Source: Selaginella moellendorffii (taxonomy: Eukaryota; Plantae; Lycopodiophyta). From it: 64,000 nucleotides of DNA. Positions 1 to 64,000 of the stretch are shown here, piece after piece. The stretch is taken from positions 221,700 to 285,699 of the forward strand of contig NW_003314282.1 of assembly GCF_000143415.4 (NCBI RefSeq), in the 5' to 3' direction. Position numbers and translations under genes: made by a program. Each line of letters starts with the position of its first letter. Within the stretch, counting starts at the first letter, position 1. The notes beneath the pieces are model-generated. The model made no database searches, was not told the origin of the DNA, and was given only the letters and a program-made list of their open reading frames with translations.

Positions 1-2
1 TG

Positions 3-1280
3 ACTTACGGCGCTATAGCCAACGTCTACGCCCGGGCCGGGGACTACCAATCCATCATCCAGCTCGTCCAGGAGATGCGAGACAGTGGAAGCTCCCCCAA
101 CGCCGTGATCATGAACACGCTCATGGGGACGCTGAGCAAGGCCGGGAAAGTGAACCAGGCCAAGAAGGTGTTCAACGAGATGAGAACCTCCGGAGTGAGC
201 CCGACGCCGGTGACGCTGAGCATCCTGGTGGAGATGTACACGAGAGTCGGAGCTTACGACCAAGCATTCGAGGTCTACGAGACGCTCAAGACGGAGGGAT
301 GGAAGTGCGACGTCGCGGTGTACAACTCGCTCATGAAAGCCTGCGTCGAGGGAGGCCGAGTCGAGCAAGCGGAGGATATCTTGAAGGAGATGAAGCGAGC
401 GGGGTGTAACCCGGATCATCTCACGTACAGGACGGCCATGAACACGTACGCGACGAAGGGAATGGTGGATCCGGCCAGGAGGATGTTCGACAAGGTGGTG
501 GCGCTCAACGGCAAGCCGGACACTCCACTCTTCACGGTGATGATCCGGGCCTGCAAGCTCGCCGGGGAGATCGAGCAGGCGAGCAAGATCTTTGACGAGA
601 TGATGGAGAGTGGCTGCTGCTCGCCGGACGAGCGAGTGAGCGGGATGCTGCTCTCGTGCATGGCCATGGCCAAGAACGACGACGAGCGCCTTGCCATCCT
701 CGACTGCCTGGACAAGTTTAACGCTCCTCTCCACGAGCTCATGAGCGCGATCGTCCGCAAGGAAGAGCCGAGATCCAGGGACGAGGTGGCGGAGATGGTG
801 GAGAAGTTCATCAGCGACTACCCCGAGACGGACTCGCGCAAGCCGCTGTGCAACTGCCTCATCGACATCTGCTCCAGCGTGGGGATGAAGCACGCAGCTC
901 ACAAGATCTTCGCCATGGGAGTTGCGGTGGGAGCCTACGATGGCCTCCAGACCAATCTCCCATCGCTGTGGCGGCTCAACCTCCGGACGCTCTCCATGCC
1001 CGCGGCCGAGTGCGCGATCGAAGCTTGGGTGAGCTCGCTCAAGGCGGCTGTCCGGGAGGGGGACGAGCTCCCGGAGGATCTCATAATCGAGACGGGCGTG
1101 GGACGAGTGCGCAGTGGACAGAGGCTCAACCCGATCGTTGGAACGCTGCTCAAGAAGCTCGGGGCGCCCTTCACAGAGAACACCGAGCCGGCGGGGTACT
1201 ACTGCTCGACTGGAGCCGCGGTGGAGGCGTGGATCAAAGCGAGGATCGCTCTGGAAGAAAATTCGGCATTTTCTCTCTAA
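3..1280 (+). CDS. P-class pentatricopeptide repeat protein with C-terminal SMR domain (SVR7/ATP4/SOT1-like); 5' end lies outside the window
   Basis: Frame open from base 3 (TYGAIANVYARAG...). 35-aa P repeats (VYNSLMKACVEGGRVEQAEDILKEMKRAGCNPD). C-terminus WRLNLRTLS...IIETGVG...LKKLGAPF...GYYCSTGAAVEAWI matches the PPR-SMR tail. Confidence 0.9.
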   Translation, partial: TYGAIANVYARAGDYQSIIQLVQEMRDSGSSPNAVIMNTLMGTLSKAGKVNQAKKVFNEMRTSGVSPTPVTLSILVEMYTRVGAYDQAFEVYETLKTEGWKCDVAVYNSLMKACVEGGRVEQAEDILKEMKRAGCNPDHLTYRTAMNTYATKGMVDPARRMFDKVVALNGKPDTPLFTVMIRACKLAGEIEQASKIFDEMMESGCCSPDERVSGMLLSCMAMAKNDDERLAILDCLDKFNAPLHELMSAIVRKEEPRSRDEVAEMVEKFISDYPETDSRKPLCNCLIDICSSVGMKHAAHKIFAMGVAVGAYDGLQTNLPSLWRLNLRTLSMPAAECAIEAWVSSLKAAVREGDELPEDLIIETGVGRVRSGQRLNPIVGTLLKKLGAPFTENTEPAGYYCSTGAAVEAWIKARIALEENSAFSL

Positions 1281-2405
1281 AGATTTTATAAAAACTTTAT
1301 GGACTTTAATGAAATTGTGACTAGTAATATAGCAAAAGATGGCGGACGAAAGCCGGTGAGGGTTTGACGGTGCGAATCTTGCGACACCATCGCCCTCTTG
1401 TAAAGCGCCTATACCCAACACTGTCTCGGCGGAAGAGCACAGGCGACACCTATGTTTGTGGTATGTACGCAAATTGGGTGTCTATCTTGTTGCCTCTCTC
1501 ACGCAGCAATTCCTGCAAGCGACCGCAACGCTGCCAAAGGCATGCCCCGTTCGATCCGTCACTGCCACTGTCTCGAGAGAACCTGGTCGAATGGCTCTCG
1601 ACAGTCCTCTTAAGCACCTTGCAACGAAAGTGCTTCTCTTATTGGTGGAGGCTGATAAGGACTGGTTGGCCGGACTGCTCACAGCGATTCCAAACGCCGA
1701 GAACCCGTCGAGGCCTCTCTCAGCCGTGGTCGAGTATGCTTCTCCAACCACAAGACGTCCTTCAGTCGTATATCCACTGGAAGTCAAGCGTGTTGGAGCT
1801 AGAGAGCAATTGTTTTGTGATATGAAAAAGAAAAACAACGAGTACTGAGTCAATGCCCTAGCACGTCCAAGGCAAGGCATTTGACCAAAATCCCAGTGAT
1901 GCTTGGGAAGAACACTGGATAGAAACGTAGACTCAAGGGTTAAAAATTATGCCGTTGATGTCTTCGTGTTTGCATAAGAATGGATATATTGCTCATAGAA
2001 AACCCATGTAGATCACACAGACACACCAGTCAATATTTTGGAGGTGTGTGGCCATGGGATGATTTGTTCGTGATCTGTACACGGAGTCTGGCCACCATTT
2101 CTAATCGACAGTTATAACTCTGCCAAAACTCTTGGCAGTGGCTGAGAGATGAGGAAAAACTCAAACAGAATCAAAGCCCAAGCCATCCCATCCTTGCCCA
2201 GCATTCCAACTCTCACAATTCTCAGTGCTTCTCAATTGCTGATCTCCCAGATGGGCTCACGAGCTAATCAGCCAGCACTTGCTCATCCAATGGTGTTGCA
2301 GGCTGATTGATTGATGTATATCTTAAATCCTGCAAAGAATTTGAACCCAGCACCACCAGAGCCTTCAACAAGTTGGCAGTTTATATTCTATTCCAATCTG
2401 AAACC

Positions 2406-5237
2406 ATGGAAACCATCAAATCTCTTGCATTGCAAATAAAGTCAATTGGCATCTCAAGGGATGTGGAGGAAGCCAAGAGGATCCACTTCAAGGTTAAGGC
2501 ACACAAGGAGCTTCAACAAAACATTTTCCTTGCTAATCTGGTTGTAGAAATGTATGGCCGGTGTGGGTGTATCAGCGAGGCTCACGATGCCTTTGAAGAG
2601 ATTCTCACTCCAAATCAGTTTTCCTGGAATATCATGCTCGCGGCATTTTCACGCAACGGGGACTTGGCACAAGCTCGAAGCTGGTTTGATGCGATGCCAC
2701 AACGGAATCCTGTTGCCTTGAACACGATGATAGCGGCATATGCCCGCATGGGGCATCTCGAAGAGGCCGAGAACTTGGCGATTCGCGATCAAAGCGATGA
2801 TCCAGCATCATGGAATCCCATAATATCTGGATACCTACAACAGGAAGACGTAGAAGGAGCCAAGAAAGTTTTTGATAGAATGCGCGTGAGAGATTCCATC
2901 TCCTGGAATGCAATGATTGGGGGATACGCCAAGCGTGGGCATCTGCAGCAAGCGTGTCATTTGTTTGAGAAAATGCCCGATAAAACGATCGCTTCATTGA
3001 ATTTAATTCTCAAATCGCTCGCTGCGAATGGAAAGATTAAAGAAGCAAAACAGTTTTTTGATCGAATGCCTCAGAGGGATGAGATCTCCTGGAATGCCCT
3101 TCTCCGGGGATTTATTTCTTGCGGGCAAATCCAGGACGCAAAAGAGCTATTCGATCTCATGCCTCACCAGCGCGATCCAGGGACTTTGTTCGTACTATTG
3201 GAGGGGTATTGCAATCACGGGTTGATCCAGGAAGCCAAAACATTGCTCGATTCCATTGATCCACCCATAAGAAATCCAAGTGTTTGTTTCCCGATAATCC
3301 GTGCGCTGGGCGATGCAGGGGACGTGATCGGTGCGAGGGCGCTATTTGATCGCCAGGAGAAAAAGGACATCCAGCTATGGACGTTGATGATGAAGATCTA
3401 CGCGCAGTGGGGCAACCTGGAGCTAGCGAGAGAGATCTTTGACGTAATGCCAGAGAGAGATGCAATTTCCTGGACTGTGATTGTGAGCGCGTACGGAAGA
3501 ACCGGCGATCTGAGAGAAGCAAAGAACCTTTTCCAACAAATGCCGTATAGAGATTCCGTCGCGTGGTGTTCCTTAATCTCGGCATATGCCAAAGCGGGGC
3601 ATCTGGAGGATGCGGAGAGGATGTTCTTTGATGAAGTTCCTGCCAGGGACGCTTCGATGTGGAACGCGATGATCACAGCGTACGGAGAGAACTCGAGAGT
3701 GGATTTCGCGGAGAAAATCTTTAAGCAAGTTCCCGAGAAAGATCTTGTTTCATGGAATGCCATGATTTCGGCATTTGCCGCGAATGGAGAAATCGCTCCC
3801 GCCAAAGAAACTTTTGATTCCATGCCAATGAAAAACATAACGTCGTGGAACACACTTATGGCCATGTACGGAGAGTACGGCATGCACGGTAATGCCAGGC
3901 AAGTGTACGATGCCATGCCCCAGTGGAATCTTCTCTCGTGGAACTGCATGATACAGGCATTTGCGGAAGGCGCGCATCTGCGTTTCGCACGGGAACTGTT
4001 CGAAGTCATTCCCGTACGGGACGTGGTGTCATGGACAACCATTCTGGCCGGGTGCGTACGGTCTGGGGAGCCCAACAGGGCGAAAGAAACTTTTGAAAGT
4101 ATGCCCGAGAGGAGCATTGTATCCTGGAACGTGATGATTAGATCTTGCGAGCTCTCAGACGAACTGGAGATGGCGGAGAGGATTTTTAACGAAGAAATGC
4201 CGTGCAGGGACGTTGTCTCTTGGAACTGTATGCTGTCAATCTACTCGAAGAGCAGCAGCAAGCTGGGAGAGCTCCAGAAAACTTTGCTGGAAAATATGCC
4301 CGAGCACAGTGTTTCTTCCTGGAGCTTGGCCATTGCTGGTTTGTGTCAGCACGATCGTCTCGATGACGCTGAGCTTGTTTTGAGCCGGCTGCCTTTGATT
4401 GATCTCATCTCGTCCAACACGCTCATCACCGCCTATTCCCAGAGAAACCAGCTTGAGCGAGCACGAAAGCTCTTTGATGCCATGCCTCAACGAGATGTGG
4501 TGTCCTGGAACTCGATCATGCAAGCCTATGTCCGGCACGGAGATCACCCAGAAGCGATCCATCTCTTTAAAACTATGGACCTGGAAGGAGTCGAGGCTGA
4601 CGAGTTGAGCTTTCTTACTGTTGTGGAGGCCTGCTCGATGACCACCGAAGCTATCTTGTTTGGAAGATATCTTTACTCTATCGTCATCGACACCGGATTC
4701 CTATCCAACACCTTAGTTGCCACTGCATTCTTCAGCATGTTTGCAAAGTTTGGTGACTTGAAAGTGGCACGAAGTATGTTTGATGCCCGAGTAGAACACG
4801 ACTTGGTTTCTTGGAGTGTTCTCCTCAGTGCGTACAGCCAGAGTGGCCATGTCATGGTTGCCGCTGAGGTTCTTCACGAAATGTCTATGGATGGTTTCTC
4901 AGCCAGCAAAGTGACTTTCGTTAGCATCCTGTCTGCTTGCAGCCATGGAGGCTTTCACCACCTCGGCTGTTCTCTGTTCAGTTCAATGGTCACTGACTAT
5001 GGAGTGGAGCCGGACGCCGTGCACTATACCTGCATGGTTGATCTGCTTGGGAGAGCTGGATGGCTGTGTGAAGCACGAGATTTGGTCCGCGGACTGCCTA
5101 GAGAACCTTCTTCCGAAGCGTGGATGTCTTTACTTGGTGCAAGTAAGCTGCAAAGTGAATCAAACGTAGCAAACATGGTAGCTCCAACGAACTTTGGATC
5201 ATCGTTTGTCACCTTGATAAACACGTACGTCAGCTAA
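2406..5237 (+). CDS. PLS-class PPR protein (long array of short ~31-aa repeats, then E domain, no DYW); putative organellar RNA-editing specificity factor
   Basis: Intronless ORF, first ATG at 2406. Repeats such as FDRMPQRDEISWNALL. End motifs VTFVSILSACSHGG, HYTCMVDLLGRAG, AWMSLLGA. No HxE/CxxC/DYW. Confidence 0.92.
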   Translation: METIKSLALQIKSIGISRDVEEAKRIHFKVKAHKELQQNIFLANLVVEMYGRCGCISEAHDAFEEILTPNQFSWNIMLAAFSRNGDLAQARSWFDAMPQRNPVALNTMIAAYARMGHLEEAENLAIRDQSDDPASWNPIISGYLQQEDVEGAKKVFDRMRVRDSISWNAMIGGYAKRGHLQQACHLFEKMPDKTIASLNLILKSLAANGKIKEAKQFFDRMPQRDEISWNALLRGFISCGQIQDAKELFDLMPHQRDPGTLFVLLEGYCNHGLIQEAKTLLDSIDPPIRNPSVCFPIIRALGDAGDVIGARALFDRQEKKDIQLWTLMMKIYAQWGNLELAREIFDVMPERDAISWTVIVSAYGRTGDLREAKNLFQQMPYRDSVAWCSLISAYAKAGHLEDAERMFFDEVPARDASMWNAMITAYGENSRVDFAEKIFKQVPEKDLVSWNAMISAFAANGEIAPAKETFDSMPMKNITSWNTLMAMYGEYGMHGNARQVYDAMPQWNLLSWNCMIQAFAEGAHLRFARELFEVIPVRDVVSWTTILAGCVRSGEPNRAKETFESMPERSIVSWNVMIRSCELSDELEMAERIFNEEMPCRDVVSWNCMLSIYSKSSSKLGELQKTLLENMPEHSVSSWSLAIAGLCQHDRLDDAELVLSRLPLIDLISSNTLITAYSQRNQLERARKLFDAMPQRDVVSWNSIMQAYVRHGDHPEAIHLFKTMDLEGVEADELSFLTVVEACSMTTEAILFGRYLYSIVIDTGFLSNTLVATAFFSMFAKFGDLKVARSMFDARVEHDLVSWSVLLSAYSQSGHVMVAAEVLHEMSMDGFSASKVTFVSILSACSHGGFHHLGCSLFSSMVTDYGVEPDAVHYTCMVDLLGRAGWLCEARDLVRGLPREPSSEAWMSLLGASKLQSESNVANMVAPTNFGSSFVTLINTYVS

Positions 5238-5639
5238 AACTAGCAAAACACGCTTCGATTTTACAGGCTTTGAACATAGGTGCTGTACAGGCTCGGAAGT
5301 GGACTGTATATGTCTCTCTAAATTTTTTAGTGATAACGGCCCATGATTGGACATAGAGAATACATTTCAAACAGTGAGAAATGTATATACAGTCGAACAA
5401 CTTCTGTAAACCATTGTTCTAATTAAAAAAATTGTGTCTGACTATCTCTGCTCGACTCCCGACAAGATGATCATCTAGCTTGAAAACTGCAGAGCACAAC
5501 TTAATGAGAGCTATAAGAACCTTCTCCTGCACAAAACAAAAAGTGAGCTCATTACTAACACCTCTATCCACTTACCCTGAGAAACACACTACGACTTCTT
5601 ATGTCCTTGCAAATGCATGTAAATGGCAATGGGATTACT

Positions 5640-7040
5640 CAAGGTCTCACCATCCGTGACAAATTATTGTTACTGTTGCACATTGGATCCTGATCATGTC
5701 TATTTTGAATATGAACCAGCAGGGCTTGCATTCTGTCATTCCGAAGCTCATATGTCCCATCCGGCCCTGGCATCAGGACAGGCAGCAGTGCATCATACTC
5801 CTTTTTCTTCGGTTGCAGTATTACTACCACACCACCCACAAAGAAAAAAAGCAAAGTGAGCTGCTAACAGAAGAGAAAATAAATTATGTAGAACACAATG
5901 GACTCATTTATTATACTGCTATTTCCCACACAGCTTGGTCACCAAATCCTGGAGCTTGACGGGGTGGCTAAACTTATTGTAGCTTGCCCCGTGCTTGCAA
6001 CAGGCATATATTGCCAAGAGCAGCACAATCCGAACTATTTCCCCTCAAGGCCCCTCCACAACGTAAGCTTGCTTGAAAACGCGCTGCACCACCTCCACCA
6101 CCGCACACAAGTGATCTTGATTGCATATCCGCGCAGCTGCCTCCCCCAGTATAGGCTCGAATGCATCCACGGTGAAGACGGCGTCACGGTCGCCACTTAC
6201 GTGGCTCACCGTCCGCATGGTGGCTCGCTACCATGTCCATGGCCAGTCCGGACCAGGCCACCACCTCGAGGCCAGCCGCCACCCCCCAGAACGGCAATGC
6301 CCATTTCTTCCGTCCATGCTTGCCTGCCATGCGGCCTCAGTCTCGCCAAGGTCATCCCACCCAGTAGCTTCTGCATGGCTCAGCTCTTCCGAGGGGAAGG
6401 TTGGATCCTGTGTCTTCAGCTGCAAGGACATTAGCTTCTTTGCCTGCTCGAAGTCCCGCCACAAGCTTCCCACCACCCAGATCGGCTCGAATGACTTTGT
6501 GGAGGGAAGCCGGGGTCGTACATTATCGCAGGGACGACGACGCCCAGCTTTCCTGCAGTGTCAGCACCAGTCTGAACACCTTTATGTCGCGCGGAATGCT
6601 CAAGAAAAAGCTCCTGCAGGCCAGGAATGAGCCGGCCACCTCCATAAACAATGAAGCCGCCTCGTCCATGCAGACGAGGATCTTCATCTCAGGCGAGACA
6701 ATCTTCTTGGCCTTGCAGAGCCGGTCTGGAATCAGGGACTTTCTCCAGCACCTCCTCAACGAGGTCACGGTAGCTGGAGGAACAAGCACGAGCAGCACAA
6801 AGTCAGCAAACAAAAAGAGAAGATAGTCTCGCGCATACCTTGTAGCCACGTTTACGGCAAAATGTGGCTCCGACTGTTCCGTTACCCAATCCTGTGGGGT
6901 TTTCCCTTTGATCTGAGTTAGAATAGCGAGAATCCATGCTCCCACGGCGCGTGGATCGTCGCCCTGATTACTGTCAATCAGCTGCTGAGCCACTGGACTT
7001 CGACCTGGGATGCTTGTAGACCCAAGCCTGAGGAAGTTGA
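5640..7040 (-). pseudogene. Decayed Crinkler-type P-loop NTPase + PD-(D/E)xK restriction-endonuclease-fold gene
   Basis: Joining minus-strand frames gives ILVCMDEAASLF...FLACRSFF (Walker B-like), MQKLLGG, DMVASH-RTVSHVSGDRDAVFTVDAFEPILGEAAARI, G(*)GEIVRIVLLLAI, FSHPVKLQDLVTKLCG, and YDALLPV...LLVHIQNR (D...QxK-like). Several frameshifts and stops. Confidence 0.6.
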
Positions 7041-7526
7041 CGTTAAAACTTAGGGGGTTATAAAAGTAATTAAATTAAAATCTCCGTTAAACCTTTTGCT
7101 TTTAACCTTTACTAACGAAAAATATTCTTTAAAAGGTAAAATACCTTTTCCTTTTGACCATTTTACTAACAAGAAAATACAAATGTAGAGTGAAAAAATC
7201 TTTAAAAGGTAAAATGGACGTTCCTATGGCCGCGAGCTGGGCGTGGCCAGTGCGACACCGCGCGCGTGACCACCGCGGTAGCACAACAACCGGATACTTC
7301 CCCATGGCCCAGTACCGGTTGCGATTAGGCGTATCGGTCCTTGTTTTTAAGTAGGGAAAGGAACCGGATGAAAAACCTCAAGTGGGCATGTACCCCGGTT
7401 GGTGCAATGCCGGTACCGGACCCTTCTAGGAACGCCCCCTGTAGGATATCTAAGCGAAAATGCGCGCTAGTTCTAGCGCTGTAGAAATGGAATGGATTTG
7501 CATTTGATCAGAGTACCTTTGCGCGA

Positions 7527-9602
7527 ATGACGATGCTGGAGAACGCAACCCAATCCAAAACCACTGGAAGAACACACAATGGAGCTTTAGTGCAAGTATC
7601 AACTGACTATTTTGCTCACCTCCTCAAGCAATGTGGGAATTCCAAGGACCCTTCACAGGGGGATCAAGTCTACAGAAAAATCTCCTCGAGTGAATTTGCG
7701 AATGACAGATACCTGGGAAATCTCCTCATCGAGATGTATGGCAAGTGCGGGCAATTGGACAAGGCGCAAGCGGCTTTCGATCGCCTGGATCATCCCAACA
7801 CGTACTCCTGGAACATCATTGTCGCGGCATACGCTCGCAACGGGCAGATCGATCGAGCGAGAGATCTCTTTGACGAGATGCCCTCCAAGGATGTTGTCTC
7901 ATGGAATGCCATGATCGCAGCATATGCCCAAGATGGGGACCTGGAAAAAGCCAAGGCACTGTTTGATAGAACAAAGAAGAAGGATCTCTTTACCTGGAAC
8001 ACGATGATGGCTGCGTATGCTGGAGAAGGGAAGATTTCGGAGGCGCGAGAGATCTTTGATAGGATGGAGCAGCGAGATCTTGTATCCTGGAACACGATGA
8101 TTAACGCTTATTCCCAGAACCGGCATATTGCCGAGGCTAGGAAGATCTTTGACGCGATGAAGCAACGGAACGAGATTTCTTGGAACACGATGATCTTCGC
8201 CTACGCACAGAACGATGATCTAGAAGAAGCCGAGAGATTATTCGAAAGAATGCCTCACCGGGACGCAGTAGCGATGAACGCCATGGTCCAAGCCTATGCC
8301 ATGGCCGGGAGGATCGATCAAGCGCGGCAGATGCTGGAGACGACCCTGGATCGCCTGGATTGGACGATGACCGTGGCCTGGAACGCGCTGATTGCAGCTT
8401 GCGGCGAGCGGCGGGATTCCTTCAGCGCCAGAGCTGTGTTTGATCGAATGCCAGATCGCGATCGAGACGTGGTGTCCTGGAACACGATGATCTCCGTCTA
8501 CACCCAGGCCGAGAATCTGGAAGAATCGAGGAGGATATTCAGAGCGATGCCTCACTGGAATGTGATCTCCTGGAACTCGATGATACTCGCCCTAGCAATC
8601 GAGAGCGCCATAGACGAGGGCGCGGAGCTCTACTCTAAAATGGGCGAGCGCGATGTGGTCACTTGGACGGCCATGATCAAGCTCCTCGGCGAGGCGGGAA
8701 AATTTGAAAACGCGCGGGAGATTTTCGAAGAGATGCCGGAGAGGGATGCGATAGCTTGGAATGCCATGCTCGCGGCATATGCCTTGCACAGGCAAATGGA
8801 AGATTCTAGGGCTTTGTTCTTGGAGATGCCTCACAGGAACGTCATTTCTTGGAACACGATGATCCAGGGTCTCGTCGAGGACGGCCAGGGCGAGGAATCA
8901 ATCAGGCTCTTCCAGCGGATGGATCTTGAAGGCGTCCCGCCTGACGCGATCACGCTCGTCACCATCGCCGATGCGGCCAGCAGTGTTGGATCTCTGGATC
9001 GCTGCAGGACGATCCACGAGAGCTTCCGCGGGTGTGGCGCTGGATCGGAGCTTCCAGTGGCGAATGCGCTCATCAGCATGTATGGCAAGTGTGGATCTCT
9101 GGCCGATGCTCACGTAATCTTCGACAAGATCTCTGGAATCGGCGATGTTGTCTCGTGGAACGCCCTCCTTGCGGCGTATTCCCAGGCGGGACATCACGGC
9201 ACCGCAAGAAATCTCCTGCGATCGATGATCTTGGACGGCGTCGCTCCAAACGGGATCACATTCATCGGGCTCCTCTCAACTTGCAGCCACGCCGGGATGG
9301 TGATCCAGAGCTGCGAGTACTTCGCATCGATGTGGCCGGATCACGGGATAATCCCTGGCAGCGAGCACTACCACTGCATCGTTGACATTCTTGGGAGATC
9401 CGGATGGCTCCAGGAGGCGCTGGACGCGATCGGCAGCATGCCATTTCCTGCCGGGGCCGAGGCGTGGACATCGCTGCTCACGGCGTGTAGCCTACATTCC
9501 AATGCCAAGCTCGGATCTCAAGCTGCTCACAACGCTTCGGAGATGGATTTGGCGAATCCGGCGCCATACATGATGCTCTCGGGGATCCTTACAGCGAGCT
9601 AG
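7527..9602 (+). CDS. PLS-class PPR protein with E domain, no DYW
   Basis: Intronless 691-aa ORF. FDEMPSKDVVSWNAMIAAYAQDG-type repeats, ITFIGLLSTCSHAG, HYHCIVDILGRSG, AWTSLLTACSLH, APYMMLS. Confidence 0.93.
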   Translation: MTMLENATQSKTTGRTHNGALVQVSTDYFAHLLKQCGNSKDPSQGDQVYRKISSSEFANDRYLGNLLIEMYGKCGQLDKAQAAFDRLDHPNTYSWNIIVAAYARNGQIDRARDLFDEMPSKDVVSWNAMIAAYAQDGDLEKAKALFDRTKKKDLFTWNTMMAAYAGEGKISEAREIFDRMEQRDLVSWNTMINAYSQNRHIAEARKIFDAMKQRNEISWNTMIFAYAQNDDLEEAERLFERMPHRDAVAMNAMVQAYAMAGRIDQARQMLETTLDRLDWTMTVAWNALIAACGERRDSFSARAVFDRMPDRDRDVVSWNTMISVYTQAENLEESRRIFRAMPHWNVISWNSMILALAIESAIDEGAELYSKMGERDVVTWTAMIKLLGEAGKFENAREIFEEMPERDAIAWNAMLAAYALHRQMEDSRALFLEMPHRNVISWNTMIQGLVEDGQGEESIRLFQRMDLEGVPPDAITLVTIADAASSVGSLDRCRTIHESFRGCGAGSELPVANALISMYGKCGSLADAHVIFDKISGIGDVVSWNALLAAYSQAGHHGTARNLLRSMILDGVAPNGITFIGLLSTCSHAGMVIQSCEYFASMWPDHGIIPGSEHYHCIVDILGRSGWLQEALDAIGSMPFPAGAEAWTSLLTACSLHSNAKLGSQAAHNASEMDLANPAPYMMLSGILTAS

Positions 9603-9740
9603 GGTTCTTCGCGAAAAGATCGGACGAACCAGCGGGGCCAGCCGTTGGATCCACATATTCCTTACAGGGTTTATGGTTTAGGGTTTAGCTATATCTTAGG
9701 GCTCGCTTCTCCGAAGGGTTCTTAGCTAGAAAGGGGGAGA

Positions 9741-11757
9741 ATGCGCTTCGCGGGGGTTGCGAGGAGCGCCAGGCACCTCCTGACCAGCAGCCGCTTTCTC
9801 TCCTCTACCACATTTGGCTCGCAGAGCGATGGACTCTTCCAGGGACGCTGCTTCGCCACGACGACCTTGGCACAATCATCGGTTTGGTCTCCATAGATGG
9901 ATTCTATAAGTTCTAACTACACCTGTTTTTATGTAGGCTCCGTCAAAGGTTCTTTTTTTCCGAACACAAGCGGACGAGATCACTCAGGTGTGTGCGCTTG
10001 CGAAAATGTGGGGTTTTCTTAGTGTGGAATTTCTTGCAGGAGGAGCTCACAGATCTTGTGAAACCATTTGGATCGATAAACAAGTTCATTGTGATGAGAT
10101 CAGGGAAAGATGTATGCGTTTTCGTTATTTCTCAGTTCTTTCTAAATCGTCTTGCTGTCGTAGGCACTTCTGGAAATGGGAGACGTAGAGGAAGCAAGGA
10201 GTGTTATCAAGCACTTCTCTGAGGACCAGGCGCTCCTGAGGTACCGCAAGTTCACATTCTGTTTGTTGTCATTTTCAAATGTGTTGCAGGGGGAAGGAAG
10301 TCCAGGTCGAGTATTCCTCGCGCCAGAAGCTGAGCGAACCCGAAAACCCCAAAGTCTGTGTGTCTTCGTCAGCCATACGTTCCTTGCGCTTATGCTTGTT
10401 CGTTTTCTAGGTGGAGGCTTCTCGGGTGCTTCTTGCCATCATTCATAATCCGCTCTATCAAATGAACGTAGATATACTCCACCAAGTTTTCAGCCCTCAT
10501 GGCAATATCGAGAAGATTGTCATCTTCCACAAGGCTGGTCAGTATCTTTTACCAATGGCATAGCTATTTAACAAGCCTCTTCGGTAGCAGCTGTTCAGGC
10601 ATTTATTGTCTTCGATTCCGATGAAGCTGCTGCAGCGGCCAAGTCAGCCCTCCAGGGACGCCAGATCTTCGATGGCTGCTGCAAATTGGATATTAAGTTC
10701 TCGATGTAAGTTATTTGTCTTGTCTTTCATGTCTGGTTTGATCCTTATCGTTTGCGTTTGTTGAGCAGTAATCAAAATGTTAGAGTCATAGCCAACAATG
10801 AGCTTACCAGGCAAGTTTCTGAGTTTTGCATTTCGCTTTCTTGGAAATTATAAGGAACCGGTTAAAATGAACAGGGACTACACAAATAATTCTTTGCCAG
10901 GGGATTCACAGAGCAAAACCTCTCCGCAGGCTTCGATCTTGGGTGCCGGCACTGCGTTTTCTACGATGAAGCAAGGTGGTTTTGGTGGGGTTAAACGAAG
11001 TCTTCAACTTCCTCTTGTTTTTTCCTTTCGAAATTTCAGGCTCGGTCCCGTTGTCGGGAGTTCTTCCATTTGGGGTCACTGGAAGTAATGACAAGTGTAC
11101 TCTCCTTGTTTCAAATCTACACGAGGTACTTGTGTGTTTTTTTTATACGGTATGGCTGTACAAGAGTGTCTTTTTCTCGCAGAGAACAGACGAAGAGAAA
11201 CTCTTCAACCTCTTCTCTGGATATGGAAGAGTGCTGCGGATTAAGATGTTTGAAAATGCGAAGCAAGCCTTGGTTCAGCTGGCAGACGGGGTCCAAGCAG
11301 AGCTTGCTTTGAACTTTCTAAAGGTAAACCTTGTTACTTGCTTTTCTGTCTCTCTGACTGGGAGTTTAAACTACAGGGAGCACCGCTGCTTGGAAGCGCG
11401 ATGGAGATCTCCTTCTCGAAGCACAACACCATCAGACACCCTCGTACTCGCGACTTCACAATGGACCCCTACAACAGATTCAACAGCGAGTACGTCAAGA
11501 ACTGCTGCCCGCCCTCGAAGATCCTCCACATCTCCAACGTGAGCGACGAGGTGGAGGAAGGCGACCTCTTAAACTTCCTGGCACCCCACGGCGTCATCCA
11601 GAGGGTGAAGCTCTTCGAGTCCACCAACAGGAGGCAAGCTCTGGTAGAATTCGACACGATCGAGCAGGCGACCGAGGCTCTCGCCTCCAAGCACAGGTCC
11701 AAACTCAAAGCTACCTCGCTCCGGATCGCCTTCTCGAGGTACCATGCAATTCGATGA
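9741..11757 (+). CDS. Polypyrimidine tract-binding protein 3 / hnRNP L-like, four RRMs, multi-exon, with a 47-aa N-terminal extension
   Basis: Spliced reading: APSKVLFFR...EELTDLVKPFGSINKFIVMR...EYSSRQKL; SRVLLAIIHNPLYQMNVDILHQVFSPHGNIEKIVIF...LQGRQIFDGCCKLDIKFS; GVTGSNDKCTLLVSNL; YNRFNSEYVKNCCPPSKILHISN...LRIAFS. These follow plant PTB3 RRM1-4 in order. Confidence 0.88.
10811..10874 (+). other. GC-AG intron in the PTB-like gene
   Basis: ACCAG|gcaagt...gaacag|GGACTAC restores conserved NNELTRDYTN. Confidence 0.75.
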
Positions 11758-12753
11758 TCGTGTAGCAGCGGTGATACTTCGATCACTAGAACAACACTAA
11801 GAAGAAGTAAGGATTAGCGAGCTCCAGTCTTCCTCTTGTCTTTGTTTGCTCTCTCGATTTTTCTTCTCCGTGTTCTTAACTTTTTAATGTGTAGCAGCTG
11901 CGATTCTCACCTAGAAATCTGCGCAGTAGCAGCAGCAGTAGCAGCAGCAATGAATCGAGCGCAAAAAAAAGCTCACGAGGAACGGCAAAAATAGTTGTTG
12001 GCCGGTCTGCCTCGATTTCGCGTTGACATGAAAACATAGTTAACAAAAAACACCATGGCTGGATCTAACGGTCCAGATTCGCACCGATCGGACAGCCCAG
12101 ATTGAATGTCTCGTTCCCGGCATTAATTCCGAGTGACATGTCGTGTACATTCTCCCTCTGCCAGCGTTTAGGGCTCTCGCTCGATCGATGCGCCCGAGTG
12201 GAAGTGGACGATTGGCGTGGGCCGCGGTGTTGCCGCGATCAATCGCTGTGGATTGTACTGGATGGAACGAGAAAGAGGAAAAAAGATGCCCTTCTCTCGG
12301 AAAAGAGGAACGTTTTGTTTGCTAGCAGCTAGTGCGTCCCTGATTTTCAACATTGGCCTCGCTTTTCTCTTTCCTTGGAAGCCGATCGAGAAGCCCATGT
12401 AACGGATTCCAGCTCCGATCGCACTCCGATCCACCGAATTTCTTTCCCTCCAAAGCAAAGCAGGGGGGATTAGAGAATTAGGGTTCTTGGCCGAGAGCAT
12501 TTAATGGATGGCGATTGGGTGAAAGGCGATGGATTTATTTCTGTGCGCTTACCAAACTCTGGCTGGAGAACACCAACTGACCCCCTTTCGGCCTATACAT
12601 TTTAAACAAAATCACAGCATCGATCGCGCCCTCTTTGTTCCTGGGCTGTTCTTTTCCGGTTTCTTCATCAAATCCCCTCTTTTTCCTCCGTGGATTCCAT
12701 CACTGCCACCTCAAAGGTTTGCGCGGCTTTGCCTAGCGCCTAGCCTAGCGGCC

Positions 12754-12756
<3 letters not shown>

Positions 12757-12789
<33 letters not shown>
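12757..12789. repeat. (GA)n microsatellite upstream of the ABCB gene
   Basis: Direct read of about 16 GA units. Confidence 0.95.
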
Positions 12790-12792
<3 letters not shown>

Positions 12793-13098
12793 CAAACGCC
12801 CAAAGCTTTCACCCCTCTTTTCCTTCCTCTCTTCCCTCCCCTGCTCTGCCAATGGCGAGTAAATTCCGGGCGGGATCCAGATGCTGGTGACAATCGCGCG
12901 ATCTCGGCTCTGCCCAGCGAGCAATCGGGCGTTTTGGAGCTGCCCAAATGAAGGATTCGGCTAGAATCGTCCAAGGGTAGCAGCTTTTTCGCCGGATCGA
13001 TCGCGAGAGGGAGAGAGGTGTCAGGGGCGTGTACTTTGCCTGCTCGGCCGATCAATCAATCCATCTCTCTCGGGCAGCATTTGAAATCTCTCGCAATC

Positions 13099-16000
13099 AT
13101 GGAAGAAGAGGGCGTAGATCACATCACGGAGCAACGGCAGGGGCTGGAAACCATCGAAGATCTCGACGACGCCAAGAAGGAGAGCACTGCCACAAATGGA
13201 GAAGATGGAGAGAGCCACTTGAGCAGCACGAAGAAAAAGAGGAGGAAGAAGGGGGAAGAAGAAGAAGAAGAAGAAGAAGATCGCAGCGTTCCGTACTACA
13301 AGCTCTACTCCTTCGCGGATGCCATGGATTGGGGGCTGATCTTCGTGGGCGCAATCGGGGCGTGCGCCCATGGAGCGGCGATTCCAGTGTTCTTCATCTT
13401 CTTTGGGAAGCTCATCGATGAGTTTGGCGCAAACTATGATAACCCGACCAAGCTCGGCCATGGCGTCTCCAAGGTACGTTCTTCTTCCTCTCTTTCTTTC
13501 CCATTCTTTGAGATCGATCCAATCTCCATTCTTAATTGATAGACTACTTCTTCCAAGCGAGTTTTCTATCGAGTGTTTCGAGAGCTTCTTTCGAGCTAAC
13601 TGCTAAGGCCATAGAATCGAAAGTTCTTCTCTCTTTTCTCTGTCCTACCTTTAGTTTTTTTGTTTTTCTTGCCGCTAATTGTGTGTTTGCTCGTGGCAGT
13701 ATGCTTTATATTTTGTCTACCTTGGACTCGCGATCTTGGTCGCAGCGTGGCTTGGTAAGTTTCCACAAAAACTTCCAGAGAAACACCAAAAAATAGATTT
13801 TTCCTGGAGAGGTTGATGGCGATCTTGATTGTGATTGCTCAAAATTCCACCTTTCGAGTGAAAGCTCTAAATTATCTTGTGTGGATCCAGAGGTGGCGTG
13901 CTGGACTTACACGGGCGAGAGACAATCGGCACGAATGAGAGTGGCTTATCTCAAAGCGATGCTCAGCCAGGACGTGGGATTCTTCGACACGGACACGACC
14001 ACCGGCGAGATCGTCAATGGGATCTCCAGCGACACCGCCCTTGTCCAAGAAGCAATCGGTGCAAAGGTAGAGTAAACTTCGATCGTTGTTCTTCCGAGAA
14101 CTTTGGAACAGCTCTCTTGATCACGCTAAAGTTCTTCTCGTTTGATCCTCCATAGGCTGGAAACTATCTCCACTACATGGCCAGATTTGTGGCTGGCTTC
14201 GCGGTCGGCTTCTCGTCCGTGTGGCAACTTACGCTCGTCACCCTCGCTGTTGTTCCCGGGATTGCTCTCGCCGGTGGATTGTACGCTCACACCATGATCG
14301 GGCTCACCACAAAGAACCAAAAGGCCTACGCGAAAGCTGGAAACGTTGCTGAACAGGTGATCAAGCTTGTTCCTCCTTTGGAAACTTGGAAAGCTGAACC
14401 TTTGATCTTGTAGAGCATTTCCCAAGTAAGAACGGTCTACTCGTTCGTCCAGGAGGAGCAAGCCGTGGATTCTTACGCTCGAGCGCTGGAAACGACGCTG
14501 GAGATTGGAAAGAAGAGTGGCCTCGCCAAAGGAATGGGAATCGGAGCAACGTATGGCTTGACAATCGGTGCGTGGTCGCTGCTCCTATGGTACGCCGGCG
14601 TTTTAGTTCGCAATGGAACCACCAATGGTGGCGAAGCTTTCACCACCATTCTCAACGTCGTCATCGCCGGACTGTAAGTTCCATCCATCCACCTCGAGTT
14701 CTCTCATTTCTTTTCTTCCAGATCTCTTGGAAACGCTGCTCCAAATCTCGCAGCCTTCGGCAAAGGCCGAGCCGCGGGATACACCATACTGGAGATGATC
14801 AACCGAAAACCATCCATAAATCTCCAGGCTCTCGAAGGGAAGAAGCTCGACAACGTCCATGGAAACATAGAGTTTGACAAAGTATGCTTTAGCTATCCAT
14901 CCCGGCCGGACGTCGTCATCTTCCAGGATCTCAGCCTCTCCATCCCCGCGGGAAAGACTGTGGCTGTCGTTGGAAGCAGTGGATCCGGCAAGAGCACCAT
15001 CATCTCCCTCATCGAGCGTTTCTATGATCCCCAGTCAGGTACGAAGAGAAGAAAGAACTTCTCGATCGTCCTGACGATAAATTCTGTTTTTGATCTTGTT
15101 GGTCGCCAGGAAGAGTGCTCCTGGATGGAATTCCAATCCAAGAACTCCAGCTCAAGTGGCTGAGGGGCCGGATCGGGCTGGTGAGCCAAGAACCGGCGCT
15201 CTTCGCGACGAGCATCCGAGAGAACATCCTGTTTGGAAAGGAGGACGCAAGCGATGGCGAGATCGAGGCGGCTGCCAGAACCTCGGACGCTCACACCTTC
15301 GTCAAGCAGCTCCCCAGCGGCTACGACACCCAAGTTGGCGAGAAAGGCATCCAGCTCTCGGGCGGACAGAAGCAACGCATCGCCATCGCTCGAGCTATGG
15401 TGAAAGATCCGGCCATTCTCCTGCTGGACGAGGCCACCAGCGCCTTGGACGCGAGCTCCGAGAGTGCCGTCCAGGAGGCTCTCGAGCGGCTCATGGTGGG
15501 GAGGACGACGGTGGTGGTGGCGCACAGGCTCTCCACCATCCGGAACGCCGATACCATCGCGGTTGTCCATCAAGGGAAGGTGGTGGAGTCTGGAACGCAC
15601 GACGAGCTCCTCGCCAAGGCCGAGTTCTACGCTGCTCTCGTCAAGCTCCAGGCGGCGGCGGCGGCGGTGGCCAAGGAGAGTGACACTGCTTCCAAGCACT
15701 CCGCCAGGTACGCTTGCTTCGCTCGATCCCCTTCGCAAACTTCGATTTTTCTTCTTCCACCAGGCACTCTCGCGGGAGTTCTTTGTCACTGTCGCAGCGA
15801 ACTTTCAGCTTCCGGGTGAGCGTACGCTCCGAGGCCGACGCTCACAGCAACGCCGAGCTCGAGGAGTACCACCAGCAGCACCAGTTTCCAAAGGCCTCGT
15901 ACTTTCGACTGCTCAAGCTCAATGCCCCGGAGTGGCCTTTCGCGCTGGCTGGAGCACTGGGAGCTATTCTTGCCGGAGCCGAGACCCCCTTCTTCGCCTA

Positions 16001-17803
16001 CGGGATCACGCAGGCCTTGGTCACCTTCTACAGCCCCGACCAAAGCCACCAGAAGCGAGAAGTCGAGAAGATCTCCACCATCTTTGCCATCGCCACTGTC
16101 GTCACTGTTGGAATCTACGTCCTGGAGCACTACTTCTTCGGCGTCATGGGCGAGAGGCTGACGATGCGAGTCCGGAAGATGATGTTCTCGAGTAAGTTCT
16201 TCCTGCCAAAGTTTCCAGAGTTGTTAACAAAGTTCTTGACGCAGATATCTTGCGGAACGAGATCGGCTGGTTCGATCGAGAAGAGAACAACAGCAGCTTG
16301 CTGGCCTCTCGTCTCTCGTCGGACGCCACCATGCTTCGTGCCGCCGTTGGGGATCGCCTGTGCACTCTCACGCAAAATCTCGCCTTGATAGTCACCGGCT
16401 TCGTCATGGCGTTCGTGCTGCAGTGGAAGCTGACGCTGGTTATCATCGCCCTCTTCCCTCTCATGATCGGAGCTCACATCACCGAGGTAGGAAAGAGCTC
16501 GTTGTTCTTTGTTGTTCTTCGTTGCTCTTCGTTCTCGCTAGCTGATCGACTTCGTAAACTTTCTTTCCAGCACCTCTTCCTGAAAGGCTTCGGAGTTAAT
16601 CTCAGCAAAGCTTACCACCGAGCAACAATGGTGGCGGGAGAAGCCGTCGGGAACATCCGGACAGTCGCAGCGTTTTGCGCCGAGAAACGAGTGATGGATC
16701 TCTTCAACCGCGAGCTCCAAGGCCCCAAGAGCAACGCTTTCACCCGTGGACAGATCACCGGCATCGGCTACGGCGTCTCCCAGTGCTGCCTCTTCAGCTC
16801 CTACGGCTTGGCCCTCTGGTACGCCTCCAATCTCATCAAGCAGGGTGACACCACCTTTGGACCCGTGCTCAAGAGCTTCGTTCTCCTCATCTTCACCGCC
16901 TTTGGAGTCGCGGAGACGCTATCTCTAGCACCCGATATCCTCCGAGGCTCGCAAGCGGTCGGCTCGGTCATGGAGCTCATCGACTACCAGACCGAGATAG
17001 ATCCCGATGATGGCGAGGCCAAGGAGATCAGCCACGTCCGGGGCGACGTCGAGCTCCGGAGAGTCTGCTTCAGCTATCCAACCAGGCCGGACGTGACCAT
17101 CTTCCGGGACCTGAGCCTGAGAGTCCGAGCCGGCAAGAGCCTGGCTCTAGTCGGTCCCAGCGGCTCGGGGAAGAGCTCGGTCATCGGCCTCATCAGCCGG
17201 TTCTACGATCCATCCTCCGGGGCGGTGCTCGTCGATGGAAAGGACGTCAGCAAGCTCAAGCTCCGATCGCTGAGGCAGCACATCGGGCTCGTCCAGCAGG
17301 AGCCCGCGCTCTTCGACACCACCATCTTCGAAAACATCCGGTATGGCAAGCCTGAGGCGACGGAGTCGGAGGTGGTGGAGGCGGCCAAGGCAGCCAATGC
17401 TCACAGCTTTATCAGCTCTCTTCCGAATGGCTACCAGACTGTGGCCGGGGAGAGAGGCGTCCAGCTCTCGGGTGGCCAGAAGCAAAGGATCGCCATCGCC
17501 AGAGCTGTGATAAAGAACCCGGCCATCTTGCTGCTCGACGAAGCTACCAGTGCGCTGGATGCGCAGTCCGAGAAGGTGGTCCAGCAGGCCTTGGACAGGG
17601 TGATGAAAGGTCGGAGCTGCCTAGTCGTCGCTCACAGATTGTCCACCATCCAGAACGCAAACGTGATCGCGCTCCTCCAGGACGGGCAGATCATCGAGCA
17701 AGGCAGCCACAGTGAATTGGTCCGGAAGATCGGAGGCGCCTATGCAAAGCTTGTCAGCTTGCAGCAGCAGCAACAGCACCACGAAGAACACCGCCTGGAT
17801 TGA
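13099..17803 (+). CDS. Full-size ABCB (MDR/P-glycoprotein) transporter, TMD-NBD-TMD-NBD, multi-exon
   Basis: [11 protein letters not shown] start. Two Walker A motifs ([16 protein letters not shown]), two [14 protein letters not shown] signatures, two [12 protein letters not shown], two [12 protein letters not shown] introns join the ORF pieces. Confidence 0.96.
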
Positions 17804-18069
17804 TTGGATGGTTAGAACGTCCAAGGAAACCATACAAAAGAAAAAGAAAAGTCACCTCGTATCATCACCTCGCAAGTTATCGCGCATAAAAGAACCTGTG
17901 GTCACGATCACGTAGAAGAACCAGAGATCCTAGCTAGAACCTCTAGAACAAAGATCATGAAAGAAATTTATTTTCCCCCAGGCCTCTAATATCACACAAA
18001 ACGATACTCACCAAGACATCCAGACTAGTGCAAATAATATATCTACAGCGGCTACGAATCGATCGACAC

Positions 18070-19235
18070 TTACTGGGATTCCTTGTTAGACCACACATTG
18101 TCCCAAGATCCCTCCTTTGGAAGAGAAGCGACGACAGCACCATCACCACCACCTTGCTTTGCCTCAGCTCCGGCCAAGGCTCTTGTTCCTGCCACAGAGC
18201 GAGCCTTCGGCGATCTCGGCCTGAAGCCCAACAGGCGCAACACGAATCGTGCGAGCTCCCCGTAAAGAATCCCAGCCCGATCACACAGCTGCGTAAGACG
18301 GAAGTCACACATGAGCAAACTCTTCACACTCGTTCCTGTACGTACTTGAAGAAGCGCCGTGATGAAAAAATGGAAAGCCTGAGTGTTCTCGTCAATCAGA
18401 ATTGCCAGCCGTCCAAAGAAAGTCATGACACCATGCAGCTGCGCAGAAGAGAAAAACAGACTTTCATCACACGCGTAGCAAAAAAAAAAAACAAAACAAA
18501 ACGAGAAGAAGTCGCCACTCACCACGGAAAGCATGGACTGCCAGAAACTGGGAGCGCGAGGAGGACCACCATACGGATCGTCAGGATTGGGAGCCATGGG
18601 ATTCCCAGCACCATAGCCTCCATAGCCGCCTAAAGGCCCTCCTCCCATCGGCATTCCAAATCCACCATAGCCACCACCAATTCTATTGTACATCCCTCCT
18701 CCTCCAAACGGGCTGCCACCATAGTTGCTGCCATATCCTCCTCCAAAGTAGCTGCTTCCATATGCAGAACCATTGTATCCATAGCCACCACCATTGTAAG
18801 CACCACCACCGTAGCCACCGACCGAGTTGTATGGTCTGTTGTACGTGCTCATCGTTCCATAGCTCCCATAGCCTCCTGGAATGCAAGAACACACACAATT
18901 GGCGAGGATGTAAGGATGGAAGTACGCTGTACTGGAAGAAAGAAAGAATCAAACAAACTTACCTTGGTTGCGTTCCCAGGGTCTCAAAGGCACAGCGGCC
19001 CCAACGGCGGTGGAAGGCTGCTGGGCGAGATTTTGCTTGTCGATCGTTGTGGCGGCGGTGCCAGAGCTAGCAATTGCTGCCGCCGTGCTCGTAGTCGGCG
19101 AGGAAGGGGCAAATGGAGAAGGGCTTGAATTGCCTTGAGATCCAGGGCGCTCCCAAGGCTTGGCAGGCGCCGGTCGGCCTGCAAGGAGAGAATCGGTGAA
19201 ATTCGAGGCGATTCCACCATACCTGAAGCAGCCAT
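18070..19235 (-). CDS. PEX13: Plant peroxin 13 (peroxisomal docking protein)
   Basis: Exon 1 MAAS, exon 2 GRPAPAKPWER...VPLRPWER, Gly/Tyr-rich tract, LHGVMTFFGRLAILIDENTQAFHFFITALLQLCDRAGILYGELARFVLRLLG, C-terminal GSWDNVW. Confidence 0.92.
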
Positions 19236-19788
19236 CTCCTAGAACACGAGAAAATCATGGAAATGTCATGAAATCCGGGGCGATCTCGTGCCCTCGCAAT
19301 GATCCAATCGAAGCCGCCGGAGCTCTCGCCCTCGCCAAGGCCTAGAAATAAGATTAGGGCTACGTGAGCCATCGATAAAACCAAAGGGGGCAAAATTTTT
19401 AACCCGTGGTAAAAGAGCGTGGTCTGTGTCACTGGTAAAAGTCTGGCTATGGCGTCGGGGAAGAGTAGTGTAATCCCGATCACAAACGCTCGAGCCTCAC
19501 TAACTTTAGGGTTTTAGAAAATATTTCGGGGATGAGATCGGGTCTGCCAGTTCGAGCGCTCCGGCTCGAGATCTGGCCCGGCGCTGCGCAGATCGGCAGC
19601 GATTCTCAGCCGCCTCGGCGTCGCGATGCGAGTGCCGTGTCGATGCGGAGGAGGAGGAAGGTACAGTGAAGCGCTGATTCCTAGGGAGCTAGAAATCCAG
19701 GCAGTGGCGCCATCGATTGGGCTGCATTGAGTAGATTTCGCGAGAAGAGGAAGAAATATTTCGATCGAACGCTAGCGAGCAGTATGAC

Positions 19789-22459
19789 ATGTCGAGAGAC
19801 TGGGATGAATCACGCTGGATGTGTGGCCCAGCCGTGGGACCAAGGATGTTCCTCAAGGCGGCTTCGACCGTGGGAGGAGGGCACAACACCAGCAACAGTA
19901 GCGGCATCGCTCAGCCTCAGCCAGCAGCACAAGCTCCATCTTTCATCGAGTCCGCAAAGGTAAGAGAAAAGAGCTCTTTTTGTTTTTTCATGAGATTTCT
20001 AGCTACCTAGTACTAGTCTAGCCTATGGAATGCGCTTTCTAACGCTCTGTTGGGATTGTAATCCAGACCTCGAAGCGCTTGAAGCCGGAGAAATGGAGAG
20101 CTGCCTTTGACAAGGAAGGAAGAGCTGTGGGCTTTCACAAGATTTTGAAAGCCATCGTCTCGGGGGTGAGTTTCAAAGCATTCGTTTTGTTTTGGATCTG
20201 GAAGTTTTTTAATGAATGGCCAGGGCCTTTGTTTATGGTGTCAGGGTGTTGATCACTCGATCAGAGCGGAGGTATGGGAGTTTTTGCTTGGCTGCTACTC
20301 GCTCGGCACGACTGCCGAGTATCGGCAACAGCTTCGTCACGCACGAAGGTCTCGGCTTGTTTGTTTTTTTTTTGCTTGTTTCACGGGAAATTCTGTTTGT
20401 GTAGGATTCGTTATCAAGAGCTCATCGAGCAATGCCATCTGATGCATGGAAGTATTGGATCAGGCACACTGGCGTATACGGTCGGCACTAAAATTATGGA
20501 CGTCCGAGTGACGTCCAAAAGCACCACTCGAGAAGAACACACCACTTTAAATGAGGTGGCAACGTCTTTCAAAGAGAAGATTGCTTCCTGGTCGGAGGAG
20601 CGCTTCCAGGCTGCACAGGATCTTGAAAATTTTGAGGACTCGAGAGAGAGCTTTGAGGAAGGAGATCTCCTCATACAGGAGGACTTGGCGCCGAAGAAGT
20701 CATCCGAAGCTGGCAGTCCGAGCGATGAAGGAACAGACTCGGGACCGAGTGAAGGAGAAGTCGATAACTCATTTTCTAACGACGACGGCAGCCAACTGCC
20801 TGATTACCTGCGTTTGCCCGTGAGAACATTGTTTCCAACATATGTGATGGATAGTACTACCAGTTCAACGAAGGACAGGACTTCAGGCGCGACTGACAAA
20901 GCCGAAAACAAAGACTTACAACTACATACTCTAAACGATGACGATGATAACTCAATTGTGACTATATTGAACGAGAACGAGACCCCGGAAAGTGCGAACG
21001 AGCAGCCAGAAGTTACAAATGAGGTGAAAAGAGAAGAAGGTGATACAACGAGATCTCCAGAAAAACAGGAAGACTTAAAGGTGCCGAGCGGAGGGGGGGC
21101 GTTCAGGGACGAGAAAGTAGCCGATTGGCTTTGGACATTGCATAGAATAGGTGAGAAAAATGCCTCTATGTTACCTTTGATCTCTGACTCATGCTTTTAT
21201 TTGCAGTTGTGGATGTGGTCAGGACTGACAGACACCTCAAGTTCTATGAAGACTCCAAAAACATGGCACGGATGTCGGATATCTTAGCAGTCTATGCATG
21301 GGTTGATCCTGCAACGGGCTATTGCCAAGGCAAGTTATCAACTTGAAGTGCGTAGACTGAAATCTTTCGTTTCTTTTGCCAGGCATGAGTGATTTGCTGT
21401 CGCCATTTATTCTGATTTACGAAGATGATGCTGATGCGTTTTGGTGTTTTGAGAGCCTCCTCAGGCGGGTGGTAAGTAAATTCCCTGTCTCCTCTGTCTT
21501 TTTTGCACACTGACCATTGAGTAGCTTTCCTTTACAGCGTCAGAACTTTCAGATGGATGGTCCGATTGGTGTCATGCGCCAGTTGCAAGCTCTGACCACA
21601 ATTTTGGAGCTCACAGACGTCTACGTTTTCAAGCACTTTGTCCACATCGGTGCCGATAGCTTCCTTTTCGCCTTTCGAATGCTGCTGGTCCTCTTCCGTC
21701 GTGAGCTCTCATTTGGCGAAGCTCTGTGCATGTGGGAGGTACGCAAGCTTAGATTATTTTTCTTTTGTCTCATCGCAGCACATATATTTTCCAGATGATG
21801 TGGGCTGCGGACTTCGATAATGGAATTTCCTGGGCACTGGAATACCATTGCCCGGAGCTCCTTATCGTGAAAGATCCAACACCAGTGGATGAAACGCTAC
21901 CGGAAGACGATAGCAAAGCAATGTCACCGCTTTACACTTTCCAGGACCAGTCACTAGACACCTCGCCGCTGGAGGACAACGATCGCGTTGGATATCTATC
22001 CAGAAGCCCGCTCTGTGGATTGAGAGCTGGAAACTTCTGGCCTCGTCACTCCCGACACAAGATACGGACCGTGAGTTCTCTGCTTGGCAAGACAGGCGAC
22101 GATGAACTCTCCGTCTTCGTTGTGGCCGCCATCCTCGTGCTCAACCGGACCAGGTTTATGAAAGACGTGCATTCCATGGACGACGCTATTAAGGTGCAGT
22201 GTTTTCATCTATCCCAGATTGTGCAAAACCTCAGCTTTGATTTGCAGGCCTTCAACGAGATCCAGATGAAGATCAAAGTGCGGAGTTGTATCAGAACGGC
22301 TATCAAGCTGAGGAGGAAGTACCAAAGACAAGTAAGTTCTTTCGCTTCCTTGAAATCTGAAGGGAAACAATGAGATACTTGCAGCTAGTCCGGCGTGCTG
22401 CTTTGGAGAACAAGGCCAGCGCTATACAACGCCAGAAGCAGCGCCATGGCGGTGCTTAG
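19789..22459 (+). CDS. TBC-domain Rab GTPase-activating protein (GYP7/TBC1D15-like), multi-exon
   Basis: LKPEKWRAAFDKEG, GGVDHSIRAEVWEFLLGCY, IVVDVVRTD (Arg finger), GYCQGMSDLLSP (Gln finger), FAFRMLLVLFRRE. Last exon ends LVRRAALE...HGGA* at 22459. Confidence 0.9.
21330..21382 (+). other. GC-AG intron splitting the TBC YxQGM motif
   Basis: TGCCAAG|gcaagt...ttgccag|GCATGAGT restores YCQGMSDL. Confidence 0.8.
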
Positions 22460-23045
22460 CGTCTCCCACACAAGAAAAATCAAAGAAAAAGAGGATTTTT
22501 TTCCATTTTGCAAAGGAAATCGAGGCTCGTTACGTTCTCACATTTGGAACTGAGGGTGTAACGAGGCTATTGTATTTCTGCTAATTGTAATTTATTAAGG
22601 AAAGCACACTCATTTGAAATAAGCAAGTTTAAACTAAGCATGATTAGTGGGTGAGACTGGTGGGAATCGAAGCGAGGACCAACGTGCAGGCGACGGCTTT
22701 GACGGGCTGACGGGCTGCCCGGTCAAAACAAATAATTTATAACCATGCATTGACAGAGAGGAAGAGTTTACAAATTCACTCACACTCTTCAAGCAAAAGC
22801 GCAGCCAAACGAGAGGAAAATGGATGAATACGCGCAGCATTTTTAGGTATGGCTGCCGGGCGCGATCGCTAGGCCGGCGCTGGAGGAGATTTGCGCAGCG
22901 GGAGCGAATCGATCGGAGCGGCAGCTACTCCGATTGGTTGCGCGGTCCAAGTTCGCGGCGCTGGCCAGGAATTCCAGGTTAGGGTTTGGAGATCGGGAGC
23001 TCAGCGGTTCTAGATGCACATGTTGAGGGGATCCGGCCGTGGAAA

Positions 23046-25563
23046 ATGGGAGGTTTGTGCTCGAAGACTGTGCCCGAGGATTCCAGTGGCTCATCAGAGG
23101 GTACCAGGCCAAACTTTAAGCGGCAGCTCTCAAAGCCTTCGCAGCAACCAAATGGAGTGAATGGGATCTATGCGGCAGGGAAGGCTCCCGCTCCCGATCC
23201 CTCTACCTCGGTCGACAAAGTTGCTAGCTCCTCGCCAGAGACGGATGATACCAAGGACGATGAGGAGGACAAGAGCGAACGGATCAAATTGTCCAGAGTA
23301 CTTTCTCACAAGGCTCGGAATGCGAAGTCGATCCTTGGGAGAGCTGGGACAGCTGGCCTGGACAAGGCGGTGGTGATGCTGGATACGTTTGGGAGCAGCA
23401 TCACAACCACGATTGGGAGTGGCTTTGCTGCTGGAGTGGCACCCAAGGGGAACAAGATTGGAATTCTAGCGTTCGAGGTTGCAAACACCGTGGTCAAAGG
23501 ATATAGTTTGAAGCAGTCTTTGTCAGAGGAAAGCCTCCAGCTGCTCAAGAAGGAAATTCTTCCCTCTGAAGGGGTCCAGCGGCTCGTGTCTAAAGATCTC
23601 GATGAGCTCTGGCGAATTGCTGCCTCTGATAAAAGGTACGTCCAATGGACGTAGTTCAGCTTCTCTCTGTTTGACACTCTGGTGTGATCTTAGGCATGAG
23701 CTCAAAGTGTTCGCTAGTGAGGTTGTTCGTTTTGGAAACCACTGCCGAGCACCGGAGTGGCATCAACTCGATCGTCTAATCAACAGGTGCTTTACTTTTC
23801 ATATGGATTTTGCCTATGCTCCAGTTCTTCTTGTGTAGACTGGGAACGGAAGTACAAATTCCCAGGCAGTCACCGGAGCACGCAGAGCAAGAAATGCAAG
23901 AGCTTATGACTCTAGCACAGAACACAGCAGTAAGTTGAAAAAACAAAAACGTTTTGTCTCTTGGTTTCGTGTATAGATTCTCGTGATACGTTTGTTGTCT
24001 GTGGACAGGAGCTATACCATGAACTCCATGCGTTGGATAGATACGACAACGACGTTCGGCGGAAGATCGAAGAAAACGAGTTGTCTTCTAATCCTCACAA
24101 AGGTACACTTGTAACCATTCTATTTATTGCCAACCTTTCCTGGCTCACGTTGCAGGGGAGAGCTTAGCAATGCTAAAAAGTGATTTTAAATGCCAGCAAA
24201 AGCACGTAAAGCTATTGCAGAAAAAGTCCCTCTGGTCAAAAATCATGGAAGAGGTACTAAAATCGTTTTCGTTCAGGCTCCATGTCTGAGATTTGTCCTC
24301 ATTTTCTGTCAGCTAATGGAGAAACTGCTAGATATAGTGTATTTTCTTCATCAACAAATCGCTGATGCATTTGGTAGGTGCATACTTCTCATTTTAGGCG
24401 TGATTCATGTTCTCGGTCTATTGCAGGCGAGTATGATGAAGAGCAATCGATGAAGCTTTCAAGCGTTCCGAGATTGGGAGCTCTTGGCCTGGCCTTACAT
24501 TATGCTAATATAATAAACCAAATCGACACTCTGGTAGGTCTTACAAATGTTCTGAATCCTATTTACGCCTGCGTTATCTACAGGTCTCCCGACCAAGTTC
24601 TATTCCTCCAAACACGCGCGATAATCTGTATCAAGGTCTTCCTCCTTCTATCAAAATGTCCTTGAGAAGTGCCCTCTACGCGGCTGCTAACTCAAACAAA
24701 GAAGAGGCAAGAAAAGCTGCTTATTAGTAAACATTTGTGGAGTATATTAAGTTTGTTTGTTTTCATGCAGCTCACAGCGTCCCAGATCAAAGAAGAAATG
24801 GAAAAAATACTGGTATGGATGGTACCAATCGCATCGAACACAACAAAGTAAAGATGTTTAAAACTAGAGCAGCAGCCGGACTGTTTGATTGATCCTTTTG
24901 GTTTATCTACGTGCAGAGCGCACCATGGATTCGGGTGGGTTGGAGAATGGGCTAGTGCTGGGTGAGTCGCTACTTCTTTAAACATTTGTTTCCTAGAAAC
25001 ACTCTAACCATGAGAATCTCAACAGATCTTCCATCGATCGGAAACCATACGTCCAGGAAATCAGCTTGATCCAAACACTTCATCACGCGGATCAAGAAGT
25101 GACCGAGAAGTATATATTAGACCTCCTGGTTTGGCTGAACCTCCTGATAAGCCGAGCCAAGAGTAACCTCAACGGCCATAACAGGTCCCCGCACAAGTCT
25201 CCCTTCCGCTCGCCAGTGAAGAAGACGATTGTGCTGAATCCATCGCCGCCGCCAGCAACGAGCTCCCGCGAGCTGTCCAAGGAGGACCAAGAGATGCTAA
25301 CCGGAGCAGTGCTGAGGAGGCTGACACCGGGCATAAGCAAGAGCCAGGAGTTCACGAAGAAGCCGAAGGTTCTGAGCACGAGACTGAGCAAGAGTCACAG
25401 CCATTCTCCGCTACCATGCACGGTTAAGCCCGAGACTTCGACTCCATTCACTTCCAGGCGATCACTCCGCCCGCTGGAGCTGGAACTCGAGAGGATCAGA
25501 GCTCTGGACAAGATTGACAGGGTCGACACTCTTACAGGAGCTCCCGCCGCTGCTACTGCTTGA
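23046..25563 (+). CDS. DUF3475 + DUF668 protein (PSK SIMULATOR/PSI-like), multi-exon, N-terminal MGGLCSK acylation motif
   Basis: IGILAFEVANTVVKG, SEGVQRLVS, ELYHELHALDR, RLGALGLALHYANIINQID, PPNTRDNLYQGLPP, NTTKAHHGFGWVGEWA, IQTLHHAD. Confidence 0.92.
24707..24770 (+). other. GC-AG intron in the DUF668 gene
   Basis: GAAGAG|gcaaga...atgcag|CTCACA gives NKEE-LTASQIKEEMEK. No usable GT nearby in that phase. Confidence 0.65.
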
Positions 25564-25687
25564 GTCGAGAGGAAGCTAATCGGACAAGGAGAAGCTCGAA
25601 AAGCTCGAAACCTCGCAACCTCGAAAGCTTGAAAGCTCTTAAAAGCTCGCAACCTCGGGAAGTCTTCACAGGAGGTAAGAAAAGAAA

Positions 25688-25690
<3 letters not shown>

Positions 25691-25721
<31 letters not shown>
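25691..25721. repeat. (AG)n microsatellite in the 3' region of the DUF668 gene
   Basis: Direct read. Confidence 0.95.
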
Positions 25722-25723
<2 letters not shown>

Positions 25724-27675
25724 GTGTAAGGCGAGGCAAGGAAGAGAGTAAGTAGAAGAAAAGAACTACATAGTAAAGAAACGTGGACTGGCAATGGTGT
25801 ATATTATGTCGAAAGTTTTGCATAACGATAGATTCAAATCAAAGTTCTATGGTCCAACGTATGCAATCAGAATGTGATGGGCTGGCAAAGAATTAATAAT
25901 ATCCCAAGTTATGTGTATTTGAATTGCTAAAACAAAATTTATTTATTTTTAGCAGATTTTATATACATCAGTGCCGGATCTTTAATACCAGCTGGATTTC
26001 AAGTTGAGCGTGGTGTTCATCATTGACAAGATAAGCTGGGACTTTGATCCAAGAAGGAACTAAGCTGCATCGGTGTCAAAAAAGGTAGTTATGGCATATA
26101 GTTGTGCAAGAAAAATGGCTGATGCATGATGCATACCAAGGTGATAGCTCTGTAATTTATACTTCAGCAGATCAAAGAATTCCTCCAAGGCCACACATCC
26201 ATGATTTATTACACAAGTTGGCATTCTAGGGATGGACCTGATGAGGCTTTTGCTAGATAAAGCTCAATTGGTGGAATATGTGTCAGCACTCTTGAGAGGT
26301 CACTTGCTGGAGTCTAGGGCTCATGGAATGGAACCTCTGAGTGCTTACTCCAAGCAAGGGAATGTACATAGCCAGGAGGTGTTTTGAATGATGGTTTCTT
26401 TTTGCTACGAGAATGGTGATTTCAAGTTGTGGAAGTGGTTATAGGAGTAAAGAAATGGCTGCGCATGCAATAAAAAAGATCATCCAAAGTGGCCATGAGC
26501 AGATTTTGAAAGTTGCTATGGAGCAAGGAAACTCGGAGTTTGTGGGGTTTCTCAGAGTGGCAGAAAAGGTGTCAAGGACGAATATGCTAGAACATCCTAG
26601 CATATTTCAGGTATATTCATTATCAAACCTTCATATGTGGCAAATACCAATATTATGATAGACACAATCACAGTTTTGGTATTATAGCATTGGTATTATA
26701 GCATGGAATTTGATGCAATCCACTATAATATTACGTGTTACTGAAAAAAGAGTTTATATAACATTATATAAAAGTCAGATCTTTGTAAACAAAGAAAACT
26801 ATACAATATCAGATCTTTGTATAGTTTAAGAGTATAGAAATTAAATAAAAGTTCTACCAAGTTTACAATACAACGAATTCAAATCCAAGTTCTATACAAC
26901 GTATGAATTCAAGTCAAAGTTGATGGTCCATGGTTGTCATTTCTTGTATAGTTTAACAATATAGAAGGACCTTCTATCAAAAAATTCTCACACCAATCAA
27001 GCATGGATGAAAATGATAGCTGTATGGTTCAAAGGTTGCGCACCAGATAAAATAATAAAAGATTGATTCGGTTTTACGTGGTTGTAAAAAGTGATGCCGC
27101 GGGGAAGTGGAGGGTGAGATATTCGCACCAACAGGGAGCGAATATGCTAATCCCTTTATATCAGTGGCGTGGACGGCAGTGAAGCCAACGAACCCTTTGT
27201 TTGTCTTTCTTGTGCCAGTGGAGAAGAAAGGAGGGCCAGCATTCGTGCGTTTTTAGGTATTCCATCGTTTCCCAGGGATTCTTCGATCGTTGCTCGCCAA
27301 TCCGGCGCCTCCGGCAGCTCCCTGCCGATTCTCTTGATCTTCGTCAACGGAGCCACCAGTCCTGGTATTTCTTGATGGATTCTCATCGCCCCGCAGCTCG
27401 CCTCAAGCTCGCGCACCGGAGCGGCGTCTCATCGGCCTCAAATCTTGCGGCGTCTCTAGGTGCGGCGTCTTTGAGATTTCTCTGTCGATAATCTCTCATT
27501 CTTGATGCTTACTCTTGCAGCCTTCTTGCAAACTAGGGACAAACACTGGTCGTGTTCGCTGTCGTGCTCGATTTTCTCCTGAGGCATCGTTCTTCTGTCT
27601 CGTAAGCTTAGAAAATTTCTTTTTTTCTCCCTTTTCTGTTTCGCTCCAACGTTCTTCCATTCTTTTCCTTTGTAG

Positions 27676-29541
27676 CTGAGGCACACAAGCTCACGTCGCG
27701 CAAGCAGCCGCCAAGTGGTTCCAAACAAAATGGTGGTGCTCCAGAATTTTCGGGTGCAAGACTTTCTCGAGGCGGCCGAGCTGGAAATCTGTGCAATTCT
27801 TTACCACCCATTCAATTTGAGCACCATGGCTGGAACACTTTCTGATTCGAGGCTGTCATGCTTTCTGCGAGACGAAGGCTATGTTTTGTCCGTTGCTTCA
27901 TCGCTTTCAAAGCACCAGCCTACAAAGGCATTGCTTATGAAACTCTCCCACAGCATCTACAAGGGGAATGAGGTATGGCAACTTAGTGATGCAAAGCTTT
28001 TCTAGATATCTGGCTATCTTCGTTTTTCTCAGGACGCAGTGACAGATTCGGCAAAAGAAATGAAAATTTTTATGATGAAGTTGGCAGCAGACAGCGATGT
28101 CAAAGCCAGCGTGATTCTCATGGCAATTTTCCACGCACGAGTGTTTCTTGCAAGAACTATCTCCAAATATATGGCTCCAGGCCAGAGCAGCTGGATTTCA
28201 GCGTATAACGAGCATGATTTCCAGGTAAACGTCACTTTTTTTTGTTTTCCTCCCATTTCAAGCATATAAACTCTCAGGTTTGCGCGTCTTTACTGGAGAA
28301 AGATCTCGAAACGAAGCTTTTGCAAGATGGAAAAGGAGGTGTACTCGAGAAACTTTTCAAGGAAGCGTTGAGCCACCAGATACAAATTTTTTCCTCGGCT
28401 TATCCGCGACACAAGGACGAGGCAACTTGCAGCTCCAATCCGTGGCACCCCGTCAACCTTCTCTTTACAACGGACTACGATATCACTTGCACCGTCAAAG
28501 ACACATCAGAGATATTGGTCTCAGTGGCGAAAAACAACTCATCCACTAGCGAAGATCCACAGGAACGCTACTGGTCCCTGATGAAGGTGCACGACAATCG
28601 TATCAAGAACTGCTTGTCGATCTGGGAGTTTGAGAGCGTCGCTGCGAAGCTGACCCCCGTGACCGAGAAGCGAGGCGGTTTGTATCACCTGGTTCCTGGG
28701 ATGGACTTGGGACTCAGATCATACATCAAAGGCAGCCAGGAACAGTTCGCGAATCCCGACGTCTCGTGCGTCTACGAGAGCAGCAACCTCAGGAACATCT
28801 TGAGGCAACTCGGGGACCTCGAGAAGAAAATAAACAAGGTACTGTTATCAAAAGTCTGTTTTGTTTCACTTTTATTCTGGAGCAGGAAGTCATGGCAGGA
28901 GGTGTTTTGAAAGGAGTTCGGCGCGAGCAAATAAGACGAGAAGTGAAACGAATTCCCCTACTCCACCGCTGCTCGGAGTTCCTCCAACAGCTAAGCGAGA
29001 TCAACATTCCCATGCACTGCATCTCCGCGAGCTGGTCTCGCGATCTTATCATCGGAGGACTTCCAAGCCTGCCGGGTATGTATCCCTTTTTTTGTTTTAG
29101 CTTTCTAAAACACTCTTCGTCATTCCAGAGGGTCACTTGTTCGTTCACTCTAACGATCTAGTCTACGACGAGAAAGGAACCTCCGATGGAACCTTTCAAG
29201 GCGTGGTCCAGGACGCATTCGACAAGGAAGCCATCCTACACGCACTGCGAAGGATGTATAACGTGTACCCGGACGAGAACAAGAGAGCGGTGTTCTTGGG
29301 GGACAGCACCAACGATCTCTTGGCGCTGCTGGACGCCGACTTGGGGATCGTCATGGGACACAACCCCGCGCTCAGAGAGATGCTGCTGCGCTACAACCTC
29401 CAGCTCTTCCCGCTCGCCATCGCCGCAGCTCACATCCAGGCTTCCATCGAGTCCGGCAATCCAAAGAGCTACCGCCACAGCGGCGTCTTGTTTGAGGCGT
29501 CAGGGTGGAGCGAAGTGGAGGCTTGCTTGCTATTAAAGTAA
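27676..29541 (+). CDS. TH2-like bifunctional TenA-HAD protein (thiamin monophosphate phosphatase family); N-terminal exons (about 27375-27601) unresolved
   Basis: HAD motif I TDYDITCTVKDTS, motif II ISASWS, VHSNDLVY, motif IV VFLGDSTNDLLALLDADLGIVMG. N-half has TenA-like remnants HPFNLSTMAGTL and WISAYNEHDFQ. Confidence 0.85.
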
Positions 29542-29928
29542 TATTTATCAAAGTTTTGTACTTTACTGAAAATTACTCTCTCCGCTTACCGACGTGGCAT
29601 GAGACCCTCTTTTTCTTTTTTTCACCACCTCCCGTATATTATATGTTAATTTTAATTTTAATTTTAAATATATTACTGTGCTTAGAAACCAAACTATTGT
29701 AAAATAAAATAAAATTTAAACATGTGTATTCACATTAAGAAACATAGAATATTTATTTTTTCTAGTTAATATAAGTAAATTTATCCTATCTGGGAATTCC
29801 ATATAACTTTTTTAATTATAATTATAAATTTTTATTATTTAATAGTTTATTAACATCCAGTTAAAAATATGGATAAAATAATATTATGCTTAGTAGAGTG
29901 TAAACTTGTTTACATGAAGTAATTTGAA

Positions 29929-30801
29929 ATGGTTCTAAAGAATTATCTGGTGTTTTTCTATTTTTACATAAATATAGCATGTGGAACAAATATAGATTGG
30001 GGAGTAAAAGGAGCTCTTAGTGAACAAGATATTCAAACTATAATTGATCGTGGTTTTTTTAATTTAACAAAGAAAGTAAAATTTAATGTTAGCTATCCAG
30101 AAAATTATAAAGATGCAAGAATGGTTGATGTTAGCAAAGGTGCAGTTTTTGTAAGGATTGAACGCTTAGGAAAAAATTGTAAATCTGGAAAATCAACAAC
30201 AAAACAAATACTTGGTACCTGAATAAGAGATGGTTTAAAATATACAATAAATGAATATAAATCAATATTATTATCACAACGAGCAGATAAATGTAAAATA
30301 ACATTAACAAATCATATAATTGAGTATAGTCTCCAGTTTTTGTGGAGTCCTCAAAATTTATTTCCATTTTCTTATAAATATATTTATCCCACTGAAAAAG
30401 ATTGTGATACAAGTTTAACCACTTTAAATGCTGGTTTTAAAGATTTCCGTTTATTAAAAGGCAACTTTATAGTATCATCTAATGGTAGAAATGTATTATA
30501 CTTAAAATCAAATTGCCAGCTTGTATTTTTTTCAGGTAGAAATCGTTTATGGCAATCTGAAAATATTTTATTTTTTGAAGGTAATTGTGAACTTATTTTG
30601 CAAACTGATGGAAATCTTGTTATATATACTGAAATAAACCAAGTGTTATGGTCTATTACAAAATACTGTGACAAATGCATTTTTCTTACATATCTTACCA
30701 TTGAAGATGACTGTAGCTTTATAATATATGAAGCTGTAGCACCAAACAATATTTGGTGGGGAAAAAGTTTTAAAAATCATATAGGCTGCTTCAAGGATTG
30801 A
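29929..30801 (+). pseudogene. Intronless AT-rich secreted protein: signal peptide + unknown ~130-aa domain + bulb-type (GNA-like) lectin domain; single in-frame TGA at 30220-30222
   Basis: ORFs 29929-30222 and 30340-30801 are in the same frame, and the linker reads open after the TGA (GT*IRDGLKYTINEYK...YSLQFLWSPQ). Lectin motif LILQTDGNLVIY...VLWS (QxDxNxVxY). Confidence 0.75.
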
Positions 30802-31399
30802 ATCTCTTAATATAAAATTTATTTTATTTCTAAATTACTTATGAATTCTAATTCCAATTCTAGCTAATTTCTAGAGTGCCACTACCACCTGTCTTAGTCC
30901 TAATCTAATATGCCTATATAAATTAAAAAACATCAAATAGCATAGAAGTAGTATATAAGAAATGTTTGGGGTGCATAAAATATGTAGAGGCAACACATTA
31001 TTTCAACCTATTTACTGCTAACATACAGTCAAGATCACTCCATGTAATTGTTTAGAATGGCTATTGCATATCTTCAAATTTAAAAATTGTAGTTTCATAC
31101 AAATTACACTCATTCCAAAGGCCACCTGAGAGAGGAGAAAAATGATGCTCTCTCTTATAAGGCATTTTAGGATGTCCAAGTAAGCTGAAAAAAATAAAGA
31201 AAAAATCATGAGCAAAAGGAGGAAAAATAGAAGAATGCATACCTATTGAAACCATAGAGGAAAGTGATCAAAGATGGAGAAGCTTAATAAAAAGAATTAC
31301 TTAAATTAGTACAAGTCAATCCCTTCATATATAGCATCAACTAAACATATTTCACATGATTCACTATAGAAAATGCACTCATTCAAAACCAAATTTAAT

Positions 31400-31620
31400 T
31401 ACAGTGTATGTGATCATGTGAGATTTGTTTATACTATCATTATAGATCCTTGGAACTTTGGGGGATAAATGGAGATAAAATAGCTATTAAGGGCTCTTTC
31501 ATAAAATAATTGGCCCTTTTCCAATTGGTTTAAGGGGAGAACATTATATGTGGTATCAAAGGAAAAAAACAAAAATTAAATTTCTATTAATTATTAGCTA
31601 TTTATAATCAGGAGCAGGAT
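31400..31620 (+). mobile_element. Older degenerate copy of the TRIM LTR + PBS, inverted relative to the intact TRIM
   Basis: Reverse-complement match to the 32925-33086 LTR (gatccttggaac...ggggataaatgg.gataaaata...attaagggctct...ttttccaattgg), followed by TGGTATCAAA at 31551-31560. Confidence 0.75.
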
Positions 31621-31949
31621 ATATTTCAATATGTCAAGGTATCTAAATTCTAAATAAACTACTAAATTTTCTTTTAAGATTCATATATCTTTATGTTATA
31701 AGTCTCTTTAAGTTTGATCATCCTAAAGAGCCTGGGTAGGTTTTGAGCTCATGAGCTCATGACTTCTCAAATACAAGGAAAACATTCATTCATCCTGAAC
31801 TAACATCTTTTCATTTTTCAAATTTTGATTTAATCTATATTTCCAAGTAAATTTGACCAATAAAATACAAATATAAATATAGATCCGAACACTAAAAGCA
31901 ATCTAGAAACACTTCTTAAGCTCTACAATTGTAAGGTTTGCCTAGTGGA

Positions 31950-32310
31950 TGTAAATGGTCAATCTTAGGATGGTCAATCTTGGTTTAGTTCTTGGATAAA
32001 AATATAATAGATGTGCTTGTAGGATAAATATACCTTTCCTTTGTTCTTCTTCTATGTAAAATCTGAACAGCTATAAGATGGATTTTCACAGATTCTGATA
32101 GTGTAGTTCATACCCTTTAACAACTCAGTCACAACAACAAACTCTTTAGCTATGGCACTGATGTAATCTATCCTTGTGATTGTGCACTTCAACACCTTTG
32201 CCAACTTAATCTTCTTTTGTGCACCTTTTGAAATAGAAGACTTATATTATAAACCTTCCTATTTCTAATTAGTGTTGTATGCCGGTTTAGTGTTGACATT
32301 GGTGGTATAG
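31950..32310 (-). pseudogene. SWIM zinc-finger remnant (3' part of the MULE-like transposase)
   Basis: YTIRICENPSYSCSDFT*...YLSYKHIYYIF. Reverting two G>A changes (TAT>TGT, TAC>TGC) gives CxC...CKH. Confidence 0.6.
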
Positions 32311-32319
32311 CAATATCAA

Positions 32320-33086
32320 TGTAACGCACCCTATCTCTTTCTCCTTAAGCCAATTGGAAAAGGGGTAATTGCTTAATGAGAGAGCCCTTAGTGGTTATTT
32401 TATCCCCATTTATCCCCCAATGTTCCAAGGATCCAATTGGAAAAGAGGCAATTACTTAATGAAAGAGCCTTTAGTGGTTATTTTATCCCCATTTATCCCC
32501 TAAGGTTCCAAGGATCCATAGTGGTAGTATATCCAAATCTCATCCCATGATCACATACACTATACTTACCCCCCCCTTTAAAGATGTCAATGTCCTCATT
32601 GACTATTGACTAATAACCCCTACTAAACTAAGGGGAATCAACACTTCCATTTCCGCATTGAATCTATCAATCTTTCCATTGTGTAGGTCAGTTATTCCAT
32701 GTGAGGCAACTAGTCATTCACCCGTACCTCAATCCCATGGTGGATACCTTTGTATGTGGATACTCCACACAAGAGAAAAGACATACATATGGATGCTCGA
32801 TATGTACGATTTCAAATTTAGGGGTAGGAATATACCTTGCTCAAGGGTATATTATATTTTTAAGTAGCCACTAATCAATGAAAATCGATGAGAATCAAGC
32901 CACGCCATTTGCTCTGATACCACATATAACGCACCCTATCTCTCTCCCCTTAAGCCAACTGAAAAAGGGGCAATTGCTTAATAAGAGAGCCCTTAATGGT
33001 TATTTTATCCCCATTTATCCCCCAAGGTTCCAAGGATCCACGGTGACAGTATATTCAAATCTCATCCCATGATCACATGCGCTACA
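32320..33086 (-). mobile_element. Complete TRIM (terminal-repeat retrotransposon in miniature)
   Basis: LTRs 32925-33086 (162 bp) and 32320-32564 (245 bp, with an internal ~82-bp duplication). tRNA-iMet PBS TGGTATCAGAGC at 32911-32922 (-). Polypurine tract at 32565-32579 (-). Flanks ATCAA/ATTAA form a 5-bp TSD with one mismatch. Non-coding interior. Confidence 0.88.
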
Positions 33087-33350
33087 ATTAATAGTAATAT
33101 TTGAGGAAGTCTTCAGCTTGAAACCAGCTTGTAAGCCACAAATTTTTCCTTTCCAATTTGCCAGCTTACCTCATCTATCCGTCCAACATTGCCTTGGCTT
33201 TTGCTAAGTTCCCTCGCCAAGGTTCCCACTTATGGTACTAGCTCCTACTTGGTCCTACTTGGTTTCAGCTATTCACTACACGAGCAACGAAGCATTATCC
33301 ATCCATCCACGGATTCCCAAGTCTCTCCCAATCCCCCTCCCCGGGTTGAT

Positions 33351-33450
33351 NNNNNNNNNNNNNNNNNNNNNNNNNNNNNNNNNNNNNNNNNNNNNNNNNN
33401 NNNNNNNNNNNNNNNNNNNNNNNNNNNNNNNNNNNNNNNNNNNNNNNNNN
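33351..33450. other. Assembly gap (100 N)
   Basis: Run of N. Confidence 0.99.
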
Positions 33451-33555
33451 TCACAATTTTTACTAAACTTTGGGAACCCCCTGTAGCCCCCCCCCCCCCC
33501 CCCCCCCCCTAGGAGACACACGCTTTGGGCTTTCACCCCTTGACCCGTATTAGTA

Positions 33556-33790
33556 CTCGGACTCGATCTCGGACCCGACTTTGGACTCGGTCTCGGACTC
33601 GATCTCGGACCCGATCTCGGACTCGACTTCAGACTCGACCTCGGACTTGGTCTCGGACCCGATTTGGATCTTGGACTCTATCTCAAACTCGGTCTCGAAC
33701 TTGGTCTCCGATTCGGCCTCAGACTCGATTCCGGACTCTATCTCGAACTCGGTCCTAGAGACAGTCTTGGACTCGATTTTCGACTCGGTC
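33556..33790. repeat. Degenerate hexamer array (CTCGGA/CTCGAT/CTCGGT)n
   Basis: Direct read. It produces spurious RSRT/DSIS/ESE ORFs. Confidence 0.9.
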
Positions 33791-33899
33791 CCATCCAATG
33801 AACTCTTTGTCATTTTGGTCATGCTTTCGGGGATCCTTTAGCCTACGACACCTTGGTGAGTTGGTTCCTTACACATCTCTCTCTAGACTTTCAATCTCT

Positions 33900-36870
33900 T
33901 TTACCACTCCTTTGGCACAGAATCTAGCTTTGAGATAATTGAGTTGTGGATCCAATTTGTACGAGTAACATTAGTCCTAGAACAATAATCCAGCTTGACT
34001 AGTGGCCCTTTACCCCTAAATCTCGACAGCCCCAGAAACATGGTACTGTTGAAGAACTTGAACTTGAGCACACAAATGCAAGACACTGACCTTGACTCCC
34101 AATCATTCCAGAGCAACGTGCATTACTCTTGGTACTGACTCTTTGAATTGCCCAATTGATATGAGAAATTGGCTCACGAGCAATAATCTTCTTAACCTCT
34201 GGCACTTGATTTACTTGTGTAACAACTGGCACTTCCTCCACTCCATATTCCTTAGTTCTTCTCCAGTGTCATGGAATAGGATGGTAGTTAAACTCTGGAC
34301 AATGAGAGCTAAAAGGAGTGATGTTAAGCCCATCAAATGTCTGTTGACACTTCATACAAGTTATCCTTATATCCCCAAGTGGTTTATAATTTGATTCCAT
34401 ATGAGTTCCAGTAACAACTTCCTCCACCATTTTAGACATTGACCCTGCTATTAGTGTTGTCCTTTTACCAACTCACTCTCGAAGCTTATCTAAGTTTAGA
34501 CTTGTACCAGCAAACCTTGCTTCTTGTGCAGCCAAAGCTTTTGATAATTGCTCAAAAGATCTAGTGAGGTCGGAGAGTATAACTTCATAGAGGGACATTT
34601 TTCCTTTCCCTTCTTCGAAAGCTCTCCAACTCTAATGTTTGCTCTTAGGGAGATTAATTGTTAGTGTAAGTGCAATGTCATCAAGTTGTTGATCCTAGGA
34701 AAAATACAACATTTGAATGTGACAAGCAAAGAAAATGAGAGAAAACTTATATGAAGAATATAATGGCCCCACTAAAACATTTAAACTTCCCACTATGCAA
34801 GCCAACATTCCATTTGTGGAAGGTGTTCAATTGGCATTTTGTCTCCTTCACGCCACTATATGCACATCTCATTTGCTTTTGCATCGTGCTCCTCTTTAAT
34901 TGGTGCATCCATCCAGTCCCGACAAAGTTGCTTAAACTCGTGATGGAAGTTAGAATTGATGCATCGGCAATGTTTGTTAACACTCTTTGCCCAATGAAAC
35001 TCACAACTTTTATCTCTACTTTATAATGGCTGACTTTTATCACCTCCAAATACTTGTCGTACAGCCAACTAGTTAGCACCAACAGCATCTGCCATGAAAT
35101 CGTGGAAGTTGGGTTTCTTCCTGATTCACTATTCAACAACCTTGAATATACATGTCCAAACGATGGTTTGAGTTTAGAAATCTTAAACCTTGAATTTAGC
35201 TATACCTATAGTCAAGTTGCACTACAACCTATAGAAGGACTGGTTATAATGTCCATTGGTATGAGATCCTTAAAAAATGAAAAGGCACTTACTTGTGATC
35301 CNNNNNNNNNNNNNNNNNNNNNNNNNNNNNNNNNNNNNNNNNNNNNNNNNNNNNNNNNNNNNNNNNNNNNNNNNNNNNNNNNNNNNNNNNNNNNNNNNNN
35401 NTATACTTGTGATCATAAACATGGGCTCCCATTATTGACCAACCTAAAACTCATTCTATGTCATCAAAATGGATCTAAGAATTAGCCAAGTCCCCGTCTC
35501 CATCCGTATCTATTCACTGTACAAGGTCCATCCTAGAAGCAAAACCAAGGCTTGGACATCTTAAAGATGAAAGGGCATTGACTGTCAAAGTCACTTAGCC
35601 AACAAACAAGCTCCCATGAATAAACTCATAGGGACATTTTCTTTTTAACTCCAAAATTACATCCAACCCAAATTGAAGCTTTCCATCTCACCCTTCTTGC
35701 ATCTAATTCTTTATTTTGCAAAATAAAAGTGTTTTTAGTGATAAAGTAGAGTTAAGCATTAACCTTATACCTGTTTAAATCTATTACAGTTCTATATTTT
35801 GAAGTAGGCTCTTCAAGCTGTTCTTCATGAACTCTTTTTTGCTATCAGCTTGTAGCAATGTGTTCACCACATAGTCCTTTAGTACAAACTGTTGAACACA
35901 CTTTGGAATTACAACATTTTTCTTCCCAACCTCTGTAGTAACAGTAGCCTTCAAATTGAGAAAAGAGTCACAATGGATCCCTTCCTCTATTGTGTGTTGG
36001 TGGTATCTAACATGCATTATTGTTCTACCTAAACATCCATCCCGTGGAAGAAAATAATACATTTTTGCATTGCAACATGTTTGACACATAGGTGTTGCCC
36101 CACATTTGCGACATTTAAACCCTGTAGCAACCTCATCACGCCTAAGGGGATTGATTGCTGAGCCTTCAAAGAAACACATATTCTTATTATGATCAGAAAT
36201 GCATTTCTCAGCAACACACTGAAATTGTCCACCATAATGGACTATGGACACAGATTTGTTGAAATGGGAGAAGTGGGTCATCTTTACTCTGCACCAATTA
36301 TGTGGATCAAAATGTGTCTCCATGCCCCTCTTCCTACTTGAAAAACTGGCTGGTGGAAATTCGAAGAATATATTCCCATTATAGGAAGACAGAAGCTTTC
36401 TACCTCTCATGTACTGGAATTCCTTCAATTCCAACCGTAATGATCGAGATTGCCAAAATGCTTTATCCACCGCTTCAAAAACTAGTCCAGAAGGAATGCA
36501 CCTACTTGTTTGGGAAGCTCATCTTCTTCACTTTCATCATTGGAGAGAATAACAAATTCCTCCTTCACTCCTTGCACAATTGGCATTGAAACTGATGCAC
36601 TTTCCTTTACTCACTTTGGAGATCTTGTAATTAAAATCTCCTAACCTGTACGTCTATCAAGATCCCACTGAATTCCATTATCTCCCACACCACTATCGTG
36701 AAGAATAGATTTTTCTATCTGATTACCCTTATCCCGACATACATTCTCAAAACTATTTGATCCCAGCTTCAGCTTGAATCTTCTGCAGAGGAAGCTCCCT
36801 CCTATAACACACTTAGAGAAAATAATAGGAGGCTCTTGATCAAACTTCAAGTAGAATTCCCTCATATTTT
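33900..36870 (-). mobile_element. Decayed Mutator-like (MULE) DDE transposase
   Basis: N-terminal Cys/His zinc domain (DPHNW...QFQC...C...CRKC...MCQTCCNAKMYY...RTIMHVRYHQH). Core FIFKMS...GDLANS*IHFD...GWSIMGAHVYD and PNFHDFMADAVGAN*LAVRQVFG...KSCEFHW (catalytic D's and CxxH motif). Many stops. Confidence 0.72.
35302..35401. other. Assembly gap (100 N)
   Basis: Run of N. Confidence 0.99.
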
Positions 36871-39800
36871 GAGCACTTGAAAAAAAATTGGGGAGAAACT
36901 GACAAGAAAGAACAAAGATATTCTTCTGTATTATGAGCTTAAATTAGTTGTGTCCTTGCAAAGGACAAGTTAATTATTTTAACAAAATATACAACCATTT
37001 AAAATCTAGAGATATATAAGAATCTTAAAGAGCCACCCATATTGATTGTGTAATTGATTATGAGAGGAATAATAATGTTGAAATGAATGGGTTATGAGTG
37101 AGAAGTGCCGATTAATCACAAAAGTTATAGCATTGATTGCTTGTTCTCCCTCTCATCTTTATGTTCTTTTTCCTTCAAAAGAGTTTCATTCTTTTGTGAT
37201 AAGTGAGAGAGAGTTAAACTTGGAAAGGCTGGTTCGTACACAGTTTTTTCATGAGCATGCTTACTTGGTATCATGTGCCTATGGATTTTTTGGTTGTGGT
37301 CTAGGCAAAGGTATCCTTTTCTTTCATGAACTTGAGCAAAACTCATATTTGAAGATTACACAAGTGACAAATGAGGTGCAAAAGAACCTTGAACTACAAC
37401 AAATTGAGCAACTCATTTTGAACTCAAAGAAATCAAAGGTGAAAAATCTACTTGTGATTGTGAACATCCGACGTGATAAAGATTGGCTGGATTGCATTGC
37501 AAAGATATGCTTTTGTGGCAATAAGTTAATCCCTTTTATCTTTCTCATTCCACTTTGAAATCCTTGTCCTTGCAAGAAATGGTAAAGAACCTGAAGAATT
37601 GATCTATAACATCACAAAAAGCAAACTCTCCTTCAACAAACAAACCTCTTGTTTGGAGCTCTTCAACAATTGGCATTGTAACAATAATAAGAGGTTGGAG
37701 AGCAAACTTGAAAATGTGATGAAGGAGAAACTCTATATCACTCAGAATATTCCGGTTGCTGAGAAGCTACTTTAAGCATGGGATACGAAATTCCTTACTA
37801 GTGCCCGCACTGGCATAACACTTCCAGAATATGTTCTAGCTTCCTTGGATGGCTTCTTGATGGCAACTCAAGCTTCATGTATTTCAAGAACCAGTTGGGC
37901 CAACCATTTTTCTCACGTTGCATGGCATATAGGTATATTGCAAGAAATTGACTTGCTTATTTAATCATGGCTCTTCTGTAAGTATTTAAATTATTGCCCA
38001 AGTGCTTTAGTGTACATAACAAGTGTTTTTCTCAAGCTCTTAATTGATGGCATATATGAGCTAGAGTTCCATTGTCCCATTGCGCAGGAGTGAGAACTTT
38101 GTCCATGGTACTTGGAGTTGTGGAGGCAAGTGCCATTGTCACCTTTTGAGCTTGATCTCTACCTCAAGTATCATCCAGGTTTGATGAGTAAAAATTCCTA
38201 GCAATACCTTATGTTTCTACTTTATTGTAGAGGCACTTTTGGAGGGAGTGGAGATGCCTTAGGACAGGGATGAGATACATATTAAGCAAACCAAAGAGGA
38301 ACAAGTGGAGAACCTAGTTGAAAACTCTCCTACCCCATATCATCCTATAGCAATTGTTCATTCCCGAGATCCTACTGCCATTGCTCGTCCCAAAATATCT
38401 TTTAATCCACATGTCCAAGTTCTTGATCTCAGGCTTGTTGGAAAGCCCTCACTAATCTCTTCAACCTTTTTGAAATCTTCAACTCTAAAATCCTCACTAT
38501 ATGTGAGATAATTGCCAAGAACTTCTCAACTCCAAAATCACTTGAACTTCACCAACTTCAATTGCATCTCCCCTCTAGGGCTCTAGCATGCTACTTCACT
38601 TCCTTTTTGAGTTCCTCCAACTCACAAACCACACAAATCTCTAAAAAACAAGAGAAAAATGCACAGTGAGTCAACCTTCTTAGTTGACAGTGGGGCAAAA
38701 GGGTAGATAGGGCATATGAAAGAGCTAGAGTTTGTGATAGAGACAAAAGTTTGAGCTAGAGAGGTTGGGAGATAGCTCTTATCTCCTAACAAGGTATGTC
38801 TTCCTTCACTCTATAAAGGCCTTTTTTTGTTGTTTTGGTTTGTAGATGTACATGAACTTATGCATCTGGAAAGACTTGGGAAGAACTCTTGGTTGAGCTC
38901 ATTTAAATTTAGCATAAAATTTGACATGCAAAGTCTTCAAAGTTAAAAAAATTAATATGTATTGTAGACAATCACAGGCTAAAGGAGTGGCTAAAGACTT
39001 TAGTCAAAATTTCTGCTTATGAATGTAAGTTTATTATCATATACTTCATTTTTCTCAATTACATATATATTACTTTTGCAATGAACAAAACTCCATATGA
39101 CATGATTTACAATATTGCAAAATCAAAGCTTTTATATAAGAAATAAATAGAGACTTTGAAGTTCCTCAATGTTTACTTGATGAACAGAGAGAAAAGATTG
39201 CTAAAAGTATTTGAGAATATGATGAAAGGGCTATCTACATTATGAAGCAAACTAAAGGTGAAAGTGATAAATTTTTGGCACCACATATTGGTGACAATCC
39301 AAATAGTCTTTTCATATTCTTTAACATCCACGTCAATACATTATTGGAAGAGATTGAAGAGGGGTGGTTACTAGAGAAGTTCACAAGCACAATAACTTAT
39401 GATTGTTAATATGGTTAGCTTTATTTTATGCAATATACAACTTACAGGTATAACACAATTTCTAAGATCTTTCCTAAATATATTGACTACAGATATCTTT
39501 AATATAGAGGCATGCCATTTAAGGCACCAATTTTCACTCAACTTGTTGTAAAGGGTGTAAAGGATAGAGAAATGTATATAATAATATTTATAAAATTTCC
39601 AAAAGCATAAAAAATAAATTGCCTTTAAGAGTTAGAGCTCTTAGGGAAGGAGACTTTTACATTAAACCAAGAAAAAATTATTAATGTTAGCAATGATGGC
39701 AATGTTAACAATGATGGAGAGGAAAATGAAGAAACTCTAAATCAAGCTTAAAGTCCACCACCTAACAGCCAAAATTAGGCTTCAATTTCACCATTAGACA

Positions 39801-39995
39801 GTTAGAATTTAGATTAGGTTCCACTAGCACATGATGATGATTGAGAATATCACCTTAATCTCAATAGCTTTTACAAACCAAAGGTGGTAATATATTATAA
39901 ACAACCAAAGGGAATGACTTGAGAAATTATCCATATAAAGGGAAATGACCCATTATTAATAGTGCATTCTCTTTTCCAATTTGTTAAAGGTTTTG

Positions 39996-40051
39996 GAATA
40001 AACATCCTTAAGTTTGAGTACTATTAGGCTGGGTGACTTTCTAGGAAGTCC
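39996..40051 (+). other. Degenerate 5S rRNA internal fragment (A-box/IE/C-box region) inside an LTR-like segment
   Basis: GAGTACTATTAGGCTGGGTGACTTTCTAGGAAGTCC versus plant 5S GAGTAGTACTAGGATGGGTGACCTCCTGGGAAGTCC; differences are mostly C>T/G>A. Confidence 0.65.
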
Positions 40052-40089
40052 AAATTCAAATGTTTACATTTACCTTGTCAAAGGTTTTA

Positions 40090-41926
40090 ATTGATTAATG
40101 TTGATCTAGAATGATTTATCATTCTTCGGGATGGTGAATTCTTTATTCGACGATGATTATACATCTTTTCATTAATAATCTTTTATGATAATTAGTTATT
40201 CTCTTTGATGGTTTTTGACTTTTCACATTGCCACATTATTCTTTGTGATTTTCTCTGGATTGGTCTCTTGGGTTTGAGACATTAATAGAATGTTACTGAC
40301 TTTTGTTTAAGAAACTTAAACCCCTTAGTATGGTTGATTGGCATCTATTTAGATTGGATAGTGCAATAATTAGCATGAACAAGTGTTTGTTAGTCTTACC
40401 ACATTCATTTTGTTCTGTTAATTGTTGGTATAGTTGGTTTTGATAGATTAAATATTATTTCTTTTGGGTGATATATTCATGAATATTTTGCTTGTAAGTC
40501 AATGATATTTTATGTTCTTTTAGTTGTCTGTCGTAAGTTGTTTAGCATATTGTCTATAATCTTTGATAATTAAGTTTTATTATTGAGTTTCTTGATAACA
40601 TACTAGCTACTGAAGTTTTTTGGATGGTGAATCCTATATTCTTTAATTATGATGATCTTGGTGGTTTTTATACTATAATATTAGTTTAGCAAATGTACTT
40701 ACTTAATAATTCATCTAAGATTTATTCATTGATAATTAAGTCTTTAAGATATCATTGTTTATGACTTTGATATTGTCCATCTCTTGATCTTTGGGTTTAT
40801 GTTAGTATAAGTAAACAGACTTCGACACTTCATATGCATAGTAAAATCTCTAGTCATGGAGTAGATTGGTCACATCACCCGCCTCTTTTTCAATATTCTC
40901 CTTATTTCATTTAAAAAAGTATACCTATATAAACAACTCTAACTATCTGTTTATAGTAGTCTATCTAACCTTATTGATGGGTTTGGTTTCGTTGCTTATG
41001 AGGATTGGGACTTCTCGCTTCTCTTTCTATTCCACTTAAAGCAAGGGCTATCATCTTTTATAAGCTGGGTGGCATCCATAGCAACTAGGGTGGCTAACTC
41101 TGTTACTCATTTCCTTGTCAGTAATAGTCGGAAGATATCCGAGTTGGTAGCGCATTTACATTAGACAAAGAGGTTACCTTAACTCATTTAAGTTGATGCA
41201 TTTTTCATAAAGTGTGAATACTATGAATTTTTTTTAGAGTTGTTTTCTTGGCGGTGCTCTAAATTAAAGTATGCATTGACAAAGGTGTTGATTTTCCCGA
41301 AGAAGGGACGAGTGTCACAAATGTGATTGGGGGTATCAAAAGTTATTTGTCAGCTAGTGTTTTCAAATATTCTTTCCTTACTGCCACAACAGCAGAAGGT
41401 TGGTATTGTGGACCTTTTATCAGTCTCTCTTATGCAAGTGGAGTTAATTAGGCATTTCTGAGAGTACTTAAACCAGATGAGCATAAGGATGGAATTCCTA
41501 CATATTATTAATTAAGCATATTTAACCTAATAAAGAGTTCCCATTTTATTGTGTCTTGCACTAGCTAGTGACAAGAACCCCGCAATATTGAGCTTGGTCT
41601 GTCAATATTTGCAAGATGATAGTTTATCGTATCTACTAAATACCCTTGCTATCATGCACCTTATGTTAGTTACCTTCGGTCCCAATTGCTATTTATGAAA
41701 AGTGTTTAAATTTACTAATTTGGCATATCTACGGAATATAGAGATTGTTTTGACACAATGGTATTAGTCCTACGTCTAAATTTGCAATCTAACACCATTC
41801 CATATTTAGTAAGTTTTGAGTTAGCCTTAAAGACTAACTCCTTGTACTAAGGGTGAAAGCCAAAAGTGTGAGTTCCTTAAAGGCAGGGGAGCGATGGGGG
41901 GTTCCAAATGTATAGTAGGGATAGTG
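40090..41926 (+). mobile_element. Highly decayed LINE (L1-like ORF2: RT through C-terminal region) with 3' stem-loop tail
   Basis: Remnant motifs in the expected order: SxGxDGEFF, DWHL(I) (WRPI-like), G*YIHE-ILL (GRxIxDN-like), YDD (YADD-like), KLGGI, LLIWHI-TE (WxIWxERN-like). Heavily mutated. Confidence 0.5.
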
Positions 41927-42892
41927 GGTAAATTGGGCATAGCTAACCAACTTGAGGTATAGTCTAATTCCTGTTTGCATACCTGCCCTTGTTTTGTGTC
42001 TAACTTGAGTCTAAGCCTAAGTTATGTTAACTTATGGAGTACCCATATTCTCACGTTAAGCCACCAATATGCTGAAATAGCATTAAACTCTGTTTAGCTC
42101 CATTTTGCATGTTAGGCTTGGCATTGGGATGCTGAATGTTCTAGAACTGCTCCAAATCACTCCGTACTTCTATCCCTTCACTCTTTAGGCTATACACTTA
42201 AGAGTTACTCCGTGCTCTAGCACCTTCACTCTTTAGCTTCATGTTTAGGAATTTAGCTTTGTCCCTTCATTCAATGGTCCAAGGCCCTGAAACTCAGGTT
42301 CCGCTCCATTGTTCTTGGACACGTAGCATGTGACACATGGCATATAGAGGGTTTAGGTTGCTTCGTTAGTAAATTATCATAGGATAAAAGGTGTAAACCA
42401 CATGCACTACAAAAGCCCTACGAGAGTGAGCAAGGGTTGGGGGAAAAGGAATTGAGACTTTGAGTTAAAGATATTAGTGTAAGTGATTAATTTTTCCATT
42501 CTACTTTAGTCACTTAACCGCATCTCTGACCACTTGGAGGAGTTTCATTCACAACCTCCATAAGTCCCATTCAGGACTTGGGGCTTGCTAGCCCCGAGAA
42601 TGATATCCATGCCACTCAACCTTTGCACTTGATCCAAGTGCTCCACATGTCCGATCCCATAACTGACACCCCAAGGTACCATTGACATATGAACCCGTTA
42701 CACTAGGCCACACTCATTCACCTTTTGTCACATCGGTGGTCTAACACCACCTGCATTGCAATCCCATCTCTCCAAGACTAGGCCATTTGTCCACGAGTGG
42801 TTATCCCAAATCCACTCTTTAGCATCCTTAAGATGCCTGTGGACATAGGGAATAACCTTCCTTAATATCTCTATTCCGGTCCTCACCAAGTC

Positions 42893-43142
42893 CCTTTCTG
42901 TCCTTGGTTGTGTTCACCAGCACTGCCACTGGATCAAGGCCCATGGGCCTGACCACTAAGTCCCACTGTCCTCTAAGACTTCCTCACTATGTGACTGTGT
43001 CCTTGGTCACTATACTACCTTTCTGTCCTTGGCTGTGTTCACCAACACTGCCACTGGATCAAGGCCCACGGGCCTGACCACTAAGTCCCACTGTCCTCTA
43101 GGACTTCCTCACCATGTGACTGTGTCCTTGGTCACCACACTA
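42893..43142. repeat. Two-copy 125-bp tandem duplication
   Basis: cctttctgtccttgg.tgtgttcacca.cactgccactggatcaaggccca.gggcctgaccactaagtccc... starts at 42893 and again at 43018. Confidence 0.92.
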
Positions 43143-43597
43143 GAGGGCTACTCCCCTTCCTTTCCATAGACTGGGACTTTGGAACAACATTTTGGAACAC
43201 CATGGCCCTACACAAGCCTCATGGGTACTCTCTCTGCCTTCCACCTTTAGGTGCTTTAGCCATGGCTTAGAGCGAGGTTCCATTGAGCCACACCAAGTAT
43301 CCAAGTAGGTAGTGCCACCCACACTTGGACTGGGAGCATCGGCCAGTCGATCTCCCGAGGGAACTAGAGCCGGCCCTTGAACACTTCACCAAGCTACCCC
43401 ATTTGTCAGTCCGTATTCACTTTAGCCTTGGACTTCCCAGTGGTTATCCCATCACCCAGCATCTGGGCACAACCTTCCTGGGCCAAACTAGCCTTTCCTA
43501 GCTGAATTGGCTCCACTAGAGTCCTCCCCCTCACTATACTATACACTAAACCCCCTAGGGTCTAGGAGACAAATGCTTTGGGCTTTCACCCTCTCAG

Positions 43598-43810
43598 ACT
43601 CAAACTCAAACTCAAACTTGGACTCGGACTCGGACTCGGACTCGGGTTGGGGCTCGGTCTCGGCCTCGGCCTTGGTTTCGATCTCAGTCCCAGTCTCGGT
43701 CTCGGTCCCGGTCTTGGTCTCGGTCCCGGTCTCGGTCTTGATCTCGACTTCAGACTCCATCTCGGGTCCTTCTCGGACTCTATCTTAGGTCCATCTCGAA
43801 CTCCATCTCA
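43598..43810. repeat. Degenerate hexamer array (CTCAAA/CTCGGA/CTCGGT)n
   Basis: Direct read. Same unit family as 33556-33790. Confidence 0.9.
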
Positions 43811-46527
43811 GACACTTCCATATGTCATGTGTTAGTCCTCTTGTGTCCATTTTCTAGAGACTCACTTATTGCTTGCTCCATGCTTGTTCTTTAAGCACTT
43901 CGTTGGGAGTTCTACTCTCGCTCTTGACTTTTTAAGTTGGAGTTTTTAGTTCAAATGTGTTACGCTCATTTGGTTTTCGCTTTGGCCACTACCACATGGC
44001 ACCCTTCTAGCTCCACTTTGGGGCCTAAGGATCTTGTGTCTCACAATTAGGAGATAGCTTTCATCTCCCAATAAGTGGTGAACTCAGCATGATAAACTAG
44101 TCTAGTTTTCTTTGGAGAATGAAAAATTTTTCTTGACAAATAGAGAGATTTTAGAGTTTTAATGACTAAATTTTTGTTTGAGGGATCTCTAAGACTAATA
44201 AAATCTCCCCCTTATACAAATTTAGAATGCAAGTTCATAGATTTAAAGTTTTTGCTATTGTTTTTCCACTTTTCTTCATTTTGTTTGGTTTTAGAAAGAT
44301 TTTTAATGGCAGAAGCATTCATTTTGGTTGTGCTTTATTTGGATTGAAATGACTTTTCCTTCTATTTCGAACAAGTTAAAAAACACATGATTTAGTGGAG
44401 AATCAAGCCGCATGCAAATATTTTTCTCTTCCTATGTTTACAATTTACTTTTGAAGGTTTAAGTTTGAGATTTTGGCACGGATTTGAAGAATTACTTGTG
44501 TGGGTGTTTAAATATGGTCATTAAGATTCTAAAGAGCAACTTTTTCCACTCCACTCATCAAGAAAGTGAGAGATTTTTTATTTTTTCTTGCTCTCTTCTT
44601 TCTTCTTTTTTCACAATTGAGTTCTAGAGCTCTAAAAGTGAGAGTTTTTTTAGCATTCTCTGAAATTTCTTTTGAGGATCTCTCCTTTTGATTTTTTATC
44701 TTTCATGGAAGTCCTTTCTTATTAAGGAATTCGCAAAGAATCATAAGTTTTAGTATTTTTTTATCACACATACTATATGGCCGCAACTTTGGGGAATTAA
44801 TTATTTCTAGTTTCATTGCCATTTTCATCTTTATTAAGTGCATTAGATAGGTCTCTTGTAGATGTTTCTGCCATGTGCTTTCATGCAAGAATTAATACCA
44901 ATTTGAAAAGTTTGGAGCAATTTCCCACTTCTTCTCATTTATTTTGAGTATAATAGGTGGTTTATGTTGTTTTCACTCAATTTTGAGTAATTTCGGTGAA
45001 TATTTCCTTCTGTGGCCATGTATTTGGCATTAAAAGTTTTCTGATGCACTCTTTTTCACAATTTGTGATGTTCTAGAGCTCAAGATATTCACATTTTTGT
45101 CTCTACAAGATTGTGGATGTTGGTGAGTGACAATTCTTAAGGTTCTTCTTAGATTTTACAACCATGAGATCTTTACATCAAACTTAAAAGATTTTAGGAG
45201 CCAAGAATTTTTCATTCTTTGGGAGCACTTGCTACAACCCGGCATTTGCAGTGATTTCAGAATTTTATGCCCATTCATATGCTTTTCCTTAGCCTCCAAA
45301 GCCAAAACCCAGTGCCACACTTTCCCTCACATGGATTGTATAAATACATTCACATTGTACTCTTATGTGGTTGATCAAGCAATAGGACGAGAAGGCAGCA
45401 ACATGATCGTTAAGATCCCAATGTCTGGCTCATAGAAGATAAGCTCCAAGCCTCACTGCAACATGTGAACCTTGCAACATGGATGAGCCATCTTTTCTAG
45501 ATTCACATCAATTGAGGTGGTGGATCATTAGCTTGCACACAATTCCAAGGTGGAATGATTCCCCTTCTTGGTATCTGTGGCAAAGAGAAAGAACTTGGCT
45601 ATGGAGATTGCTGCCAGAAACTATAGCTTGCGCTGAGGTCTAGAAATGTTATAAATACACGTTGAGCAGAGTGGAAGTGAAAACATGCTAGTGCTGTGTC
45701 TGAGCAAGATGGAAAATCAAATCACCACAAATGCCCAATGTCAGGACTTGCCATGAGAGATGCCAAACAGAAATACCACTCTCAAAGAAAACTTGCAAAA
45801 CACACCTTAAAAGGCTCTAAATGTCTGCAAACTCACCTTCCCTCTAACAAATGTCCCTCTCAGAACTTGGAGCAGACTCAAACAGGGGAAGAACAACATG
45901 AAACACAATCACTCTTACACAAAGCAAAGAAGCTGTCATATTGCAAGGAAAGCTCAAGGACTTCCAACCAAATGAAGGACACGGTTTGAGAGAAAGCAGA
46001 GCGTGCACACATCCACGCTTTGTGAGCATCACATCTAAGACGAGAGTGTCTTGGTCCCAGACTCGGCCTGGCGCGCCACAGACTGGAGGCCTTGTCCCGG
46101 AGGTTGAGCCTGGGGATCCAGCTCCTGCGGATCACAATTCAACTCCACTGTGAGAGGAAGATCTGTGGTGGGATTCCACCATAAAATCCAGACAGGATCG
46201 CTTTGCAGCAGTCCCCCTAAAGGGAAGATAAGCTCCAATGTTGGTGTAAAACACGGTGCTAGATTGACACAACTAACCAATTGTGCAGTTTCATTACCTG
46301 CATGGCTTAAAGCAGACCTTATAGAAAAGAAAGAGCCCAATGCCTGGGCGATCAATTAGAACCTACCAATCAGACAGAGTCCTCTTTACTGGTTGGTAGA
46401 AGAGCAAAGATTATATCTACGATCTGCAAAATCTCCAATAACTGTTGAAAAAAAGAATAAAAACGAATGAAAGTTTTCCACCTGCATCACTGAAGATGGC
46501 CACTTTCTGTTCGGAGCCACTCCCTTC

Positions 46528-49500
46528 TCAAATCTTCCAGCTCGCTTCCAGCTGCGAGATTTGTCTTGCCGGACTAGCATAAAATCTCTGCAAAAGTGTC
46601 AGCACTGCTCTATAAACTTCACCGTCATGCTCTTTGGATGACCATGCTCTGTGATATCCCCTGCGCATTCAAAAGGATTACAACGGAATGGAAGAAGTTT
46701 GATTTACCATCGCCAAAGAGGATGCAATTCTTCCGGACACGGCAACTCGCTCAAGACAACTTTCAGCTCGTTATACATCTCGTCTGGAATCCACCGCTGA
46801 TTAGCATCATCCTCCCTTTCTGCATTATATGGTCAAGGATCGACAAAAATGAAAACAAAGTAGATTACCTCTAGAGAGGCTAGAGAGGCGAGAAAGAACC
46901 ACCAGCAGAACATTTACCAGGCCAGCCATTCCCGCGTCACCGTCGTAACTCACGGACAACAAAAGCCTGGGAAGCATCGGCTCGAAAGAAGGAAGGCAAG
47001 CTCTCTTAGCGTTCAAGTACGTGAAAAGAGACCACCAAGACGTAAAACCTCGTCGTTCGTTTTCTGGCACTGATCCGAGGATCACCGCAGACGAACACCA
47101 GCGGAAAAATACGGGAGCGATCGACTCGGTGCCATTTAATTCACTCGTTGCCCACCTCGTGATCGAGCAGAAGCTTTCGTGATCCTGAGATTCAGAAAAG
47201 AAGAGAATTCGTTTGCTAAGCTATAAAAGAAAAACGATGTTTACCTGTGCCTCACGCGCTTCAGGTGGTGGACATCGCAACAAGCACTCGAGCGCGCCGA
47301 GTCTAGTTTCCCTGTCGCTCAAGAAAGGTTCTGCTTGGACGCTTTGTGCTATGTCGTGCAGACATCGCCAGGACAAGTTGAAAGCCGACTGGTATTTGTT
47401 TCTTCGCTGTGAGAGCCTCAACGCGGTGTTTACGATTCGAAACAAAGGCTTGCCACACACGTCCCAGGACGTTGGAGTCACTGTGCTGACGAAATGGAGG
47501 AGCATTGACGCGACTTTTGAGAGCTCTTCAGTGCCCTCGGCGAGTAGAAGAGTTTCGATTCCCCTACTTGACAGAAGCAGCTCAATAACCTGCGATTATT
47601 GCTTGCTCTTAGAGCTGGCGACAAAAGCAAACTGTTCTTTTACCTGAAAAGACGATTTTGCATCTCCGTCCTCGGAATTGATAGATGGTGCACTCAAAGA
47701 GGTGATTGCTAAAGAAGCAAGCCACGAAAGCAGACCAGTGTTATTTATAAGGCTTTTCACAAACGAAGATATTGCAGCAGCTCTCCTTAAGACCTGTATA
47801 AAAAGCTGAGATGAGAATGAGTGAATTAAATTAACTTGCCTTCAAAGTCCATTGCTGAGCAGAGATATCTGCCATTGCCGACGTGCAAAAGCTCATCAGT
47901 ATCTCAGCTACAAACTGCCGACGATAGATAAGAGCGTCCGCCGATGAAACAAGCCCTGCAATCAGCAGCTTCACAATCCAGTTTCTCTCGCCGCGAGAAT
48001 TTGTGCTTCCGCTTGTAAACATAGTTTGGAAAAGAGGAATGGCCTGTGAGAAAATCAGCTCTGTTTAAATGAGTAAAAGAAGAAACAACACGTACCTGTA
48101 AATCTATGCTGGGGGATCGCAGTATAAACCGATTAACAACAACGTAGTTTGGACTTTCAGGATGCAATAAAATGCAGGAGGCTTCGGCTGCAAACAAAGA
48201 GATTACGGATGGTATCCGTTGCCATGGTTGACTGATAGCGTTCTTCATAAACACGAGCAGTGTGTTTATCTGGGACTTTCCTTTAAAACTCTGCACCTGT
48301 GATTCATAGAGAAAGAATTTAGAAAACAAGAAAGAACTCACAGGAACTGTACCTCAAGATGCGTGCTAAATGCCACGAGGAGCTCGTAGCCATATTTTCG
48401 CATGGCTTCCAAACTGGAGCTCATGCTCGCAAACGCAATCGCAAGGAAACCCGACCGTACAAACTCCTCAGCATCGATGCATCCCACAGAGAGAGCATGC
48501 ATTGCGAACGGCAAGATAAACGCTGGGTCGTAAACTTCCGCGTTCTCTTCTTGTCGAGAATCATCAAATACCTACGGGGCAACAAAAGCATAAATCTCCA
48601 AACCAGAGAAAACAATTTTACCTGGACAGTTTCTGGAGTCCACATGTCTCTCTTCATGGGAAAGTGCAACGCCGTGAGGCCACACATCCTCAGATTCAGC
48701 GCAAGATCCTCCTTGAACCTACGTTTTCGCATCTCCTCGAGGCTTTCCTGGACTAAATCTTCACCGCCACTCTCCGTCTTGTCTCTCCGCCTCTCCAGAG
48801 CAGCGTCACCCCAGAGATAATCCATCTCGCTCATTCCCGAGAACCCGTCACCTTCTGAAGTCTCGATCTCGTGCATCAAACAGAATATCTCCTGGTCGAG
48901 AGTGCTTAAAGTTGCACCATAGGCTACCAAGAGAAGCGATTCCAGCTCCATTGAAGTCTGCCTCGAAGCCTCCCCGACACTGAAGTGTTCTCTGTGACGA
49001 ACTCGGAACGCGTAGAGCACCCGCAGCAGTCTGACGATATGAAACCTCGCCTCTTCCTCCGAGACCGCGATTGGCACCTCACCCTCACTTCCCCGGTCGT
49101 TAAATAGCGAAAGAATTGACGGTATTTCAGTAAGCGCAGTGCCTCTCGCTTTACTCTTCGCCAGCAACGCCTGGACAAACTGCGAATGACCCGTCACGAA
49201 GTCCATAACGTCTGTAACCAGCTTGCGAATCTGTGCACCGTCCTCCGCTTTAAACATCTCCAGCAGCTTCACAAACACTCGTTGAAGCGCTCGCATTGCC
49301 TCGATCTTGCCAAACCTGAAGCGTAAAAGCGTCTTCGCCATCTTTTTGATCGACTTGTATACGAGCCCCGGGCTGGCAGCTAAAAGCCGCTCCACTGCGT
49401 CAGAGCAGGCGCCAAGGAGGCGTTCTTCGAGGAACACCAAACTTCTACTATCTTCACCTTGCTTGCCATCGAACTGCTTGTAGACCATAGCCATCGTTGA

Positions 49501-52500
49501 AAGAGAGACGGAGATGAATGTCAACGCCTCGGAAGTCGATGATTCATCACCCTGCTCGTGTTGAAGAAGTAGAATCCTCACCAAACTAGCTTTGGCAACC
49601 AGCCTGTTTGTCAAGCTTGGAAACGATGAGGCCGTGTCAAGCACCGTCGTATCGTGTAACAGTGAACGAAGTATACGAGACTTCTGCTTCGCTTGAAGAG
49701 GACGGATGTCAGCTGCTAGATCCAAGACGCTCACGCTGGTCGCGAGAAAAGACTTCTCATAGTGCTCTTCACCTTGATCCCAGACGCCGGAAGTAGTATC
49801 CCAGTCGATAAAACGCTTCGCGAGAAGATCACCGTAGACCTTGCTAAACTGAATGCCGATGTCTTCACTGCAGCCTTTGAAACTTCTGGAGTTCTCGAGA
49901 AAGTGCCGAGCCGCCGGTAGAAGTTGCAGAAGATCGCTTTCCGAGACATTAGATCCTTGCTCTGCTGTTTCCAAACTCAAGCCAGCCACCCGACGTCCAA
50001 ACTCCACCATCATCACCGGGTTCTCTCGCACGAGATGAGTGACAATCTCAGCTTTCACTCTGCTTGCGTTTCGCATGCTGCAGTGCAAGACTTCTACAGG
50101 TACGATCGCTGCCAGGAGTTTCGTTGGCAGAAGAACCTTCATAGCCATAAGGAGGCACGAACTCGCAATCTCCAGCGACGATACCATGGCAAGCTCGAGA
50201 GTTGCATTGAATATTTGAGCGAGCAGATCTCCATGACTTTCATACCACCGCCTGTCCTCCGATGAGTCTTGACACTTTTGAAAGCCAGTGCTCGAAAGAT
50301 AAAAGGCCACCTGCTGATACGAAACCATCTCGGGCAACGACGATTTTTCTCCGGACGTAGTTTTGGAAACCACTTTGCTTAGGACCGCATCCATGAGCCT
50401 CACGAACAAGTCCCGGTTGAGATACGGCGCCAGGGTCGAGATAAACAACAGTGATGCCGAAGGGACGACTTGTTTCCCTTCGGAAAGACTTTCTTCCAGC
50501 TCTGCGATGAATGTTTCCGTAGCTCGTTGAGTCAGAACCTCGCAATAACTACGTAAGGAGTCCCCGGAGTGTGATAACAAGAGTTCGAGCAAGAGAAGAA
50601 CGTGATAGTTTAGCGGATGTAGCGACTTCATAAAAGTTCCCATCATCTGTTTTAGCTCGTCATGGCCAGCTGAAGGACAGATTTTCCACTGAAGCTGCTC
50701 CTGAATTTGCGTCTCCTTTGATAGAAACTGGACACTGATCACGGGATGAGAGAAGACGTCTTTCGCTAGCTGCTCCATGTCACCCGGTTGTAGTCTCTGG
50801 CTCAAGGCTACCATTGCTCCCAGCAACTTAAAATGAGCGTCGTACTGCCTTGAACCCCGAGCATACTCGTCGTTGATACTATGCAAGAGCATTCGAATGG
50901 AAATTATAACGTCGGCGTCCGATAAGCGTGATATAGCTTCCAGCAGCATACTCTCCATCAGTGGGACGTTCAAGAACTTCCCATGGTTATAACACGCAGC
51001 CCGAAACAGGACCGTGAACGAGCACTGTCGAAGTAGAGAAGACAGTAAATGTACCTGGTGACCGTCGGTCTCCATAGAGCTCGGGTCCGCAGAAAACAAG
51101 TCTGGCACCTCGGATAAAACTTCAGGATATGCTCCAATAAGAGACATAAGAACTGTAAAATCACCGGCGAAGGTAGCGTTGAATACTTCCAGGAGCTGGT
51201 GAAAATTCGCGATGAGCTCCGTAGGATGAACGCAATACAAAGACCTTGCAAACGCAAAGGCTTTGACGGCGCTTGGAGTAGACTCGTCTTCGCGGCACGT
51301 TTCCAAGAGATCTTGCAACTTGCTAAACGAACAAGTTTCCCTCCGGCAAACACTCTTCTTTCTTCCCGAAACAAAAGTAGCCGCAAGTGAACGCAGCAAC
51401 AGTTTCAGCGCAGTCCACTCGCACGCATTTGGGTCACAGTTGCTGCTCAGCATTGACGTGATAACCATGGCCAAACTGCGAGGGTACACCTATGTCGATC
51501 AACGCTTTAGCTACATCAAAAAGTAAAACAAAGAACAAGGACCAACCTGAGAATGTAAAAGCAAATCTAAAACATTCGCGAGGTAAGCTGATATAGCTGC
51601 CTTTTGAGGTATCTTTAAGCTCTTGGCCTCAGGACGGGCAAGACGCACGAACGCATCCAATGAGCAGACAACCAAAGGTCCAAATTCATCACCTAGAGAA
51701 CAGAAACTTAGCAGTAAGTACACGTTTCAAAGCAAAGCAGTGGCTTACCCACCAGTTCCTTTCGTGAGTAGAGAATGCAGCTGGTCCATATACTTGTAGA
51801 GGTTTCTCCCGACGTTCAGCACCAGGTCACACAGGAACGTAGCGATGGTCTCGTCCAAGCTACCATTCGGCCAACCAGGCAAGTTGTGAAGCCAAACCGA
51901 GATCTCGTACGGGTTGTTTTCAAACGCACCAGTGCTGAGCAAGGCTTCGTCCAGAAGAACGTGAGCTTTCTGGCGTAACTCAACGGTTTTCAAGCTTACC
52001 ACTAGCCTGGTCAGCAGCTTGAAACTCGTGTAAAGACCATCCCCCAGCGCGCCTGAGCGTCTTGCTGACAGCAACAGTGCCACAAGAGAGTGCTGCTGAG
52101 ACGAACTAAGGCACTTCGCGTCCTCTGGTACGAACTTGAGAGGATCGAAGTTGATGTCTCTTAGCGCAAGAGGCAGAACAACCTACAGTATGCACGTCAA
52201 TTACCAAGTAAAATGGAAAGCATTTGTTTACCAAGTACGCACGGAAGACATCGAGTAGCTTAGCTTGCAAGAAGGTCGTGCCATCTTCTTCTTCGGCAAA
52301 GTCTTCTCCCCATATCTCCTTCAATCTTGTCAAGCTTGCTTCCTTGTGCTCAAGCTTGACTGCGATGCCGCTGGAAGATTTCAACCTCTTCTTCACGCCA
52401 TCTTCATGAGAATCGTCGCGTTTCCTCTTGGAGCCTGTGGTGCTTTTAAACGAGAAATGCACAGATACCAGAGTCTGACCATCTGGTAAGACCGTCCTCG

Positions 52501-54141
52501 CCTTGTCTTGGATGTAGGTTCCAAGTTTCATCCAATCTTCTGAAAACTCGGAGCCTTGTCGTCTACTTTGTATGGCTTGCAGCAGCCTCTCCAGCACCGC
52601 AAGTACTTCCAGCAACAGCTTCAAACAGGCATGCGTCACCATACTGTCGTCGTGAAGAAGGGCCCTGTTGACCAATGGCCGTGAAAACGCTTGCGGCAAA
52701 ACCCGACGAAGGCAGCTCTGCACTACAGACGATTCAGTTGACGGAGGTGCCGTTCCAGAGTATCTGTCGAATGGTGTTTCGGCATTTGCGATTCTCACCA
52801 AGGAAGATACGAGCGACATAGCCGAGAACCTGGAAGACGAGAAAGCAAAAGATACTCCAGTTAGAACGAAGACAATCCATAAAAGCGATTACTCTACCAG
52901 GTTGTAGACGTCCGAGGTTCCAAAGAATAAGGAAACGCATCAATGTAAGCAGCCGCTAGCAGTGGCCTGGCATTTGCAATAGCGAGTAGAAGCTCCCTGT
53001 GAGTATCCAGCTCTGAGGCCTTGAGCTTCAGCATTAACCTGAGCAATCTCCCGGAACCACCTCCATACTGTCCACTACTCTTTTGAAACTCGTCCCACGA
53101 AGAACCACTGGGACAAATCCCATGCCTCGGATCCGTGCAAACCGCCAGGAGAATTTCCTGCGCGACATCCACTGCTTCCGATGGCCTCTCTCGAGCAGTA
53201 ATCTTCTGGAGCTGCTCCAAGGAAGCATCACCAAAGAGAGCCACTTGGATGCCTTGCGGTACCAAAGAAGAAGCGTGTAGCACCTTTCGCTTGAAAATGG
53301 AGAGCACGCGAGTGACTGTGTCGTCGTCATCGCTCGCGAGGCCGTGGAGAACTCCAGCGTAGAGGACGCGTTTCTGGAGAATCCACCTGAGCAGACCTGG
53401 ATCCCCCGCCACCAAGAACGACAGAGCGAAATCGATGAAGAAAGCTCGAGTTGGAAGCTTGAGAGTGTTGTCACCTTTGGAAGAAGAAGACGAAGCGATC
53501 GAGGATTGCTGCTTGCTCTTGGCTGGATTCCTGGCGAGTTTCTTCAGAGCTTCCAGCGAGAAATCAAACTTGGACGCTACCTGCTTGGCGATAAGCTTCC
53601 CTCGCGACACGATCGCCGACATGAGACACAGAGCACCGTTCTCTCGACTCCTCTGCCCCGACGAGAGATGCGAGTAGACATCGCTGAGCTTCGTTTGCAC
53701 GATCCACAGCGCGAATTTGTCGAGCCTGAGCTGCACTGCCAGCGATCTCTTCCCTTCCTCCCCATCTCTGGAAGAACAAGAGCTCGATCTCTCTCTCAAT
53801 CCCGCCGGGTGCCGAAATACCTCGGCAAGAACCACGAGAGTGGACACGGCAATGCGAGCTTTGGGCCCGGCCTCGATCGCATTCTTGAGCTCCACGCATT
53901 TGGGAGACGCGAGCACATAATCTACCAAGAACTCACCCCCGCCATCGCCATCGCCATCGCTCTGGAGGATCCTGCGCATTCTCCCCAGGGCCGATGATTG
54001 CTGCTCCTCGGCCTTGGACGACAATCCCATCACCACTTCCAGCATCTGGTTGCTCACCATCCCTGTCACGACCCCGTCCATCACCGGTCGCTGTATTCCC
54101 TGCTGCGCAATCCCCTCCCCCTCCTCTTCGTCGTCCTCCAT
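46528..54141 (-). CDS. URB1: Nucleolar pre-ribosomal-associated protein 1 (URB1/Npa1), multi-exon
   Basis: Npa1-like N-terminus (VASKFDFSL...TRAFFIDFALSFL...GLASDDDDTV...LFGDASLEQL), LLLVAYGATLSTLDQEI, SFKGKSQI...KNAISQPWQRIPSVISLFAAEAS, ERNWIVKLLIAGL...IYRRQFVAEILMSF. Terminal exons ELPCPEELHPLWRW|GYHRAW...SWKI* end at 46528. Confidence 0.9.
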
Positions 54142-54147
54142 TGCCTA

Positions 54148-54155
54148 AAACCCTA
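54148..54155. promoter_or_regulatory. Telo-box (AAACCCTA) immediately 5' of the URB1 start; inverse TTAGGGTT at 54165-54172
   Basis: Exact motif. Telo-boxes are typical of plant ribosome-biogenesis genes. Function not demonstrated. Confidence 0.45.
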
Positions 54156-54488
54156 GACCACAGTTTAGGGTTCTAAGAAGTTAAAGATTGAGGCTATTCA
54201 CATTGTCTAACCATTGGGATGAATTACCTTCTTGCTTTCAGGGACTCGTTCCACCGTGACCAGCGCTCGCTGGTTTCACTCCTCACGAAGGTCACACAGT
54301 GGCTACTCCAGCGTTGGCACGAGTCCTCCACTCTTTGGAGACCGCATAGGTGTGCTTCATCTCCCAATCCGCATTGCGGCATGTCCCGGTTGCCAATCAA
54401 GGAGGCGATGGTTTCATGTTTACTTTGATTTCTTCACTAGAGATGCGCCATCCTCCAAAGGGATCCAACTTCGTCACCTTTGGCCTGA

Positions 54489-54912
54489 ACAGATTATTCG
54501 GTTGGCGGTGGTGCCGTTCCATTCGGCATTTGCAATTATCACCAAGGAAGATACCAGCGACTTAGCCGAGAACCTGAAAAACGAGAAAGCAAAAGAAGCT
54601 TGAGAGTGTTGTCACCTTTGCTTGCTCTCGCCTGGATTCCTGGCGAGTTCTCCAGCGAGAAATCGAACTTGGATTATAAGCCTCCCTCCCGACACGATCG
54701 GGCACAGAGCGCCATTCGCTCGGCTCCTCTGCCCCAAGCGAGTAGACATTGCTCAGCTTCGCTTGCGCGATACAGAGGGCGAATTTGAGCTGTTCCGAAA
54801 ATCCCGACCTCTCTTTCAATCCGAACTTCCTCGGCGAGATTCGATCGCATTCTTGAGCCTCACGCATTTTGCGAGCACATAATCGCCATCGCCATCCTTC
54901 GCATTCTCCCTA
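54489..54912 (-). pseudogene. Deletion-riddled partial duplicate of URB1 exon 1/intron 1/exon 2
   Basis: Colinear blocks match about 52725-52852 (ggtgccgttcc...tcaccaaggaagatac.agcgac.tagccgagaacctg) and about 53455-53990 (agcttgagagtgttgtcacctttg, tggattcctggcgagtt, tcgatcgcattcttgag, gcgagcacataatc). Confidence 0.85.
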
Positions 54913-54985
54913 GCAATTTGTTAACATATTCTGCGTAGATTCTCTGCTATATCATTTTAAGGTTTAGGTCTTGCCTGACAGAGAC

Positions 54986-56362
54986 ATGGAACGAAACAGT
55001 ATTAAGAATGCTAAGAATGTCAAGTGTGCAATAGATCAGCTGCCGGATGAAGTTCTCGCTGAAATTCTATCTCGGGTGAGTAACAAGTGTGGGGAGGATG
55101 GAAACTATGCTGGCTATTGCTTAGTTTGTAAGAGGTGGAACGGTGTTGGTAAGAAGGTTGGACTGGATGTGTCAATCGATTTGAGCCCACTGCTTTATAA
55201 GGAGTTGCAGGCTTGGCAAGGAATGCGTCTCAAACTGGGTCGGATCCGGACGCTCACCATCGACAAGTATCACTGGCACTTGCACAACGATTACTCGTGG
55301 CTAGCAGGTTTAAGCAAGTGCCTCGAGGAGATTACGATCGATGGTGGCCCGCTGGAACTTGTTGAGCACTTCTTTGATCTCGAGTGTCTTTCCAAGTGTT
55401 CCAAGCTCAAATACATGTCTGTAGCCAGAGTTGATGTTCGTAAGGTCAACTATGGGGACCCAGAGAGGACGTTAGCGGTGTCGTTCCCGGCACTCACTTG
55501 CTGTATCCTCAAGAGGGTCACTGGTGTTAATCTTCAGCAGCTACTGGGTTCTTGTCCAAGGCTAGAAAGGCTGGAGGCGGAGATGTATGCGTTCAATGGG
55601 TTACTGTGCTCGGCGAGCTTGAGAGAGTTGAGGCTGGAGGCAGAAGCTGGCGGAGATTTCGAGTTGGACTTTCCAGATCTGGAGGCTGCCTTTGTAGGTG
55701 ATTGCAAGAAGCTGGAGCTGAAAGCTCCACGTCTCAAACGTCTCTCGCTTGGTTGTTGCCAAGAGCTCGTTAGCTTGGACGTAGGCAGCCCATTGCAGAG
55801 CCTGGAGCTCTACAGCTCGTCTGGATTTCGAACGGCTGCAGCTGTGGACAAGAGACACTTTGAGTGCCTCAGGCTGAAAACCCATGGATCGGTGACAGGA
55901 GGATATTGTGCGCACAAGGTGGCCAAGGAAATATTGGTACTGCCGCAGATGAGGGAATGCAAGGAGCTGACTATAAGTGGATGCCGTTGTCACCTGTGGA
56001 AGTGTTCCAAGACGGATCAGTTGATCTACAGCCATGAGAGAGCAGTGTCCATCTCTTACAAGCTAAGGAAAATCTGCATTGAAGACAACAAAGACTCAGT
56101 GTTGGGGAGAGAGCTGGAGGAGATGTTGGCCACACTTGTCAAGCAGTGTCCAGCATTAGAAGCTCTTGAAGTGGCGGGGGCTCCTGATGAACAACTTCTA
56201 AGCAAGTTGAGGGTGTCCTCGAGCTCCACTCCTCATTCAAGGCAGGACTGTTTGGACACAGGGGTGCAATCCAGGAGATGTTTGGACACACAAGTCCATG
56301 TTTCCAAGCTGAGAATAAGATTGCTCAGAGACTCAACTCCAGAAGCTATTTCCTGCGATTAA
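54986..56362 (+). CDS. F-box/LRR (RNI-like) protein, intronless
   Basis: IDQLPDEVLAEILSRV...CLVCKRW F-box, then SFPALTCCIL, LLGSCPRLERL, LKAPRLKRLSL, LVKQCPALEALEV. First ATG at 54986. Confidence 0.85.
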   Translation: MERNSIKNAKNVKCAIDQLPDEVLAEILSRVSNKCGEDGNYAGYCLVCKRWNGVGKKVGLDVSIDLSPLLYKELQAWQGMRLKLGRIRTLTIDKYHWHLHNDYSWLAGLSKCLEEITIDGGPLELVEHFFDLECLSKCSKLKYMSVARVDVRKVNYGDPERTLAVSFPALTCCILKRVTGVNLQQLLGSCPRLERLEAEMYAFNGLLCSASLRELRLEAEAGGDFELDFPDLEAAFVGDCKKLELKAPRLKRLSLGCCQELVSLDVGSPLQSLELYSSSGFRTAAAVDKRHFECLRLKTHGSVTGGYCAHKVAKEILVLPQMRECKELTISGCRCHLWKCSKTDQLIYSHERAVSISYKLRKICIEDNKDSVLGRELEEMLATLVKQCPALEALEVAGAPDEQLLSKLRVSSSSTPHSRQDCLDTGVQSRRCLDTQVHVSKLRIRLLRDSTPEAISCD

Positions 56363-57489
56363 GACTGGTTGTAATTAGCAAGCACACATACACACACAAC
56401 AACTCCAAATGTAAAAAACCGCGGTTTGTTTATAATTAGTGTTTTTGTATTTTTGGGATATACCTGAATATCCATAAGAAATTATAATTTTTTTATAATT
56501 TTTAATCCAAGAAAATTTGGATTAGTAGTCTAAATATAGTTTTTCTTTTATCTTTACCACAATTTTCTTTTATACTCTTCCTTAAATTAAGATCGATGGG
56601 AAGATTAACAATTGTACCTAGACTTTTAACCTCTACTTTTTATTTCTTTATTTAGTTCCTTGTTTGATGCTTACTTTGGAAAACACTCTCCACAACTTTT
56701 GGGAAAAAACCAAAGCAATTTTAGTAGAAATGACATAATATTTTTGGCCATCTAGAATGGATATGGTTATTTTAAATTCTATTATCACAATGCATATGAG
56801 AGATTGCTACAAATCATCATGCTCCATGAGATAATGTTATTTTCTTCTAGTTTGTCAAAAACTTTTTTCATGTTAAGAGCATTCCAATCTCTTCCATACA
56901 AGATAGCTAGATTAATGAAGAACACTTTAATGCCATTTTTAAGGAAATTTTACTACAAGATATACTTAAAGTTTACAATTAGTATTTAATTAAAATAAAA
57001 AGTTAAGGCTAGTATTCATTAGAAAATTCTTATAAGAAAATGATATATATTAGAATATTCCTTTTCCAACGGAAACCAAGCATTCCTGGTATAAGGCAGC
57101 AAATTATTACTATAGTTTTAAAATTGGTTTACAATAACATTATTCATTAACTTTCTTCTAAACTTTAGATTTTAGAAAAAAATCTGAAGTACTCATTCGT
57201 AATGAGTAAGGTAAAGTTTAAGCTCTATTTTATTAATAAAAAAGTTTATTTTCTCGTAAGTTTTTCATGAATTGACAAAACCATTTTCATGGTTCTTTCA
57301 TGTTGTCCATGCTTCTGGATGCATAAACTCTCTAGATTGCATGACAAAAAGAAACGAGTGTAAGTTCTTGCAAGTGAGGATAACATTAGGAAGGAATCAT
57401 ACCTTGTTTATATTACTGCTTTCTTATGCATTGCCACGAGCTGTGGTCAGTCATGACCAGCACTGCAACTGTGGCCTCGCTTGGTCTTG

Positions 57490-57720
57490 CCATGGTCAGC
57501 CTATGGCTTTGGCTATGGCACTAGCAAGCACTGGCTTAGCTGCGGCCCTGGCCCCATGGCCAGCCTTGCTTGGAGAAAATTTCTGCATGTCTTGAATTTG
57601 CCCGCACTGGGCAAATGCTGTGATCATCGCATTTGCCGCTCCAATCCGCGAGAATATACCCTTTTCCGGCAAGATGATTCGTCGAGAGGTTTCCATGTAG
57701 GTAGTAGGAGCCATCAATAT
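57490..57720 (-). pseudogene. Short PLS-PPR remnant
   Basis: SRRI...NAMITAFAQCGQIQD matches the repeat consensus of the PPR genes in this window. Confidence 0.5.
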
Positions 57721-57783
57721 GGAATATATGATAAAAATCTAAAAGTATCTAAAAGGATATGCCTCTAGGGCAAGAATTATCCT

Positions 57784-57838
57784 GGGCGGGAATGTGAGGA
57801 CAATCTGGGGCGTGAATGTGAGGACAATCTGGGGCGTG
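57784..57838. repeat. 24-bp tandem repeat (about 2.3 copies) upstream of the subtilase
   Basis: gggcg(g/t)gaatgtgaggacaatctg repeated. Confidence 0.85.
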
Positions 57839-58116
57839 GCGTGCTGTTCGTGGATCGCGATTCTCCAACAGCCGGATCATCTTGGTATGCGTCTAGTTAC
57901 GGCCGATCAAAGTCGTCTGAATCGTGTCTTCCTTTTGGATTGATGCCCACGGATCGTTTTCGATTGTGTCGCATGCTATTAAACGAAGATGGGGATTTCC
58001 AGCCCCCCGACTGTGACTAGCGCACCGATCGATGGAAGGAAGGCTTTCTTACGCTGCTTCTTTCCGGGCTATAAAATGGGCAGGCACGGCCAGTGCTTGG
58101 TATCAGATCGAGCAGC

Positions 58117-60921
<2,805 letters not shown>

Positions 60922-61108
60922 AGATTAAATTATAGATATAAACTTTGGTTATATGTTTTAACCTATAATCATACTAATGTGAATAATAATAATAATAATT
61001 ATTATTATAGTTAGAAGGGCCTCAAGAACTTGATATGCTATTTGTTAAGGTGAGCATTCTCACCATATAAAGAAAAAACCAAACAAGATCAGTCAAGTGA
61101 AATTTTGT

Positions 61109-61180
61109 TGGAGATACAGGTATCGATCCTGGTGCCTCTCGCATGCTAAGCGAGCGCTCTACCATGTGAGCTACATCCCC
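61109..61180 (-). tRNA. trnA-AGC: tRNA-Ala(AGC), 72 nt, T-stem one base short (possible pseudo-tRNA)
   Basis: GGGGATGTAGCTCACATGGTAGAGCGCTCGCTTAGCATGCGAGAGGCACCAGGATCGATACCTGTATCTCCA; G3:U70 present. Confidence 0.8.
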
Positions 61181-61519
61181 TTAACACAAAGATGAAAATG
61201 AGCTTTCATTCATCATTTCCAGATGGAAAGTTAAAGTGGGCTGGTGGATCTGACGAAATCTCGGTTTCGCTTCACAACTTAACCTGGTTGGAGCTTGGAC
61301 GAGACCACCAATTGCAAGTGCTACGCTCCTCAAGAAAAATCTCTACGAGTATATGCATCCTTTACTCAAGAAAGGATGAAATGTGTACTGATTGCTAAGT
61401 TGGTGTTCTAGCTTAAAGATACCTTAAAAGACAGCTAATTGGAGCAAGTTTATCCGTGGAGCCAGATTTATTTTCTGAAGGTGTCGCTGGGATCGATCAC
61501 GAGCGGAGAAGAGATCGAT

Positions 61520-62060
61520 CGCATCAAGAGATCAATTCACATTGTGACAGGGTTCCCACGTCCCGAATATGCCCGTTCTGGGATGATGCTGTCAGAATTG
61601 CTATCCAGGAGGCGAGATTCCTTTCTCCGAAAGATGCCCTTCCTGGGCAAATGCGTGAATCGCGGACGTCCACGTGTAAACATCTCTCTCCTTCATTTTG
61701 GCAAGAGTCTCTCCTGCACAGGCGATGTGCTGGATTTCCGCGAGCAAAGACGACACCGCTCAGGCAAAGAGCGCCTTCCAGATGCCCGTGAGAGGCATAT
61801 GCTGCAAAGCATGGCATTTCTAGGCAAGAGTCGATTATTCGTTTCCTCTACTCGGGCAGCTAAGCAGCAAGCGTTGAGCATCGCGCGATGGGCATCTGGA
61901 GGATGCGAAGAGTATTTATTCTCCTCCACACACACTCGTGGCACACACTCGGCGCCGAGCTCCCAGGCAGCCGGACTGGCAGCATCGTGGTGCTGGAGAC
62001 GAGGCAGTGCCAGTGCTCGAATCGCATCCGCACGGCAGCGTCGATCGTTCCACATCTTTT
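61520..62060 (-). pseudogene. Deletion-riddled PLS-PPR pseudogene
   Basis: Fragments in shifting frames: CGTIDAA, NAML-AAYASHGHLEGA, ETLAKMKERDVYTWTSAIHAFAQEGHL, NLASWIAILTASSQNGHIRD. Confidence 0.75.
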
Positions 62061-62162
62061 TTAGTTTTGGTCAACCCTAAAATTACACCTGGTATGGCAA
62101 GAGTTTTTTTACTGAATTGCTGGTTGAAAACCCCTTAATTAGCGTAAAGAATTTTGACGGCA

Positions 62163-62390
62163 TTTCTTTCCGGCTAGCCTATCAGCATGGAAACTTCAGC
62201 ACGATTTCTTTCTGCTGTGTTTATCCTTCTCGCCCGATCAGTGGATCGACCGATAGATAGATGGTCATAGATAGTGCATAGATAGTTGTGATGCAATGTT
62301 TACCTCGTAATTCTTCTCGTTCTCATGATCTCCTCGATACTCATCACAACTTGCTTGCGACGGTTTTTTACGAGTACATGCTTTGTTCAT
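62163..62390 (+). pseudogene. Degenerate duplicate of the subtilase 5' end (leader, exon 1, intron 1, exon 2)
   Basis: cagcatggaa...tttctttctgctg.gtttatcctt.tcgcccga...tcatagatagtgc...gatctcctcga.ac.ca.cacaacttgct.gcgacggtttt matches about 58055-58370. Confidence 0.85.
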
Positions 62391-62469
62391 CTTCCTTTCT
62401 CCTTTCTTCTGACATTGGTTTGCAAGCAATCTTCTTTTCTTGGAAACATGGGCCTGTACATCACATCTC

Positions 62470-62928
62470 CTTGACTGCACCCCCCTGTGTCCAAACATTC
62501 CTACCTTGAGTGAGGAGTGGAGCTCGAGAACGCCCTCAACTTGCTTAGAAGTTGTTCTGCTGGACACTGCTTGACAAGTGTGGCTCCGCCCCAACACTGA
62601 GTTCTTACTGTCTTCAAATTAGCTTGAAAGAAGAAAGCCCGACGGACACTGCTCTCTCACGGCAGTAGGACAACTGATCCGTCTTTGAACAATTCCACGG
62701 CTGATCGCAACATTCACTTATCGTTAGCTCCTTGCATTCCCTCAGCTGGGGCAACCCCACCAATATCTGCTTGGCCACATTGTGTCCTCCTGTCTGGGAT
62801 CCGTCGCTTTTCAGCGTCAGGCACTCAAAGTGTGTCTTGTCCAGAGCTTTAGCCGTTCGAAATCAAGACGAGCCGTAGAGCTCCAGGCTCTGCCTACGTC
62901 CAAGCTAACGAGCTCTTTGCAATAACCA
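62470..62928 (-). pseudogene. Inverted, internally deleted copy of the 3' half of the F-box gene
   Basis: Reverse complement matches about 55750-56275 (gagctcgttagcttggacgtaggca, agagcctggagctctac, acactttgagtgcct, gccacacttgtcaagcagtgtccagca, tgtttggacacaggggtgca). Confidence 0.85.
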
Positions 62929-63013
62929 TTGACTCCCATACGCGCGGCTATGGGTGGAGGAACGGGCCTCAATATGTTCCCACAATCCTCCCGAGCTCAA
63001 AGGCGATAAAAAT

Positions 63014-63086
63014 TGGAGATGCCGGGTATCGATCCCGGTGCCTCTCGCATGCTAAGCGAGCGCTCTACCAGCTGAGCTACATCCCC
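63014..63086 (-). tRNA. trnA-AGC: tRNA-Ala(AGC), intact 73 nt
   Basis: GGGGATGTAGCTCAGCTGGTAGAGCGCTCGCTTAGCATGCGAGAGGCACCGGGATCGATACCCGGCATCTCCA; full cloverleaf, G3:U70, T-rich run downstream. Confidence 0.96.
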
Positions 63087-64000
63087 TTAACGGAAAGAAA
63101 AACTGTGGCTTTTGATGGATCATAAAGTAATTATTAATAAACAAATTAGTAATTAATATTTAAGAAATCAAGCACTCAGAAAATAAATTTTCAACAAAGT
63201 AGATTGTGAAAGTTGAAAAAATCAACAGATTTGATCAACTCGGAGAAGTAAGTCTCTGTTTCTGGTTTTCTGGTCTCTGAGGCCACCTGAACTTGAAGCT
63301 TTTTGATACAAAATTTGTAAATGGAACTTTTTGTTAGAGAGAAACAAAAGGATTATTACTAAATCAAAGCTACCTTTGTTGAAGGCCTTTCAAAGATTGT
63401 AAGGATTTTTTTAGATTTTAAGATTCGCTGAAAACCGCTGGTCTGATTTTCCCTTGTTTGGTCCTGAAAAATCTAGTACGCTAAATGCCCAGACCGGGAG
63501 AATCTATCGAATCTTGACGAGATGCCCTAAGAGCGGGTTCACTTTTTATTTTTCACTTGTTCAGCTGCGAACAACGATCATGCTAGCGTATGTGCTATGT
63601 GCCAAGGAGTGAATGAATTAAGTCCTACATTCTTAAATGGTCAGCTACTTAGGTAAGCAACTATACCATAGTCATCCTCAAAAACAAACACTTCTTTCTC
63701 TTGCAACCGATAACCAGATGCCCGCAACGCCTTCCTAGTCTCGGGCACCTGAAGTATCTGAAACGTGTGATTGATACAGGGGAAAATGCTACAGGGGAAA
63801 GCTGGAGCAGAGTACTCTATTCGTTTTCGATCCTTGCATACTCCAGACCAAGTTTTCGATCCTTGCAAAACTCCATAAGCCATGCTCGCTGTCGTCCTCG
63901 CTCTCGGGGTATTCCTCATCAAGCGGAGGCCTGAAACTATCTAATCAGTATGGAATCAGAGTGAGCTTGTTCATCACTCACGGGATTTCAGCACTCACGC

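What the first reader, a model, noticed from the sequence alone, without database searches (positions are those of the whole stretch)
9741..9990. PTB3/hnRNP L-like protein that appears to have gained a mitochondrial presequence exon
Seen: an extra first exon (9741-9881) splices in phase 0 onto the start of RRM1 (APSKVL). It encodes MRFAGVARSARHLLTSSRFLSSTTFGSQSDGLFQGRCFATTTLAQSS, which is Arg/Ser/Thr/Ala-rich, has one acidic residue and carries an R-x-F|A-T site. Established: plant PTB3 proteins start at 'xPSKV' and are nucleo-cytoplasmic; R-x-[F/Y/L]|[S/A] is the R-3 mitochondrial processing motif. The RRMs are also diverged (KVLFFRTQ in place of KVIHVRNV). Inference: a nuclear splicing-factor paralogue retargeted to mitochondria, plausibly acting in organellar RNA editing or splicing in a lineage with extreme C-to-U editing. 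I know of no described organellar PTB.
Basis: partly seen in the sequence, partly recalled or inferred. Interest (0 to 1): 0.75.

Follow-up and report, generated by a model that had tools for sequence, protein, structure and literature searches.

The report
Spikemoss PTB protein with import-signal-like head
A spikemoss (Selaginella moellendorffii) copy of the RNA-binding splicing regulator PTB3 is really expressed with an extra first exon whose 47 residues look like a mitochondrial import signal. It is one of three such diverged copies in this genome, but the gene is already annotated and nobody has tested where the protein goes.

Summary
A 12-exon gene (9741-11757, +) encodes a 465-aa four-RRM protein. 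RNA contigs from four runs (four studies) show all 11 splice junctions, including 9881|9937, which joins the 47-aa exon 1 in phase 0 to the start of RRM1. The product is identical to RefSeq XP_024534018.1, named 'polypyrimidine tract-binding protein homolog 3', so the gene model is not new.

The extension is unstructured. It has net charge +4, its first acidic residue is at position 30, and Arg sits at 2, 8, 11 and 18. It carries two full RX(F/Y/L)(S/A)(S/T) cleavage motifs.

New here:
- S. moellendorffii has three diverged PTB3-type paralogues: this one, XP_024521602 and a 479-aa one.
- All three have basic N-terminal extensions, and they form one clade (96/99) with two shared sequence signatures.
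- A canonical 'MTEPSKV' PTB3 lies on the same scaffold.
- No orthologue from another species turned up in four searches.
- Coding variants (11 synonymous, 3 not) suggest constraint.

Mitochondrial (or dual) targeting is the best reading, at about 0.55-0.6, but it is inferred. No localisation predictor or experiment was available, and the RNA targets are unknown. I found no paper describing an organellar PTB. Verdict: a new variant of a known kind, of moderate interest.

The parts
9741..9881 (+). Exon 1: the start codon plus a 47-aa N-terminal extension that is presequence-like. It has R2/R8/R11/R18/R36 and a single acidic residue (D30), with motifs RFL|SS at 18-22 and RCF|AT at 36-40.
   Evidence: Sequence and ORF. 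Junction seen in RNA contigs of 4 runs. Composition and motif statistics. AlphaFold2 gives pLDDT below 40 and no secondary structure for residues 1-46. No Pfam hit.
9882..9936 (+). Intron 1 (55 nt, GT..AG, phase 0). It separates the extension from the first residue of the PTB family core.
   Evidence: The joint 9880/9936 (cut +1) is present in all four runs laid. The TIGR01649 model's position 1 aligns to residue 49.
9937..10353 (+). Exons 2-5 (9937-9987, 10040-10111, 10164-10240, 10290-10353): RRM1, the most diverged of the four RRMs (H54F, N57T, N87K, Q88D and others).
   Evidence: Gene model, junctions, conservation count 14/24, AlphaFold2 strands and helices at 52-122, matches to PDB PTB1 RRM1 structures.
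10411..10810 (+). Exons 6-8 (10411-10537, 10591-10705, 10769-10810): RRM2 (Pfam RRM_8). Intron 6 has a NAGNAG acceptor and the RNA uses the distal site. Intron 8, which follows, is GC-AG.
10875..11323 (+). Exons 9-11 (10875-10975, 11040-11125, 11183-11323): a short RRM2-RRM3 linker carrying the clade-specific SILGA motif, then RRM3.
11377..11757 (+). Exon 12: the end of RRM3, the RRM3-4 linker (which lacks the canonical Y-R/K-Y before CCxP), RRM4, and the stop codon at 11755-11757.
   Evidence: PDB PTB1 RRM3-4 (2adc) matches at E = 9e-29.
11758..12050 (+). 3' UTR, approximate. RNA contigs end between 11771 and 12050.
   Evidence: table 8.
9603..9740 (+). A 138-nt spacer between the stop of the upstream PPR gene and the ATG. 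It presumably holds the promoter and 5' UTR. It contains a telomere-repeat-like GGGTTTATGGTTTAGGGTTTAG (9667-9688) and a 2-codon uORF at 9673. The transcription start is not defined.
   Evidence: Contigs carrying exon 1 run on unspliced into the PPR gene.

Best explanation
This is an expressed paralogue of the plant splicing regulator PTB3 that is under purifying selection. It has four RRMs and its reading frame begins in a separate first exon encoding a 47-residue, unstructured, basic, hydroxyl-rich peptide. The most likely mechanism is as follows. The peptide acts as a cleavable organellar targeting signal, most probably a mitochondrial presequence. The precursor is imported and cut by the processing peptidase after F38 (RCF|AT) or L20 (RFL|SS). 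The mature four-RRM protein then binds pyrimidine-rich stretches of organellar transcripts as an RNA chaperone, stabiliser or splicing helper.

The gene belongs to a trio of diverged PTB3-type genes in S. moellendorffii that all carry basic N-terminal extensions, alongside a canonical 'MTEPSKV' PTB3. This pattern suggests duplication followed by relocation of one lineage.

Shown: splicing, the ORF, the domain architecture, clade membership and signs of constraint. Inferred: import, the cleavage site, which organelle, and the RNA targets.
For: - All 11 junctions, including 9881|9937, appear in RNA contigs of 4 runs from 4 studies.
- The only in-frame ATG upstream of RRM1 is at 9741, with a stop at 9723.
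- The product is identical to XP_024534018.1.
- The extension has net charge +4, no acidic residue before D30, four Arg in the first 18 residues and 15 Ser/Thr. It has two full RX(F/Y/L)(S/A)(S/T) motifs; only 0.34% of composition-preserving shuffles have two or more. The motif, a mean presequence length of 50 aa and a mean charge of +3.4 for Arabidopsis mitochondrial N-termini (against +1.0 for plastid ones) are from PMC6048449.
- Among about 100 family members with an N-terminal extension of 15 aa or more, this is the only long one (over 40 aa) that is nearly acid-free and Ser/Thr-rich. Animal and protist extensions are acidic and KR-rich, the NLS type.
- AlphaFold2 leaves residues 1-46 unstructured and folds four RRMs at pLDDT 85-95.
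- The sister paralogues P0015 (MHQAASRRLLARSADLFFSRRY...) and P0003 (MLRPRRCYHRF...) also have basic extensions.
- The three form a clade at 96/99 support with two exclusive signatures.
- A canonical copy is retained.
- 11 synonymous against 3 non-synonymous variants.
Against: - No localisation predictor, proteomic data or import assay could be consulted.
- The amphipathic-helix moment of the N-terminus is not significantly above shuffles (p = 0.14).
- The order Ser > Thr > Arg and the uncharged Ser/Thr-rich second half (residues 21-47) also resemble a plastid transit peptide.
- The extensions of paralogues C and D lack the full cleavage motif, and C's is short (about 18-25 aa).
- No orthologue in another species is available to test whether the extension is conserved.
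- The transcription start is undefined, because contigs run on into the upstream PPR gene.
Confidence: 0.58

Rival explanations
1. The extension is a plastid transit peptide or an ambiguous (dual) targeting peptide, so the protein works in chloroplasts, or in both organelles, rather than in mitochondria alone.
For: The composition order Ser(9) > Thr(6) > Arg(5) and the uncharged Ser/Thr-rich stretch at 21-47 resemble transit peptides. S > T > R is the pattern reported for Arabidopsis plastid N-termini (PMC6048449). The amphipathic moment is not significant. Selaginella plastids are also hyper-edited (PMC4174432, listed).
Against: The first 20 residues carry net +4, with Arg at 2, 8, 11 and 18, against a reported mean of +1.0 for plastid N-termini. 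There are two full mitochondrial processing motifs. The peptide does not start with the usual uncharged 'MA...' head.
Confidence: 0.2
2. The extension is not a targeting signal. The protein stays nucleo-cytoplasmic like other PTBs, and the disordered N-terminal tail serves another purpose (regulation, interaction, a weak basic NLS) or is nearly neutral. The fast evolution of the trio would then reflect relaxed or altered nuclear function.
For: Arabidopsis PTB1-3 are nuclear and also seen in P-bodies (PMC4030149). Animal PTBs have N-terminal extensions that are not organellar. Localisation is untested. The extensions of C and D are less convincing. The TIGR01649 score sits just below the cut-off (283.9 against 287.4), which shows general divergence.
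Against: The tail has no K/R cluster typical of an NLS and no lysine at all, unlike the acidic, KR-rich extensions of non-plant PTBs. Three independently diverging paralogues all keep a basic, acid-poor N-terminal head. Two cleavage motifs occur, at a rate seen in 0.3% of shuffles.
Confidence: 0.19
3. Exon 1 is an annotation or assembly artefact, or belongs to read-through transcripts of the upstream PPR gene, and is not translated into a functional protein.
For: Every contig that carries exon 1 continues unspliced upstream into the PPR gene. The spacer is only 138 nt, and there is a small uORF at 9673.
Against: The junction is seen in 4 runs from 4 studies with GT..AG ends. Without exon 1 there is no start codon for an intact RRM1, since the next Met is M83. 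The ATG has A at -3 and G at +4. The gene shows 11 synonymous against 3 non-synonymous variants, and the extension has a synonymous SNP only. RefSeq predicts the same product on both haplotypes.
Confidence: 0.03

Closest known systems
Plant PTB3 (Arabidopsis PTB3/At1g43190 type; canonical S. moellendorffii copy P0156/P0152)
   Same: It has the same four-RRM order (RRM_5, RRM_1 and RRM_8 hits). It lies inside the streptophyte PTB3 clade (99/99). It is 44-48% identical over the core. It matches PTB1 RRM3-4 structures best.
   Different: It has a 47-aa basic, Ser/Thr-rich exon-1 extension in place of 'M-T/A-E'. It has a short RRM2-3 linker with SILGA. It has lost Y-R/K-Y in the RRM3-4 linker. RRM1 is diverged (14 of 24 conserved positions kept). 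It has a long branch (0.92 against 0.27). Its TIGR01649 score of 283.9 falls below the 287.4 cut-off, whereas the canonical copy scores 407.5. Arabidopsis PTBs are nuclear and seen in P-bodies (PMC4030149).
Sister paralogues in S. moellendorffii: XP_024521602.1 (P0003, 434 aa) and 'PTB3 isoform X1' (P0015, 479 aa)
   Same: They fall in the same clade (96/99) and share the same two signatures. They have N-terminal basic extensions before the PSKV/PCKV start and are 37-41% identical to this protein.
   Different: The extensions cannot be aligned and lack the full RX(F/Y/L)(S/A)(S/T) motif. C's is only about 25 aa. They lie on another scaffold.
Human GRSF1 (a qRRM protein of the hnRNP F/H family that works in mitochondria)
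   Same: It sets a conceptual precedent: a member of a nuclear hnRNP-type multi-RRM family that carries a mitochondrial targeting function and acts on mitochondrial RNA (PMC6028389 and PMC10624831).
   Different: It belongs to an unrelated RRM subfamily, is from animals, and binds G-rich RNA. Its localisation is shown experimentally, whereas here it is only inferred.
Plant organellar RRM proteins (ORRM editing co-factors, chloroplast cpRNPs, Chlamydomonas RB47/cPABP) - recalled from general knowledge, not tested here
   Same: These are eukaryote-type RRM proteins with N-terminal targeting peptides that act on organellar RNA.
   Different: They have one or two canonical RRMs, or are PABP-type. 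None is PTB-type. No homology beyond the RRM fold was examined.

Membership tests
PTB / hnRNP L family (NCBIfam TIGR01649), plant PTB3 branch | Four RRMs in the PTB arrangement | tested here: met
   Pfam hits RRM_5, RRM_1, RRM_8 and RRM_occluded. AlphaFold2 gives four beta-alpha-beta-beta-alpha-beta folds at pLDDT 85-95. PDB hits to PTB1 RRM1, RRM2 and RRM3-4.
PTB / hnRNP L family (NCBIfam TIGR01649), plant PTB3 branch | Whole-protein score above the curated family cut-off | tested here: not met
   283.9 bits against a cut-off of 287.4, a narrow miss. The canonical S. moellendorffii copy scores 407.5, and paralogues C and D score 266.7 and 211.9.
PTB / hnRNP L family (NCBIfam TIGR01649), plant PTB3 branch | Phylogenetic placement within streptophyte PTB3 rather than hnRNP L or animal PTBP | tested here: met
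   The careful ML tree places it inside the streptophyte PTB3 clade at 99/99. An AU test does not reject a single S. moellendorffii clade (p = 0.53). The PTB1 RRM3-4 match (E = 9e-29) is far better than the hnRNP L RRM3-4 match (4e-8).
PTB / hnRNP L family (NCBIfam TIGR01649), plant PTB3 branch | Protein begins directly at M-x-E-PSKV | tested here: not met
   47 extra residues precede APSKV. 177 of 387 fetched relatives start at the motif.
Plant mitochondrial matrix precursor (cleavable presequence) | N-terminal stretch of roughly 20-60+ aa that is net positive and nearly free of acidic residues | tested here: met
   47 aa, 5 Arg, 1 Asp (position 30), net +4. The first 20 residues carry net +4. 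Reference values are from PMC6048449.
Plant mitochondrial matrix precursor (cleavable presequence) | Processing motif RX(F/Y/L)|(S/A)(S/T) | tested here: met
   RFLSS at 18-22 and RCFAT at 36-40. Two or more occur in 0.34% of shuffles and one or more in 10%.
Plant mitochondrial matrix precursor (cleavable presequence) | Amphipathic helix potential | tested here: inconclusive
   The maximum hydrophobic moment is 0.47 (18-mer) and 0.66 (11-mer) at residues 3-18. This is not above composition-matched shuffles (p = 0.14). AlphaFold2 predicts no helix there.
Plant mitochondrial matrix precursor (cleavable presequence) | Demonstrated import and cleavage, or a trained predictor score | not testable with these tools
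   TargetP, MitoFates, proteomics and import assays were not available.
Chloroplast transit peptide | Uncharged N-terminal head, Ser/Thr-rich, low net charge (about +1) | tested here: inconclusive
   Ser/Thr richness is met (15 of 47). Low charge and an uncharged head are not met: Arg sits at 2, 8 and 11, and net charge is +4 (with reference values).

The most novel reading that the evidence does not exclude
The spikemoss lineage, with its intron-richest and most heavily C-to-U-edited organelle transcriptomes, has recruited a whole sub-family (three genes) of PTB-type pyrimidine-tract binders into its organelles. There they would act as general helpers for group II intron splicing, editing or stabilisation of C/U-rich precursor RNAs. 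That would be a class of organellar RNA factor not known in any other plant.
Probability: 0.25. Interest if true: 0.8.

Novelty: new variant of a known kind. Interest (0 to 1): 0.55.

Why it matters
PTB proteins are textbook nuclear and cytoplasmic regulators of alternative splicing. I found no paper describing an organellar one.

S. moellendorffii mitochondria hold 37 introns in 20 genes and 2,139 C-to-U editing sites (PMC5654404). The set of helper proteins beyond PPRs in lycophytes is poorly known.

If this trio of PTB-derived proteins is imported, two things follow. It would be a clean example of a nuclear RNA-binding family relocated by gaining an N-terminal exon. It would also give concrete candidates for organellar RNA-processing helpers in a hyper-editing lineage.

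The idea is directly testable with GFP fusions and RNA immunoprecipitation.

If the tail is not a targeting signal, the finding reduces to a fast-evolving, lineage-specific PTB3 expansion of modest interest.

Tried and rejected
1. Fetching the loci of the canonical and sister paralogues, to compare intron positions and decide whether exon 1 was 'gained'. The look-up of encoding contigs had none of P0015, P0003, P0156, P0152 or P0233 on record, so this stays open.
2. Looking for a second PTB copy in this window. tblastn finds only this gene.
3. Orthologues in other species. Four searches found none: an exhaustive HMMER search with exon 12, word-index searches with B and D, and a B/C/D profile search. 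The word-index searches scored only the 8,000 best candidates, and the profile search even missed P0003, so absence is weakly supported. Other Selaginella species may simply not be in the collection.
4. A protein-atlas search with residues 1-47. It gave only meaningless matches to bacterial proteins.
5. Amphipathicity as a discriminator. It was not significant.
6. Telo-box enrichment. There are 4 matches in the window against 1.5 expected, which is not significant.
7. The bacterial promoter/terminator scan of the spacer does not apply to this genome and was empty.
8. hnRNP L identity is rejected. The tree and the PDB matches favour the PTB type.
9. A minor joint 9884>10159 in one run (depth 7, non-canonical ends, 4 inserted letters) was treated as an artefact.
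10. Huang et al. 2009 (PMC2705053) is not held in the library, so the motif is cited through PMC6048449.
Full report
**What is there.** The region lies in a compact, short-intron plant genome. Protein matches identify it as Selaginella moellendorffii. From the sequence I built a 12-exon model on the + strand, 9741-11757, with introns of 49-64 nt. Exon 1 runs from the ATG at 9741 to 9881 (141 nt, 47 codons). An in-frame TAG lies at 9723, so the frame cannot start further upstream. Intron 1 (9882-9936) is GT..AG. Exon 2 begins at 9937 with APSKVLFFRTQ, which is the first strand of RRM1.

**RNA evidence.** Twenty public runs from nine studies hold about half of the 31-mers of 9500-12000, which is the share expected for spliced RNA. 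I laid the contigs of four runs, from four studies and three organism labels, on 9400-12100. All eleven junctions appear in every run, including 9881|9937 with GT..AG ends. The contigs corrected two details:
- Intron 6 uses the distal CAG of a NAGNAG acceptor, so exon 7 starts at 10591.
- Intron 8 (10811-10874) is a GC-AG intron.

The corrected product is 465 aa. It is identical, letter for letter, to RefSeq XP_024534018.1, 'polypyrimidine tract-binding protein homolog 3 [Selaginella moellendorffii]'. The other haplotype is XP_024537269.1. An older partial model (SELMODRAFT_99329, P0001) lacks exons 1-2 and is mis-spliced.

So the gene, with its extension, is already annotated. What has not been remarked is what the extension looks like.

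One caveat concerns the 5' end. Every contig carrying exon 1 continues unspliced upstream across the 138-nt spacer into the 3' part of a co-oriented PPR gene (7527-9602). The transcription start is therefore not defined. Contigs cannot tell overlapping transcripts from read-through.

**The extension must be translated.** Exon 2 has no ATG, and the next in-frame Met is M83, inside RRM1. Any protein with an intact RRM1 must therefore start at 9741. The start has A at -3 and G at +4. A 2-codon uORF (ATG GTT TAG) lies at 9673, if that part is transcribed.

**What the protein is.**
- Pfam finds RRM_5, RRM_1 and RRM_8 across residues 49-460 and nothing in 1-47.
- The NCBIfam model for the hnRNP-L/PTB family (TIGR01649) aligns from its position 1 to residue 49. 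It scores 283.9 bits, just under the curated 287.4; the canonical S. moellendorffii PTB3 scores 407.5.
- The best solved relatives are human PTB1 and PTB2 RRM3-4 (E about 1e-28). hnRNP L RRM3-4 matches far worse (4e-8).
- AlphaFold2, run with a 42-sequence alignment, folds four RRMs at pLDDT 85-95. It leaves residues 1-46 at pLDDT below 40 with no secondary structure.
- Against positions conserved in at least 90% of 38 other family members, the protein keeps 14/24 in RRM1, 25/38 in RRM2, 22/27 in RRM3 and 12/13 in RRM4. RRM1 is thus clearly the most altered, with H54F, N57T, N87K and Q88D among the changes.
- Fourteen coding variants appear in the RNA contigs. Eleven are synonymous and three are not. 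The only variant in exon 1 is synonymous. The gene therefore looks constrained.

Searches returned four PTB3-type genes in S. moellendorffii:
- A, the canonical copy (P0156/P0152, 'MTEPSKVLHVRNV...'), on the same 2.1 Mb scaffold but not in this window.
- B, this gene.
- C, XP_024521602.1 (434 aa), which starts MLRPRRCYHRFACGAYPREPELPNPSPCKVLH.
- D, a 479-aa protein that starts MHQAASRRLLARSADLFFSRRYCASPAAG... and reaches EPSKVLHF at about residue 47.

In a careful ML tree of 42 sequences, B, C and D form one clade (ultrafast bootstrap 96, SH-aLRT 99) inside the streptophyte PTB3 clade (99/99). All three sit on long branches. An AU test does not reject a tree that holds all four S. moellendorffii genes together (p = 0.53). 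An origin by duplication within the lycophyte or spikemoss lineage is therefore compatible with the data.

Because long branches can attract one another, I looked for signatures that do not depend on the tree. Two are found only in B, C and D (and their haplotype or old-model copies) among the 314 family proteins fetched by then:
- The Y-R/K-Y triplet before CCxP in the RRM3-4 linker is lost.
- A short RRM2-3 linker contains SILGA.

No orthologue from another species was found. The searches were an exhaustive HMMER search of 1.84 billion representatives with exon 12, word-index searches with B and with D, and a profile of B+C+D. The clubmoss Diphasiastrum shows only canonical copies. This absence is weak evidence. 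The word searches were truncated to 8,000 candidates, and other Selaginella species may not be represented.

**Does the extension look like a mitochondrial presequence?**

For:
- It is 47 aa long; the reported mean for Arabidopsis presequences is 50.
- It has 5 Arg, no Lys and one Asp (position 30), for net charge +4. The first 20 residues also carry net +4. The reported means are +3.4 for mitochondrial and +1.0 for plastid N-termini (PMC6048449).
- It is rich in hydroxylated residues (15 Ser/Thr).
- It has two complete copies of the plant and yeast processing motif RX(F/Y/L)(S/A)(S/T), also quoted in PMC6048449: RFLSS at 18-22 and RCFAT at 36-40. Only 0.34% of composition-preserving shuffles have two or more copies, and 10% have one or more.
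- Among roughly 100 PTB-family proteins with an N-terminal extension of 15 aa or more, this is the only long one that is nearly acid-free and Ser/Thr-rich. The extensions of animal and protist PTBs are acidic and KR-rich, i.e. NLS-like.
- The extensions of C and D are also basic and acid-poor at the very N-terminus (first-20 net charge +4 and +3). They cannot be aligned with B's, which is typical of targeting peptides.

Against, or open:
- The hydrophobic moment of the N-terminal segment is not above shuffles (p = 0.14).
- The order S > T > R and the uncharged second half would also suit a plastid or dual-targeting peptide.
- C and D lack the full cleavage motif.
- I had no trained predictor and no proteomic or imaging data.

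**Mechanism proposed.**

Shown:
- The mRNA is spliced and encodes extension plus four RRMs.
- The protein is a diverged PTB3-type paralogue under constraint.

Inferred:
- The extension directs import into mitochondria. I put this at about 0.55-0.6, plastid or dual targeting at about 0.2, and no targeting at about 0.2.
- The processing peptidase cuts after F38 or L20.
- The mature protein binds pyrimidine-rich organellar RNA.

The link to editing or splicing is speculation. It rests on the biology of the host: S. moellendorffii mitochondria have 37 introns in 20 genes and 2,139 C-to-U sites (PMC5654404).

**Comparison with what is known.** Arabidopsis PTB1-3 act in nuclear alternative splicing and are also seen in P-bodies (PMC4030149). 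Full-text searches that combined PTB with Selaginella, with transit peptides, and with plant mitochondrial targeting found no paper on an organellar PTB. The principle does have precedents. Human GRSF1 is an hnRNP F/H-family qRRM protein that works in mitochondria (PMC6028389). From general knowledge, plant ORRM and cpRNP proteins and Chlamydomonas RB47 are further cases. I therefore rate this a new variant of a known kind: a PTB-type member of the class 'nuclear RBP family relocated to organelles', provided localisation holds.

**Whether an exon was 'gained'.** The layout is the classic signature of presequence acquisition. The extension is a separate phase-0 exon that ends one residue before the family core. 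However, the loci of the canonical copy and of C and D could not be retrieved. I therefore cannot say whether the intron is new, or whether the gain preceded the duplications.

**Earlier scan notes.** One note gave the species name, which I confirmed through the protein hits. Another describes a different S. moellendorffii gene that borrows a presequence from a neighbour. That is context only and was not tested here.

**Verdict.**
The presequence-like exon is real and translated, the canonical copy exists, and the family context strengthens the idea.
- Organellar localisation and function remain untested.
- The gene model itself is already public.
- Interest: 0.55.

Noticed in passing
window 7527-9602 (+): An intronless 691-aa PPR protein gene (Pfam PPR E = 3e-114, 11+ repeats) ends only 138 nt upstream of the PTB-like ATG, on the same strand. 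RNA contigs run continuously from it into PTB exon 1, so the two transcripts overlap or are read through.
   Followed up: partly
window 9667-9688: A telomere-repeat-like sequence, GGGTTTATGGTTTAGGGTTTAG (telo-box type), sits in the short spacer or 5' UTR just before the ATG. TAGGGTTT occurs 4 times in the window against 1.5 expected, which is not significant.
   Followed up: partly
window 10585-10590 and 10811-10874: Intron 6 has a NAGNAG tandem acceptor (TAGCAG). The RNA contigs use the distal CAG, while the old EFJ model used the proximal one. Intron 8 is a GC-AG intron (AG|GCAAGT).
   Followed up: yes
window 9853-10027: One low-depth contig in run X13 retains introns 1 and 2 and carries 8 mismatches. 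It could be unspliced pre-mRNA of the other haplotype or contaminating DNA.
   Followed up: no
window 11919-11954 and 12757-12789: There is a (GCA)n-like trinucleotide repeat in the 3' UTR and a (GA)n microsatellite about 1 kb downstream of the gene.
   Followed up: no
window 30001-46000: A long AT-rich stretch (GC 0.29-0.41, against 0.45-0.56 elsewhere) with strong local GC-skew swings. It may be rich in repeats or transposons. I did not examine it.
   Followed up: no
P0015 and P0003 (S. moellendorffii, scaffold of 396,342 bp): The two sister paralogues with N-terminal extensions are recorded on one and the same scaffold and may be neighbours. Their loci could not be fetched.
   Followed up: partly
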